Of a DNA stretch of 38,622 nucleotides, positions 1-38,622 are shown in pieces. A program made the translations under genes and the position numbers. Numbering within the stretch: the first letter of the stretch is position 1; every line of letters begins with the position of its first letter. The stretch covers positions 1 to 38,622 of the forward strand of contig DUEH01000004.1 in NCBI GenBank assembly GCA_011192195.1, read 5' to 3'. The stretch is from Chloroflexota bacterium. GTDB lineage: Bacteria; Chloroflexota; Anaerolineae; 4572-78. The notes under the pieces were generated by a model that saw nothing but the letters and a program-made list of their open reading frames with translations, had not been told where the DNA came from and ran no database searches.

Positions 1-746
1 AGCTGATGCGCTTTGCTGAAAAATTGCGGATAGGTCAAAAAAACGGCGGTTATACCGCTAAAAGCCGTTGCCCCCACCAGCATATACATCACAATTAATT
101 GCAACTGAACGGCCTCCAGCGGCGAAGCGCCGGCCAAAATCATCCCTGTCATTGCGCCCGGCAAAGAAATTAAGCCAACCGTCTTGGTGTTATCCACCAT
201 CGGAGTCATCCCCGTTGCCAACGCGCGTCTAAGCTGCATACTCACCGCCTGCCGGCTGGTTGCTCCCAAGGCCAGCGCCGCTTCTACTTGCGCCTGCTGT
301 AACTTCAAATCATCGCGCAGTCTGGACATCACCAGCCCGGTAACAACCATTGTATTTCCCACAATCATCCCGGCAATGGGGATGATGAATTGCGGTTCAA
401 AAGGGAAAATGCGCAAGGCAATCAACAAACCCAGCGTCAACATCACCCCCACCCCCACCGATGCTGCCGCAATCATTGCGCTATTGGGGATGCGCTTGCC
501 GCGTTGTCCGGCGGTGTAGGCGGCTACTGTCACCATCACCCCCACTACCACCAAAATCCAAAAGGGATTTTTGCTGTTAAAAATCAAATCCAGCGCGTAG
601 CCAATGGCGATTAGCTGCACAAAGGCGCGCGCAACCGCCACCAGCATATCCTTTTCCAGACCCACCCGCTGCCATCTGGAAATTCCCGCCGCCAGGGCCA
701 CCAGCGTTAGAGAGCCTGCTATTCTGGGAAGCCAGCTTAGTTCCAT
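1..746 (-). CDS. fetB: ABC transporter permease, UPF0014/FetB (YbbM/STAR2-like); 3' end runs off the window
   Basis: Manual translation from ATG at 746 (GAGGAG RBS upstream): MELSWLPRIAGSLTLVALAAGISRWQRVGLEKDMLVAVARAFVQLIAIGYAL...IIPIAGMIVGN...EAALALGAT...KTVGLISLPGAMTGMILAGASPLEAVQLQ, typical UPF0014 motifs; lies downstream of an ABC ATPase. Missing from the ORF track because the stop is outside the window. Confidence 0.85.
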   Translation of the reverse strand, partial: MELSWLPRIAGSLTLVALAAGISRWQRVGLEKDMLVAVARAFVQLIAIGYALDLIFNSKNPFWILVVVGVMVTVAAYTAGQRGKRIPNSAMIAAASVGVGVMLTLGLLIALRIFPFEPQFIIPIAGMIVGNTMVVTGLVMSRLRDDLKLQQAQVEAALALGATSRQAVSMQLRRALATGMTPMVDNTKTVGLISLPGAMTGMILAGASPLEAVQLQLIVMYMLVGATAFSGITAVFLTYPQFFSKAHQ

Positions 747-770
747 TGTTTACTCCTCGCATAAAAAAAG

Positions 771-862
771 ACAAGGGGACAAGGAGACAAGGAGATGGGG
801 GGATAGGGAGACAAAGAGATATTTTATTGAAGACTCTCCTTGTCCCCTTGTCTCTTTTGTCT
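771..862. repeat. Inverted array of ~8-bp tandem repeats (GAGACAAG / CTTGTCTC)
   Basis: gacaaggggacaaggagacaaggaga... followed by tctccttgtccccttgtctcttttgtctc. Confidence 0.8.
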
Positions 863-1617
863 CACATTCGTCCTGCCGCAAAGTCTTTACTCAAATGATG
901 TCCGCTGGATAGTAAATGCGCCGGATCACCGGCCTCTTGTAGTCGTCCATTCGCCAGCAAGGCCATTGTGTCGGCCACGCGCATAACTTGCTCTACGGAA
1001 TGGGATACCCAAACAACGGTCAAGCCCAGTGTATCGCGCAGATGTAAAATACTCTCTTCCACCTGTCGGGTAGCGGCAGGATCAAGCGCGCTGGTCGGTT
1101 CGTCCAGCAGCAAGACTTCCGGTTCGTTTGCCAACGCGCGCGCCAAGGCCGCACGCTGCGCCTCTCCCCCCGATAGCTCATCGCTTGACTTTGAAGCCAT
1201 TGCGCGGGGCAGCCCCGCCATCTCCAGTAAATCGCCAACACGCTCATCAGAAAGCGATTTACCGCGCAGGACGGGGCCAAAGGCTACGTTATCGGCAACT
1301 GTCCCATCGAAGAGCGCCGGGGTTTGAAAAAGCATCCCCACCTTACGACGCAGCGCCAACACATCCAGCGAAGTAATATCCACTCCGCCCAAAAACACCG
1401 TCCCCGCCGGCGGCTCCCACAGACGATTAAGACAGCGCAACAGCGTAGATTTGCCGCTTCCGCTGGGTCCAATCAAACACGTCACCTGTCCAGCGGGAAA
1501 TTCCAGCGAAATATCGCGCAAAATCAGGGCGTCGTCTTGCAAGGCCAGCGTTAAGTTCTTCAATTTGAATTTAGGTTGGTCTGCCAAGTTTTCCACCGCC
1601 TGATTACGACTTTTCAT
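862..1617 (-). CDS. ABC transporter ATP-binding protein (FetA/YbbL/PstB-like)
   Basis: Walker A GPSGSGKST, signature LSGGEAQR, Walker B LLLDEPTSALD, H-loop VSH; exact start uncertain. Confidence 0.9.
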   Translation of the reverse strand: MKSRNQAVENLADQPKFKLKNLTLALQDDALILRDISLEFPAGQVTCLIGPSGSGKSTLLRCLNRLWEPPAGTVFLGGVDITSLDVLALRRKVGMLFQTPALFDGTVADNVAFGPVLRGKSLSDERVGDLLEMAGLPRAMASKSSDELSGGEAQRAALARALANEPEVLLLDEPTSALDPAATRQVEESILHLRDTLGLTVVWVSHSVEQVMRVADTMALLANGRLQEAGDPAHLLSSGHHLSKDFAAGRM

Positions 1618-2638
1618 CGCCTATAGAAACAACTTGCAGGGCAAGCAATTCTGCATCAAGTGTAGATGGCTCTTTTTCATAGACTTTATCAAGTTGCGCG
1701 GTAACATTTTCACCCTCTTCCAAAAACGCGCTTAGCTTTGCCAGCGCAAGGTCCGCGAAATCCGACGCTAACACATCCAGCCAAAAAATGCGCTCATCGT
1801 CCAGGCGAAACCAGTTATATTGCTGTCGAATGAAGCGGCGCGTTTCTTTTTTGGTCAGCGCAACCGCTTCTTCCAGCGATATTTCCCCATGAAGATAGCG
1901 CCCCAATTGCCGGTAGCCCAAACCGGACATCGAAGGGTAGTGTAAATTGTACCCCCGCGCCAATAAATCTTCCACTTCTGCCAGAAATCCCGCTTCCATC
2001 ATCCGATCAATTCGATCATCTATGCGAAGGTACAGACTCTCGCGGGGCATATTCAGACCGATCATCAAAATTCGGTAGGGCGGCGGCGATTTTTTCTGAT
2101 GCGCGCTGATGGGGATGCCGGTTTTGAGGTAGACTTCCAACGCGCGAATCACCCGTCGCACGTTGCGATGATCCAGTTTGGCGGCTGCGTCGGGGTCAAC
2201 AGCGGCTAATTTAGCGTGAAAAGCCTCTGAACCAACCGTCTTCGCCGCCGCCTCCAACTCAGCCCGCAGCGTTAAATCCGGCGGCACACGCGGAATTCCC
2301 CATCCTTCCACCACCGACCACACCCACTGTCCGGTTCCCCCCGCCAGCAGAGGCAGGTCGCCTTGCGCGTGGATGGCGTCAATAGCCGCATAAGCTCGCT
2401 CTTGAAACTCGGCCAGAGTGAGAACGTAATCGGGGGAAACAATATCAATCAAGCGATGCGGCGCGGCAACCAGTTCGTCGGTGGAGGGCTTGGCCGTGCC
2501 AATGTCCATCAATTGATAAACCTGCCGCGAATCGGCGGACACTATCTGCCCGGAGAACGCTTGCGCAATTTTGATGGCTAATGCTGTTTTGCCTATGCCG
2601 GTTGGCCCAACAATGGCGATAAGGGGAGGCAGTTTCAT
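1604..2638 (-). CDS. miaA: tRNA dimethylallyltransferase, with atypical C-terminal tail
   Basis: GPTGIGKT, SADSRQVY, DIGTAKP, GGTG, RRVIRALEV, GLGY, TRRFIRQQYNWF motifs. Confidence 0.95.
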   Translation of the reverse strand: MKLPPLIAIVGPTGIGKTALAIKIAQAFSGQIVSADSRQVYQLMDIGTAKPSTDELVAAPHRLIDIVSPDYVLTLAEFQERAYAAIDAIHAQGDLPLLAGGTGQWVWSVVEGWGIPRVPPDLTLRAELEAAAKTVGSEAFHAKLAAVDPDAAAKLDHRNVRRVIRALEVYLKTGIPISAHQKKSPPPYRILMIGLNMPRESLYLRIDDRIDRMMEAGFLAEVEDLLARGYNLHYPSMSGLGYRQLGRYLHGEISLEEAVALTKKETRRFIRQQYNWFRLDDERIFWLDVLASDFADLALAKLSAFLEEGENVTAQLDKVYEKEPSTLDAELLALQVVSIGDEKS

Positions 2639-2691
2639 GGATGTAGAAGTATATGCTATACTATCGAAAATGTGAACTTGCAGGAGATAAA

Positions 2692-3612
2692 ATGATTGCT
2701 TTTGTATTGAGCGGCGGCGGTAACTACGGAGCGATGCAAGCTGGCGCTTTAGCCGCCCTGGCCGAAAGAGGGATCAAAGCGGATATGATCATCGGGACTT
2801 CTGTGGGGGCGTTGAATGGCGCAATAGCGGCTTACGATGCTTCTGCGGATGGTATGGCCAACCTGGGTCAGTTGTGGCGCAGTTTAAGCAGCGATCTCCT
2901 CTACCCCGGCGGCTACCCCGTTGCTTTGGTGCGCGTGGCAAGGGGGAAGCCCAGCCTCTTCTCCAATCGAGGCATCAGAGCCTTTCTGCGCCAACACCTG
3001 CCCGACAATGCAAAAACCTTTGGCGATTTGACTGCGGCCCGACTCTACGTCATCGCCACCGAAATTCCCAACGGCCAGGTACGCATTTTTGGCGAAGACC
3101 CGTCCGAGAACCTGAAGGACGCTCTCTTAGCCAGCGCCGCGCTGCCGCCTCTGCATCCCCCCTATCAGATTGGCGACAAGCTCTACGTAGACGGCAGTTT
3201 GGCGACCAAGTTTCCGCTCAAAATCGCCATCGAAAAGGGAGCCAGCACTATCTACGCCCTGCATATCTACCACAATCCGGCAGAACAGCCTTATGACAAT
3301 AGCATCGTGTCGCTCTCTCGCTGGTCTATTGCCAAGCTGCTTCACGATTTGGACGAAAGAGAATTGGCCTGGAGCAAAGAGCATACAACCCTAAAATTGC
3401 ACTACCTACAGCTAAAACCTGAGTTTACTCTGGCCGCCACCGATTTCAACCACAGCGCAGAAATGCTGGAAAGCGGATACAATCTGACCATTGACTACTT
3501 GAACAACCTGCCGTTGCCATTAAAAGCCAGACTCAATCAAGAGTGGCATAAATTCAAAACGCGAATCACCAAGTCTCAAAGCGGGCCGGCAGGTGAGCAG
3601 GTGAGCGGGTGA
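2692..3612 (+). CDS. Patatin-like phospholipase
   Basis: LSGGGNYG oxyanion motif, GTSVG nucleophile, DG catalytic Asp; CAGGAG RBS before ATG 2692. Confidence 0.9.
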   Translation: MIAFVLSGGGNYGAMQAGALAALAERGIKADMIIGTSVGALNGAIAAYDASADGMANLGQLWRSLSSDLLYPGGYPVALVRVARGKPSLFSNRGIRAFLRQHLPDNAKTFGDLTAARLYVIATEIPNGQVRIFGEDPSENLKDALLASAALPPLHPPYQIGDKLYVDGSLATKFPLKIAIEKGASTIYALHIYHNPAEQPYDNSIVSLSRWSIAKLLHDLDERELAWSKEHTTLKLHYLQLKPEFTLAATDFNHSAEMLESGYNLTIDYLNNLPLPLKARLNQEWHKFKTRITKSQSGPAGEQVSG

Positions 3613-3720
3613 GCAGGTGAGAAAGTGAGCAGGTGAGAAAGTGAGAAAAATCGCTCACCAGCTCACCCGCTCACCTGCTCACCCGCTCACCCGCTCACCC
3701 GCTCACCCGCTCACCTGCTT
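3591..3720. repeat. Inverted array of 8-bp tandem repeats (GGTGAGCR / YGCTCACC) between convergent genes; probable bidirectional hairpin terminator
   Basis: ggtgagcaggtgagcgggtgagcaggtgag... followed by gctcacccgctcacctgctcacccgctcacc... Confidence 0.85.
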
Positions 3721-4102
3721 CCTCAGAAACCTCAGAAACCGCAGCCTCTTCTCCCATCACAAGCTGACCGCTCAACACGCCGGCCTCGTCTTTGTAGAAA
3801 TTGGCTACGCGAACATCGCCGGATACGCGACCCGTACTCAAAATTTCCAGACGACCTCTGGCGTGAATACCTCCGGTCACTTCTCCCGCCACCGAAACGT
3901 GTTCGGCGATGATCTTCGCCGCCACGCGACCCTGCGGCGCAACAACTACATTGCCCACCGTTTCGATGACTCCGCCTTCGCACACGCCGTCAATCCGAAT
4001 ATTGCCGTCGCACTTCAAATGACCGTCAAAGCTGGTATTGCTGCCAATGACCGTCTCTATCTTGTCCATCGGTATTTTTTTGTTTTTGAAAATTCCTAAC
4101 AC
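3695..4102 (-). CDS. Bactofilin (polymer-forming cytoskeletal protein, CcmA family)
   Basis: ETVIGSNTSFDGHLKCDGNIRIDG...GEVTGGIHARGRLEILSTGRVSGDV beta-helix pattern; GTG start with AGGAG RBS. Confidence 0.9.
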   Translation of the reverse strand: MLGIFKNKKIPMDKIETVIGSNTSFDGHLKCDGNIRIDGVCEGGVIETVGNVVVAPQGRVAAKIIAEHVSVAGEVTGGIHARGRLEILSTGRVSGDVRVANFYKDEAGVLSGQLVMGEEAAVSEVSEEAGERVSG

Positions 4103-4208
4103 GAGCTATCTCCTTTCAGCCCCTTGCCTGGGGGAGGGGGACTGAACAATTGCCTTTCGGGGGGGGTATCGGGCAGACAAAGATTTATTATCAGTAAACC
4201 GCAATCGC

Positions 4209-4316
4209 ACGCTCCAAGCGGGTCCGTGACCCGTTCGGCAGGCTCCGCGTCTTAGGTGCAACAAGTTCGCCGGTTCAGTGCGAAGCCTCCCTATGGGGCG
4301 GAACCGGCTAGAGCGT
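4209..4316 (-). ncRNA. Unassigned structured RNA in the bactofilin 5' leader (cis-regulatory candidate)
   Basis: Closing stem ACGCUCUA/UGGAGCGU, stem GCCGGUUC/GAACCGGC, hairpin CGGGUC/GACCCG, possible pseudoknot AGGCUUCGC/GCGGAGCCU; G-U wobbles work only on the - strand. Confidence 0.5.
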
Positions 4317-4345
4317 AAATAATCTCATTAGGTGTATTCTTATTC

Positions 4346-4374
4346 ATTCTATCATTGTGGAATATACACGTCAA
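4346..4374 (-). promoter_or_regulatory. Sigma70-type promoter for the bactofilin leader
   Basis: TTGACG-17 nt-TAGAAT with extended -10 TG on the - strand. Confidence 0.6.
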
Positions 4375-4610
4375 GTCAGAAATGACTTATTTGATTGAGA
4401 CAAAAGTCATAATCTCAGCAGGTTCAAACTAGAGGATACTTAACTCTCTGTCTACTAACCCCGGCGGACCTCATTCTCGGATTATTGGGATGCCTGATAA
4501 CACCACAATTCCCTCACTCTTGCCAACAAATTTACCATAACGCCATTATAGCGCCGTACATATCGCCATCAAAATGCTAAAAAACTTTGCCCAAAAGATA
4601 AAACGCGCCC

Positions 4611-6389
4611 TTGCAAAACCAGAACCAACAGACTACAATGCAACCTATGTTCCAAAAATTACTCACCCTTTCCATTGCTCTGCTTATCCTGACAGCGGGC
4701 TGCTCACTCACGCCCCCCGCCGAACCCGAAGCCACTCCCACGCCTACCTCCCTTCCGCCGCTGGCGCGGGTGGTGGACATTTTGCCTGAAGCCATCTTCA
4801 TCCCCATTCCCATTGACCCGCCCAGCTTCAACGCTTACATCAACGATACCGGCTACGAAGAACTCATTGGTGAACTGGTCTTTGGCGCGTTGGCCGAAAT
4901 CGGACCGGACGGCCAATACTACCCGGAACTGGCTGCCGAAATTCCCACCCCGGAAAACGGCGGCCTCAGTAAAGACGGGCTGACCGTGATCTGGCATCTG
5001 CGCCCCGGCATCTTCTGGAGTGACGGCGACGCTTTCACTGTTGAAGACGTGGTTTTCACCTGGGAATCGCTGCGGCAAAGCGGCATCTACGCCCCCGGTT
5101 TTGATCTGATAGAAGCCATTGACGCGCCCGACGAGTTGACCGCTATCATCCACTACAAAGAATTTTACCCCAATTACCGCCTGCAATTCGGCGGCGAAGG
5201 AACCGGCGTATTCCCTGCCCATCAATGCGGCCAGCTGGACAGAATGCTGCTGTGGGATTGCAATTTCGAGCCGGTCAGCGCCGGCCCCTTTGTACTGGCC
5301 GAATGGGAGCCAGGCGAGCGTCTGGTCTTCAATCGCAACCCCGCCTACTGGGTTCCAGAACGCCCGCTGGCCCAGCAACTGGTCTTTGTCATAGAAGCGG
5401 ACAAAGACCGCCGCGAGAAAATGCTCAAGCGCGGCAGCGCCCACCTTGACCTGTGGACGGAAGATCCACAGCTAAGCCGCCTGGAAGAGGAAGAAAATAT
5501 CTTCCTCTTTGCCACCAATCCGGCCCGCTTTGTGCTGCGACTTGTTCCCAACCTTAGCGCCTTTGGCAACGCCGACGCCACCCAACCCAACCCCTATCTG
5601 GCCGATCTGCGCGTGCGGCAGGCCATTAGGCACGCCATTGACGTGCCGCGCATCATTGAAGAAGTCTTCAACAATCGCGCCATCCCCACTGATACAGAAT
5701 TAGCCCGCAACGGCTGCTCTGTTAGCCCCTACACCTACAACCCGGAAACCGCCAAAGTCTTGTTGGAGCAGGCGGGCTGGATTGATCAGGACGAAGATGG
5801 AACCCGCGAATGTCACGGCTGCCGGAACGCCGTTGAAGGAACGCCGCTGGAATTCGACAGCTACTACTACGCCGAATTTGGCAACTCATTAGCCAAGGCG
5901 CACAAAAAAATAGAAGTGATGCTTTATGACGTGGGCATCAACATTCATCCCCAGCCGGTGGAGGGCGTTGACCTGTGGGGAACCTGGACCGATAACGGCA
6001 TTGAAATTCGGGGCAACTTCAACATGGATTTATGGGATGACGGCTATTACGGCATAGACCCCACCGACTACCTTTACGACCTCTACGACCCGCACGCCAT
6101 CCCCACCCAAAACGACCCTTTAGCCGGACTGAACGTTATGCGCTATCGTAACCCCGCTCTTGGCGACATTTTTGATGAACTTCGCGCGCCCATCAGCGAT
6201 GCCAAACGCAATCAAATCCTGTGCCAGCTGGCAATTATCCTCTATAGAGACTTGCCCGCCACCCCCCTCCTGTCCCTCCCTGACTACTACGCCGCCAACA
6301 ATCGCTTACAAGGCGTATCTCCCCACATTTACGATACCGTCACCTGGAACGCCGCCGACTGGTTCCTGCTTCCGCCGGAAAATCAATAG
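4611..6389 (+). CDS. Family 5 (peptide/nickel) ABC substrate-binding lipoprotein; true start probably ATG 4638 or 4647
   Basis: Lipobox LTAGC, PELAAEIPT, LRPGIFWSDG..FT..DV.FTW, GPF, VRQAIRHAID; no permease genes adjacent. Confidence 0.9.
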   Translation: MQNQNQQTTMQPMFQKLLTLSIALLILTAGCSLTPPAEPEATPTPTSLPPLARVVDILPEAIFIPIPIDPPSFNAYINDTGYEELIGELVFGALAEIGPDGQYYPELAAEIPTPENGGLSKDGLTVIWHLRPGIFWSDGDAFTVEDVVFTWESLRQSGIYAPGFDLIEAIDAPDELTAIIHYKEFYPNYRLQFGGEGTGVFPAHQCGQLDRMLLWDCNFEPVSAGPFVLAEWEPGERLVFNRNPAYWVPERPLAQQLVFVIEADKDRREKMLKRGSAHLDLWTEDPQLSRLEEEENIFLFATNPARFVLRLVPNLSAFGNADATQPNPYLADLRVRQAIRHAIDVPRIIEEVFNNRAIPTDTELARNGCSVSPYTYNPETAKVLLEQAGWIDQDEDGTRECHGCRNAVEGTPLEFDSYYYAEFGNSLAKAHKKIEVMLYDVGINIHPQPVEGVDLWGTWTDNGIEIRGNFNMDLWDDGYYGIDPTDYLYDLYDPHAIPTQNDPLAGLNVMRYRNPALGDIFDELRAPISDAKRNQILCQLAIILYRDLPATPLLSLPDYYAANNRLQGVSPHIYDTVTWNAADWFLLPPENQ

Positions 6390-6445
6390 CAGAATTATCG
6401 GAATGAGAGAAAAAAATTCTCTCATTCCGATAATTCTGCTCTGAA
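6389..6445. repeat. Dispersed palindromic element, copy 1 (GCAGAATT.TCGGAATGA...TCATTCC.A.AATTCTGCTCTGAA)
   Basis: Near-perfect inverted repeat, closely similar to 13407-13479. Confidence 0.8.
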
Positions 6446-6533
6446 CAGTAACAAAATCTATGTCAATCGGTTGCCCGCCTTGTTAATCTATGCGATAATT
6501 ATTGCATAAATTAACCAAAGGGTACTCCAAAAA

Positions 6534-7199
6534 ATGGACAACTTTACAAAAGCGCGCCATACAATGGTAAACAAACAATTGAAGCAACGGGGAATTGTAG
6601 ACCCGCTGGTATTAGAGGCTATGGGCAGCGTGCCGCGTCATAGTTTTGTGTCAATGGAATACCAGGAACTGGCCTACAAGGATTCGCCGCTACCCATTGG
6701 CTACGGTCAGACCATTTCTCAACCCTACATTGTGGCCTTTATGTTGCAAGAACTGCGGCTAAAAACCCCACGTAAAGCAATTGTTCTGGAAATTGGGAGC
6801 GGATTAGGCTATCAGGCAGCCGTATTGAGCCAATTTGTAAAACACGTCTACACGGTAGAGCGCATCCCTGAACTGGCCGCCCAGGCTGAACAAAATCTAC
6901 TGGCGTTGAGCTATAGTAACATCACCGTCTGTCGAGGTGACGGCGGCTACGGCTGGCCCAAATACGCCCCCTACGACGCCATTGTGGTGGCTGCCGCCGC
7001 CCCGGAAATCCCCCCCCCGCTTTTAAGTCAATTGAAAGCAGACGCCGCACTGGTCATTCCCGTTGGCGAAGCGGGAAATCAGCAATTAATACGCGCTGTG
7101 GCTAAAGGCCGCAAATTCCACACCGAAGTTTTGGCTCCAGTGGCCTTTGTTCCCCTCATCGGTGAGCATGGGTGGCCGGAAAGCAAGGATGAAGGATGA
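6534..7199 (+). CDS. pcm: Protein-L-isoaspartate O-methyltransferase
   Basis: VPRHSFV, AYKDSPLPIGYGQTISQPYIVA, VLEIGSGLGYQAA, GDGGYGWPKYAPYDAIVV, FVPL. Confidence 0.95.
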   Translation: MDNFTKARHTMVNKQLKQRGIVDPLVLEAMGSVPRHSFVSMEYQELAYKDSPLPIGYGQTISQPYIVAFMLQELRLKTPRKAIVLEIGSGLGYQAAVLSQFVKHVYTVERIPELAAQAEQNLLALSYSNITVCRGDGGYGWPKYAPYDAIVVAAAAPEIPPPLLSQLKADAALVIPVGEAGNQQLIRAVAKGRKFHTEVLAPVAFVPLIGEHGWPESKDEG

Positions 7200-7228
7200 A
7201 AAAGCAAGGATGAAATAAAAGCCAATTC

Positions 7229-7296
7229 GTAACTACTTAGCCTGAATTTCGCAGTTTAAAAATTTTTAATGTGCGAAATTCAGGCTAAGCAATTAG
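7229..7296. mobile_element. Degenerate GTAAC-ended palindromic miniature element
   Basis: GTAACTACTTAGCCTGAATTTCGCA...TGCGAAATTCAGGCTAAGCAATTAG; right end decayed, no clear target-site duplication. Confidence 0.5.
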
Positions 7297-7331
7297 ACTA
7301 TCCCTATGATACCATTTGATGGCGGGGATGA

Positions 7332-7434
7332 GTAACTGTTCACTCCCATTCCTCTCAGTCCCCCCGTTGACGGGGGGAAGTTTAAAAGCCTCCCCCTGAT
7401 GTCGGGGGGAGGTTGGAGGGGGGTGAACGGTTAC
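7332..7434. mobile_element. MITE with 12-bp TIRs and 7-bp target-site duplication
   Basis: TIRs GTAACTGTTCAC / GTGAACGGTTAC; GGGATGA at both 7325-7331 and 7435-7441; interior has C-run/G-run hairpins. Confidence 0.7.
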
Positions 7435-7457
7435 GGGATGACAATAGCAATCCTTTG

Positions 7458-7485
7458 TTGACTTTCCCCTCATCAGGGTTATAAT
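7458..7485 (+). promoter_or_regulatory. Sigma70-type promoter of the nucleoside-salvage cluster
   Basis: TTGACT-16 nt-TATAAT ending ~35 nt before ATG 7520. Confidence 0.55.
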
Positions 7486-7519
7486 TTGTTCACTTTACTA
7501 CTATCCGGAAAGGGTCTTT

Positions 7520-8500
7520 ATGGAACAACCCCCGCTTGCTTATTGTCGTCGCTGCGGACATAAAATGACGCAGGCTGAAATTGGCGGGCGCCTTCGTCTG
7601 GTTTGCCCGGAATGTGGCTTTGTTCTGTACCGCAATCCGGTGCCGGGAGTAGGTTTGCTGGTGGAAATGGAAGGCGGGCTAGTCCTCATTCGGCGGGGAG
7701 GAAGCCACGGCAAAGGCCGTTGGGCGCTGCCCGCAGGCTTCATTGAAGCCGACGAAAGCATTGAAGCGGCGGCCATTAGAGAGTGTCAGGAAGAGACCGG
7801 CCTGGATGTGGAATTGCTGGAAATGTTCGGTGTGGATTCTTTTCCCGAAGGGCCAATCCAAAGCGGAATTATCATCTTTTATCGCGCCCGGCCTGTTGGG
7901 GGAAGTCTGCAAGCGGGCGATGACGCCGAAGAAGCCCACATCTTTGCTCCCGAATCTTTACCGTCAGACGTGGCCTTTCGCACGCACCGCGCCGTGTTGA
8001 CGCGCTGGGCTGCGGCGCGCGGCGTTATCCCTCCCTTTGCCGTTTCGCCCGGCGAAGTCTACCCGCTGGCGCAAGGCTTACTCATTCGCCGCGCCAATAT
8101 CGATGACGAAGCCGCCATCCTGAAACTGCTCCCCTTCGTCCCGGCCAATCAAGAGATGAGCGCGCAACAATTGTACGCCGCCGGACTCCGATTTCGAGAG
8201 ACCCCGGCTCTGGATGTGCTGGTGGCGGATTGGCATGGCGAAGTGGTGGCTTTTTTGGCGCTTTGTTTTGTCCCCACGCTCACCAACCTGCGCGCGTGGA
8301 TTGACGATGTGGCGGTCTCGCCCTCGCACCGGCGGCAGGGGATTGGGCGGGCGCTGGTTGAGGCGGCTGTTCAGCGCGCCAGTCGTCGCGGCGTAACCCA
8401 CCTGTTCCTGGATACCAGTCGCAGCAACCCCGATACCCTTGAGTTCTACCGCGCCTGCGGCTTTGAAGACGGCGGCATTGCCCCGCTGCACATTCGCTAA
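7520..8500 (+). CDS. Zn-ribbon Nudix hydrolase fused to a GNAT acetyltransferase
   Basis: CRRCG...CPECG, Nudix box GFIEADESIEAAAIRECQEETGL, GNAT motif A VSPSHRRQGIGRALV, FYRACGF. Confidence 0.85.
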   Translation: MEQPPLAYCRRCGHKMTQAEIGGRLRLVCPECGFVLYRNPVPGVGLLVEMEGGLVLIRRGGSHGKGRWALPAGFIEADESIEAAAIRECQEETGLDVELLEMFGVDSFPEGPIQSGIIIFYRARPVGGSLQAGDDAEEAHIFAPESLPSDVAFRTHRAVLTRWAAARGVIPPFAVSPGEVYPLAQGLLIRRANIDDEAAILKLLPFVPANQEMSAQQLYAAGLRFRETPALDVLVADWHGEVVAFLALCFVPTLTNLRAWIDDVAVSPSHRRQGIGRALVEAAVQRASRRGVTHLFLDTSRSNPDTLEFYRACGFEDGGIAPLHIR

Positions 8501-8502
8501 CA

Positions 8503-8560
8503 ATAAATAGTGAATAGTGAATAGTGAAAAATTATTCATTGTTCATTGTTCACTATTCAT
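8503..8560. repeat. Inverted array of 7-bp tandem repeats (TGAATAG / TTCATTG)
   Basis: aaatagtgaatagtgaatagtgaaaaattattcattgttcattgttcactattca; same family at 29444, 31862 and 37692. Confidence 0.8.
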
Positions 8561-8579
8561 TAAAACAAGGAGTTTGCTT

Positions 8580-10595
8580 ATGAAAAAAGTTGATACCATC
8601 CTTACCGACGGCATTGTCGTGACAATGGACGAGCAATTCAATCTGTATGAGCCGGGCGCAGTAGCCGTGCGCGGCGATGAAATTGTGGCCGTTGGCCCTG
8701 CCGCCAACATTGCGGCTAAATACAAAGCCGCGGAAACCATCGCTTGTGAAGGCAAGGTGATCATGCCTGGCTTGGTCAACACCCACTCACACGTGCCAAT
8801 GACCTTGCTGCGCGGCCTGGCCGATGACCTGCGGCTGGACGTGTGGCTGATGGGCTATATGATGCCGGTTGAACGCGAATTTGTTCAGCCTGATTTTTGC
8901 TGGCTGGGCACGCAGCTTGCCGCCGCAGAGATGATCCGTTCCGGCACAACCTGCTTTGCCGATATGTATTACTATGAGGAAACTGTCGCCGATGCCACAG
9001 CCGAAGCCGGTCTGCGCGCCGTCTGCGGACAGTCAATCCTAAAATTTCCTACCCCCGATGCCCTGAGCTACGAAGAAGGTCTGGCTCGCACCCGCGATTT
9101 TATCCAACGCTGGAAAGGTCACAAACTTATTGTGCCTGCCGTGGCCCCCCACGCGCCTTATACCACTACGCCGGAAATTTTACGCGCTGCCACAGACCTG
9201 GCGCTGGAGTTTGATATCCCCTTCCACATTCACGTTTCCGAAACCGCTTTTGAAGTAGAGGAAATGCGCGCCAACGAAGGTATGTCACCGGTGTACTGGC
9301 TTCAGGAGCAGGGCGTTTTTCGGGCTAAAACCATCGCCGCTCACTGCGTACACATTGATGAAGACGAAATGCGCATCCTCAAACAGCATAATGTTGGTAT
9401 AGCGCATAATCCATCCAGCAACCTCAAACTGGCCAGCGGCTTTGCGCCCATCGCTAAAATGCTGGAACTGGGACTAAATGTTGGCATTGGCACCGATGGC
9501 GTCGCCAGCAATAATGACCTGGATATGATCGAGGAACTTCGACTGGCTAATTTTATTGCCAAAGGCGTTACCCGCGACCCCACGGTTCTTCCGGCGCGTC
9601 AAACCCTGGCCTCCGCCACCATCGTTGGGGCGCGCGTCCTCTTTTTGGATGATCTGATTGGCTCGCTGGAAGTGGGCAAGCGAGCGGACATCATCACCCT
9701 TGATCTGAACACGCTTCACAACGCACCGCGTTTCTATCGCAACGAGCAGTCTATTTACTCGCAAATTGTTTACGCGGCCAAAGCTAACGATGTGGACGAC
9801 GTGATGGTTGATGGCGTCTGGCTGATGCGCGCTAAACAATTACTTACTCTGGATGAAGAATCGCTGAAAACCGACGCCGATAAGATGGCGCGGCGTATTG
9901 ACGCCTTTTTGGTAGAACGCGAAGAGAGCGTGCTGCGCAAACTGGCAACCATCGGCGGGCTGGCCTACAAAGAGACCTTTGAGGTGCAGGTTAAAGTTTA
10001 TATGTCTGATGCAGAAGCAAAGGTCATCGAGGAGGCCATCCACGGTTCTGACTTTGCCATTGGCAAATCCAGCCAGCGACGGCAGTACGACACCTACTTT
10101 ATCTTCAACGATAAATGGACCAGCCGTATCCGCTATCGAGAGGATGAAATTTTGGCGCGCGATTGTATGGGCCCAGTTCCCGAAGGTCAGATCAATGAAG
10201 TGACCTATCGTTTGACCCTGACCAACGAAAATAAAGAGCGTGAGTTCAGCGACTCCATCATCCTCTCCCGTTCCCGCTTTGACGCTTTGGCCAACCGCAG
10301 TTTGCGCTTTTACCACGAGTACTTCCAGCCGGACGCCGAGCGTGAAGTTCATAAAGAGCGTCGCCGTTACCACGTGCGCTACGGCGGAACCGGCTTTACC
10401 ATCAATTTTGACCGTATTTTGAAGCCAAAAACATCGCCGGGCGTTTTTATGGAAATTAAAAGCCGCACCTGGAGCGCTCAGGACGCAGAGCGCAAAGTGC
10501 AGCTTATTGCTCAACTGCTCAAACGCTTCAATATTGGTGAAGATGAACTGATCCGCGAGGAGTATATTAACCTGACAGTGAAGAATGAAGAATGA
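8580..10595 (+). CDS. mtaD: MTA/SAH deaminase-like amidohydrolase with C-terminal CYTH-like domain
   Basis: PGLVNTHSH, EMIRSGTTCFADMY, APHAPYT, HIHVSET, AHCVH, HNPSSNLKLASG, GTDGVASNN; C-terminal FEVQVK, QYDTYF, RIRYRE, HKERRRY, FMEIKS; AGGAG RBS before ATG 8580. Confidence 0.85.
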   Translation: MKKVDTILTDGIVVTMDEQFNLYEPGAVAVRGDEIVAVGPAANIAAKYKAAETIACEGKVIMPGLVNTHSHVPMTLLRGLADDLRLDVWLMGYMMPVEREFVQPDFCWLGTQLAAAEMIRSGTTCFADMYYYEETVADATAEAGLRAVCGQSILKFPTPDALSYEEGLARTRDFIQRWKGHKLIVPAVAPHAPYTTTPEILRAATDLALEFDIPFHIHVSETAFEVEEMRANEGMSPVYWLQEQGVFRAKTIAAHCVHIDEDEMRILKQHNVGIAHNPSSNLKLASGFAPIAKMLELGLNVGIGTDGVASNNDLDMIEELRLANFIAKGVTRDPTVLPARQTLASATIVGARVLFLDDLIGSLEVGKRADIITLDLNTLHNAPRFYRNEQSIYSQIVYAAKANDVDDVMVDGVWLMRAKQLLTLDEESLKTDADKMARRIDAFLVEREESVLRKLATIGGLAYKETFEVQVKVYMSDAEAKVIEEAIHGSDFAIGKSSQRRQYDTYFIFNDKWTSRIRYREDEILARDCMGPVPEGQINEVTYRLTLTNENKEREFSDSIILSRSRFDALANRSLRFYHEYFQPDAEREVHKERRRYHVRYGGTGFTINFDRILKPKTSPGVFMEIKSRTWSAQDAERKVQLIAQLLKRFNIGEDELIREEYINLTVKNEE

Positions 10596-10651
10596 AGAAT
10601 CACTGATTCCTTATTCACTATTCGCTGTTTATGAGAAAGGTTGAAATGAGA

Positions 10652-10706
10652 AAAAGAAAAAGCGCCGCAGGCAGGGGAGCTTGGGGTCCCCCCCATCTCT
10701 CCCCCT
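10652..10706 (+). repeat. Dispersed G/C-rich leader element, copy 1
   Basis: AAAAGAAAAAGCGCCGCAGGCAGGGG (26 nt) identical at 28091-28116. Confidence 0.75.
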
Positions 10707-10746
10707 TCTTCAACTCACTTTAAACACACCCGAAAGGAAACAACTG

Positions 10747-11574
10747 ATGAACGAAATAATGCAAAACATCATTGCCGCCCGTGACTACATTCAGGCGCGG
10801 GCGCAGACAAAACCGCAAATTGCCATCATTCTTGGCTCTGGCTTGGGCGGGTTGGCCGATGACGTAGCCGTAGAAGCCGCCTTTCCCTACGGCGATCTCC
10901 CTAACTTTCCCGTTTCTACAGTGGTGGGGCACGCCGGTCAATTGGCGTTGGGAACGCTGGCTGGAAAAAACGTGGTTGTTATGCAAGGCCGCTTTCATTA
11001 CTACGAAGGCTACCCGATGACTCAGGTGGTTTTCCCTGTGTGGGTGATGCAGGCGCTGGGCGCGGAAACCTTGATCGTCACCAACGCCGCCGGGGGTCTT
11101 GATCCTGTTTTTGATCCGGGTGATGTGATGCTCATTAGCGATCACATCAATATGATGGGCGATAATCCCCTGCGCGGCCCCAATCTCGATGACCTTGGCC
11201 CGCGTTTTCCCGATATGACCAACGCTTACGATCCGGCATTACGCGATTTGGTTCTTCGCGTAGCCGCAACGCAAAATATTCCTGTCCAACAAGGAACATA
11301 TACCGGCTGGGCCGGCCCCACGTTTGAAACCAAAGCCGAGCGTCGCTTTTTGCGGCTCATCGGCGGCGACGCAGTGGGGATGTCTACCGTGCCGGAAGTC
11401 ATTGCCGCTAATCACGCCGGAATGCGGGTAATGGGGATGTCCGCCATCACCAACAAAGCCACCGGCAGCGCCGACCAACAGCCCGATGACCACACTCACG
11501 TGCTGGCAATGGCTAAAGTTGCCGGTGAAAAACTGGTGCGTTTGCTGCGGAGTGTTATTCAGGAAATGACTTAA
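10747..11574 (+). CDS. punA: Purine nucleoside phosphorylase (trimeric PunA/XapA type)
   Basis: IILGSGLG, GHAG, QGRFHYYEG, TNAAGG, DHIN, GPTFET.AE, GMSTVPEV, ITN. Confidence 0.93.
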   Translation: MNEIMQNIIAARDYIQARAQTKPQIAIILGSGLGGLADDVAVEAAFPYGDLPNFPVSTVVGHAGQLALGTLAGKNVVVMQGRFHYYEGYPMTQVVFPVWVMQALGAETLIVTNAAGGLDPVFDPGDVMLISDHINMMGDNPLRGPNLDDLGPRFPDMTNAYDPALRDLVLRVAATQNIPVQQGTYTGWAGPTFETKAERRFLRLIGGDAVGMSTVPEVIAANHAGMRVMGMSAITNKATGSADQQPDDHTHVLAMAKVAGEKLVRLLRSVIQEMT

Positions 11575-11661
11575 CGATTTCAGATTTACGATTTACGATT
11601 TACGATTGGACTACGTATCCGCGCCTTTAATCGTAAATCCAAAATCGTAAATCGTAAATCA
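11574..11661. repeat. Inverted array of 7-bp tandem repeats (GATTTAC / GTAAATC)
   Basis: cgatttcagatttacgatttacgatttacgatt...aatcgtaaatccaaaatcgtaaatcgtaaatc. Confidence 0.85.
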
Positions 11662-11667
11662 AGGGAG

Positions 11668-12372
11668 ATGATAATGACTAACTTAACTACCCTTATCAAA
11701 GACGATCCGGCCAAAATTGCCGCATTAATTGACCATACCTTGTTAAAGCCCATCGCTACCCAAGCGCAAATTGAGGCGCTTTGTCAGGAGGCAATGAAAT
11801 ATGGCTTTGCTTCTGTTTGTATCAACCCCTCGCGCGTAAAACTGGCCGCGCAACAGTTGCGCCGGTCCGCTGTTAAAACGTGTACGGTCATTGGCTTTCC
11901 ACTGGGAGCCACCACTACTGCCTCAAAAGTCTTTGAAACCAAAGAGGCCGTTGAATTGGGCGCGGAAGAAGTGGATATGGTCATCAACATTGGCGCGTTG
12001 AAAGCGGGAAATGACGCGCTGGTGGAACAGGACATCGCTGCTGTGGTGAAGGCGGCGCATCAGGGCGGCGCTCACTGCAAAGTGATCATCGAAACCTGTT
12101 TTTTGAGCGACGAGGAAAAAGTGCGCGCCTGTAAATTGGCGCAAAAAGCGGGGGCGGATTTTGTAAAAACCTCAACCGGCTTTGGGGGCGGGGGAGCCAC
12201 CGTAGAGGATGTAGCCTTGATGCGTCAGACCGTTGGCCCGGAGATGGGCGTCAAAGCCTCCGGCGGCGTCAGCAACTTCGCCGACGCCAAAGCAATGGTT
12301 GCCGCCGGCGCTACTCGATTGGGCGTGAGCGCGGGTATAAAAATTGTGCAAGAGGCGCTGGAGCAAATTTAA
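11668..12372 (+). CDS. deoC: Deoxyribose-phosphate aldolase
   Basis: [48 protein letters not shown]. Confidence 0.97.
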
Positions 12373-12395
12373 ATAATTATCAGGAGAAAAAAATT

Positions 12396-13391
12396 ATGTC
12401 AACCCCAATTCGCGTTATTCAATACGGACTTGGCCCTATCGGCAGCGCAGTAGCTCGCCACATCACCGAACGCTCCAGCCTGAAACTGGTCGGTGGCGTA
12501 GATATTGACCCGGCAAAAACAGGTCGGGATATGGACGAAGTTGTCGGCTTAGAGCAGCCGCTTGGCTTCAAGGTTGCCAAAACTCTGGCCGAGGCTTTGG
12601 CTAACGCAGAAGCCGACGTGGTCCTTCACACCACCAGCTCCTGCTTTGACCTTTTTGAGAGCCAAATTACTGAAATTCTGAACGCCGGGCTGGACGTAGT
12701 TTCTACCGCCGAAGAACTCTCTTTTCCCTGGCTGGCGCACCCAAAAGAAGCCGCTCGTATTGATGAAGCCGCCAAAAAAGCGGGCAAAACCGCTCTGGGG
12801 ACAGGCGTAAACCCCGGCTTTCTGATGGATTCCCTGCCGCTCAACCTGACCGCTATCTGCCAGCGCGTAGACCGCATCGACGTGACGCGCAGTCAAAACG
12901 CCTCGGTTAGGCGCGGCCCTTTTCAAGCTAAAATTGGCTCCGGGATGACCGTGGAACAGTTCGAAAATAAAGTGGACACCGGCAGAATGGGACACGTGGG
13001 ACTGCCGGAATCAATGGGGATGGTCTTTCACACGCTGGGCAGAAAACTGGCGCGTTACGAAGACAGTATCGAGCCGGTAGTAGCCGATTCCCTCATCCAG
13101 ACCGATTTCTTCACCGTGCAACCGGGTCAGGTTCGCGGCCTTAAGCAAGTGGCGCGCGGCTTCACCGACGCAGGCGAATTTATGACCCTCACCTTCATCG
13201 CCGCATTGGAAGAGCCGCTGGATCAAGATACCGTCAAGATTAGCGGCAAGCCTGATCTGGAAGTCATCCTCAAAGGCACCAACGGCGACATCGCCACCGT
13301 AGCTATGGCTGTCAATGCCATCAAGCGGGTAAAAGAAGCCTCGCCGGGGCTGGTCACAATGCCTGATCTGCCTATTGTCACGTTTGGGTAA
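12396..13391 (+). CDS. NAD(P)H-dependent amine dehydrogenase / 2,4-diaminopentanoate dehydrogenase-like (DapB-like N-terminus)
   Basis: YGLGPIG Rossmann motif, VVSTAEEL, GTGVNPGFLMD.LP, GHVGLPES, GDIAT.AM.VN.I. Confidence 0.75.
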   Translation: MSTPIRVIQYGLGPIGSAVARHITERSSLKLVGGVDIDPAKTGRDMDEVVGLEQPLGFKVAKTLAEALANAEADVVLHTTSSCFDLFESQITEILNAGLDVVSTAEELSFPWLAHPKEAARIDEAAKKAGKTALGTGVNPGFLMDSLPLNLTAICQRVDRIDVTRSQNASVRRGPFQAKIGSGMTVEQFENKVDTGRMGHVGLPESMGMVFHTLGRKLARYEDSIEPVVADSLIQTDFFTVQPGQVRGLKQVARGFTDAGEFMTLTFIAALEEPLDQDTVKISGKPDLEVILKGTNGDIATVAMAVNAIKRVKEASPGLVTMPDLPIVTFG

Positions 13392-13406
13392 AATAAAGAG
13401 AGGTAA

Positions 13407-13479
13407 GAGTTTCAGAGCAGAATTTTCGGAATGATAGAATTTTGATTCTATCATTCCAAAAATTCTGCTCTGAAACTCA
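13407..13479. repeat. Dispersed palindromic element, copy 2
   Basis: gagtttcagagcagaattttcggaatgatagaat...attctatcattccaaaaattctgctctgaaactc. Confidence 0.8.
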
Positions 13480-13500
13480 CAAAACATCAGGAAGGCTTAT

Positions 13501-14145
13501 ATGACCAAACACCTTGTCCTTGTCGCCGGCAACATTGGAACCGGCAAATCATCTCTCACCGAGCGCCTGGGCAGTCGTCTGGGCTGGCAGACCAGCTTTG
13601 AGTCGGTCAGCGACAACCCCTACCTGAGCGACTTCTACGCCAATATGCGGCAGTGGTCTTTCCATTTGCAAGTCTTCTTTCTGGGCCATCGCGCCGAGCA
13701 GCATTGGGAACTGGCTCGCAGCCCGCAATCGGCCATCGCCGACCGCAGTATCTACGAAGACGCCCACATCTTCGCCCGCGTCCTGCACCATCTGGGCAAT
13801 CTCAGCGCGCGCGATCTCAAATCGTATCGCCGCACTTTCGATCTGGTGGTAAACAGCCTCCCCCGCCCCGACCTGCTGCTTTACCTGAAAGCGCCCGTTC
13901 CCGCGCTGCTGGAACGCATCCACCGTCGGGGTCGGGAAATGGAGAGCGGCATTACCGCCGAATACTTATCGCTGCTGGAGACTTTTTATAAGGAGTGGAT
14001 GGACACCTTTGACCTCTGTCCGGTTCTCACCATCCCCACTGAAAACCTTGATTTCGTGAATAAAACCAGTCATCTGGACATTGTTATTGATCATATCCAG
14101 AATAAATTGGCCGGGAAAGAGGACGTGGTTTTTCCAAACAGCTAA
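13501..14145 (+). CDS. Deoxynucleoside kinase (dAK/dGK family)
   Basis: AGNIGTGKSSL, NPYLSDFY, DRSIYED, PDLLLYL, RIHRRGREME. Confidence 0.93.
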   Translation: MTKHLVLVAGNIGTGKSSLTERLGSRLGWQTSFESVSDNPYLSDFYANMRQWSFHLQVFFLGHRAEQHWELARSPQSAIADRSIYEDAHIFARVLHHLGNLSARDLKSYRRTFDLVVNSLPRPDLLLYLKAPVPALLERIHRRGREMESGITAEYLSLLETFYKEWMDTFDLCPVLTIPTENLDFVNKTSHLDIVIDHIQNKLAGKEDVVFPNS

Positions 14146-14158
14146 CAGGAGGAACATA

Positions 14159-15349
14159 ATGCCGGAAGCATATATCATTTCAAGCGTCCGAACCCCCATC
14201 GGGCGTTTTGGCGGCGGGCTGAAAGACCTCTCTCCCGTTGACCTGGGCGCGCGCGCTATGAAAGCCGCTCTGGAACGAGCCGGTATTTCGGGCGAAAATC
14301 TGGACTTATACATTTTTGGTAATGTACTGCGCGCCGGGCACGGTCAGCTCCTCCCGCGACAGGCGGCCATCAAAGCGGGCATCCCCGTGGAAGTGGACGG
14401 TTACGCGGTGGATATGGTCTGCTCATCCGGGATGATGGCCCTGTTGAACGCCGCCAACACCATCAAAGTTGGCGACGCCGATCTGATTTTGGCGGGCGGA
14501 ATGGAATCAATGTCTCAGGCGGGCTTCTTCCTTTCCCATCGAGCGCGCTGGGGGTATAAATTTATGATGGGCGCGCCGGAAAATCTGAAAGACATCCTCC
14601 TCTACGACGGCCTGACCGACCCCGTTACCGGCGAAGCAATGGGGCTGGAAGTCGAACGTTTGGCCGTCGAATACGGTATCACTCGCGCAGAGTTAGACGA
14701 AGTGGCCTGCCTTTCGCAGAGCCGCGCCGCCGAAGCCACCGCAAAAGGCTTCTCCGCCAAAGAAATCGCGCCCATCGAAATCAAAACGCGCAAAGGGCCA
14801 AAAATCATTGAGGCCGACGAAGGCATCCGGGCCGACACCACTGTGGAATCGCTGTCCGGCCTGCGACCCGCCTTCAAAAAAGACGGCGTACTGACCGCCG
14901 CCAACTCCAGCCAGATCAGCGATGGCGCCGCCGCGCTCCTGGTCGCCAGCCGGGAGGCGGTTGACAAGTTTGGTCTCAAGCCTCTGGCGCGAATTGTGGG
15001 CGGAAGCTGGGCCGCCGGCGAAACCTGGCGTTTCCCCGAAGCCCCCATTCCGGCAGTGAAAAAGCTGCTGACCAAGCTGAATATGCAAATCGACAATTTT
15101 GACCTCTACGAGAACAACGAAGCCTTTGCCGTCAACAGCCTTCTCTACAATCGAATGTTAGGCGTGCCGATGGAGAAGCTCAACGTCTACGGCGGGTCCA
15201 TCGCCATCGGGCATCCCATCGGCGTATCGGGCGCGCGTATCATCGTCACCTTGCTTAATGCGCTGGCAGAGCAGGACAAAGAGTGGGGATTGGCCGCCAT
15301 CTGCCACGGTGTTGGCGGCGGCACGGCTATGGCTATCGAACGATTGTAG
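14159..15349 (+). CDS. Acetyl-CoA C-acetyltransferase (classical thiolase)
   Basis: RTPIGRFGG, MVCSSGM, GGMESMS, SQISDGAAA, NEAFA, GHPIGVSGAR, ICHGVGG; AGGAGG RBS before ATG 14159. Confidence 0.93.
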   Translation: MPEAYIISSVRTPIGRFGGGLKDLSPVDLGARAMKAALERAGISGENLDLYIFGNVLRAGHGQLLPRQAAIKAGIPVEVDGYAVDMVCSSGMMALLNAANTIKVGDADLILAGGMESMSQAGFFLSHRARWGYKFMMGAPENLKDILLYDGLTDPVTGEAMGLEVERLAVEYGITRAELDEVACLSQSRAAEATAKGFSAKEIAPIEIKTRKGPKIIEADEGIRADTTVESLSGLRPAFKKDGVLTAANSSQISDGAAALLVASREAVDKFGLKPLARIVGGSWAAGETWRFPEAPIPAVKKLLTKLNMQIDNFDLYENNEAFAVNSLLYNRMLGVPMEKLNVYGGSIAIGHPIGVSGARIIVTLLNALAEQDKEWGLAAICHGVGGGTAMAIERL

Positions 15350-15452
15350 TGAAACAAAGCGTGGCGCGTGGTGCGTAAACAGCAGACCACGCACCACGAA
15401 TTGATACAGCTTTCCATTTCAGGTATACTTTCTGATGAAAGGAGAGTTTGCT

Positions 15453-16250
15453 ATGCCTCAATCGCCATTTCCCGGAATGGACCCGTATCTGGAAGCGCCT
15501 GATATGTGGCCGGATGTTCACGAACGATTGATAACTATCTTCGCTGAACAATTAGCCCCCAATCTGGCCCCCAGTTACGTGGCCGAATTGAACACCCAAA
15601 TTGTCATTGACCGCGTCTTCGATGGGCCATCTGAAGAAAAAATTATGCTGCCCGACGTAACCGTCGCTCAAGCGCCAGAAAATTTCGGCGGGGTTGCGGT
15701 GGCCGCGCCCCCTATTGCCCCCGCCCCGCTGCGCCTGTTCGCGCCGATGAACGTTCCCACCCGTCTGGTTTGCGCCTACATCCGGCTGCGCGAAACAAAT
15801 CGCCTGGTTACGGTGATCAAACTCTTGTCCCCGGTCAACAAACGACCCGGCGGCAGCGGCCGACGCGAATACCTGGAAAAGCGTAACGCCTACTTCGACG
15901 CTCCGGCTCACCTGGTTGAAATCGATCTGCTCCGCCAATGGCCTCGTATGCCCCTGGAAGGGGTCCTCCCCAAATCAGACTATCTGGCCATTGTCTGCAA
16001 AATGCATGAACGCCGCGCTTGCGATGTCTGGCCCATCAGCGTACAACACCCCTTGCCCGTCCTGCCCATCCCCCTGCTGGACCCTGACCCGCCGGTTCCC
16101 CTGGATATGGGGCAAGCCCTGCGTACCGCCTACCAACGCGCTCGCTACGATCTGCGAATTGACTACAGCAAACCGCCAACGCCGCTTCTCGCCCCTGAAG
16201 ACAGAGCGTGGGCAGAGGGTTTGGTTGCTCAAAACATATCTTCTCAATAA
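15453..16250 (+). CDS. DUF4058 family protein (PD-(D/E)XK-like fold)
   Basis: MPQSPFPGMDPYLE, PDV, LSPVNK, YLEKR, HLVEIDLLR, LPVLPIPL, IDY. Confidence 0.8.
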   Translation: MPQSPFPGMDPYLEAPDMWPDVHERLITIFAEQLAPNLAPSYVAELNTQIVIDRVFDGPSEEKIMLPDVTVAQAPENFGGVAVAAPPIAPAPLRLFAPMNVPTRLVCAYIRLRETNRLVTVIKLLSPVNKRPGGSGRREYLEKRNAYFDAPAHLVEIDLLRQWPRMPLEGVLPKSDYLAIVCKMHERRACDVWPISVQHPLPVLPIPLLDPDPPVPLDMGQALRTAYQRARYDLRIDYSKPPTPLLAPEDRAWAEGLVAQNISSQ

Positions 16251-16306
16251 TCTGAGATGTACCTGACGGCGGGTTAATAACCCGTTCTACGTAGGACAAG
16301 CAAGCT

Positions 16307-17692
16307 ATGCCCAATGACAAAACCGCCAACGTAGTCATCTGCGGAGCGGGCATCGCCGGGATTGCGACGGCTTATCACCTCAGCGTCGAGCGCGGGGTCA
16401 AAAATGTGACCCTGATTGACGAACGCCCACCCCTCAGCCTGACCAGCGACAAATCCACCGAAGCCTATCGCAACTGGTGGCCCGGCCCCGGTAACGCGAT
16501 GGTGAGCCTGATGAATCGCAGCATTGATCTGCTGGAAGACATGGCCCGCCAAAGCGACAATCGCATCCTGCTCAACCGGCGAGGCTACCTCTACGCTACC
16601 GGCAACCCCCAACGCGCCGAAATCTACAAACAGGCGGCGGCGGAGATTTCACGCTTGGGCGCGGGGCAGGTTCGTTTTCACACCGGATCAAGCGATGATC
16701 CGTCCTACATTCCCGCCGCCCCCCACGATTTTGAAGACCAGCCCAACGGCGCGGACGTTTTTTTGGATCAAGAGTTGATTCGACAACGCTTCCCCTACCT
16801 TAGCGAACGGACCGTTGCCGTGCTGCACGCCCGGCGCTGCGGCTGGTTCAGCGGTCAGCAGTTGGGGATGATGATGCTGGAAGAAGCCCGCGCTCAGGGA
16901 GTACAATTCATCAGCGGGCGCGTGGAAGACGTGGATGCGCGCAATAATTGCGTGCAGGGCGTTCGGGTTCGTACTGAACAGGGCGCAGAGCGCATTGCCG
17001 CCGATATTTTTATCAACGCTGCCGGGCCGCTGGTGAATGAAGTGGGCGCAATGCTGGGCCTGGAACTGCCTGTTTTCAACGAACTGCACCTCAAATTGAA
17101 CTTCAGCGACCACCTGAAGGTAATACCTCGTGACGCGCCAATGGTTATCTGGGAAGACGCGCAAAAACTCAACTGGTCAATGGAAGAGGTTGATTTTTTA
17201 GTCGAAGACCCGGAAATGCGCTGGCTGTTGGGTAAATTCCCGTCTGGAATTCATCTGCGCCCGGAAGGACACGGCGAAAGCCAGGCTGTGTTAATGCTGT
17301 GGGATTATCACAAAGAGCCGGTTCCGCCCATCATCCCGCCTCCCGATGATCCCGATTACCCGGAGGTTGTGCTGCGCGGGTTGACAACAGTCGTCCCCGC
17401 GCTGCAAGCTTACCTCAATCGGATGCCCAAACCGATGATTGACGGCGGCTACTATACCAAAACCAAAGAGAACCGCCCCTTGATTGGCCCGCTGCCGGTT
17501 GACGGCGCCTACATCATCAGCGCGCTGTCCGGCTACGGGTTGATGGCCGCCCCCGCTGCCGGCGAACTGCTGGCGTCTCACATCGCCGGCGACGCTCTGC
17601 CTGACTACGCTCCTGCCTTTCTCCTGTCTCGCTATGAAGACCCGGCGTACCAGCAGATGTTGGAGAATTGGGGAGATGTGGGTCAGCTATAA
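16307..17692 (+). CDS. FAD-dependent oxidoreductase (DAO / sarcosine oxidase beta-like)
   Basis: VVICGAGIAG, INAAGP, GGYYTKTKENRPLIGP, SGYGLMAAPAAGELLA. Confidence 0.85.
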   Translation: MPNDKTANVVICGAGIAGIATAYHLSVERGVKNVTLIDERPPLSLTSDKSTEAYRNWWPGPGNAMVSLMNRSIDLLEDMARQSDNRILLNRRGYLYATGNPQRAEIYKQAAAEISRLGAGQVRFHTGSSDDPSYIPAAPHDFEDQPNGADVFLDQELIRQRFPYLSERTVAVLHARRCGWFSGQQLGMMMLEEARAQGVQFISGRVEDVDARNNCVQGVRVRTEQGAERIAADIFINAAGPLVNEVGAMLGLELPVFNELHLKLNFSDHLKVIPRDAPMVIWEDAQKLNWSMEEVDFLVEDPEMRWLLGKFPSGIHLRPEGHGESQAVLMLWDYHKEPVPPIIPPPDDPDYPEVVLRGLTTVVPALQAYLNRMPKPMIDGGYYTKTKENRPLIGPLPVDGAYIISALSGYGLMAAPAAGELLASHIAGDALPDYAPAFLLSRYEDPAYQQMLENWGDVGQL

Positions 17693-17750
17693 TCACACCA
17701 CCACCTGCGAATTTTTGCAATTCAAGTCAATTACCTGTAAACTACGCTAC

Positions 17751-17762
17751 TTGTTATAACAA
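17751..17762. promoter_or_regulatory. Palindromic operator candidate TTGTTATAACAA overlapping a TGnTATAAC -10-like element
   Basis: Perfect 12-bp palindrome ~110 nt upstream of the ABM-UROD-ABC operon; TNGT-N4-ACNA shape resembles GntR-family sites. Confidence 0.35.
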
Positions 17763-17870
17763 TTGTTGTTGATAACCATTGTCAAAGGAGTTTTCATTAG
17801 CGAATGAAAATTGGTTTTATTCGCCATTCGCACATTCGCCTATTCGCCTATTCTCAAGGGAGACAAATTT

Positions 17871-18164
17871 ATGATTTTACGTTTGACCTTTGCCCAGGCA
17901 GACCCCAAAAAGGTAGAAGAAGTGCGCGCGCTCTACAATAGCCGGGAGTTGAATGATTTTTTCAACTCGCAGAAGGGGCATCGCTTTCATTACTTGCTTG
18001 AATCCCCTGCCGAAGAGAGCGATATTATTTTTCTGACTGCCTGGGATACTCAGGAAGCAATGGACGCCGCTTACGCCAGCGAAGCGCACCGGAAAGTTGG
18101 CGGAAAATTCAAGCCCTTTCTGTTGGCGCCGTCTAAAAAGAAGATTTATGAGGTTTATGAATAA
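17871..18164 (+). CDS. Antibiotic biosynthesis monooxygenase (ABM) family protein
   Basis: 97 aa; QKGHRFHYLL, TAWDTQEAM, SEAH, IYEV; GGAG RBS. Confidence 0.75.
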   Translation: MILRLTFAQADPKKVEEVRALYNSRELNDFFNSQKGHRFHYLLESPAEESDIIFLTAWDTQEAMDAAYASEAHRKVGGKFKPFLLAPSKKKIYEVYE

Positions 18165-19150
18165 TGACAGTACAGATGACGCATTGGGAAAGAGTACAGG
18201 CCGCATTGAAAGGGGAAGAAGTTGATCGCCCCCCCGTTAGCTTGTGGCGGCACTGGCCTGTTGAGGACGAAACCCCGCAGGGATTGGCTGCGGCCAGCCT
18301 GCGCTGGCAGCAAAGCTACGATTTTGATCTGGTCAAGCTCATGCCAACAGGCACCTACGGCATCGAAGATTGGGGAGCCGAAACCATTTATAAAGCAAAC
18401 CCGAACGGCACGCGCACCATCGTTAAATTTGGCGTGACCGAAGCGGAGCAATGGCCCCAACTAAAACAACTTAAAGTGACTGAAGATTATCTGGGCAAGC
18501 AGATCACCGCGCTGCGATTGGTGGCTGAAGAACTTCAGAACAGCGTACCTATTCTGCAAACGGTCTTCAGCCCGCTGACCACGGCCCGCAAATTGGCCGG
18601 CGATCGCGTATTCAGCGACCTGCGGCTTCACCCCGAACGCTTCAAAGCGGGTTTGCAGATCATCGCTGAAACGACAGCGCGTTTCGCTCTGGAATCGATT
18701 CGAGCCGGCGCGCACGGGCTATTCTTTGCCACGCAAAACGCCTCCTGTCGGCTGTTGAATGAAGCGGAATACCGTGACTTCGGCGAATTTTTCGACCTGA
18801 TCGTGTTGAACGCCGTCCAATCAGAGGCGCAATTCAGTATGGCTCACGTTCACGGCGAAGACATTATGTTTGACCTGATGGCCGGGTATCCGGTTCAGGC
18901 GATGAACTGGCACGATCAGATTACCTGGCCCTCTCTCAATCAGGCGCGTGAGCGCTTCTCCGGTCTACTGGTAGGAGGCGTCAACGAGTGGCATACTTTG
19001 TTAAATGGGCCGGTGGAGGCAATTCAGGCCGAAGTTAAAGAGGCTATTTCCCAAACCGGCGGACGCGGATTTATGGTGGGGCCGGGATGCGTTCTTCCCA
19101 TCAACATCCCGGACGAATATATTCGGGCAGCCAGAGAGGCTGTGGAATGA
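18164..19150 (+). CDS. Uroporphyrinogen decarboxylase (URO-D)-like protein
   Basis: MTHWERVQAALKGEEVDRPPVSLWRH, QTVFSPLT, HVHG, NWHD, GPGCVLP; TAATG coupling to the ABM gene. Confidence 0.8.
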   Translation: MTVQMTHWERVQAALKGEEVDRPPVSLWRHWPVEDETPQGLAAASLRWQQSYDFDLVKLMPTGTYGIEDWGAETIYKANPNGTRTIVKFGVTEAEQWPQLKQLKVTEDYLGKQITALRLVAEELQNSVPILQTVFSPLTTARKLAGDRVFSDLRLHPERFKAGLQIIAETTARFALESIRAGAHGLFFATQNASCRLLNEAEYRDFGEFFDLIVLNAVQSEAQFSMAHVHGEDIMFDLMAGYPVQAMNWHDQITWPSLNQARERFSGLLVGGVNEWHTLLNGPVEAIQAEVKEAISQTGGRGFMVGPGCVLPINIPDEYIRAAREAVE

Positions 19151-19155
19151 TAGCC

Positions 19156-19200
19156 GTAACCCTCCCTGGTTCCCATGCTCTGCGTGAGAACCAGGGAGGG
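19156..19200. repeat. REP-like palindrome (GTTCCCAYGC-type)
   Basis: ccctccctggttcccatgctctgcgtgagaaccagggaggg; related copy at 34548-34602. Confidence 0.65.
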
Positions 19201-19302
19201 GAATGTAGAAAGGAGGTGCAGCCGCGAGAATAAACGTAGTCAGGAGATTGGCCATTAGTTATTGGAGATTTTTGACCAACTAAGTATGAGGAGGAAAAAG
19301 AA

Positions 19303-21021
19303 ATGCGTACGAAGCTATTGTTTGTTGCAGTGTTGATTTTGGTATTCTCGATGCTCGTATCCTGCGGCGGCGCTCCCGCGGCCCCTGAAGTCATCGAAAA
19401 AACCGTTGTAGAAACCGTTATTGTCGAAAAAGAGGTCGAAAAAGTAGTTGAGAAGGAAGTCGAGGTCGAGAAGGTAGTCAAAGAGACCGTTGTTGTCGAA
19501 AAAGAAGTGGTTGTCGAAAAAGAAGTCATCGTCGAAGTTACGGCAGAGCCAGCCCAGGCGGAAAGCGAATCGACGGAACCCCAACTTGGCGGCACCCTGA
19601 ATATGTCGCTTGGGCCTGATTTTATTACTTTCCACCCCTATTTCGATGTGAGTACCGCCCAGTTCAAACCCATATTTTATGAAGCGCCCATCCGTATTGG
19701 CGATGATGGGGACTTTGAACCGTGGTTGGCCGAATCCTGGGAAGAAAGCGAAGATGGCTTATCCATTACCCTGAATTTGCGCCAGGGGATCATGTTCCAT
19801 AACGGTCGTGAAATGACCGCCGATGACGTGATTTGGTCCGTCGATCACGCCAGGAATACGGAATTTGGACATCACCTCAGCGACCGCTTCCTGCTTGCAA
19901 CCGGAGCAGAGAAGATTGACGATTACACGGTAAAGATCAATTACAGTGAAGTAGGCCCCAAGCTCGATGGTATTGCCACTATGCAGATCTTCCCTCAGGA
20001 AGCGCTCGATGATATCGAGACGGCGCCGGTTGGCACAGGCCCCTTCAAGTTTGAAGAGTGGGTGCCGGGTGATCGCTTGGTGGGCGTAAAATTTGAAGAC
20101 TATTGGCAAGAAGGGCTGCCCTACTTGGACAAAGTGGTGATCAAGCCCATTCCCGACGAGCAATCTCGGATGCTCAACCTGATGGCCGGTAGTATTGATG
20201 CCTTGAGAGGCGTTCCCCTGGCAGATAAAACCCTGCTTGAACAAGCGCCCGATATTACCGTTACCAGCAGCCCCGCCGGGTTCTTCTTCTACGCCTTCAT
20301 TATGAATATCAATGAACCCCCCTTTGATAATCCTCTGGTGCGGCAGGCGATGAATTATGCTATCGATCGGGAAAAAATCGCCCAAACAGCGTTTCATGGA
20401 GCAGAAGTTCCGGTGGTAGAACCCTATCCTGAAACATCGTGGGCCTACGTTTCAGAGTTTGCCGACTTCTACACCTATGATCCTGAGAAGGCTAAAGAAC
20501 TTCTGGCCGAGGCCGGTTATCCCGATGGTTTCAAAACATCAATGCTTATTCGCGGCCCCAGCGGCCCCTATCTGGATCAGGCTCAGGTATACCAACAAGA
20601 TTTGGCAGCGATTGGTATTGAAATGGAACTATTGCCAACTGAATTGGCTCAGTACTTTCCGGCGCTCATTGGCAGCGAGTTTGCTATAGCTTCTCACGGC
20701 ACCGGCGATGCTACCGTTGACCCCAGCGGCCTGTTTGAAGGCGCCGCCTGCTGCCGCCCCTTCCGCAACTTCTTTGGGATCACAGATAATGAAACCTGGT
20801 TCCCTGAATATAAAGAACTGATCGCAAAGGGCAGAGCTTCGCTGGACAGAGAAGAACGTAAAGCCTACTATCACGACGCGCTGGAAATTCAAATGGAGCA
20901 AGGCTGGAACATTCCCACCGCCTGGCGCCAAGAAATTTTTGCCTACAGCAACCGCGTCCACAACTTCCGCACTGATATGGGCGGTAATATCTGGCTGAAT
21001 GAAACCTGGCTGTCTCAGTAA
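19303..21021 (+). CDS. Family 5 ABC substrate-binding lipoprotein with V/E/K-rich N-terminal linker
   Basis: Lipobox LVSC, VEKEV repeats, LAESWE, LRQGIMFHNG, GTGPFKF, VRQAMNYAIDR, AKELLAEAGYPDGF. Confidence 0.93.
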   Translation: MRTKLLFVAVLILVFSMLVSCGGAPAAPEVIEKTVVETVIVEKEVEKVVEKEVEVEKVVKETVVVEKEVVVEKEVIVEVTAEPAQAESESTEPQLGGTLNMSLGPDFITFHPYFDVSTAQFKPIFYEAPIRIGDDGDFEPWLAESWEESEDGLSITLNLRQGIMFHNGREMTADDVIWSVDHARNTEFGHHLSDRFLLATGAEKIDDYTVKINYSEVGPKLDGIATMQIFPQEALDDIETAPVGTGPFKFEEWVPGDRLVGVKFEDYWQEGLPYLDKVVIKPIPDEQSRMLNLMAGSIDALRGVPLADKTLLEQAPDITVTSSPAGFFFYAFIMNINEPPFDNPLVRQAMNYAIDREKIAQTAFHGAEVPVVEPYPETSWAYVSEFADFYTYDPEKAKELLAEAGYPDGFKTSMLIRGPSGPYLDQAQVYQQDLAAIGIEMELLPTELAQYFPALIGSEFAIASHGTGDATVDPSGLFEGAACCRPFRNFFGITDNETWFPEYKELIAKGRASLDREERKAYYHDALEIQMEQGWNIPTAWRQEIFAYSNRVHNFRTDMGGNIWLNETWLSQ

Positions 21022-21051
21022 GGGTATACAGTTAGCAAACAAGGTCTACTG

Positions 21052-21087
21052 GGTTGCAGGAACGTTGCATGCAACGTTCCTGCAACC
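21052..21087. repeat. REP-like perfect palindrome
   Basis: GGTTGCAGGAACGTTGCATGCAACGTTCCTGCAACC. Confidence 0.7.
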
Positions 21088-21138
21088 TGACGATATAAAT
21101 TTGGTGGAACACTAGCTTTTCAGGAAAACGAAGCAAAA

Positions 21139-22083
21139 ATGGGTAAATACGCCATCAAACGATTGATACAAATAATTCCGGTACTGATTATTGTATCAAT
21201 CGCTGTTTTTTCAATCATTCATCTTATCCCCGGCGATCCGGCTGAGATCATGGCTGGATCAAATGCTACGGATGAGCAAGTGGCAGCCTTACGCCACCAA
21301 TATGGACTTGATAAACCCATCTGGTCTCAATATCTTATCTGGTTAGAAAACGTGGCAACCGGCAATCTGGGGTATTCATTGACCAATGGTTTCCCGGTGA
21401 ACAAGTTGCTCCTACAGCGTATCCCGGCCACGATTGAATTGGCTATTGCTGCGGCTATTATTGGAACTCTGATTGCCTTTCCGCTGGGAATTATTGCCGC
21501 GCTTAAACCCGGCAGCTTCATTGACTTTTTTAGCACCCTGTTTTCAGCCCTGTCCTTTGCCGTACCGTCATTCTGGCTGGCGATTTTGTTGATCTTGCTC
21601 TTCAGTTTGCAATTCAAGCTCCTTCCCCCCTCCGGTCGCCCCGATTTTAGCGAGGAGCCGATCGAACACCTCAAATCGCTGATTATGCCCGCCCTGACCT
21701 TGGGCATTGCAATGGCCGCTAAACTGACCCGCTATCTGCGCTCCTCGATGCTGGACGTGCTGCATCAGGATTACGTTCGCACGGCGCGCTCCAAAGGATT
21801 GAGCGAGCGCTCGGTAGTTGTTCGCCACGCCATACGCAACGCGCTGATCCCGGTGATTACAGTGTTCGGCTTGCAGATTGGCGACTTGCTAAGCGGGGCC
21901 ATCATTGTGGAGTCGATCTTCTCCTGGCCTGGCGTGGGGCGTCTCACAATACAGGCCATTAGCTGGCGAGATTATTCGATCTTGCAGGCCAGCGTGATGT
22001 TCATTGTGTTTGCTTTTCTGCTGGTCAACCTTTTGACCGATTTGACTTATGGCTTGATCAATCCCAGAATCAGGTACGAATGA
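21139..22083 (+). CDS. DppB/OppB-type ABC permease
   Basis: PGDPA, YGLDKP, DYVRTARSKGL, HAIRNALIP, VESIFSWPGVG, NPRIRY. Confidence 0.95.
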   Translation: MGKYAIKRLIQIIPVLIIVSIAVFSIIHLIPGDPAEIMAGSNATDEQVAALRHQYGLDKPIWSQYLIWLENVATGNLGYSLTNGFPVNKLLLQRIPATIELAIAAAIIGTLIAFPLGIIAALKPGSFIDFFSTLFSALSFAVPSFWLAILLILLFSLQFKLLPPSGRPDFSEEPIEHLKSLIMPALTLGIAMAAKLTRYLRSSMLDVLHQDYVRTARSKGLSERSVVVRHAIRNALIPVITVFGLQIGDLLSGAIIVESIFSWPGVGRLTIQAISWRDYSILQASVMFIVFAFLLVNLLTDLTYGLINPRIRYE

Positions 22084-22108
22084 TTCCGCAACTGAACAGG
22101 AAAATCCA

Positions 22109-23023
22109 TTGATTTCGGCAACTCTAAGCCTCAACAAACAAAAAAATACTGATCTGACCCGCCCCTCTGAAAAATACGAGAGCCTGACCCGGATGGCAAT
22201 TCAAGCGTTGCTTCGTCATCGCTCAGGAATGGCGGGCTTGATAATTATTATCAGTCTGGCTGTACTGGCCTTGTTGGCCCCGGTCATAGCTCCCTATGAC
22301 CCTTTGGAAATGCGCGCCCCGGACCGTTTTCAACCTCCTTCAAGCACCTATTTTTTTGGCACCGATGAATTTGGCCGCGATATATTTAGCCGAATTTTAT
22401 ATGGTACACGCATTGCCTTTAGCGTAGGAGTCATTTCTATTGGTATTGCTACTGTGGTTGGAGTGGCAACAGGATTGGTGGCCGGTTACGCCGGAGGGAC
22501 ATTCGATACGATCATTATGCGGCTTTTTGATACCTTGCTTGCTTTTCCCGTCATATTGTTGGCTATTGTAATTTTAGCAATGCTGGGTCCCGGCTCTCTG
22601 AATGCAATACTGGCTGTCGCCATCGTCAATATTCCGGCTTTTGCCCGGTTGACCCGGGCCAACGTACTGGTTGAAAAAAATAAAGAATATGTGGAAGCTA
22701 CCCGCTCCGTGGGCGCAAAGCCGCCCCGTATAGTTTTTCGCACTATTTTCCCCAACACAGTGTCTACTATTTTGGTGCAAATTACCGTTGCTCTGGCCTC
22801 GGCGGTTCTGCTGGAATCGGCCTTGAGCTTTTTAGGCTTAGGGACGCCGCTGCCTGCCCCTTCCTGGGGTTCGATGTTGAGCGTGGGGCGTGGCTATCTG
22901 GCGTTTGCCCCGTGGTACGGCATCTTCCCCGGCTTGGCCATTACGCTGATGGTGATGGGCTTCTACTTGCTGGGCGATGGCTTGCGCGACGCGCTGGACC
23001 CGCGCCGTCAAAAGTTAATCTGA
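22109..23023 (+). CDS. DppC/OppC-type ABC permease (start uncertain)
   Basis: GTDEFGRDIFSRILYG, EYVEA, ESALSFLGLG, PSWGSML, GDGLRDALDPR. Confidence 0.93.
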   Translation: MISATLSLNKQKNTDLTRPSEKYESLTRMAIQALLRHRSGMAGLIIIISLAVLALLAPVIAPYDPLEMRAPDRFQPPSSTYFFGTDEFGRDIFSRILYGTRIAFSVGVISIGIATVVGVATGLVAGYAGGTFDTIIMRLFDTLLAFPVILLAIVILAMLGPGSLNAILAVAIVNIPAFARLTRANVLVEKNKEYVEATRSVGAKPPRIVFRTIFPNTVSTILVQITVALASAVLLESALSFLGLGTPLPAPSWGSMLSVGRGYLAFAPWYGIFPGLAITLMVMGFYLLGDGLRDALDPRRQKLI

Positions 23024-23031
23024 TTTGACGC

Positions 23032-23059
23032 TTGACATCGCCAACCGATCTGCTAAAAT
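23032..23059 (+). promoter_or_regulatory. Sigma70-type promoter of vapBC
   Basis: TTGACA-16 nt-TAAAAT with extended -10 TG, then AGGAGG RBS. Confidence 0.6.
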
Positions 23060-23080
23060 TTCTCTTGTAGGAGGTGCATT

Positions 23081-23407
23081 ATGACAGAAGGCGTACAAGA
23101 TCTTCAAATTCTGCTAACGCCAGAGCAGAGTCAAGCGCTGACGACTATAGCTCAAGGTAAAGACCAAACCATTTTTGAATTAGTCGAACAAATCTTTCAA
23201 GAGGCTATTGACAGAAAGCAGCCAACCCAGAGTCAGGAACTCCAACAGCAGCTTGAAGCTCTGGAACGTGTCAAGCTGCATAAAGCCAAAATGCTAACCG
23301 AACGAGGCGGCAAACCACTCAGCATCAACTTACCCGCCGTACTTCAGGAAATACGCGAAGAACGAGATGAGTACAATGTCAACAGCCTCGTCACCCATCG
23401 TCATTGA
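23081..23407 (+). CDS. Putative antitoxin (RHH/CopG-like N-terminus)
   Basis: Small ORF overlapping a downstream PIN gene; LQILLTPEQ...IFELVEQIFQEAI; C-terminal LQEIREER. Confidence 0.65.
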   Translation: MTEGVQDLQILLTPEQSQALTTIAQGKDQTIFELVEQIFQEAIDRKQPTQSQELQQQLEALERVKLHKAKMLTERGGKPLSINLPAVLQEIREERDEYNVNSLVTHRH

Positions 23408-23825
23408 TTCAAATCTGGCTGTTTGGGCCGTTTTGCCTAACGTGGCCGTAGAGTCAACAGTTGATTTGTTGGCTAATTGGCACAGGCAACGGAGACGAAT
23501 TGTCGCCCCTGATCTGTGGTTAGCTGAAGCGACATCGGTCATTCGACGTTTGGTTTTTCACAAAGTAATTTCACCTGCTCAGGGTAAAGTTGCTATTGAC
23601 GATTTGTTTTCTTTGGGCGTAGAAACTATCTTGCTAGATCAACAACTTTACCAAAACGCCTTTGAGTGGGCAGAGAAATTGCAACAATCTAAAATTTATG
23701 ACAGCCTCTATGTGGCCTTGGCCGAGCATTTACAAGCCGAATTGTGGACAGCTGACAAACGATTAGTTAATGGCGCTAAACAAGCAGGAATAAGACGGGC
23801 GCATTGGGTAGGTGAGGGTAAGTGA
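23376..23825 (+). CDS. vapC: PIN-domain VapC toxin
   Basis: IVIDSN, APDLWLAE, IYDSLYVALAE, LWTADKRL; start 23367 or 23376. Confidence 0.88.
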   Translation: MSTASSPIVIDSNLAVWAVLPNVAVESTVDLLANWHRQRRRIVAPDLWLAEATSVIRRLVFHKVISPAQGKVAIDDLFSLGVETILLDQQLYQNAFEWAEKLQQSKIYDSLYVALAEHLQAELWTADKRLVNGAKQAGIRRAHWVGEGK

Positions 23826-24775
23826 AAATACCGACACAATCCTTCACCCAATTTTCTCAAAAAATCCAGGATAACATCGCCAAAGTCGTCATTGGCAAAG
23901 CAGATGTGACAGAGATGCTGCTGGTGGCGCTGCTGGTGGAAGGCCACGTCTTACTGGAAGACGTGCCTGGCATCGGTAAAACCACCCTGGCCCGGGCGAT
24001 GTCTCGCAGCCTTGACGCCTCTTTTGCCCGCATCCAATTCACGCCCGACCTCCTCCCCAGCGACGTGACCGGCCTGAACATCTATAATCAGAAAGATCAG
24101 AATTTTGAATTTCGGTCAGGCCCGGTGATGAACCAAATTGTGCTGGCCGACGAGATCAACCGCGCCACCCCGCGCACCCAATCCAGCCTGCTGGAAGCAA
24201 TGCAAGAGGGACAGGTAACGGTTGACGGCATCACCCACCCCCTGCCGCGCCCCTTTATGGTCATCGCCACCCAAAACCCCATCGAACTGGAAGGCACCTT
24301 TCCCCTGCCGGAAGCGCAGATTGACCGTTTTTTGATGCGGCTTCAATTGGGCTACCCCAACAAGTCGGAAGAGGAAAAAATCCTGCTTAACTACCAGCGT
24401 AATGACCCGCTGAGCGCCTTGCAAAGCGTCGTCGCTGCTGCCAAGGTGCTGACCTTGCAGCAGCAGGTCAAGGAAATCCACATCAACCCTGACGTGCGCA
24501 ACTACATTTTGGAAGTAGTCCGCGCCACCAGAGACCATCCGGCGGTGAGTCTGGGCGTGTCGCCTCGCGGAACGCTGGCATTGTTCAAAGCATCGCAAGC
24601 TCTGGCCGCCTTACGCGGGAGGGAGTACGTTACCCCCGGCGACGTGCAATATCTCTGCCCGCCTATCCTCACCCATCGCCTCAACGTCAGCCCCCAAATT
24701 CGCCTGCGTGGACGCACGCCGGAACAGGTGGTGGCAGAAATTACGAAATCAGTGCCGGTGCCGGTGGTGGAATAA
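23822..24775 (+). CDS. moxR: MoxR-family AAA+ ATPase
   Basis: HVLLEDVPGIGKTTLA, RIQFTPDLLPSDVTG, LADEINRATPRTQSSLLEAM, ATQNPIELEGTFPLPEAQIDRF. Confidence 0.95.
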   Translation: MKIPTQSFTQFSQKIQDNIAKVVIGKADVTEMLLVALLVEGHVLLEDVPGIGKTTLARAMSRSLDASFARIQFTPDLLPSDVTGLNIYNQKDQNFEFRSGPVMNQIVLADEINRATPRTQSSLLEAMQEGQVTVDGITHPLPRPFMVIATQNPIELEGTFPLPEAQIDRFLMRLQLGYPNKSEEEKILLNYQRNDPLSALQSVVAAAKVLTLQQQVKEIHINPDVRNYILEVVRATRDHPAVSLGVSPRGTLALFKASQALAALRGREYVTPGDVQYLCPPILTHRLNVSPQIRLRGRTPEQVVAEITKSVPVPVVE

Positions 24776-24820
24776 AGCAATTCAAAATGAAAAATGTAAA
24801 ATTTTGTATTAAGCGCTTAA

Positions 24821-24960
24821 GTAACTACTCAGGCTCAGGTACGACGCACTTAATAAATTGTTTTTTGGTGCAAATAACTACCCAATATCGTCAAAATTTG
24901 CACTTGCAGGGCGCTTCGTGAAGTGCGTTGCACCTATTTTCTCTATAGCTGAGTAGTTAC
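24821..24960. mobile_element. 140-bp MITE with perfect 12-bp TIRs and 8-bp target-site duplication
   Basis: TIRs GTAACTACTCAG / CTGAGTAGTTAC; GCGCTTAA at both 24813-24820 and 24961-24968. Confidence 0.85.
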
Positions 24961-25018
24961 GCGCTTAACGTTGAAATTCTTGAGGGTAAAAATTCTTTAC
25001 AGATGAGACAAGGTTTTA

Positions 25019-25090
25019 ACTCATGGACAGAAAACAATACTGACAATGATTTTTTGTTGTTTTTGTCAGTGTTTTCTTCCATCCGTGAGT
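25019..25090. repeat. Imperfect palindromic repeat
   Basis: actcatggacagaaaacaatactgacaa...ttgtcagtgttttcttccatccgtgagt. Confidence 0.55.
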
Positions 25091-25136
25091 CATCTTTATC
25101 GCTTGTCGGTTTGAAGCGAAGCTTCGTTAGACGGTT

Positions 25137-26471
25137 ATGAGCAATAGCCCGCAAGATTCCGCAGGTAACACTTCTTTCCCCCCTCACCCAAAACTCTTCG
25201 CCGAACTGCGCGGAGAGCGATACATTAATCTGGAAAAAGACACCCAATACAGCGATGCCTGGGTTACGCTGGCGCTTGTTGTGACCATTCTGGGGATTAT
25301 CTTCAGTAACCTTTTTTTGACCGCCGCCGCTCTGACCTTGCTGGTCATCGCCGCTATCAGCCGAAGCTGGAACGCTTTGAGTCTCTTTGGGCTGTACTAT
25401 CGCCGCCAATTTAGCGAAACCCGCGCTTTTATGGGGGAAACCATTGCCCTGACTCTGGAAGTGCGCAACCAGAAGTTTCTCCCCCTCACCTGGCTGCGCG
25501 TCAGCGATGTCTTTCCGGCGACGCTGCCGCTGCAAGAAAGCAAGGTGGACTTCAATCAGTTCAGCAATCTGGGCGAGTTTCGCAGCTTCTGGATATTGGG
25601 CGCGTTTCAGCGTATAACCCGCCATTTCACCATCGAATGTACTCACCGGGGCTACCACAGCTACGGCCCGGCCACCTTGCGCACCGGCGACGGCTTTGGC
25701 CTCTTTGGCAATCGGGCCATCCTGCCCGGTGAGCAGCGGATTATCGTTTATCCCCGCATCTACTCCGCTGCCGAACTGCGTATTCCGGCCAAAAATCCCT
25801 TTGGCGAGCGCAAAAGCGAGCGCCGCCTTTTTGAAGACCCGCTGCGCGCGCAGGGCATCCGCGAATGGCAGCCCGGCGACAGCCTCAAGCGCGTCCACTG
25901 GAAGGCCACTGCCCGTCACCGTCAACTATTGAGCCGCCTCTACGAGCCAAGCGAAGAGCCGCAGACCCTTATTTTTCTCAATGTAGCTACAATGCGTCGC
26001 CATTGGCAGGGCGTTTACCCGGAACTACTGGAACGGACCATCAGCGTGGCGGGCAGTCTGGCCGCGTTGTCGCTGGAGCAACGCACGCCTACCGGCTTGA
26101 TCGCCAACGGCGCTTTCCCCGGCAGCGACCAGCCATTGCGCCTGCTGCCGGGCCGCGGGGCAGACCAGTTGACGCGCATCCTGGAAATGTTGGCCGCCGT
26201 CAACAACTTCGCCAGCCGCCCCATCGAGGAGCATCTCTTGCGAGAAGCGCCTCGCTTGCCCTGGGGCGCAACCATCGTGGTAGTGACCGCCATCGCTCAT
26301 GATGAACTACTGCTGGCATTGGCAGACCTGCGCAAAGCCGGACGCGCGCTTGTTCTCTTCACTCTGGCCGAAGCGCCGCCCAAATCGCTGAATGAGCAAA
26401 TCGGTATTCCTGTTTATCATCTGCCGCATCTGGTGGATGATATAGTTGCGCCGAATGAGATGAAAATCTGA
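25137..26471 (+). CDS. DUF58 domain protein (MoxR partner)
   Basis: N-terminal TM segment, RGYHSYGP, IIVYPRI, IREWQPGDSLKRVHWKATAR, LERTISVAGSLA. Confidence 0.88.
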   Translation: MSNSPQDSAGNTSFPPHPKLFAELRGERYINLEKDTQYSDAWVTLALVVTILGIIFSNLFLTAAALTLLVIAAISRSWNALSLFGLYYRRQFSETRAFMGETIALTLEVRNQKFLPLTWLRVSDVFPATLPLQESKVDFNQFSNLGEFRSFWILGAFQRITRHFTIECTHRGYHSYGPATLRTGDGFGLFGNRAILPGEQRIIVYPRIYSAAELRIPAKNPFGERKSERRLFEDPLRAQGIREWQPGDSLKRVHWKATARHRQLLSRLYEPSEEPQTLIFLNVATMRRHWQGVYPELLERTISVAGSLAALSLEQRTPTGLIANGAFPGSDQPLRLLPGRGADQLTRILEMLAAVNNFASRPIEEHLLREAPRLPWGATIVVVTAIAHDELLLALADLRKAGRALVLFTLAEAPPKSLNEQIGIPVYHLPHLVDDIVAPNEMKI

Positions 26472-27898
26472 TGTTGTTGAACATCCAAAACCAACGCAGC
26501 GAAGTAATCTATTTCTGTCTGGCTGTAATGGAAATGGTCTGGGTGACGCCCTTTGTGATGCTGTTCCACCGCCCCGCGTGGCATTGGTCGCTCTGGGCGG
26601 TGTTTGGCGCGTTGAGTCTGGCTTTACTGCTGTGGATGCTCTTTTTAGACCGCCTCAACGCCCACAATCTGGATTCTCCGGCCTATGAATTGGCCGTGGT
26701 GAGCGCTATTGCCCTGTCAAGTTTGCTGCTGATCAGCTTGTGGCCGTACCAACTCAGCGTCGGCGAAGCGGGCGGCATCCCTCATCTTTTTCGCGCCCTA
26801 AGCGACATTCGGCAAGGCTTGCCGCTGGAAATCTACCTGATCCTGCTCAATCTTTTCCTCTGGCAGCGAGCCGCCAATGCCAGCAGCCGCCAGATGGGCT
26901 TTTTTGGCGTGGCCCTCAGTTTCAGGATGGGTGTTTTGTGGTTGATGGCGGGCGGCGCGCTGTTTAGCTGGATCAGCGGGCAAAACGTGTTGGGCATCTT
27001 GTGGCTTTACTTTGGCTTTGGCCTGACCGCCATCTCGCTGGCGCGGATAGAAGAGAAAGCCGCCGACGCTCACAGCAAGGGAAAATTGCTGCCGCCGCGC
27101 CGCCTTCTACAATTACTGCTCATCATCGCCGGGGTCGTGACCGCCATCGTTATTTTGTCTACCCTGTACACCCCGCAAAACTTGCAACGCCTCTTGGCTA
27201 AACTGGAACCCTTATGGGGGATTGTGCTGGCGCTGGCCTACCTGCTTTTTCAGGCTATTTTTTGGCTGCTAGGCCCTTTCTTCAACTGGCTGGAAAGCCT
27301 GCTGGCCGGCCTTTTCAGCGCCTCTGACTTTCGCTTTCCCTTGCAGGAATTTGAGCAAACTCTGACTGAAAACGCGCCCGAACAGGCCCAAAGCCTCTCT
27401 CAAGGCCTGTCTGACTGGATTTTGCTTTCGCTGCGCTGTCTGGTAATTGTTGCAGCCTTGTCCCTGGTATTAGGGCTGATTATGATTTTTTTGGACAAAT
27501 TCCGTTCGTCCAGAATTCAGAACCAGAACGAAGAAACCGGTCAGGAAAGCTTGACTTTGGGAGGCGGTACCGCGCGTCGTGGGTTGGAACAGTTGAAGGG
27601 CCTGGGGAGATTACTGCAACAATACGGCTTGAGCCGCCAACTTTTGGCCGCCATCAGCGTCGAAAATATGTACGCCAATCTGTGTCGCTTGGCCCAACGG
27701 CGAGGCTACCCGCGCCCGCCCGCCCAGACCCCGGACGACTATCTGGTTTTGTTGGCAAAAGCCTTCCCCGGTCAGGAGAAAGCGCTGGCGCGCCTTACCG
27801 CCGCCTACCAGCGCGTTCACTACGGCGACCTTCCCGTTCAGTCGGATGAACTTCGCCGCTTGCGAAGCGATTATGAGCAGGTAAGGCAGGCTAAATAA
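26471..27898 (+). CDS. Polytopic membrane protein with C-terminal DUF4129
   Basis: Many hydrophobic segments; C-terminal YANLCRLAQRRGYPRPPAQTPDDY...LTAAYQRVHYG; TGATG coupling. Confidence 0.75.
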   Translation: MLLNIQNQRSEVIYFCLAVMEMVWVTPFVMLFHRPAWHWSLWAVFGALSLALLLWMLFLDRLNAHNLDSPAYELAVVSAIALSSLLLISLWPYQLSVGEAGGIPHLFRALSDIRQGLPLEIYLILLNLFLWQRAANASSRQMGFFGVALSFRMGVLWLMAGGALFSWISGQNVLGILWLYFGFGLTAISLARIEEKAADAHSKGKLLPPRRLLQLLLIIAGVVTAIVILSTLYTPQNLQRLLAKLEPLWGIVLALAYLLFQAIFWLLGPFFNWLESLLAGLFSASDFRFPLQEFEQTLTENAPEQAQSLSQGLSDWILLSLRCLVIVAALSLVLGLIMIFLDKFRSSRIQNQNEETGQESLTLGGGTARRGLEQLKGLGRLLQQYGLSRQLLAAISVENMYANLCRLAQRRGYPRPPAQTPDDYLVLLAKAFPGQEKALARLTAAYQRVHYGDLPVQSDELRRLRSDYEQVRQAK

Positions 27899-28055
27899 TT
27901 ACTCTGGACAAGATTGAGGCAATCTAAAAATGCCCTGATGTCGAAATTGATAGTTTTTGAGAGTCTCCCGTTTCCTCATTTTCCCTCTTGTCTGCCCGCA
28001 AATTCAAGTGGATAGCTTTTGAGAGTCAAAATGCGTTATAATTTACACAAAGACT

Positions 28056-28084
28056 AAAAGCCCCGACCCGAGTTGGGGCTTTTT
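28056..28084 (+). terminator. Intrinsic terminator-like hairpin
   Basis: AAAAGCCCCGAC-CCGA-GTTGGGGCTTTTT. Confidence 0.6.
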
Positions 28085-28090
28085 GATGAT

Positions 28091-28152
28091 AAAAGAAAAA
28101 GCGCCGCAGGCAGGGGGGCGTGGGGGGGGATCCCTCCATACTCTCCCCCCCT
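28091..28152 (+). repeat. Dispersed G/C-rich leader element, copy 2
   Basis: 26 nt identical to 10652-10677, followed by a similar G-run/C-run hairpin. Confidence 0.75.
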
Positions 28153-28181
28153 CACACCCATAAAGAAGTGTGGAGAAACTT

Positions 28182-29453
28182 ATGAGTAAATCAGTTCGAT
28201 TATCAGGACTTTACAAATATTCACTGGAAAAACGCGCCAATGTTGTAGCCGAGTGGGCGAGTTTGAAGGCCGAAGAAAAAGCGGCCTTGATCAATGGCCT
28301 GCCCCTTTCAATGGGCGATGGTATGATTGAGAACGTGATTGGCTTGTACAATTTACCGCTGGGTATTGCCACCAACTTCTTGATCAACGGGGAAGAGGTC
28401 ATTGTTCCGATGGCCGTAGAAGAGCCAAGCATTGTGGCCGGACTCAGCTACGCTGCCAAACTGACCCGCTCTAGCGGTGGTTTCAGAACCAGCAGCAGCC
28501 AGCCGGTAATGATTGGTCAACTTCAGGTTTTAGGGTTGAGCGACCTGGATGAAGCCGTGACCAAGCTAAAAGCTATTGAAGCCGAACTGCTGGAAAAAGC
28601 TGATCACGATCCAATCATTCGCAAGTTTGGCGGCGGCGCAAAAGGCTTTGAGTTTCGTCCGCTGCCCGATACAGCGGTTGGGCCGATGCTGATTGTCCAC
28701 ATTTTATACGATTGCCGCGACGCAATGGGCGCTAATACCGTCAACACCGCCGCCGAAATCATTTCTCCCATCATCGAAAAAGTGACCGGTGGACGCGTGA
28801 ACTTGCGCATCATCTCCAATCTGGCAGACCGGCGCACCGCCACCGCCGAATGTACCATCAAAGCCGGGCAACTGGCGCGCGGCGATATGGACGAGGCAGC
28901 GGTTGTGCAGGGCATTGTTGAAGCCTGGGCCTTTGCCAAAGCCGATCCCTACCGCGCCGCCACCCACAATAAGGGAATTATGAACGGTATTGACGCCGTT
29001 GCTATTGCCACCGGCAACGACTGGCGCGCCATTGAAGCGGGAGCGCACGCCTTTGCGGCTCGCAACGGACGCTACACAAGCCTGACTGAATGGCGGCGCA
29101 ATGAAGACGGTGATTTAGCGGGGCGACTGCACTTGCCGCTGGCCGTTGGCACAGTTGGCGGAGCAACAAAAGTTCATCCCGCCGCTCGCGCGTCCATTAA
29201 AATTTTGGGGAACCCCAGCGCGCGCCGTTTGGCCGAAATTATGGCCGCTGTTGGCCTGGGTCAAAATCTGGCCGCCATCCGCGCTTTGGCAACTGAAGGC
29301 ATTCAGCGCGGACACATGCGCCTGCACGCCCGCCAGGTTGCCCTGGCCGCCGGCGCCACTCCTGAACAAGCGCAGGAAATTGCTAATCAATTGGTAGCAG
29401 AAGGCAACATCAAAGAAGCCAGAGCAAAGGAAATTCTTAAAAACAGTGAATAA
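28182..29453 (+). CDS. mvaA: HMG-CoA reductase, class II
   Basis: IENVIG, PMAVEEPSIVA, DAMGANTVN, ATHNKGIMNG, TGNDWRAIEAG, GIQRGHMRLHAR; GGAG RBS before ATG 28182. Confidence 0.95.
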   Translation: MSKSVRLSGLYKYSLEKRANVVAEWASLKAEEKAALINGLPLSMGDGMIENVIGLYNLPLGIATNFLINGEEVIVPMAVEEPSIVAGLSYAAKLTRSSGGFRTSSSQPVMIGQLQVLGLSDLDEAVTKLKAIEAELLEKADHDPIIRKFGGGAKGFEFRPLPDTAVGPMLIVHILYDCRDAMGANTVNTAAEIISPIIEKVTGGRVNLRIISNLADRRTATAECTIKAGQLARGDMDEAAVVQGIVEAWAFAKADPYRAATHNKGIMNGIDAVAIATGNDWRAIEAGAHAFAARNGRYTSLTEWRRNEDGDLAGRLHLPLAVGTVGGATKVHPAARASIKILGNPSARRLAEIMAAVGLGQNLAAIRALATEGIQRGHMRLHARQVALAAGATPEQAQEIANQLVAEGNIKEARAKEILKNSE

Positions 29454-29521
29454 TGAACAATGAATAATGAATAATTTTTCACTATTCATTATTCATTGTT
29501 CACTGTCCATTTTTCACTGTC
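29444..29521. repeat. Inverted 7-bp tandem repeats (TGAATAA / TTCATTA)
   Basis: agtgaataatgaacaatgaataatgaataat...ttcactattcattattcattgttcactg. Confidence 0.8.
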
Positions 29522-29535
29522 TTTTCGGAGACATT

Positions 29536-30591
29536 ATGCCCATTATGCAAGCTAACACCCCCACCGGCATTGTTGGTTACGGAGCTTACGTCCCCCGCTA
29601 TCGCGTTCCGGCTACGGAAATTTCCCGCGTGTGGACTGACGGCGTGGGGGGCGTACCCATCAAAGAAAAAGCAGTGGCCGGGCTGGACGAAGACACAATC
29701 ACTATTTCCATCGAAGCGGCTCGTAACGCCTTGCATCGGGCGCAGATCAATCCCGCGTTGTTGGGGGCTGTGTGGGTAGGCAGCGAAAGTCATCCCTACG
29801 CGGTGAAGCCCAGCGGCACCATCGTTGCCGAAGCTATCGGCGCGGTTCCGCACACGCAAGCCGGCGATTGGGAATTTGCCTGCAAGGCAGGCACGGAAGC
29901 CATGCAAGCGGGCATCGGCTTTGTGGGTAGCGGTATGCAGCCTTATGTGCTGGCTATTGGCGCAGATACCGCCCAGAGTCGCCCCGGTGACGCGCTGGAA
30001 TACACCGCCGCCGCCGGAGGCGCAGCTTATATCATCGGCAGAGCAGAAGAAAGTCTGGCTGAGTTTGAAGCCACCTATTCTTTTGTCACCGATACGCCCG
30101 ACTTTTGGCGCAGACCGCAGGCCCACTATCCCAGCCACGGTCAACGCTTCACCGGCGAACCGGCTTACTTTGAACACAGCGTTTCGGCGGTGAAAACGCT
30201 GCTGATGGAATTGGGCCGCAGCGCCAAAGATTACAACTACGTTACCTTTCACCAGCCCAACGCCAAATTTCCGCAGCGCGCCGCAAAAATGCTGGGCTTT
30301 GAAAAAGCGCAATGGGAAGCCGGACTCCTGTCTCCGGTGGTGGGCAACACCTACTCCGGCGCAACAATGTTGGGGCTGACGGCCATTTTGGACATCGCCA
30401 AACCGGGAGAGCGCATTCTGTGCGCCAGTTTTGGCTCCGGCGCCGGGTCAGACGCCTTTTCGCTGCTGGTCACAGAACGCATCGCCGGCCGGGCGAATAT
30501 GGCCCCCACCACGCAGGCGTACATCGCCCGCCGCAAAGAAGTAGATTACGCCCTGTACACCCGCTATCGCGGCAAGCTGAGTATGAAATGA
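29536..30591 (+). CDS. HMG-CoA synthase, archaeal type
   Basis: [66 protein letters not shown]. Confidence 0.93.
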
Positions 30592-30712
30592 AAAGTTCAA
30601 AATGAAAAGTTCAAAATGGCTGACAATTCGCATCGTTTACGGTAAACAAGAAACCAAAAACCTGAAACCCGAAACCTGAAACCCGAAACCTGAAACCCGA
30701 AACCCGAAACCC
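30584..30712. repeat. 7-bp tandem repeats (AAATGAA/AGTTCAA and CCYGAAA)
   Basis: gaaatgaaaagttcaaaatgaaaagttcaaaatg...cctgaaacccgaaacctgaaacccgaaacctgaaacccgaaacccgaaacc. Confidence 0.85.
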
Positions 30713-30715
30713 TTT

Positions 30716-31873
30716 ATGAGAGATATATCAATTATTGGAATAGGACAAACTCCGGTTGGAGAACATTGGGGCAGAAGTTTGCGCCATCTGGCTTACGACG
30801 CCTTGCACCTGGCAATGAAAGACGCCGGTACAGAGCGCGTAGACGCCCTGTACGTGGGCAATATGCTTTCGGGCGAAATCAGCGGGCAGGCGCATATTGG
30901 GCCGCTGATAGCCGATTTTGCCGGACTGCGCGGCATAGAGGCGGTGAAGATTGAAGCCGCCTGCGCCAGCGGAGCCGCCGCCTTTAGACAAGGCGTCATC
31001 GGCGTAGCCAGCGGTTATCAGGACGTGGTAGCGGTAGTAGGCGTAGAAAAGATGACCGACGACGTGGGCAGTCGCCTTACTGCGGGATTGGCCTCTGCCG
31101 CCGACGCCGACTACGAAACCGTTCACGGCGTCACCTTTGTGGCGCTCAATGCCCTGATTATGCAGCGCTATATGCACGAATACGGCTTGAGCAAGGGTGA
31201 TTTTGCTAATTTTAGCGTCAATGCCCACGCTAACGGGGCTAATAATCCCAACGCAATGTTTAGACGCGCCATCAGCAAAGAAACCTTTATGCGCGCGGGC
31301 GTGGTGGCCAACCCTGTCAGTCTCTTTGACGCCAGCCCAATGGCCGACGGCGCTGCCGCCGCCATCATCTGCCCTACCCGTCTGGCCCGCGAATATACCG
31401 ATAAAGCCGTCCACGTCCTGGCCTCCGCCATTGCCACCGACAGCCTGGCCGTTCATGACCGCAAAAACCCGCTCTGGTTGCAAGCGGCGGAAGATTCAGC
31501 GCATACGGCGTACCGGCAGGCAAAAATTACCCCGGCTGAACTGGACTTCTTTGAATTGCACGACGCCTTCACCATTATGGCCGCCCTCAGTTTAGAGGCT
31601 GCCGGTTTTGCCAAAGCGGGTCAGGGGACGCGATTGGCCGTTAATGGCGACATTGCTTTGGACGGTAAGCTGCCCATCGCCACGATGGGGGGGCTCAAAG
31701 CAAGAGGCCATCCGGTTGGCGCAACCGGAATGTATCAAATTGTTGAAGCCGCCTTACAGCTTCGCGGCGAGGCAGGGAAGAATCAACTTCCCCACGCCCG
31801 CCTGGGAATGACCCAAAACATCGGCGGCAGCGGCGCAACTATTGGAACGCATATTTTTAAAAGCAGTGAATAA
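30716..31873 (+). CDS. Acetoacetyl-CoA thiolase, archaeal (SCP2-thiolase-like) type
   Basis: IEAACASG, GVEKMTD, SPMADGAAA, ELHDAF, GGLKARGHPVGATG, QNIGG. Confidence 0.92.
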   Translation: MRDISIIGIGQTPVGEHWGRSLRHLAYDALHLAMKDAGTERVDALYVGNMLSGEISGQAHIGPLIADFAGLRGIEAVKIEAACASGAAAFRQGVIGVASGYQDVVAVVGVEKMTDDVGSRLTAGLASAADADYETVHGVTFVALNALIMQRYMHEYGLSKGDFANFSVNAHANGANNPNAMFRRAISKETFMRAGVVANPVSLFDASPMADGAAAAIICPTRLAREYTDKAVHVLASAIATDSLAVHDRKNPLWLQAAEDSAHTAYRQAKITPAELDFFELHDAFTIMAALSLEAAGFAKAGQGTRLAVNGDIALDGKLPIATMGGLKARGHPVGATGMYQIVEAALQLRGEAGKNQLPHARLGMTQNIGGSGATIGTHIFKSSE

Positions 31874-31948
31874 TGAACAATGAATAGTGAAAAATTCTCA
31901 CTATCCACAATTCACAATTCGTTATTCACTGCCCACTATTCACTGTTT
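31862..31948. repeat. Inverted 7-bp tandem repeats (TGAATAR / TTCACTR)
   Basis: agtgaataatgaacaatgaatagtgaaaaattctcactatccacaattcacaattc...ctattcactg. Confidence 0.75.
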
Positions 31949-31965
31949 TTCAGGAGGAAAATTAA

Positions 31966-32373
31966 ATGACTGTAGAAATAGCCCGCCACTGGCGATTGAA
32001 CTCACAACGCTATAGTTTAATAGGCGAAGAGTGCCCTGCCTGCCACTATAAAATCTTCCCCCCCCGCGATGTCTGCCCTCACTGCGCCGAAGAAGCCGGG
32101 CCGGAATTTCACTTTAGCGGCAACGGAACCGTTTTTTCGCACACCACCGTTCACACCCCCCCAGAGGGCTTTGAAGCGCAGTCGCCCTATACCGTTGCCC
32201 TTGTTAAACTGGACGAAGGGCCAATGATTACCGCTCAACTCACCGATGTGGACAATGGCGCCGTTGAAATTGGCTTGCCCGTTGAAATGGTCACGCGCAA
32301 ACTGGCCGAACAGGGCGACGAAGGTTTGATCCTCTACGGCTACAAGTTTCGCCCCCAAATGGCAATGGCCTGA
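31966..32373 (+). CDS. DUF35 Zn-ribbon/OB-fold protein (thiolase/HMGS scaffold)
   Basis: CPAC...PPRDVCPHC, GTVFSHTTVH, PYTVALVKLDEGP, YGYKFRP. Confidence 0.92.
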   Translation: MTVEIARHWRLNSQRYSLIGEECPACHYKIFPPRDVCPHCAEEAGPEFHFSGNGTVFSHTTVHTPPEGFEAQSPYTVALVKLDEGPMITAQLTDVDNGAVEIGLPVEMVTRKLAEQGDEGLILYGYKFRPQMAMA

Positions 32374-32434
32374 TGAACGACGAATGACAAACGACGAGTG
32401 ACGAATAAAGAGTCCAACAAGTGGACATTTTTTT

Positions 32435-32493
32435 GTAACCGTTGCTCCCCTCGTTTCAGCGCGCCGCGTTGAAACGAGGGGAGCAACGGTTAT
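32435..32493. repeat. GTAAC-ended palindrome; probable terminator of the mevalonate operon
   Basis: GTAACCGTTGCTCCCCTCGTTTCA...TGAAACGAGGGGAGCAACGGTTAT flanked by T-runs. Confidence 0.7.
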
Positions 32494-32508
32494 TTTTTAT
32501 TCTGCCTC

Positions 32509-32562
32509 TTGACAACTATGACGCACTGTGTTATAATTTCGATTGTATAACGCAGTGCGTCA
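32509..32562 (+). promoter_or_regulatory. Consensus sigma70 promoter with two palindromic operators (putative PhaR boxes)
   Basis: TTGACA (32509-32514)-17 nt-TATAAT (32532-32537); TGACGCACTGTGTTA at 32519-32533 and TAACGCAGTGCGTCA at 32548-32562. Confidence 0.8.
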
Positions 32563-32620
32563 CAAACTCGCCTGCTAAACAACTTAAAGCGCTATCCTAA
32601 ATTATAAAAGGAGATAAATA

Positions 32621-33004
32621 ATGGTAAAAGAAAAAGTAGAAGAAGTTGTGGAAAAAGCTGAAGAAGGTCGTAATTTCTTGCTAGACGGACTTCACAAAAT
32701 TTTATTGGCCGGTGTTGGCGCGGTATCCCTGGCTCAGGAAGAAGTTGAAGACTTTGTCGGCAAGCTCGTAGAAAAGGGCGAGATTGCCGAAAAAGATGGT
32801 CGAAAGCTGCTTGACGATATTGACAAGAAGCGCAAAGAGCAGACTGGCAAAGTTAAAAAGCAAACCGAAAAGGCCGAAAAAGAACTGGATAAACGCCTTG
32901 ACGGCCTGCTGGCTCGATTGAACGTTCCTACCAAGTCAGACATTGATGGGCTGAACGACAAAATTGCTGCCTTGACCAAAAAAATTGATGAATTGAAAAA
33001 ATAA
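32621..33004 (+). CDS. Phasin / granule-associated protein (PhaF/PhaI-like)
   Basis: HKILLAGVGAVSLAQEE, KLVEKGE, RLNVPTKSDIDGLNDKIAALTKKI; AAGGAG RBS. Confidence 0.85.
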   Translation: MVKEKVEEVVEKAEEGRNFLLDGLHKILLAGVGAVSLAQEEVEDFVGKLVEKGEIAEKDGRKLLDDIDKKRKEQTGKVKKQTEKAEKELDKRLDGLLARLNVPTKSDIDGLNDKIAALTKKIDELKK

Positions 33005-33111
33005 GCCTGGTTTTTGAAAACAGTGGATAGTGGGTTGTGGATAGCAAGGACGGGCCTGCAATTTACTATCCACTGCCCACTATTTTGGGTGGTGGTAGAA
33101 AAGTAAGTGAT

Positions 33112-33139
33112 GGAGTGTCAAACTATAGTTTGACACTCC
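33112..33139. repeat. REP-like perfect 28-bp palindrome
   Basis: GGAGTGTCAAACTATAGTTTGACACTCC. Confidence 0.7.
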
Positions 33140-33290
33140 GCAATCATCACCTGCAACTTAACCACTACCCTGTTTTCAAGGGAGAGCGTAGCGCATCTCC
33201 TTTTTTTGTATTTACTGCGCGTTTGCTCGCAAAAATCATCGTGGTACAATACATCTTAAAATTAAATCGAGCGTGTTGAGGAGCAAAGCT

Positions 33291-33899
33291 ATGTTGATCA
33301 TCAAACGGTATCCCAACCGAAAGTTGTACGATACAGAGAAAAAGCAGTACGTTACTCTGGACAAAATTGCAATTTTAATTCAGGAAGGGAAAGATATTCA
33401 GGTGATAGACCATTCTACGGGCGAAGACCTTACTGCCGTAACCCTATCGCAAATAATTTTTGAGCAGGAGAAAAAACAGAGCGGTTTTGTACCCAAAAAT
33501 GTTTTGGCCGGACTGGTTCAGGCGGGCGGTGATACGCTGAGCGCCTTCAAAAACGCCCTGACTTCTCCTCTCGACGCGCTGCCAGACGTGGATTTAGAGA
33601 TAGAACGGCGTATTAAAAAGCTTATTCAAGAGGGCAAGTTGGCGGAAGAGCAAGGCCGAAACCTGCTTGAACAACTCTTGGAAACAAGTCGCCAAACGGC
33701 CAAAAAGACTCAGGCGGGCGGCGAAACTTACCTGAAGAAGTTGCTGTCCAAGCGGGGTATTCCTTCTCAAGATGAAATTTCCAGACTGAGCGAGCAGATT
33801 GACAATCTGGCGGCCAAACTGGAGTCTCTGGCTCAGTCAAAAACTGAGGCCGCCGTAGAAGAAGGCCACGCCGGTGCGGATGATCAAGAAGAAGAATAA
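33291..33899 (+). CDS. phaR: PhaR-type DNA-binding regulator fused to a phasin-like C-terminal domain
   Basis: IIKRYPNRKLYDT...YVTLDKI...VID..TGEDLT..TLSQIIFEQE (PHB accumulation regulator N-domain); C-terminal GIPSQDEISRLSEQIDNL resembles the neighbouring phasin; GAGGAG RBS before ATG 33291. Confidence 0.8.
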   Translation: MLIIKRYPNRKLYDTEKKQYVTLDKIAILIQEGKDIQVIDHSTGEDLTAVTLSQIIFEQEKKQSGFVPKNVLAGLVQAGGDTLSAFKNALTSPLDALPDVDLEIERRIKKLIQEGKLAEEQGRNLLEQLLETSRQTAKKTQAGGETYLKKLLSKRGIPSQDEISRLSEQIDNLAAKLESLAQSKTEAAVEEGHAGADDQEEE

Positions 33900-33914
33900 T
33901 AATCCGAACCGATT

Positions 33915-34481
33915 ATGATCATTGTTGCGGGTTTTGCCAAGCGATCCTTCATCTTTCCGGCTGATTTACCCACGGCTTTTGCTTACTATACTGATTTAAG
34001 CCGTATTTTGACCTACCTGCCGCACATCTACATTGCCCGCACCTACGATGATAATCAACTTCGGATGTGTTATAATACCATTGAACTGGGAACCTACAAG
34101 ATCAATATTTTTTGCGATTTACGCGCTGAGATGGACGCGGAAGAACGCGCTTTACGAGTTTTTCCGTTAAGGGGAGTAACGCCGGTGAAGGCAAAAGCTA
34201 CCTTGCGTTCAGCAACTGCGTCAGGTCGTTTTTCCAGCGAATCTCTCTTTTTTGACGAAGGCGAGAAAACACGCATCGAATATCGTCTGGAATTGCAAGC
34301 CGAACTCCCCAAGCCAATGGGCCTGCGTTTCGTGCCAAAATCGGTGATTAACGGCATTGCCGGCAGCATCACCCATCGTCGAATCAAAGAGATTGCGGAT
34401 GGATTTATTCGACGCTCTATTGACGCTTTTCCTGAGTGGCTGGGAGAATTGGGCGATAGTAAAATGAAGATAATGGGATGA
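33915..34481 (+). CDS. SRPBCC/START-like (CoxG/DUF1997-like) protein
   Basis: FPADLPTAFAYYTD...LPHI; TRIEYRLELQAELPKPMGLRFVP followed by a long C-terminal helix. Confidence 0.55.
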   Translation: MIIVAGFAKRSFIFPADLPTAFAYYTDLSRILTYLPHIYIARTYDDNQLRMCYNTIELGTYKINIFCDLRAEMDAEERALRVFPLRGVTPVKAKATLRSATASGRFSSESLFFDEGEKTRIEYRLELQAELPKPMGLRFVPKSVINGIAGSITHRRIKEIADGFIRRSIDAFPEWLGELGDSKMKIMG

Positions 34482-34494
34482 TCTTGGTTCCTGT

Positions 34495-34547
34495 AAAAAA
34501 AGCCCCCAGGTATTCATAGTCGGCTATGAATACCTGGGGGCTTTTTT
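34495..34547. terminator. Bidirectional intrinsic terminator between convergent operons
   Basis: AAAAAAAGCCCCCAGGTATTCATAG-TCGG-CTATGAATACCTGGGGGCTTTTTT. Confidence 0.8.
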
Positions 34548-34602
34548 GTAACCATTCCCCCCTCTTGTTCCCACGCAGAGCGTGGAAACAAGAGGGGGGA
34601 AG
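34548..34602. repeat. REP-like palindrome (TTCCCACGCAGAGCGTGG-type)
   Basis: ttccccctcttgttcccacgcagagcgtggaaacaagagggggaa. Confidence 0.65.
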
Positions 34603-34609
34603 TGATGTG

Positions 34610-36451
34610 CTATATTACCAGCTCATCAAGCCCCAACTCGGTCAGTTTTTGCGCCGATGGGCGACCACTTTCCCAATCCCAATCTCGATGAGCGTAATAT
34701 TCTTTGAGCATTAGCTGCCAATCGGGCACAAAGCCATCGGTGGGGCCGCTGGCGAGAGGGGTATTCAAGAGGATGGGCATTACTTCATCCTGCCGAGGCT
34801 TCAATCCCAGTTTTAGATTGAGCAGGCGTTTCAGGTTAAAGATGCGCTCTCCGCCAAGAACCAACTCATCCAGCGATATTTCTTTCCCCAAAATCGCTTG
34901 AAAAGTCTCCGGCAATACTTGCAGGTTTACATTGACAAAGACGCAACAACCGCAAGCATCCACCATCGAGCGATAATCCTGATGCTTTGCCACCAGCGGC
35001 GCTTTGCCCGCTTCCTGGCGGTGGTCATCAGAGACAATCCCCAATTGATCAAAGGTATGCCCTGTTTCCACAAAATAGAAATCGCTTTTGTTGTGGCAAG
35101 CCCCTCTGGGCGAGGTGAGATAAACCAGGGCCATCCCGCTGAAAGCGCGGGGGTCATGCATGCCGGGGTCCATTCCGTTGACCTGCACCGCCAGTCCGGG
35201 CGCGTTAAAATGTTCTTCCATTGCGCGCACGCCGTCGGCCAAAATGTCGCCAAAGCCGTCGCGAACGGCGATTTTTTTCAGCAATTCAATAGTTTGGGCA
35301 GGATTGCCCCATTCCACCGTTTCGCCCTTGCTGTCTGCGGAAGACAGGTAGCCTTGCTCGCTGAGCCAGGCGGCAAAGCCAATGACCGCTCCGGCGCTGA
35401 TGACATCCATTCCCGCCGAATCGCATATCCAGTCGAAATAGGAGACGGCTTTCAGGTCTTCAATCAGCAGGTTTGACCCCAGTGAGGCGACGGCTTCGTA
35501 TTCCGGGCCATCCGTTGTACCCAGCGCGTAGGGATCATCTTCGCCTTCGATGGTCACTTCGCTGCCGCATTGCACGGTGCAGCCCCAGCAGCCCGTGCTG
35601 CCGGTACGAATGGACATTGACATTGCCGCGCCGCTCAGGTTCAACGCGCCTTCGTAATCGCCCTCTGTCCAGTATTTGGCGGGCAAGGAGCCGACCATCT
35701 GGAAGTATTCCAGCCCGCTGGCAGTTCCCAGGTCTTTGAGGAGATCGGCGGCAAAGTCTGCTTTGATGTGCGCCATTGCTTTGCGAAAGGCCAGATTGAC
35801 CGCTTCTTTGTCTGATACGGGAATTAGTCCCTTACCACGAATGGCGATGGCTTTGAGCTTTTTAGACCCCATTACCGCGCCCATGCCGGCGCGTCCGGCG
35901 GCGCGCGCGTCGGCGTTCATAATGGAGGCAAAACGAACCAGGTTTTCGCCCGCCGGGCCAATGCAAGCCACGCGAGTGCGCGAGTCTCCGGATTCGGCGA
36001 TGATTTCGTTTTGGGTTTGATAGGTGTCCAATCCCCACAGGTGTTCGGCGGGACGCAGTTTTGGCGGCAGGCCTTCACGAATGAGCAGGTAGACCGGCGT
36101 GGGCGATTGCCCGGTGATGATGATGCCGTCGTAGCCCGCTCGTTTTAGTTCGTGTCCGGTGTAGCCGCCCGCGCTGGATTCGCCAAAGAGGCCGGTAAGC
36201 GGGCTTTTGGAGATGAAGGCGTGCCTGGAAGCGGAAGGGGTGCGCGTGCCGGTCAGTGGGCCGGTCATCATAATCAGGGGGTTGTCTGGCCCCAGCGGAT
36301 CGGTGGCGGCGTCAACCATATCAAAGAGATAGCGCGCGCCCAGTCCGCTGTTACCGATGAATTGTTCGGCCCAGTCTTGATTCAACGCTTCATCGCGCAG
36401 TTTGCCCGTACTCAGGTTCACGTGGAGAATTTTTTCCAGATAGCCGTTCAT
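34610..36451 (-). CDS. aor: Aldehyde:ferredoxin oxidoreductase family (W/Mo-bis-pterin, 4Fe-4S)
   Basis: SKSPLTG, CIGPAGENLV, GRAGMGAVMGSKKLKAI, CWGCTVQCG, GPEYE, CDSAGMD, HDPR, EYYAHRDWD; GGAG RBS before ATG 36451. Confidence 0.92.
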   Translation of the reverse strand: MNGYLEKILHVNLSTGKLRDEALNQDWAEQFIGNSGLGARYLFDMVDAATDPLGPDNPLIMMTGPLTGTRTPSASRHAFISKSPLTGLFGESSAGGYTGHELKRAGYDGIIITGQSPTPVYLLIREGLPPKLRPAEHLWGLDTYQTQNEIIAESGDSRTRVACIGPAGENLVRFASIMNADARAAGRAGMGAVMGSKKLKAIAIRGKGLIPVSDKEAVNLAFRKAMAHIKADFAADLLKDLGTASGLEYFQMVGSLPAKYWTEGDYEGALNLSGAAMSMSIRTGSTGCWGCTVQCGSEVTIEGEDDPYALGTTDGPEYEAVASLGSNLLIEDLKAVSYFDWICDSAGMDVISAGAVIGFAAWLSEQGYLSSADSKGETVEWGNPAQTIELLKKIAVRDGFGDILADGVRAMEEHFNAPGLAVQVNGMDPGMHDPRAFSGMALVYLTSPRGACHNKSDFYFVETGHTFDQLGIVSDDHRQEAGKAPLVAKHQDYRSMVDACGCCVFVNVNLQVLPETFQAILGKEISLDELVLGGERIFNLKRLLNLKLGLKPRQDEVMPILLNTPLASGPTDGFVPDWQLMLKEYYAHRDWDWESGRPSAQKLTELGLDELVI

Positions 36452-36509
36452 TGATGCTCCTTGCAAGCTTTTAGCGGTCAGTTTTCAGCTTTTAGCTGAC
36501 CGCTGAAAG

Positions 36510-37676
36510 CTAAAAATCAATATCCTTGCCCTGGTAGGCGTAGCGGAAGAGTTGGGTGGTTTCGTTGGTGTCGGGGATACGGCTGCCCATGACAATGACG
36601 GAATCGGCTTCGGCAAAGGCGACAAGTTGGGCCAGCGCGGCTTCAAATTCCTCCGCTGAGGCGTCAATGGTCTCTTTAATGCTCAAGGGTTGTCCTACGG
36701 CAACAGAAAGTTCTTGAATAGCCTTTATCAGACTATCTGCGCCTTCTTTGGGTGTGGCGGCGGGCAGGCCCAGAAAGCGGCTTAGTTCGTGGAAACGGGT
36801 TTCGCCGGGGTTGTTATCAGTGAATTGGATGGTGTAGGGTAGAAAAAGGGCCACGGCTCTGCCGTGCGGCACGTGGAAGACGGCTCCCAAACTATGCCCC
36901 AACGAGTGCGCCAGAGCGGGCATGGCGTTGCTAAAACTCAAGCCGGCCAGGGTGGCGGCGTTGTGCATCTTTTCGCGGGCTTCCATATCGTCGCCATTGG
37001 CAACGGCGCGGGGCAGATAGGTGAAGACCAGTTGCATAGCTTTTAAGGCCAGCCCGTCGCTGAAGTCATTGCGCAAACTGCAGGTGTAGGCTTCAATAGC
37101 GTGGGTCAGCGCGTCCAGACCGGTATCGGCGGTGAGGCGAGGGGGCATTTTTTGCGCCAGAAGCGGGTCAATAATGGCGATGTCCGGCAGCAGTTCCGGG
37201 GAACTAAGACCCATTTTACGCCCGTCGGGTTCTGAAATAACGGTAGCCCAGGTTGCTTCTGAGCCGGTTCCGCTGGTAGTGGGAATGGCGATGAGTCTGG
37301 CTTTGTCGCGCAGGTTCAGCGCTTCAAAGGGGTTTATGTCTTCCGGGGTCATATTCGGGTGAACATACATCACCCACATTGCCTTGGCTGCATCCATTGC
37401 CGACCCGCCGCCCAGCCCGACAATCCAGTCCGGTTCAAAGGCGCTCATTTCTTTGGCGCCTTTCATAATTGTGGCGGCGGAAGGTTCCGGTTCCACATCG
37501 CTGAAGGTCTGGCAGCTTATACCGGCTTGCGCAAAATACTCGCTGATCAGGTCTACAAAGCCCAATTTGACCATCATTGGGTCTGCGACAATAAAAGCGC
37601 GGTTCCCGCCAAGGGTTTCCAGATGCTCCAGCGCGTCTTCGCCAAAAATTATTTCAGGAGATCGAAAGTACCACAT
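36510..37676 (-). CDS. Iron-containing alcohol dehydrogenase
   Basis: GLGGGSAMDAAK, IPTTSGTGSEAT, DALTHAIEAY, AHSLGHSLG, HVPHG. Confidence 0.95.
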   Translation of the reverse strand: MWYFRSPEIIFGEDALEHLETLGGNRAFIVADPMMVKLGFVDLISEYFAQAGISCQTFSDVEPEPSAATIMKGAKEMSAFEPDWIVGLGGGSAMDAAKAMWVMYVHPNMTPEDINPFEALNLRDKARLIAIPTTSGTGSEATWATVISEPDGRKMGLSSPELLPDIAIIDPLLAQKMPPRLTADTGLDALTHAIEAYTCSLRNDFSDGLALKAMQLVFTYLPRAVANGDDMEAREKMHNAATLAGLSFSNAMPALAHSLGHSLGAVFHVPHGRAVALFLPYTIQFTDNNPGETRFHELSRFLGLPAATPKEGADSLIKAIQELSVAVGQPLSIKETIDASAEEFEAALAQLVAFAEADSVIVMGSRIPDTNETTQLFRYAYQGKDIDF

Positions 37677-37691
37677 AACTTACTCCTTTTT

Positions 37692-37762
37692 TAATGAACA
37701 ATGAAAAATGAACAGTGAAGAGTGAAAAATTATTCATTATTCACTGTTCATTATTCACTGAA
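37692..37762. repeat. Inverted 7-bp tandem repeats (TGAAYAR / TTCAYTR)
   Basis: taatgaacaatgaaaaatgaacagtgaagagtgaaaaattattcattattcactgttcattattcactgaa. Confidence 0.8.
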
Positions 37763-37764
37763 TT

Positions 37765-38184
37765 TTAGAAGGGAAATTCGGTAGGCACAAAGGTGGCGCA
37801 GTGAACCAGTTCATTGGATGCTTTAACGTTGCGCATAATTTTAGCCATGTTGCCGGTCAGTTTAAGTTTACGGGTGAGCATTGCTTTGATGGGGTCAAGA
37901 CCGTCGTCAATGACTTCTTTGAAAGTTTTCACGCTGCCGCGAAATTCAAATTCAGGCTTGAAGTCATCTTTGTTTTCGGCGCGAAGCGCTTTTCGACATT
38001 CGCCGTGCCACAGGTCAAGATAAACGTATCGGTCTTCATCCAGAGAGCTTCCTTTGGCTTCTACCACAAAGTAGATGTCGCCTTCCCAGGCTTTAGCGGC
38101 TTCGGCGTAGGCTTTGCTGTTGTTCAACTCTTCGCATAAGCGTTTAGCCCATTCATCGGTACCAAATAAAATTTTGTCAGACAT
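37765..38184 (-). CDS. SCP2 sterol/lipid-binding domain protein
   Basis: FGTDEW..L...LNNS..Y.EAAK.WEGD, YLDLWHGEC, LDPIKAMLTRKLKLTGNMAKIMR; GGAGG RBS before ATG 38184. Confidence 0.85.
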   Translation of the reverse strand: MSDKILFGTDEWAKRLCEELNNSKAYAEAAKAWEGDIYFVVEAKGSSLDEDRYVYLDLWHGECRKALRAENKDDFKPEFEFRGSVKTFKEVIDDGLDPIKAMLTRKLKLTGNMAKIMRNVKASNELVHCATFVPTEFPF

Positions 38185-38231
38185 AGAATTCCTCCATACA
38201 AGGTGAGTAAAATTGTGGGTAGTCAAGGTGA

Positions 38232-38281
38232 TGACGCATCGCGTTAAACGCAATTGTAACACACTGCGTCACAGGTGTCAA
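38232..38281 (-). promoter_or_regulatory. Sigma70 promoter with two palindromic operators (putative PhaR boxes)
   Basis: On the - strand TTGACA (38281-38276)-17 nt-TACAAT (38258-38253); TGACGCAGTGTGTTA (38271-38257) and TAACGCGATGCGTCA (38246-38232). Confidence 0.8.
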
Positions 38282-38317
38282 TTGGCGCTTCAGCGGCGCA
38301 ACTGAGGGGCGGGGCGT

Positions 38318-38622
38318 CTATTGCTCAGGGTTCAAGAGCAAAATATATCCGCGCCGGGGGATAGTTTTTAGATGAGTTGGGTTTTTAGGGTCTGGCTCAA
38401 TTTTTTTTCTTAAGTTTTTGACGTGCATTCTTACCAGATCAGGGCTGCCGGTGCCGGGCGGGTAGTCCCAAATTTTTTGCAAAAGTTGCTCGCTGGCAAA
38501 GACTTTCCCCGGATGGATCATAAAATAATGGAGCAGGTCAAATTCAATTGGCGTGAGGCGGCGGACGCCGGTTTGGGTTGTTACCTGAAAAGTTTCGTAG
38601 TTCAGGCTTAGGCCGCTTTGTT
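38318..38622 (-). CDS. OmpR-family response regulator, C-terminal winged-helix part (5' end outside the window)
   Basis: ...RLTPIEFDLLHYFMIHPGKVF...LLQKIWDY...LVRMHVKNLRKKIEPDPKNPTHLKTIPRRGY. Confidence 0.88.
   Translation of the reverse strand, partial: QSGLSLNYETFQVTTQTGVRRLTPIEFDLLHYFMIHPGKVFASEQLLQKIWDYPPGTGSPDLVRMHVKNLRKKIEPDPKNPTHLKTIPRRGYILLLNPEQ

Follow-up and report, generated by a model that had tools for sequence, protein, structure and literature searches.

What would a phasin and a PhaR-like repressor serve in a genome in which no PHA synthase is found, and what do they have to do with an operon for alcohol and aldehyde oxidation that carries the same operator? These questions are raised by positions 32509-38281 of a 38,622-nucleotide stretch (hereafter the window) from a Chloroflexota bacterium of the class Anaerolineae (GCA_011192195.1, DUEH01000004.1:1-38622). 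The genome under study is a 3.23-Mb assembly, 73.8% complete. Our best explanation, which we consider somewhat more probable than the sum of its alternatives, is that a PhaR-family repressor senses neutral-lipid droplets and controls both their coat and a mobilisation branch.

Organization of the locus and its operators

The ends of the locus coincide with the outer ends of its two outer promoters. Between them lie two convergent units, one with the phasin, PhaR-like, and START-like genes, and the other with the genes of SCP2, an iron-containing alcohol dehydrogenase (Fe-ADH), and an aldehyde:ferredoxin oxidoreductase (AOR). The features are as follows:

32436-32492: hairpin with 28-nt arms, at the end of the upstream mevalonate operon
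32509-32537, plus strand: phasin promoter, TTGACA-17-TATAAT, 12 of 12 consensus positions
32519-32533: operator O1, 15-bp palindrome that lies in the spacer and overlaps the -10 box, 22.8 bits
32548-32562: operator O2, a second 15-bp palindrome, spanning approximately +5 to +19, 24.6 bits
32621-33004, plus strand: phasin of the PhaF/PhaI type, 127 aa (PF05597, 1.8e-16)
33223-33250, plus strand: possible own promoter of phaR, read from the sequence, with a weak -35 and a TG-extended TACAAT
33291-33899, plus strand: PhaR-like repressor, 202 aa (PHB_acc_N, 6.4e-28; Phasin, 4.4e-7)
33915-34481, plus strand: DUF1997-family SRPBCC/START-like protein, 188 aa, 16 bp 3' of phaR
34496-34547: bidirectional intrinsic terminator common to both units, from hairpin analysis
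34555-34601: second G+C-rich hairpin, immediately 3' of the AOR stop codon
34610-36466, minus strand: AOR, tungsten-type (AFOR_N, 7.8e-79; AFOR_C, 2e-107)
36510-37676, minus strand: Fe-ADH, 388 aa (PF00465, 1.8e-47; PF25137, 6.9e-48)
37765-38184, minus strand: SCP2 lipid-carrier-fold protein, 139 aa (PF02036, 7.8e-13)
38232-38246: operator O2', at the SCP2 transcript start (about +1 to +15), 17.7 bits
38253-38281, minus strand: SCP2-ADH-AOR promoter, TTGACA-17-TACAAT, 11 of 12 consensus positions
38257-38271: operator O1', in the SCP2 promoter spacer, 22.8 bits

The Pfam gene content and a perfect hairpin with 24-nt arms confirmed the arrangement proposed in the initial annotation, namely convergent units with a common bidirectional terminator. 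Runs of A and of T border this hairpin, which was scored as a terminator in both orientations. Meanwhile, the hairpin at 32436-32492 insulates the phasin promoter from the mevalonate operon upstream. An OmpR-type response regulator gene adjoins the SCP2 promoter.

The phasin scored above the cut-off of PF05597 (60.8 bits against 28.8) and under that of TIGR01837 (77.3 against 94.7). The PhaR-like protein, whose start at 33291 was chosen over 33273 by alignment with eight relatives, displayed an N-terminal PHB_acc_N DNA-binding domain (PF07879, 97.1 bits; cut-off 25) followed by C-terminal phasin-like helices. Its match to the TIGR01848 equivalog is limited to residues 3-88 and falls under the cut-off (87.8 bits against 109.45). 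The central PHB_acc domain (PF05233) is absent from its Pfam matches at E ≤ 0.01, and its C-terminal part matches PF05597. The third protein scored under the cut-off of DUF1997 (23.2 bits against 27). Its AlphaFold model (pLDDT 95.1) had 3p9v, 2d4r, CoxG 8uds, and CERT START as top Foldseek matches, and as modelled the protein is of the helix-grip SRPBCC/START fold. Of 80 wider loci, 51 have this gene 3' of phaR.

The same operator pair had been proposed at both outer promoters, and this is what we found. The half-site pattern matched four times in the window with zero mismatches, at 32519, 32548, 38232, and 38257, against 0.10 matches expected, and none of 100 shuffles reached four or more. 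Each of these half-sites is an imperfect 15-bp palindrome in its own right, T[GA]ACGCAnTG[CT]GT[TC]A, and therefore each outer promoter carries two palindromes: the first extends from the -35/-10 spacer into the -10 box, and the second covers about +1 to +20. A weight matrix trained only on sites of relatives detected seven sites scoring 18 bits or more genome-wide, compared with 0 in the reversed-genome control. Six of the seven formed three pairs at three promoters, with centres 29, 25, and 24 bp apart; the scan thus added a third promoter, on contig C280 ahead of a GNAT gene. The possible phaR promoter had no matrix match of at least 10 bits, and in this genome phaR and the START-like gene follow the phasin gene and lack an operator of their own.

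Across 61 relatives, the operator palindrome tracks the PhaR-like gene. The exact motif occurred in 11 of them, ten with a real PhaR/phasin match plus G009, a member of the same genus that is 89% complete, and in 0 of the remaining 50; a reversed-pattern control matched in two genomes. The placement of the sites was also informative. The pair was present at the phasin promoter in all seven loci of relatives in which that promoter was assembled, while phaR displayed a single copy after the -10 box in four relatives. Three genomes (G006, G008, and G009) had a copy at the SCP2 promoter, and five genomes of the sister genus had one at the promoter of two acyl-CoA dehydrogenase genes (ACAD1-ACAD2). 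One further relative (G005) carried two copies at two promoters, ahead of a membrane Fe-S oxidoreductase and a 111-aa gene. Within the family, then, operator and gene linkage proved to be conserved. The operator core, CGCA-n-TGCG, agrees with the consensus YGCRNYGCR of Sinorhizobium meliloti PhaR, for which PMC12542648 describes EMSA-confirmed binding and two copies at phaP promoters. This agreement and the co-occurrence with the PhaR-like gene support an operator of putative PhaR type common to both units, to which the PhaR-like protein probably binds.

The SCP2, Fe-ADH, and AOR operon

The minus-strand genes are well defined. The SCP2 gene has its ATG at 38184, preceded by GGAGG as ribosome-binding site, and its product scored 49.1 bits against a Pfam cut-off of 21.3. 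The AOR probably starts at the ATG at 36451 and belongs to the AOR sensu stricto clade, its closest characterised relatives being 9mqx (4.8e-132) and 1aor (6.4e-120). The Fe-ADH most resembles the ethanol-type ADH domain of AdhE (3zdr, 4.1e-101).

SCP2-FeADH-AOR is a widespread operon of the Anaerolineae. The three-gene module is kept in 22 of the 24 assessable best SCP2 loci, from many families, and SCP2 occurs in 156 of 251 class genomes compared with 77 for PhaR. PhaR-negative genomes, many of them, also have the module; therefore, it does not belong exclusively to the droplet system, and its basic job is independent of the PhaR regulon. Among the SCP2 loci compared, no operator was detected outside family f1; only in this family does the module appear to be wired to PhaR.

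These distributions are what would be expected if the operon were an ordinary short-chain route between alcohols, aldehydes, and acids, such as ethanol metabolism, placed under PhaR as a general carbon-overflow regulator and unrelated to storage lipid. The affinity of the Fe-ADH to AdhE domains and the broad specificity of the AOR clade would suit such a route as well. Furthermore, in PHB producers the PhaR regulon is wide and takes in genes other than those for PHA, with that of S. meliloti extending well past the PHB genes (PMC12542648); hence, regulon membership alone cannot define the substrate. Nevertheless, we regard a short-chain route as unlikely, albeit worth serious consideration. 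The lipid-carrier gene SCP2 is the first of the operon in 30 of 30 loci, which is awkward for ethanol. In other Chloroflexota, the SCP2-FeADH pair lies within a cluster holding a patatin lipase and a PlsC acyltransferase, and 2 of 15 extended loci have a patatin gene after AOR. The acyl-CoA dehydrogenases placed under the same operator in relatives also argue against it.

The probable sensed inclusion and the proposed mechanism

PF07167 and TIGR01836 detected no PHA synthase (PhaC) in the genome under study, an absence that is weak by itself because the genome is only 73.8% complete. The same search found no PhaC in families f1, f2, and f3, and found it in 17 of 31 f4 genomes. As the initial annotation had stated for the locus, no PhaC accompanies the system: none was found in relatives whose PhaR-like match was strong, some of them genomes 96-98% complete, nor within 10 kb of PhaR in any of 80 PhaR loci. 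Meanwhile, the suggested search for WS/DGAT retrieved a bona fide enzyme on contig C82 (PF03007, 8.7e-43; PF06974, 6.1e-41), which scored 413 bits against TIGR02946 (cut-off 310) and has the HHxxxDG motif at residue 137. Eight of the ten genomes of the family encode a WS/DGAT. As a point against the proposal, no operator accompanied the WS/DGAT gene itself in nine loci inspected.

Across the class, PhaR tracks WS/DGAT rather than PhaC. In the sample of 251 genomes, counted without regard to shared ancestry, PhaR was present in 77 and WS/DGAT in 50, 48 of which also had PhaR, whereas PhaR was present in none of the seven genomes with a bona fide PhaC above cut-off. WS/DGAT was missing from 29 of the 77 PhaR-positive genomes. 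It is very unlikely that this is a PHA system after all, with a synthase whose gene falls in the quarter of the genome missing from the assembly, or whose sequence has diverged beyond the reach of the two models. The proteins do carry PHA-family domains, databases call them PhaR, and 4 of the 77 PhaR-positive genomes had PhaC-like matches below cut-off; yet the other 73 had no PhaC-like match at E ≤ 1e-20, and the nearly complete relatives and the 80 loci likewise speak against it.

The PhaC-minus, WS/DGAT-plus pattern, together with the shared operator, suggests that what is sensed is fat droplets and not bioplastic. In many Chloroflexota the phasin-PhaR-START cassette adjoins a cluster of a PlsC-type acyltransferase, two SCP2 genes, a patatin, and dehydrogenases (35 of 80 wider loci, and also three close relatives); therefore, a neutral-lipid rather than a PHA system is well supported. 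The idea of isoprenoid esters, prompted by the adjoining mevalonate genes, is weakened, since only 1 of the 80 wider loci has such genes close to PhaR. Of the storage-lipid system under granule sensing that was originally proposed, the sensing part is favoured by the PhaR-type operator, the WS/DGAT, and the lack of PhaC, but AOR and ADH are not dedicated to droplets, and their long-chain role is not supported to the same degree as the neutral-lipid system.

That another transcription factor binds the palindrome and PhaR is adjacent by coincidence seems far-fetched: although the link between PhaR and operator rests on sequence comparison and an OmpR-type gene lies beside the SCP2 promoter, OmpR-type regulators typically bind direct repeats rather than palindromes, and the motif is confined to genomes with the PhaR-like gene or of its genus, occurs at the promoters of phasin genes and phaR, where known PhaR systems also have theirs, and has a core that agrees with a validated PhaR consensus.

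According to the droplet-sensing explanation, the PhaR-like repressor would occupy the palindrome pairs covering the -10 box and the transcript start, silencing at least three promoters of the genome (phasin, SCP2-FeADH-AOR, and GNAT). By analogy to PhaR in PHB producers, it would leave the DNA once a hydrophobic inclusion surface forms and titrates it, most likely that of a neutral-lipid droplet with wax ester or triacylglycerol made by WS/DGAT, not PHA. Derepression would provide the coat, consisting of phasin and perhaps the START-like lipid binder, and the mobilisation branch, in which SCP2 would pass on a hydrophobic alcohol or aldehyde, Fe-ADH would oxidise the alcohol, and AOR would oxidise the aldehyde to the acid with ferredoxin. 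In relatives, the acyl-CoA dehydrogenases and the membrane Fe-S oxidoreductase could carry on into beta-oxidation. This co-regulation of acyl-CoA dehydrogenases favours alcohol oxidation over alcohol synthesis as the probable direction of the AOR and ADH reactions, and their substrates may be long-chain.

We tentatively propose, as a possibility rather than a probability, that the phasin and PhaR of Anaerolineae coat and sense droplets of wax ester or triacylglycerol, not PHA, and that in family f1 the sensor directly switches on an SCP2/Fe-ADH/tungsten-AOR route from fatty alcohols of the droplet to fatty acids for beta-oxidation. If true, this would represent ferredoxin-linked, CoA-independent wax-ester turnover in anaerobes, a route of which we found no description. 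In this locus, a repressor and coat protein otherwise associated with PHA granules have one operator in common with an alcohol- and aldehyde-oxidising operon.

Comparison with known systems

The closest parallel is PhaR/AniA of PHB-producing proteobacteria. Both have an N-terminal PHB_acc_N, a palindromic YGCR-N-YGCR operator core, two operator copies at phasin promoters, repressor-type operator positions, and phaR autoregulation, which is here predicted from operator sites in relatives. The regulon likewise spans coat protein and degradative branch; in S. meliloti, PhaR repression extends to phasins and to the degradative branch (PMC12542648). The present proteins differ in that no PHB_acc middle domain was found, the C-terminus being phasin-like instead, and in falling below the TIGR01848 cut-off. 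Their hosts lack PhaC and mostly have WS/DGAT, and the targets are SCP2-FeADH-AOR, acyl-CoA dehydrogenases, and GNAT, not phaZ or phaC.

The proposed logic of a droplet-sequestered regulator is reminiscent, by mechanism only, of MLDSR in Rhodococcus jostii RHA1, which regulates the major droplet protein MLDS and is sequestered by triacylglycerol droplets (PMC5504291). In contrast, the available text of that report names neither PhaR nor phasin (0 occurrences) and reports no AOR, ADH, or beta-oxidation targets (PMC5504291).

PF05597 links Pseudomonas PhaF/PhaI to the present phasin and to the C-terminal segment of the regulator. PhaF combines a phasin segment with a DNA-binding segment that is a C-terminal histone-like tail, whereas the DNA-binding part here is the N-terminal PHB_acc_N and the hosts are not known PHA makers. 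Finally, AOR and ADH form acid/alcohol routes in Pyrococcus and acetogens. As in those organisms, a stand-alone AOR of the same clade adjoins an Fe-ADH, which connects acid, aldehyde, and alcohol without CoA; unlike in them, the operon described here is led by SCP2 and, in family f1, stands under a PhaR-type operator.

Two convergent units and their operator

Positions 32,436-38,281 hold two convergent units. The parent contig is 61,077 bases long, the window being its initial 38,622, and it belongs to an assembly (G000, the source genome) of 3.23 Mb in 301 contigs with a completeness of 73.8%.

Features of the two units
32621-33004, + strand, phasin of 127 aa (PF05597, 1.8e-16)
33291-33899, + strand, PhaR-like regulator of 202 aa after a 286-bp spacer, with an N-terminal PHB_acc_N match (6.4e-28) and a C-terminal phasin-like match (4.4e-7)
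33915-34481, + strand, 188-aa gene 16 bp 3' of the regulator, with a sub-threshold DUF1997 match
34496-34547, perfect hairpin with 24-nt arms, bordered by an A run and, at its opposite end, a T run, terminating both units
34610-36466, - strand, AOR of about 613-618 aa
36510-37676, - strand, Fe-ADH of 388 aa
37765-38184, - strand, SCP2 of 139 aa

The hairpin, with its A and T runs, bears out the proposal of the initial annotation that the units share one bidirectional terminator. The predicted model of the 188-aa protein (pLDDT 95.1, from an alignment of 49 sequences) was best matched by SRPBCC/START structures, namely Maqu_3174, TTHA0849, CoxG, aromatase/cyclases, and the START domain of CERT, and the START-like label given to this gene thus holds. 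DUF1997 was mentioned in lists only in the literature searched.

Several other elements were observed in the window. The spacer between phasin and phaR (33005-33290, 286 bp) contains a perfect palindrome with 14-nt arms (33112-33139). Inverted repeats lie in both gaps of the SCP2-ADH-AOR operon (36466-36511 and 37699-37760, arm lengths 16 and 31 nt), where they may serve to make the three proteins in unequal amounts or indicate RNA processing. Two hairpins rich in G+C and alike in structure, at 34555-34601 and 32436-32492, lie on either side of the phasin unit and may be instances of one REP-like repeat. Further upstream, 23822-27898 holds a gene trio of a MoxR-type AAA ATPase, DUF58, and DUF4129, with a PIN-domain gene 5' of it (23367-23825).

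Both outer promoters are near consensus (12/12 and 11/12 positions), and each carries two copies of the 15-bp imperfect palindrome T[GA]ACGCAnTG[CT]GT[TC]A. The first copy fills the spacer and extends into the -10 box, while the second lies at about +1 to +20, a placement typical of a repressor. The window contains four exact matches against 0.10 expected, confirming that the same operator pair stands at both promoters. A weight matrix trained on 19 sites, all from relatives, was used to scan the source genome. With a threshold of 18 bits it found 7 sites, and none in the reversed genome that served as control; a threshold of 16 bits gave 10 versus 1, and at 12 bits the signal was lost (27 versus 26). 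Six of the seven strong sites form three pairs at three promoters; strong sites outside these pairs look like intragenic chance matches. The genome-wide scan proposed in the initial annotation thus added a third promoter (contig C280:27808-28419; locus L004 9809-10420), which has a consensus sequence and a paired operator ahead of a 183-aa GNAT protein. The best named relative of this protein is the GNAT domain of the protein acetyltransferase Pat, at 56 bits, far under the model cut-off, and no equivalent of this operator was seen in the sister genus. No operator was found upstream of phaR in G000, nor at 10 bits or more at nine WS/DGAT loci or at the G000 orthologues of the patatin, p737-like, and small-111 genes.

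Conservation of the operator and of the gene neighbourhood

The set of relatives comprised 61 genomes (G000 and 60 relatives). Matches to the regulator query occurred in 11 of them, including a weak one in G027 (5.9e-4, in a 632-aa frame) and one in G005 restricted to the phasin-like part. The exact motif was also present in 11/61 genomes, 10 of which match the regulator query; the eleventh, G009 (same genus, 89% complete), has no such match. Neither G027 nor the other 49 genomes contained the motif, and the reversed-pattern control matched 2 of the 61. An operator pair of the same geometry stands at the phasin promoter in all seven relatives' loci in which this promoter was assembled. Four relatives' loci have a single copy after the phaR -10 box, which the source phaR is without.

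The operator core, CGCA-n-TGCG, fits the consensus YGCRNYGCR given for S. meliloti PhaR (PMC12542648). That species has two operator copies per phaP promoter, the mutation of which abolishes the EMSA shift (PMC12542648). Judging from sequence, the PhaR-like protein very likely binds these predicted operator sites.

In the sister genus, operator copies precede SCP2-FeADH (G006, G008, and G009) and a pair of acyl-CoA dehydrogenase genes (G005, G006, G007, G008, and G009). In G005 the operator also stands at two promoters whose genes encode a 111-aa product and a membrane protein containing a 4Fe-4S dicluster domain. On the ground of what is known of syntrophs, we infer that this membrane protein may couple beta-oxidation to the quinone pool. 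In G000 the orthologous dehydrogenase pair lies on contig C43:1-2658, with a short-chain dehydrogenase after it; its promoter is missing from the assembly because the contig begins inside the first gene. Synteny was retained in part: PhaR converges with AOR in G002, G004, G007, and G008, and this arrangement is absent from G001, G011, G028, and a second copy in G008.

Nine regulators were aligned and the alignment used to search public genomes, which retrieved 401 relatives; the best 80 loci were kept, and these come from Chloroflexota MAGs except for two records labelled Patescibacteria and Alphaproteobacteria.

Gene neighbourhoods within 10 kb of the regulator, best 80 of 401 loci
Phasin upstream: 65/80
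Strict operator: 52/80
DUF1997-like gene directly downstream: 51/80
Divergent lipid-type cluster: 35/80
AOR: 1/80 (32% identity)
PhaC: 0/80
WS/DGAT: 0/80

The divergent lipid-type cluster, also present in the close relatives G002, G006, and G008, contains a 737-aa dehydrogenase, an NAD epimerase-like protein, a PlsC-type acyltransferase, two SCP2 proteins, and a patatin-like lipase, with an Fe-ADH in some loci. G002 has this cluster together with phasin, PhaR, and AOR in a single locus. Examples divergent from phasin are L148 (1437-9099), L036 (1585-8700), L031, and L034; the acyltransferase has a Cys-rich N-terminus, and the epimerase-like member is a reductase.

In place of that cluster, G000 has a four-gene upper mevalonate operon (28170-32373) 5' of the phasin unit, which encodes HMG-CoA reductase, an HMGCS-like protein, a thiolase, and an OB-fold protein of DUF35/ChsH2 type. 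All but the reductase resemble the archaeal-type thiolase/HMGCS/DUF35 set. An isoprenoid link was rejected and the operon treated as a neighbour only, because it ends in a strong hairpin with 28-nt arms (32436-32492) immediately ahead of the phasin promoter, occurs near PhaR in just one of the best 80 loci, and was not observed 5' of the unit in close relatives.

PHA synthase and WS/DGAT

The initial annotation had noted no PHA synthase in view, and this extends to the whole G000 assembly (73.8% complete), which neither of two PhaC models matched. Among the 61 genomes, PhaC-type matches were confined to family f4 (TIGR01836 in 17/31, PF07167 in 13/31) and one weak match in f9. None occurred in f1 (the family of G000), f2, or f3, which hold every genome with a strong PhaR-like match, including genomes 96% and 98% complete. 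The suggested search for WS/DGAT returned one G000 gene above the family cut-off, with the HHxxxDG motif; across the 61 genomes this enzyme was found in f1 only, in 8/10 genomes plus G000.

The same pattern was observed across the class, of which 251 genomes were sampled evenly, each with a completeness of 85% or more. PHB_acc_N was detected in 77/251 and WS/DGAT in 50/251, counts that are uncorrected for shared descent. PhaR is present in 48 of the 50 WS/DGAT carriers, the exceptions being G005 (a phasin-part match at a contig start) and G252, and 29 PhaR carriers are without WS/DGAT. The WS/DGAT carriers represent 13 families, in 12 of which the same genomes have PhaR. PhaC-like matches at E <= 1e-20 occurred in 11/251 genomes, seven of them above cut-off; none of these seven has PhaR, and four PhaR carriers have sub-cut-off matches. 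Fatty acyl-CoA reductase (PF07993) gave weak, epimerase-like matches only, the best reaching 41 bits in G000 and, among five good genomes with WS/DGAT, 54.5 bits, and controls also matched (14/14 genomes at E <= 0.001, 9/14 at 1e-8). In one study, atfA (WS/DGAT) is recorded for Chloroflexi MAGs and for Ca. Promineofilum breve, as a sign of a potential to store lipid (PMC9942424). Our favoured reading is that the repressor would be titrated by neutral-lipid droplets rather than by PHA granules.

The AOR module and comparison with known systems

SCP2 homologues occur in 156/251 class genomes, far above PhaR carriers. Fe-ADH follows SCP2 in 30/30 of the best SCP2 loci, and AOR comes next in 22 of these (9 at first and 13/15 on extension); 6 others are cut short by a contig edge, and 2 have no AOR. 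The operator was found at only four of the 30, all of family f1. SCP2-FeADH-AOR is therefore an old, common Anaerolineae module that family f1 appears to have put under PhaR control.

AOR has its nearest relatives among the AORs sensu stricto (9mqx 4.8e-132, 1aor 6.4e-120), enzymes with a broad substrate range, and ADH most resembles the ADH domain of AdhE (3zdr 4.1e-101; PRK13805 359 bits). These relationships and the wide spread of the module weaken the case for long-chain substrates, while the constant SCP2 leader and the recurrent association with the patatin/acyltransferase cluster argue for hydrophobic ones. Aldehyde oxidation by AOR is thermodynamically strongly favoured. Oxidation of alcohols and aldehydes (mobilisation) seems somewhat more probable than fatty-alcohol synthesis, because acyl-CoA dehydrogenases share the regulation of the module and because S. 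meliloti PhaR represses the degradative branch along with phasins (PMC12542648).

Databases name these proteins PhaR, "PHA synthesis repressor", and no PDB relative was found at E <= 0.05. Several public records call PhaR-like Chloroflexota proteins "pesticidal protein Cry15Aa", which looks like a propagated mis-annotation. The G000 system would function like PhaR-phasin, yet its regulator departs from canonical PhaR on three counts: it scores under the equivalog cut-off, shows no PHB_acc domain, and does not co-occur with PhaC. Phasins and PhaR serve as markers of PHA storage. Should the module instead belong to neutral-lipid droplets throughout this abundant and mostly uncultured class, metagenome-based predictions of storage in sludge, sediments, and mats would have to be corrected. 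Roughly one in three of the Anaerolineae genomes sampled has the module. If the AOR link is lipid-related, a tungsten enzyme would join lipid turnover in anaerobes. Our search of a limited literature collection returned no paper tying phasin/PhaR to WS/DGAT, wax esters, Chloroflexota, or AOR. If true, the proposed control would offer a defined pair of operator and repressor for studying hydrophobic-surface sensing, and would be a second, independent bacterial case of droplet-titrated gene control after MLDSR of Rhodococcus, for which control by droplet sequestration is known (PMC5504291).

Follow-up and report, generated by a model that had tools for sequence, protein, structure and literature searches.

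What binds the palindromic boxes that recur in the same position at two promoters on either side of a phasin locus in an Anaerolineae genome, and to what signal would such a binder respond? The window, meaning the whole stretch of 38,622 nucleotides analysed here, is part of contig C236 of an assembly of 3.23 Mb in 301 contigs that is 73.8% complete. Read directly, the phasin promoter on the forward strand runs TTGACA (32509-32514), acta, TGACGCACTGTGT, TATAAT (32532-32537), and the SCP2 promoter on the reverse strand runs TTGACA (38281-38276), cctg, TGACGCAGTGTGT, TACAAT (38258-38253). Their elements are as follows.

32509 to 32514, forward strand: -35 hexamer TTGACA of the phasin promoter (12/12 sigma-70 match, 17-nt spacer)
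32519 to 32533, forward strand: putative operator box 1 of the phasin promoter, TGACGCACTGTGTTA, in the spacer (PWM score 29.0, the genome maximum)
32532 to 32537, forward strand: -10 hexamer TATAAT of the phasin promoter, with TG directly 5'
32548 to 32562, forward strand: putative operator box 2 of the phasin promoter, TAACGCAGTGCGTCA, after a 14-nt gap from box 1 (PWM score 26.5)
38276 to 38281, reverse strand: -35 hexamer TTGACA of the SCP2 promoter (11/12 sigma-70 match, 17-nt spacer)
38257 to 38271, reverse strand: putative operator box 1 of the SCP2 promoter, TGACGCAGTGTGTTA, in the spacer and in the same register as at the phasin promoter (PWM score 21.7)
38253 to 38258, reverse strand: -10 hexamer TACAAT of the SCP2 promoter, with TG directly 5'
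38232 to 38246, reverse strand: putative operator box 2 of the SCP2 promoter, TAACGCGATGCGTCA, after a 10-nt gap from box 1 (PWM score 21.4)

A sequence-only reading had claimed a common build at both promoters, and re-reading the sequence confirmed the coordinates, gaps and registers of all four boxes. Box 1 fills the 17-bp spacer and overlaps the -10, its final TA forming the first bases of that hexamer at the phasin promoter, and box 2 lies around +1. Phasin box 2 would sit at about +4 to +18, if the start is 7 nt past the -10, and SCP2 box 2 at about +1 to +15. All four boxes are 15-bp palindromes of the form TRACGCA-N-TGCGTYA, two per promoter. The pattern TRACGCNNTGYGTYA, at no more than one mismatch, gave eight strand matches in the window, all of which corresponded to these four sites, in comparison to an expectation of 0.22 and a maximum of 2 in 100 shuffles. 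The phasin and SCP2 promoters also ranked first and second (12/12 and 11/12) in a promoter scan of positions 32300-38622.

The genes and terminators around the two promoters are listed below.

32441 to 32487, forward strand: strong intrinsic terminator, a 20-pair stem then a T run, closing the HMGR/HMGCS-like/thiolase/DUF35 operon
32621 to 33004, forward strand: phasin gene, 127 aa (PF05597, 60.8 bits, cut-off 28.8)
33291 to 33899, forward strand: gene for the PhaR-like regulator, 202 aa, with PHB_acc_N at residues 3-62 and a phasin-like helical C-terminus at residues ~100-185
33915 to 34481, forward strand: third gene of the operon, 188 aa, weakly DUF1997-like (PF09366, 23.2 bits, under the cut-off of 27)
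34500 to 34543, bidirectional: terminator between the convergent operons, from a terminator scan
34610 to 36466, reverse strand: aldehyde:ferredoxin oxidoreductase (AOR) gene, last in the SCP2 operon (AFOR_N, E 8e-79; AFOR_C, E 2e-107)
36510 to 37676, reverse strand: iron-containing alcohol dehydrogenase (FeADH) gene, from a Pfam search
37765 to 38184, reverse strand: gene for an SCP2 lipid-carrier-domain protein, with its likely start ATG at 38184 behind GGAGG

The terminators at 32441-32487 and 34500-34543 mark off two convergent operons, and the first of them insulates the phasin promoter from the operon upstream. The 127-aa phasin scored 77.3 bits against TIGR01837, under the cut-off of 94.7. 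For the SCP2 gene, the ATG at 38184 was preferred because the GTG at 38262 given in the ORF list overlaps the promoter and orthologues start at the equivalent ATG. Several further features lie nearby. The upstream operon (28170-32373) encodes HMG-CoA reductase, an HMGCS-like protein, an SCP-x-type thiolase and a DUF35/OB-fold protein, an arrangement typical of the archaeal-type upper mevalonate pathway. The terminator just before the phasin promoter closes this operon, and no box was found between its coordinates. The 286-nt spacer between phasin and phaR holds a perfect 28-nt palindrome, GGAGTGTCAAACTA/TAGTTTGACACTCC (33112-33139), with no T run after it, which may serve as a protein-binding site or tune phasin expression relative to that of the regulator. 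This spacer contained no box, only TGGTACAAT at 33242-33250. On the strand of the SCP2 promoter, an OmpR-type response regulator gene occupies 38318-38620 and continues to C236:39070; no clear terminator separates it from the SCP2 operon, and read-through from the one into the other is possible.

We then considered the motif across the whole genome. The sequence-only reading had named a high-copy repeat among the threats to its proposal, and the motif proved not to be one: TRACRCNNYGYGTYA occurred at eight positions in 3,231,410 bases, and a repeat-element reading was rejected on that count. Four positions are in the window, two at contig C280 and two inside ORFs. Six of the eight belong to three promoters of like register (TTGACA, N4, box 1, TA(T/C)AAT, box 2) with gaps of 9-14 nt between box 1 and box 2. 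The third of these promoters (C280:28381-28440, reverse strand) runs TTGACA, ccga, TAACGCAATGCGT, TATAAT and, after a 9-nt gap between boxes, TGACGCATTGCGTTA, with boxes at 28405 and 28381. It precedes a gene for a 183-aa GNAT protein resembling the Pat acetyltransferase domain, and would extend the predicted regulon past the window. A position weight matrix (PWM) trained on 143 sites from other genomes only, this genome being left out, ranked the six boxes of the phasin, SCP2 and GNAT promoters, including the window's four, among the top eight sites of the genome. It added an intergenic site at C174:339-353 (score 19.9, overlapping TATAAAAT), which lies between a truncated reverse-strand gene at the contig end (its product begins MSANGNNG) and a divergent alpha/beta-hydrolase-like gene, and is possibly a fourth target in this genome. 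The two ORF-internal boxes with high scores, C241:1191 at the 3' end of an ABC-permease-like gene and C255:10756 in a small ORF adjoining a terminase-like gene in a prophage-like region, are probably due to chance.

The candidate binder is the product of 33291-33899, the one PHB_acc_N gene in this genome, which scored 97 bits against PF07879 (cut-off 25). Among 68 aligned relatives, PHB_acc_N was found in 68/68 and Phasin PF05597 in 59/68, whilst PHB_acc PF05233 gave no match at E <= 0.01 in the window protein and none in the relatives (0/68). The TIGR01848 match (87.8 bits) fell under the equivalog cut-off of 109.45 and its alignment was confined to residues 3-88. Residues 103-182 share 30% identity with the neighbouring phasin (E 4e-8), and by this similarity the C-terminal half is a paralogue of the very phasin under its predicted control. 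The AlphaFold2 model (mean pLDDT 85) comprised a compact N-terminal domain (1-62) joined by a flexible linker to three long helices. A Foldseek search of the PDB with this model gave no match at E <= 0.001, and VIA-align, run wide, returned generic helical matches only (Z up to 6.2, residues about 79-158); these structure comparisons barely covered the N-terminal domain. By sequence, no solved PhaR relative was found in the PDB, the best match being a helical fragment at E 0.023. The regulator is thus best described, from its sequence, as a PhaR head joined to a phasin; its DNA-binding domain and predicted operator place it in the PhaR superfamily, and its scores indicate that it is not an equivalog of classical PhaR.

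The boxes themselves point to the same protein. All four carry CRCR-N-YGYG, and their core, CGCA-N-TGCG, is an instance of the PhaR core YGCRNYGCR. In the Sinorhizobium meliloti study, that motif was derived by MEME and confirmed by EMSA, mutation of the palindrome abolished the shift, and the arms were AT-rich (PMC12542648). Ralstonia eutropha PhaR sites were defined by EMSA and footprinting, with the consensus YTKNTGCRNYGCANMAR (PMC12849132). The R. eutropha consensus and the window boxes are alike in their single central base, TGC core and A at position 7, and differ at position 4 from the centre (G here, A in R. eutropha).

Conservation of the boxes follows the regulator. Orthologues of 48-56% identity occurred in 8/60 relatives, each with a phasin gene adjoining. 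In 7/9 loci of the relatives, the promoter and both boxes precede the phasin-phaR pair; the other two have one box directly after TATAAT, before phaR itself. An extra single box after TATAAT before phaR was observed in five loci of relatives (L007, L008, L010, L011, L015) and in L140 of family f67, and in these loci it would give phaR separate autoregulation. The SCP2 operons of relatives likewise retained a box upstream: in the closest genera, five SCP2-FeADH operons carry a single box after TACAAT.

A wider set of loci was drawn from a species-genome scan (565 candidates), taking the best 80 of 534 relatives, almost all of them Anaerolineae-type Chloroflexota MAGs. These best 80 of 534 loci (413,718 bases) contained 103 boxes at no more than one mismatch versus none for the reversed-pattern control, and all but one of the 103 lay upstream of phaR. 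At least one box was present in 61/80 of these loci and 19/80 had none at that threshold. The exact composite of TTGAC-N5-box 1 plus box 2, with gaps of 9-16 nt, occurred in 32/80 and was absent from 48/80. Across 61 relatives, the pattern exceeded its reversed control only in regulator-bearing genomes: by hand sums, 42 pattern matches versus 16 control matches in the nine genomes with a regulator, and 46 versus 107 in the 49 without. The build of promoter plus box was also found before phasin genes in f67, a Chloroflexia-like family that bears PhaC.

On these comparisons, the four boxes of the window and the two of the GNAT promoter are very probably operators of the regulator encoded at 33291-33899, and we regard this assignment as strong on computational grounds. 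The proposal that box 1 occupies a repressor position and that the PhaR-like protein is the candidate binder therefore gained support from the comparative tests. A different binder, such as the OmpR-type response regulator, whose gene ends at 38318, ~36 nt before the SCP2 -35, would account for the boxes by proximity; however, the boxes go with phaR in most of the 80 loci and across classes, the palindrome matches the PhaR core, and the SCP2 promoters of relatives keep their box without a response-regulator neighbour. OmpR-type regulators, furthermore, usually read direct repeats. That the response regulator or any other factor is the binder is accordingly very improbable.

The regulator, as a dimer or higher oligomer, would bind the 15-bp palindrome and block RNA polymerase at promoters otherwise of consensus strength. 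Box 1 lies inside an optimal 17-bp spacer and box 2 over the start region, which argues for repression by promoter occlusion, a mode of action that we consider highly likely from this arrangement. A MerR-like activator acting in the spacer was also considered. MerR-type activators untwist an over-long promoter spacer of 19-20 bp, and activation of this type is not needed where a 17-bp spacer separates consensus hexamers; it was rejected on the presence of both at all three promoters.

The predicted regulon comprises, in this genome, the autoregulated phasin-phaR-DUF1997-like operon, the SCP2-FeADH-AOR operon and the Pat-like GNAT gene. In the closest genera, boxes were also found at tandem acyl-CoA dehydrogenase genes (6 loci), in the spacer before a gene for a 650-aa membrane Fe-S/CCG oxidoreductase (7 loci) and at a second phasin gene. 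The acyl-CoA dehydrogenase orthologue of this genome sits right at the beginning of contig C43, which leaves its promoter outside the assembly; orthologues of the Fe-S/CCG oxidoreductase and of a 580-aa protein gave no tblastn match in this 73.8%-complete genome. Among the best 80 of 534 loci, a same-strand DUF1997-like homologue was found downstream of phaR in 27/80, a patatin-like lipase gene directly downstream on the same strand in 20/80 (L044-L123), and an AOR gene adjoining phaR in 0/80, the last arrangement being confined to the closest family. A patatin-like lipase gene also directly follows phaR in L140, L142-L146 and L151. The only patatin gene of the window (2653-3612) is 30 kb from phaR.

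What would lift the repression? By analogy with the classical PhaR switch, the phasin-like half would stick to a hydrophobic storage body and pull the repressor off the DNA, which would free the coat and lipid-turnover genes for expression. Release of this kind is, in our judgement, evenly poised. The occurrence of storage enzymes, including those for polyhydroxyalkanoate (PHA), was compared with that of the regulator in 251 Anaerolineae genomes, evenly sampled and at least 90% complete except for this genome. The regulator was present in 81/251. A PhaC-like gene was present in 13/251, five of which also had the regulator, whereas the wax-ester/triacylglycerol synthase (WS/DGAT) was present in 53/251, all 53 of which carry the regulator, in comparison to 0/170 regulator-free genomes (Fisher 5e-34). 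The 53 WS/DGAT genomes span 13 families, and each of these belongs to the 19 families, out of 56, in which the regulator occurs (1e-8); both Fisher values overstate independence because the genomes are related. The WS/DGAT of this genome, on contig C82, is intact and contains HHAIADG, which we take to be its catalytic motif.

In a classical PHA circuit the boxes would still be PhaR operators, but the signal would be PHA, and its synthase would be one that the models fail to recognise or that lies in unassembled DNA. This genome gave no TIGR01836 or PF07167 match, an absence that is weak alone because the assembly is only 73.8% complete, and both the phasin and the DNA-binding domain families were first described on PHA granules. 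Family f67, moreover, combines this regulator type and operator build (regulator in 18/18) with a PhaC-like gene in 17/18 and WS/DGAT in 3/18; on these counts the module is not tied specifically to neutral lipid. However, TIGR01836, a model that also recognised the class I synthase of a control genome, was silent in all eight relatives with a regulator orthologue and in 76 of the 81 regulator-bearing Anaerolineae (at least 90% complete). In five further carriers it gave one weak hydrolase match only (E 2.5e-4, 20.7 bits), in a closed 4.5-Mb chromosome, and PF07167 matched 0/5 regulator carriers. The sister family f4 presents the reverse picture, with a PHA synthase in 17/31 genomes and a single weak regulator match (1/31, E 5.4e-4). 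The classical circuit is thus unlikely here. Two Anaerolineae families carry a class III-type PHA synthase, f4 and f25 (5/6 in the latter), and relatives G012-G055 belong to f3 and f4; apart from the one weak match in f4, neither f4 nor f25 had a PhaR-type gene detectable with this query.

In a phylum-wide sample, 17/20 genomes with WS/DGAT also had a PHB_acc_N-type gene and 3/20 did not. PhaC or WS/DGAT was found in 32/47 carriers of the regulator versus 16/204 non-carriers. The regulator tracks hydrophobic carbon storage in general. The WS/DGAT genes themselves had no box in promoter position in 12/12 loci, and one of these loci (L131) had a single weak PWM match (9.1) ~580 nt upstream. These box-free genes, the 28 of 81 regulator-bearing Anaerolineae with no WS/DGAT match, the three WS/DGAT genomes that lack a PHB_acc_N-type gene and family f67 all weigh against a strict tie to lipid. 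Fatty acyl-CoA reductase (PF07993) was tried as a further marker and set aside as uninformative, because it matched all 14 control genomes through weak, generic NAD-binding matches only.

A regulator that senses a soluble lipid metabolite (an acyl-CoA, fatty alcohol or aldehyde), with operators and repression as above, would suit a regulon whose enzymes serve the catabolism and redox conversion of acyl, alcohol and aldehyde compounds, and 28 of the 81 regulator-bearing Anaerolineae had no WS/DGAT match and, bar one, no PhaC match. This reading also seems improbable, however, as the C-terminal half of the protein is a phasin paralogue with long, amphipathic-type helices and no pocket-like domain, and the precedent in the family is surface binding. 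PhaR binds polyethylene, polystyrene and polylactide via non-specific hydrophobic contacts, according to published work (PMC2873406), and its capture by a lipid droplet is therefore physically plausible.

The explanation we favour as a whole, and consider likely from the sequence evidence, is a PhaR-type autorepressor that acts by promoter occlusion and is released on a hydrophobic storage body, probably of neutral lipid. Taken separately, the identity of that body is less secure: co-occurrence makes neutral lipid and not PHA, in the form of the wax ester or triacylglycerol that WS/DGAT produces, a serious candidate in this lineage, at slightly less than even confidence. The genomes that show this co-occurrence are related to one another; as a hypothesis, the neutral-lipid reading is well supported by it. 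More tentatively, the PhaR and phasin of Anaerolineae may act as the coat and sensor of wax-ester or triacylglycerol bodies, with a regulon for the anaerobic turnover of stored fatty alcohols and acids. The parts of such a route would be the SCP2 carrier, the iron alcohol dehydrogenase, the tungsten-type aldehyde:ferredoxin oxidoreductase and the acyl-CoA dehydrogenases, with the membrane Fe-S oxidoreductase taking the electrons of the turnover enzymes. The route would be switched on as the lipid body captures the phasin half of the repressor.

Four known systems were compared with this circuit. The PhaR-PhaP1 system of Cupriavidus necator (Ralstonia eutropha) H16 shares PHB_acc_N, palindromes built on a TGC core around a single central base, and self-repression, which is predicted here; its PhaR sites adjoin the -35/-10 and cover the start site of the phasin promoter (PMC12849132). 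Box 1 lies within the spacer here and upstream of the -35 in R. eutropha. Unlike R. eutropha PhaR, the window regulator lacks PHB_acc and has a phasin-paralogue C-terminus instead, and searches for a PHA synthase came up empty in this genome and in most regulator carriers of the class. The AniA/PhaR regulon of S. meliloti shares the core YGCRNYGCR, the AT-rich arms and two copies at phasin promoters; non-phasin targets there have a single copy, placed between the -10 and the start, and the regulon reaches into carbon metabolism (PMC12542648). It belongs to another phylum and its regulator has another C-terminal half. The targets also differ, being SCP2-ADH-AOR and GNAT genes here (with acyl-CoA dehydrogenases in relatives) versus depolymerases and central carbon genes among those described for S. 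meliloti. The predicted circuit would work as these two do, but departs from them in its phasin-type sensor half, in the position of box 1 in the spacer, in its targets and in the fact that most carriers in the class had no PHA synthase match.

Pseudomonas putida PhaF likewise unites a PF05597-type phasin module and a DNA-binding module in one protein linking granule and DNA (PMC7590123). The window regulator differs from it in having a defined palindrome as its predicted target and in its reversed module order. PhaF has its phasin half at the N-terminus, and the other half, which binds DNA without sequence specificity, is histone-like. For the lipid reading, the closest analogy in function may be MLDS/MLDSR of Rhodococcus jostii RHA1, in which neutral-lipid droplets recruit the very regulator that controls a gene for their coat; these protein families are not known to be related to PhaR and phasin.

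In the literature covered, that outside subscription journals, we found no report that connects PhaR or phasins with WS/DGAT and no description of PhaR in Chloroflexota. A hint of lipid storage exists in atfA (WS/DGAT), which has been reported for Ca. Promineofilum and for a number of Anaerolineae MAGs (PMC9942424). One preprint takes PF07879 as a stand-in for PHA production (bioRxiv 10.1101/2024.12.02.626346). Given the counts of regulator and PhaC above, most of the Anaerolineae with this domain would be wrongly labelled in that way; if the lipid reading is true, PF07879 marks hydrophobic carbon storage generally and not PHA. A natural fusion of a PhaR head and a phasin would also make the sequestration model of PhaR structurally explicit. 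If the lipid link is true, bacterial neutral-lipid bodies would have control of the PhaR/phasin type, of which we found no account in the literature covered. Transcription control is almost unknown in Anaerolineae, and the locus offers an operator, a regulon and a regulator, all testable, for this large and mostly uncultured group of sludge, sediments and soils.
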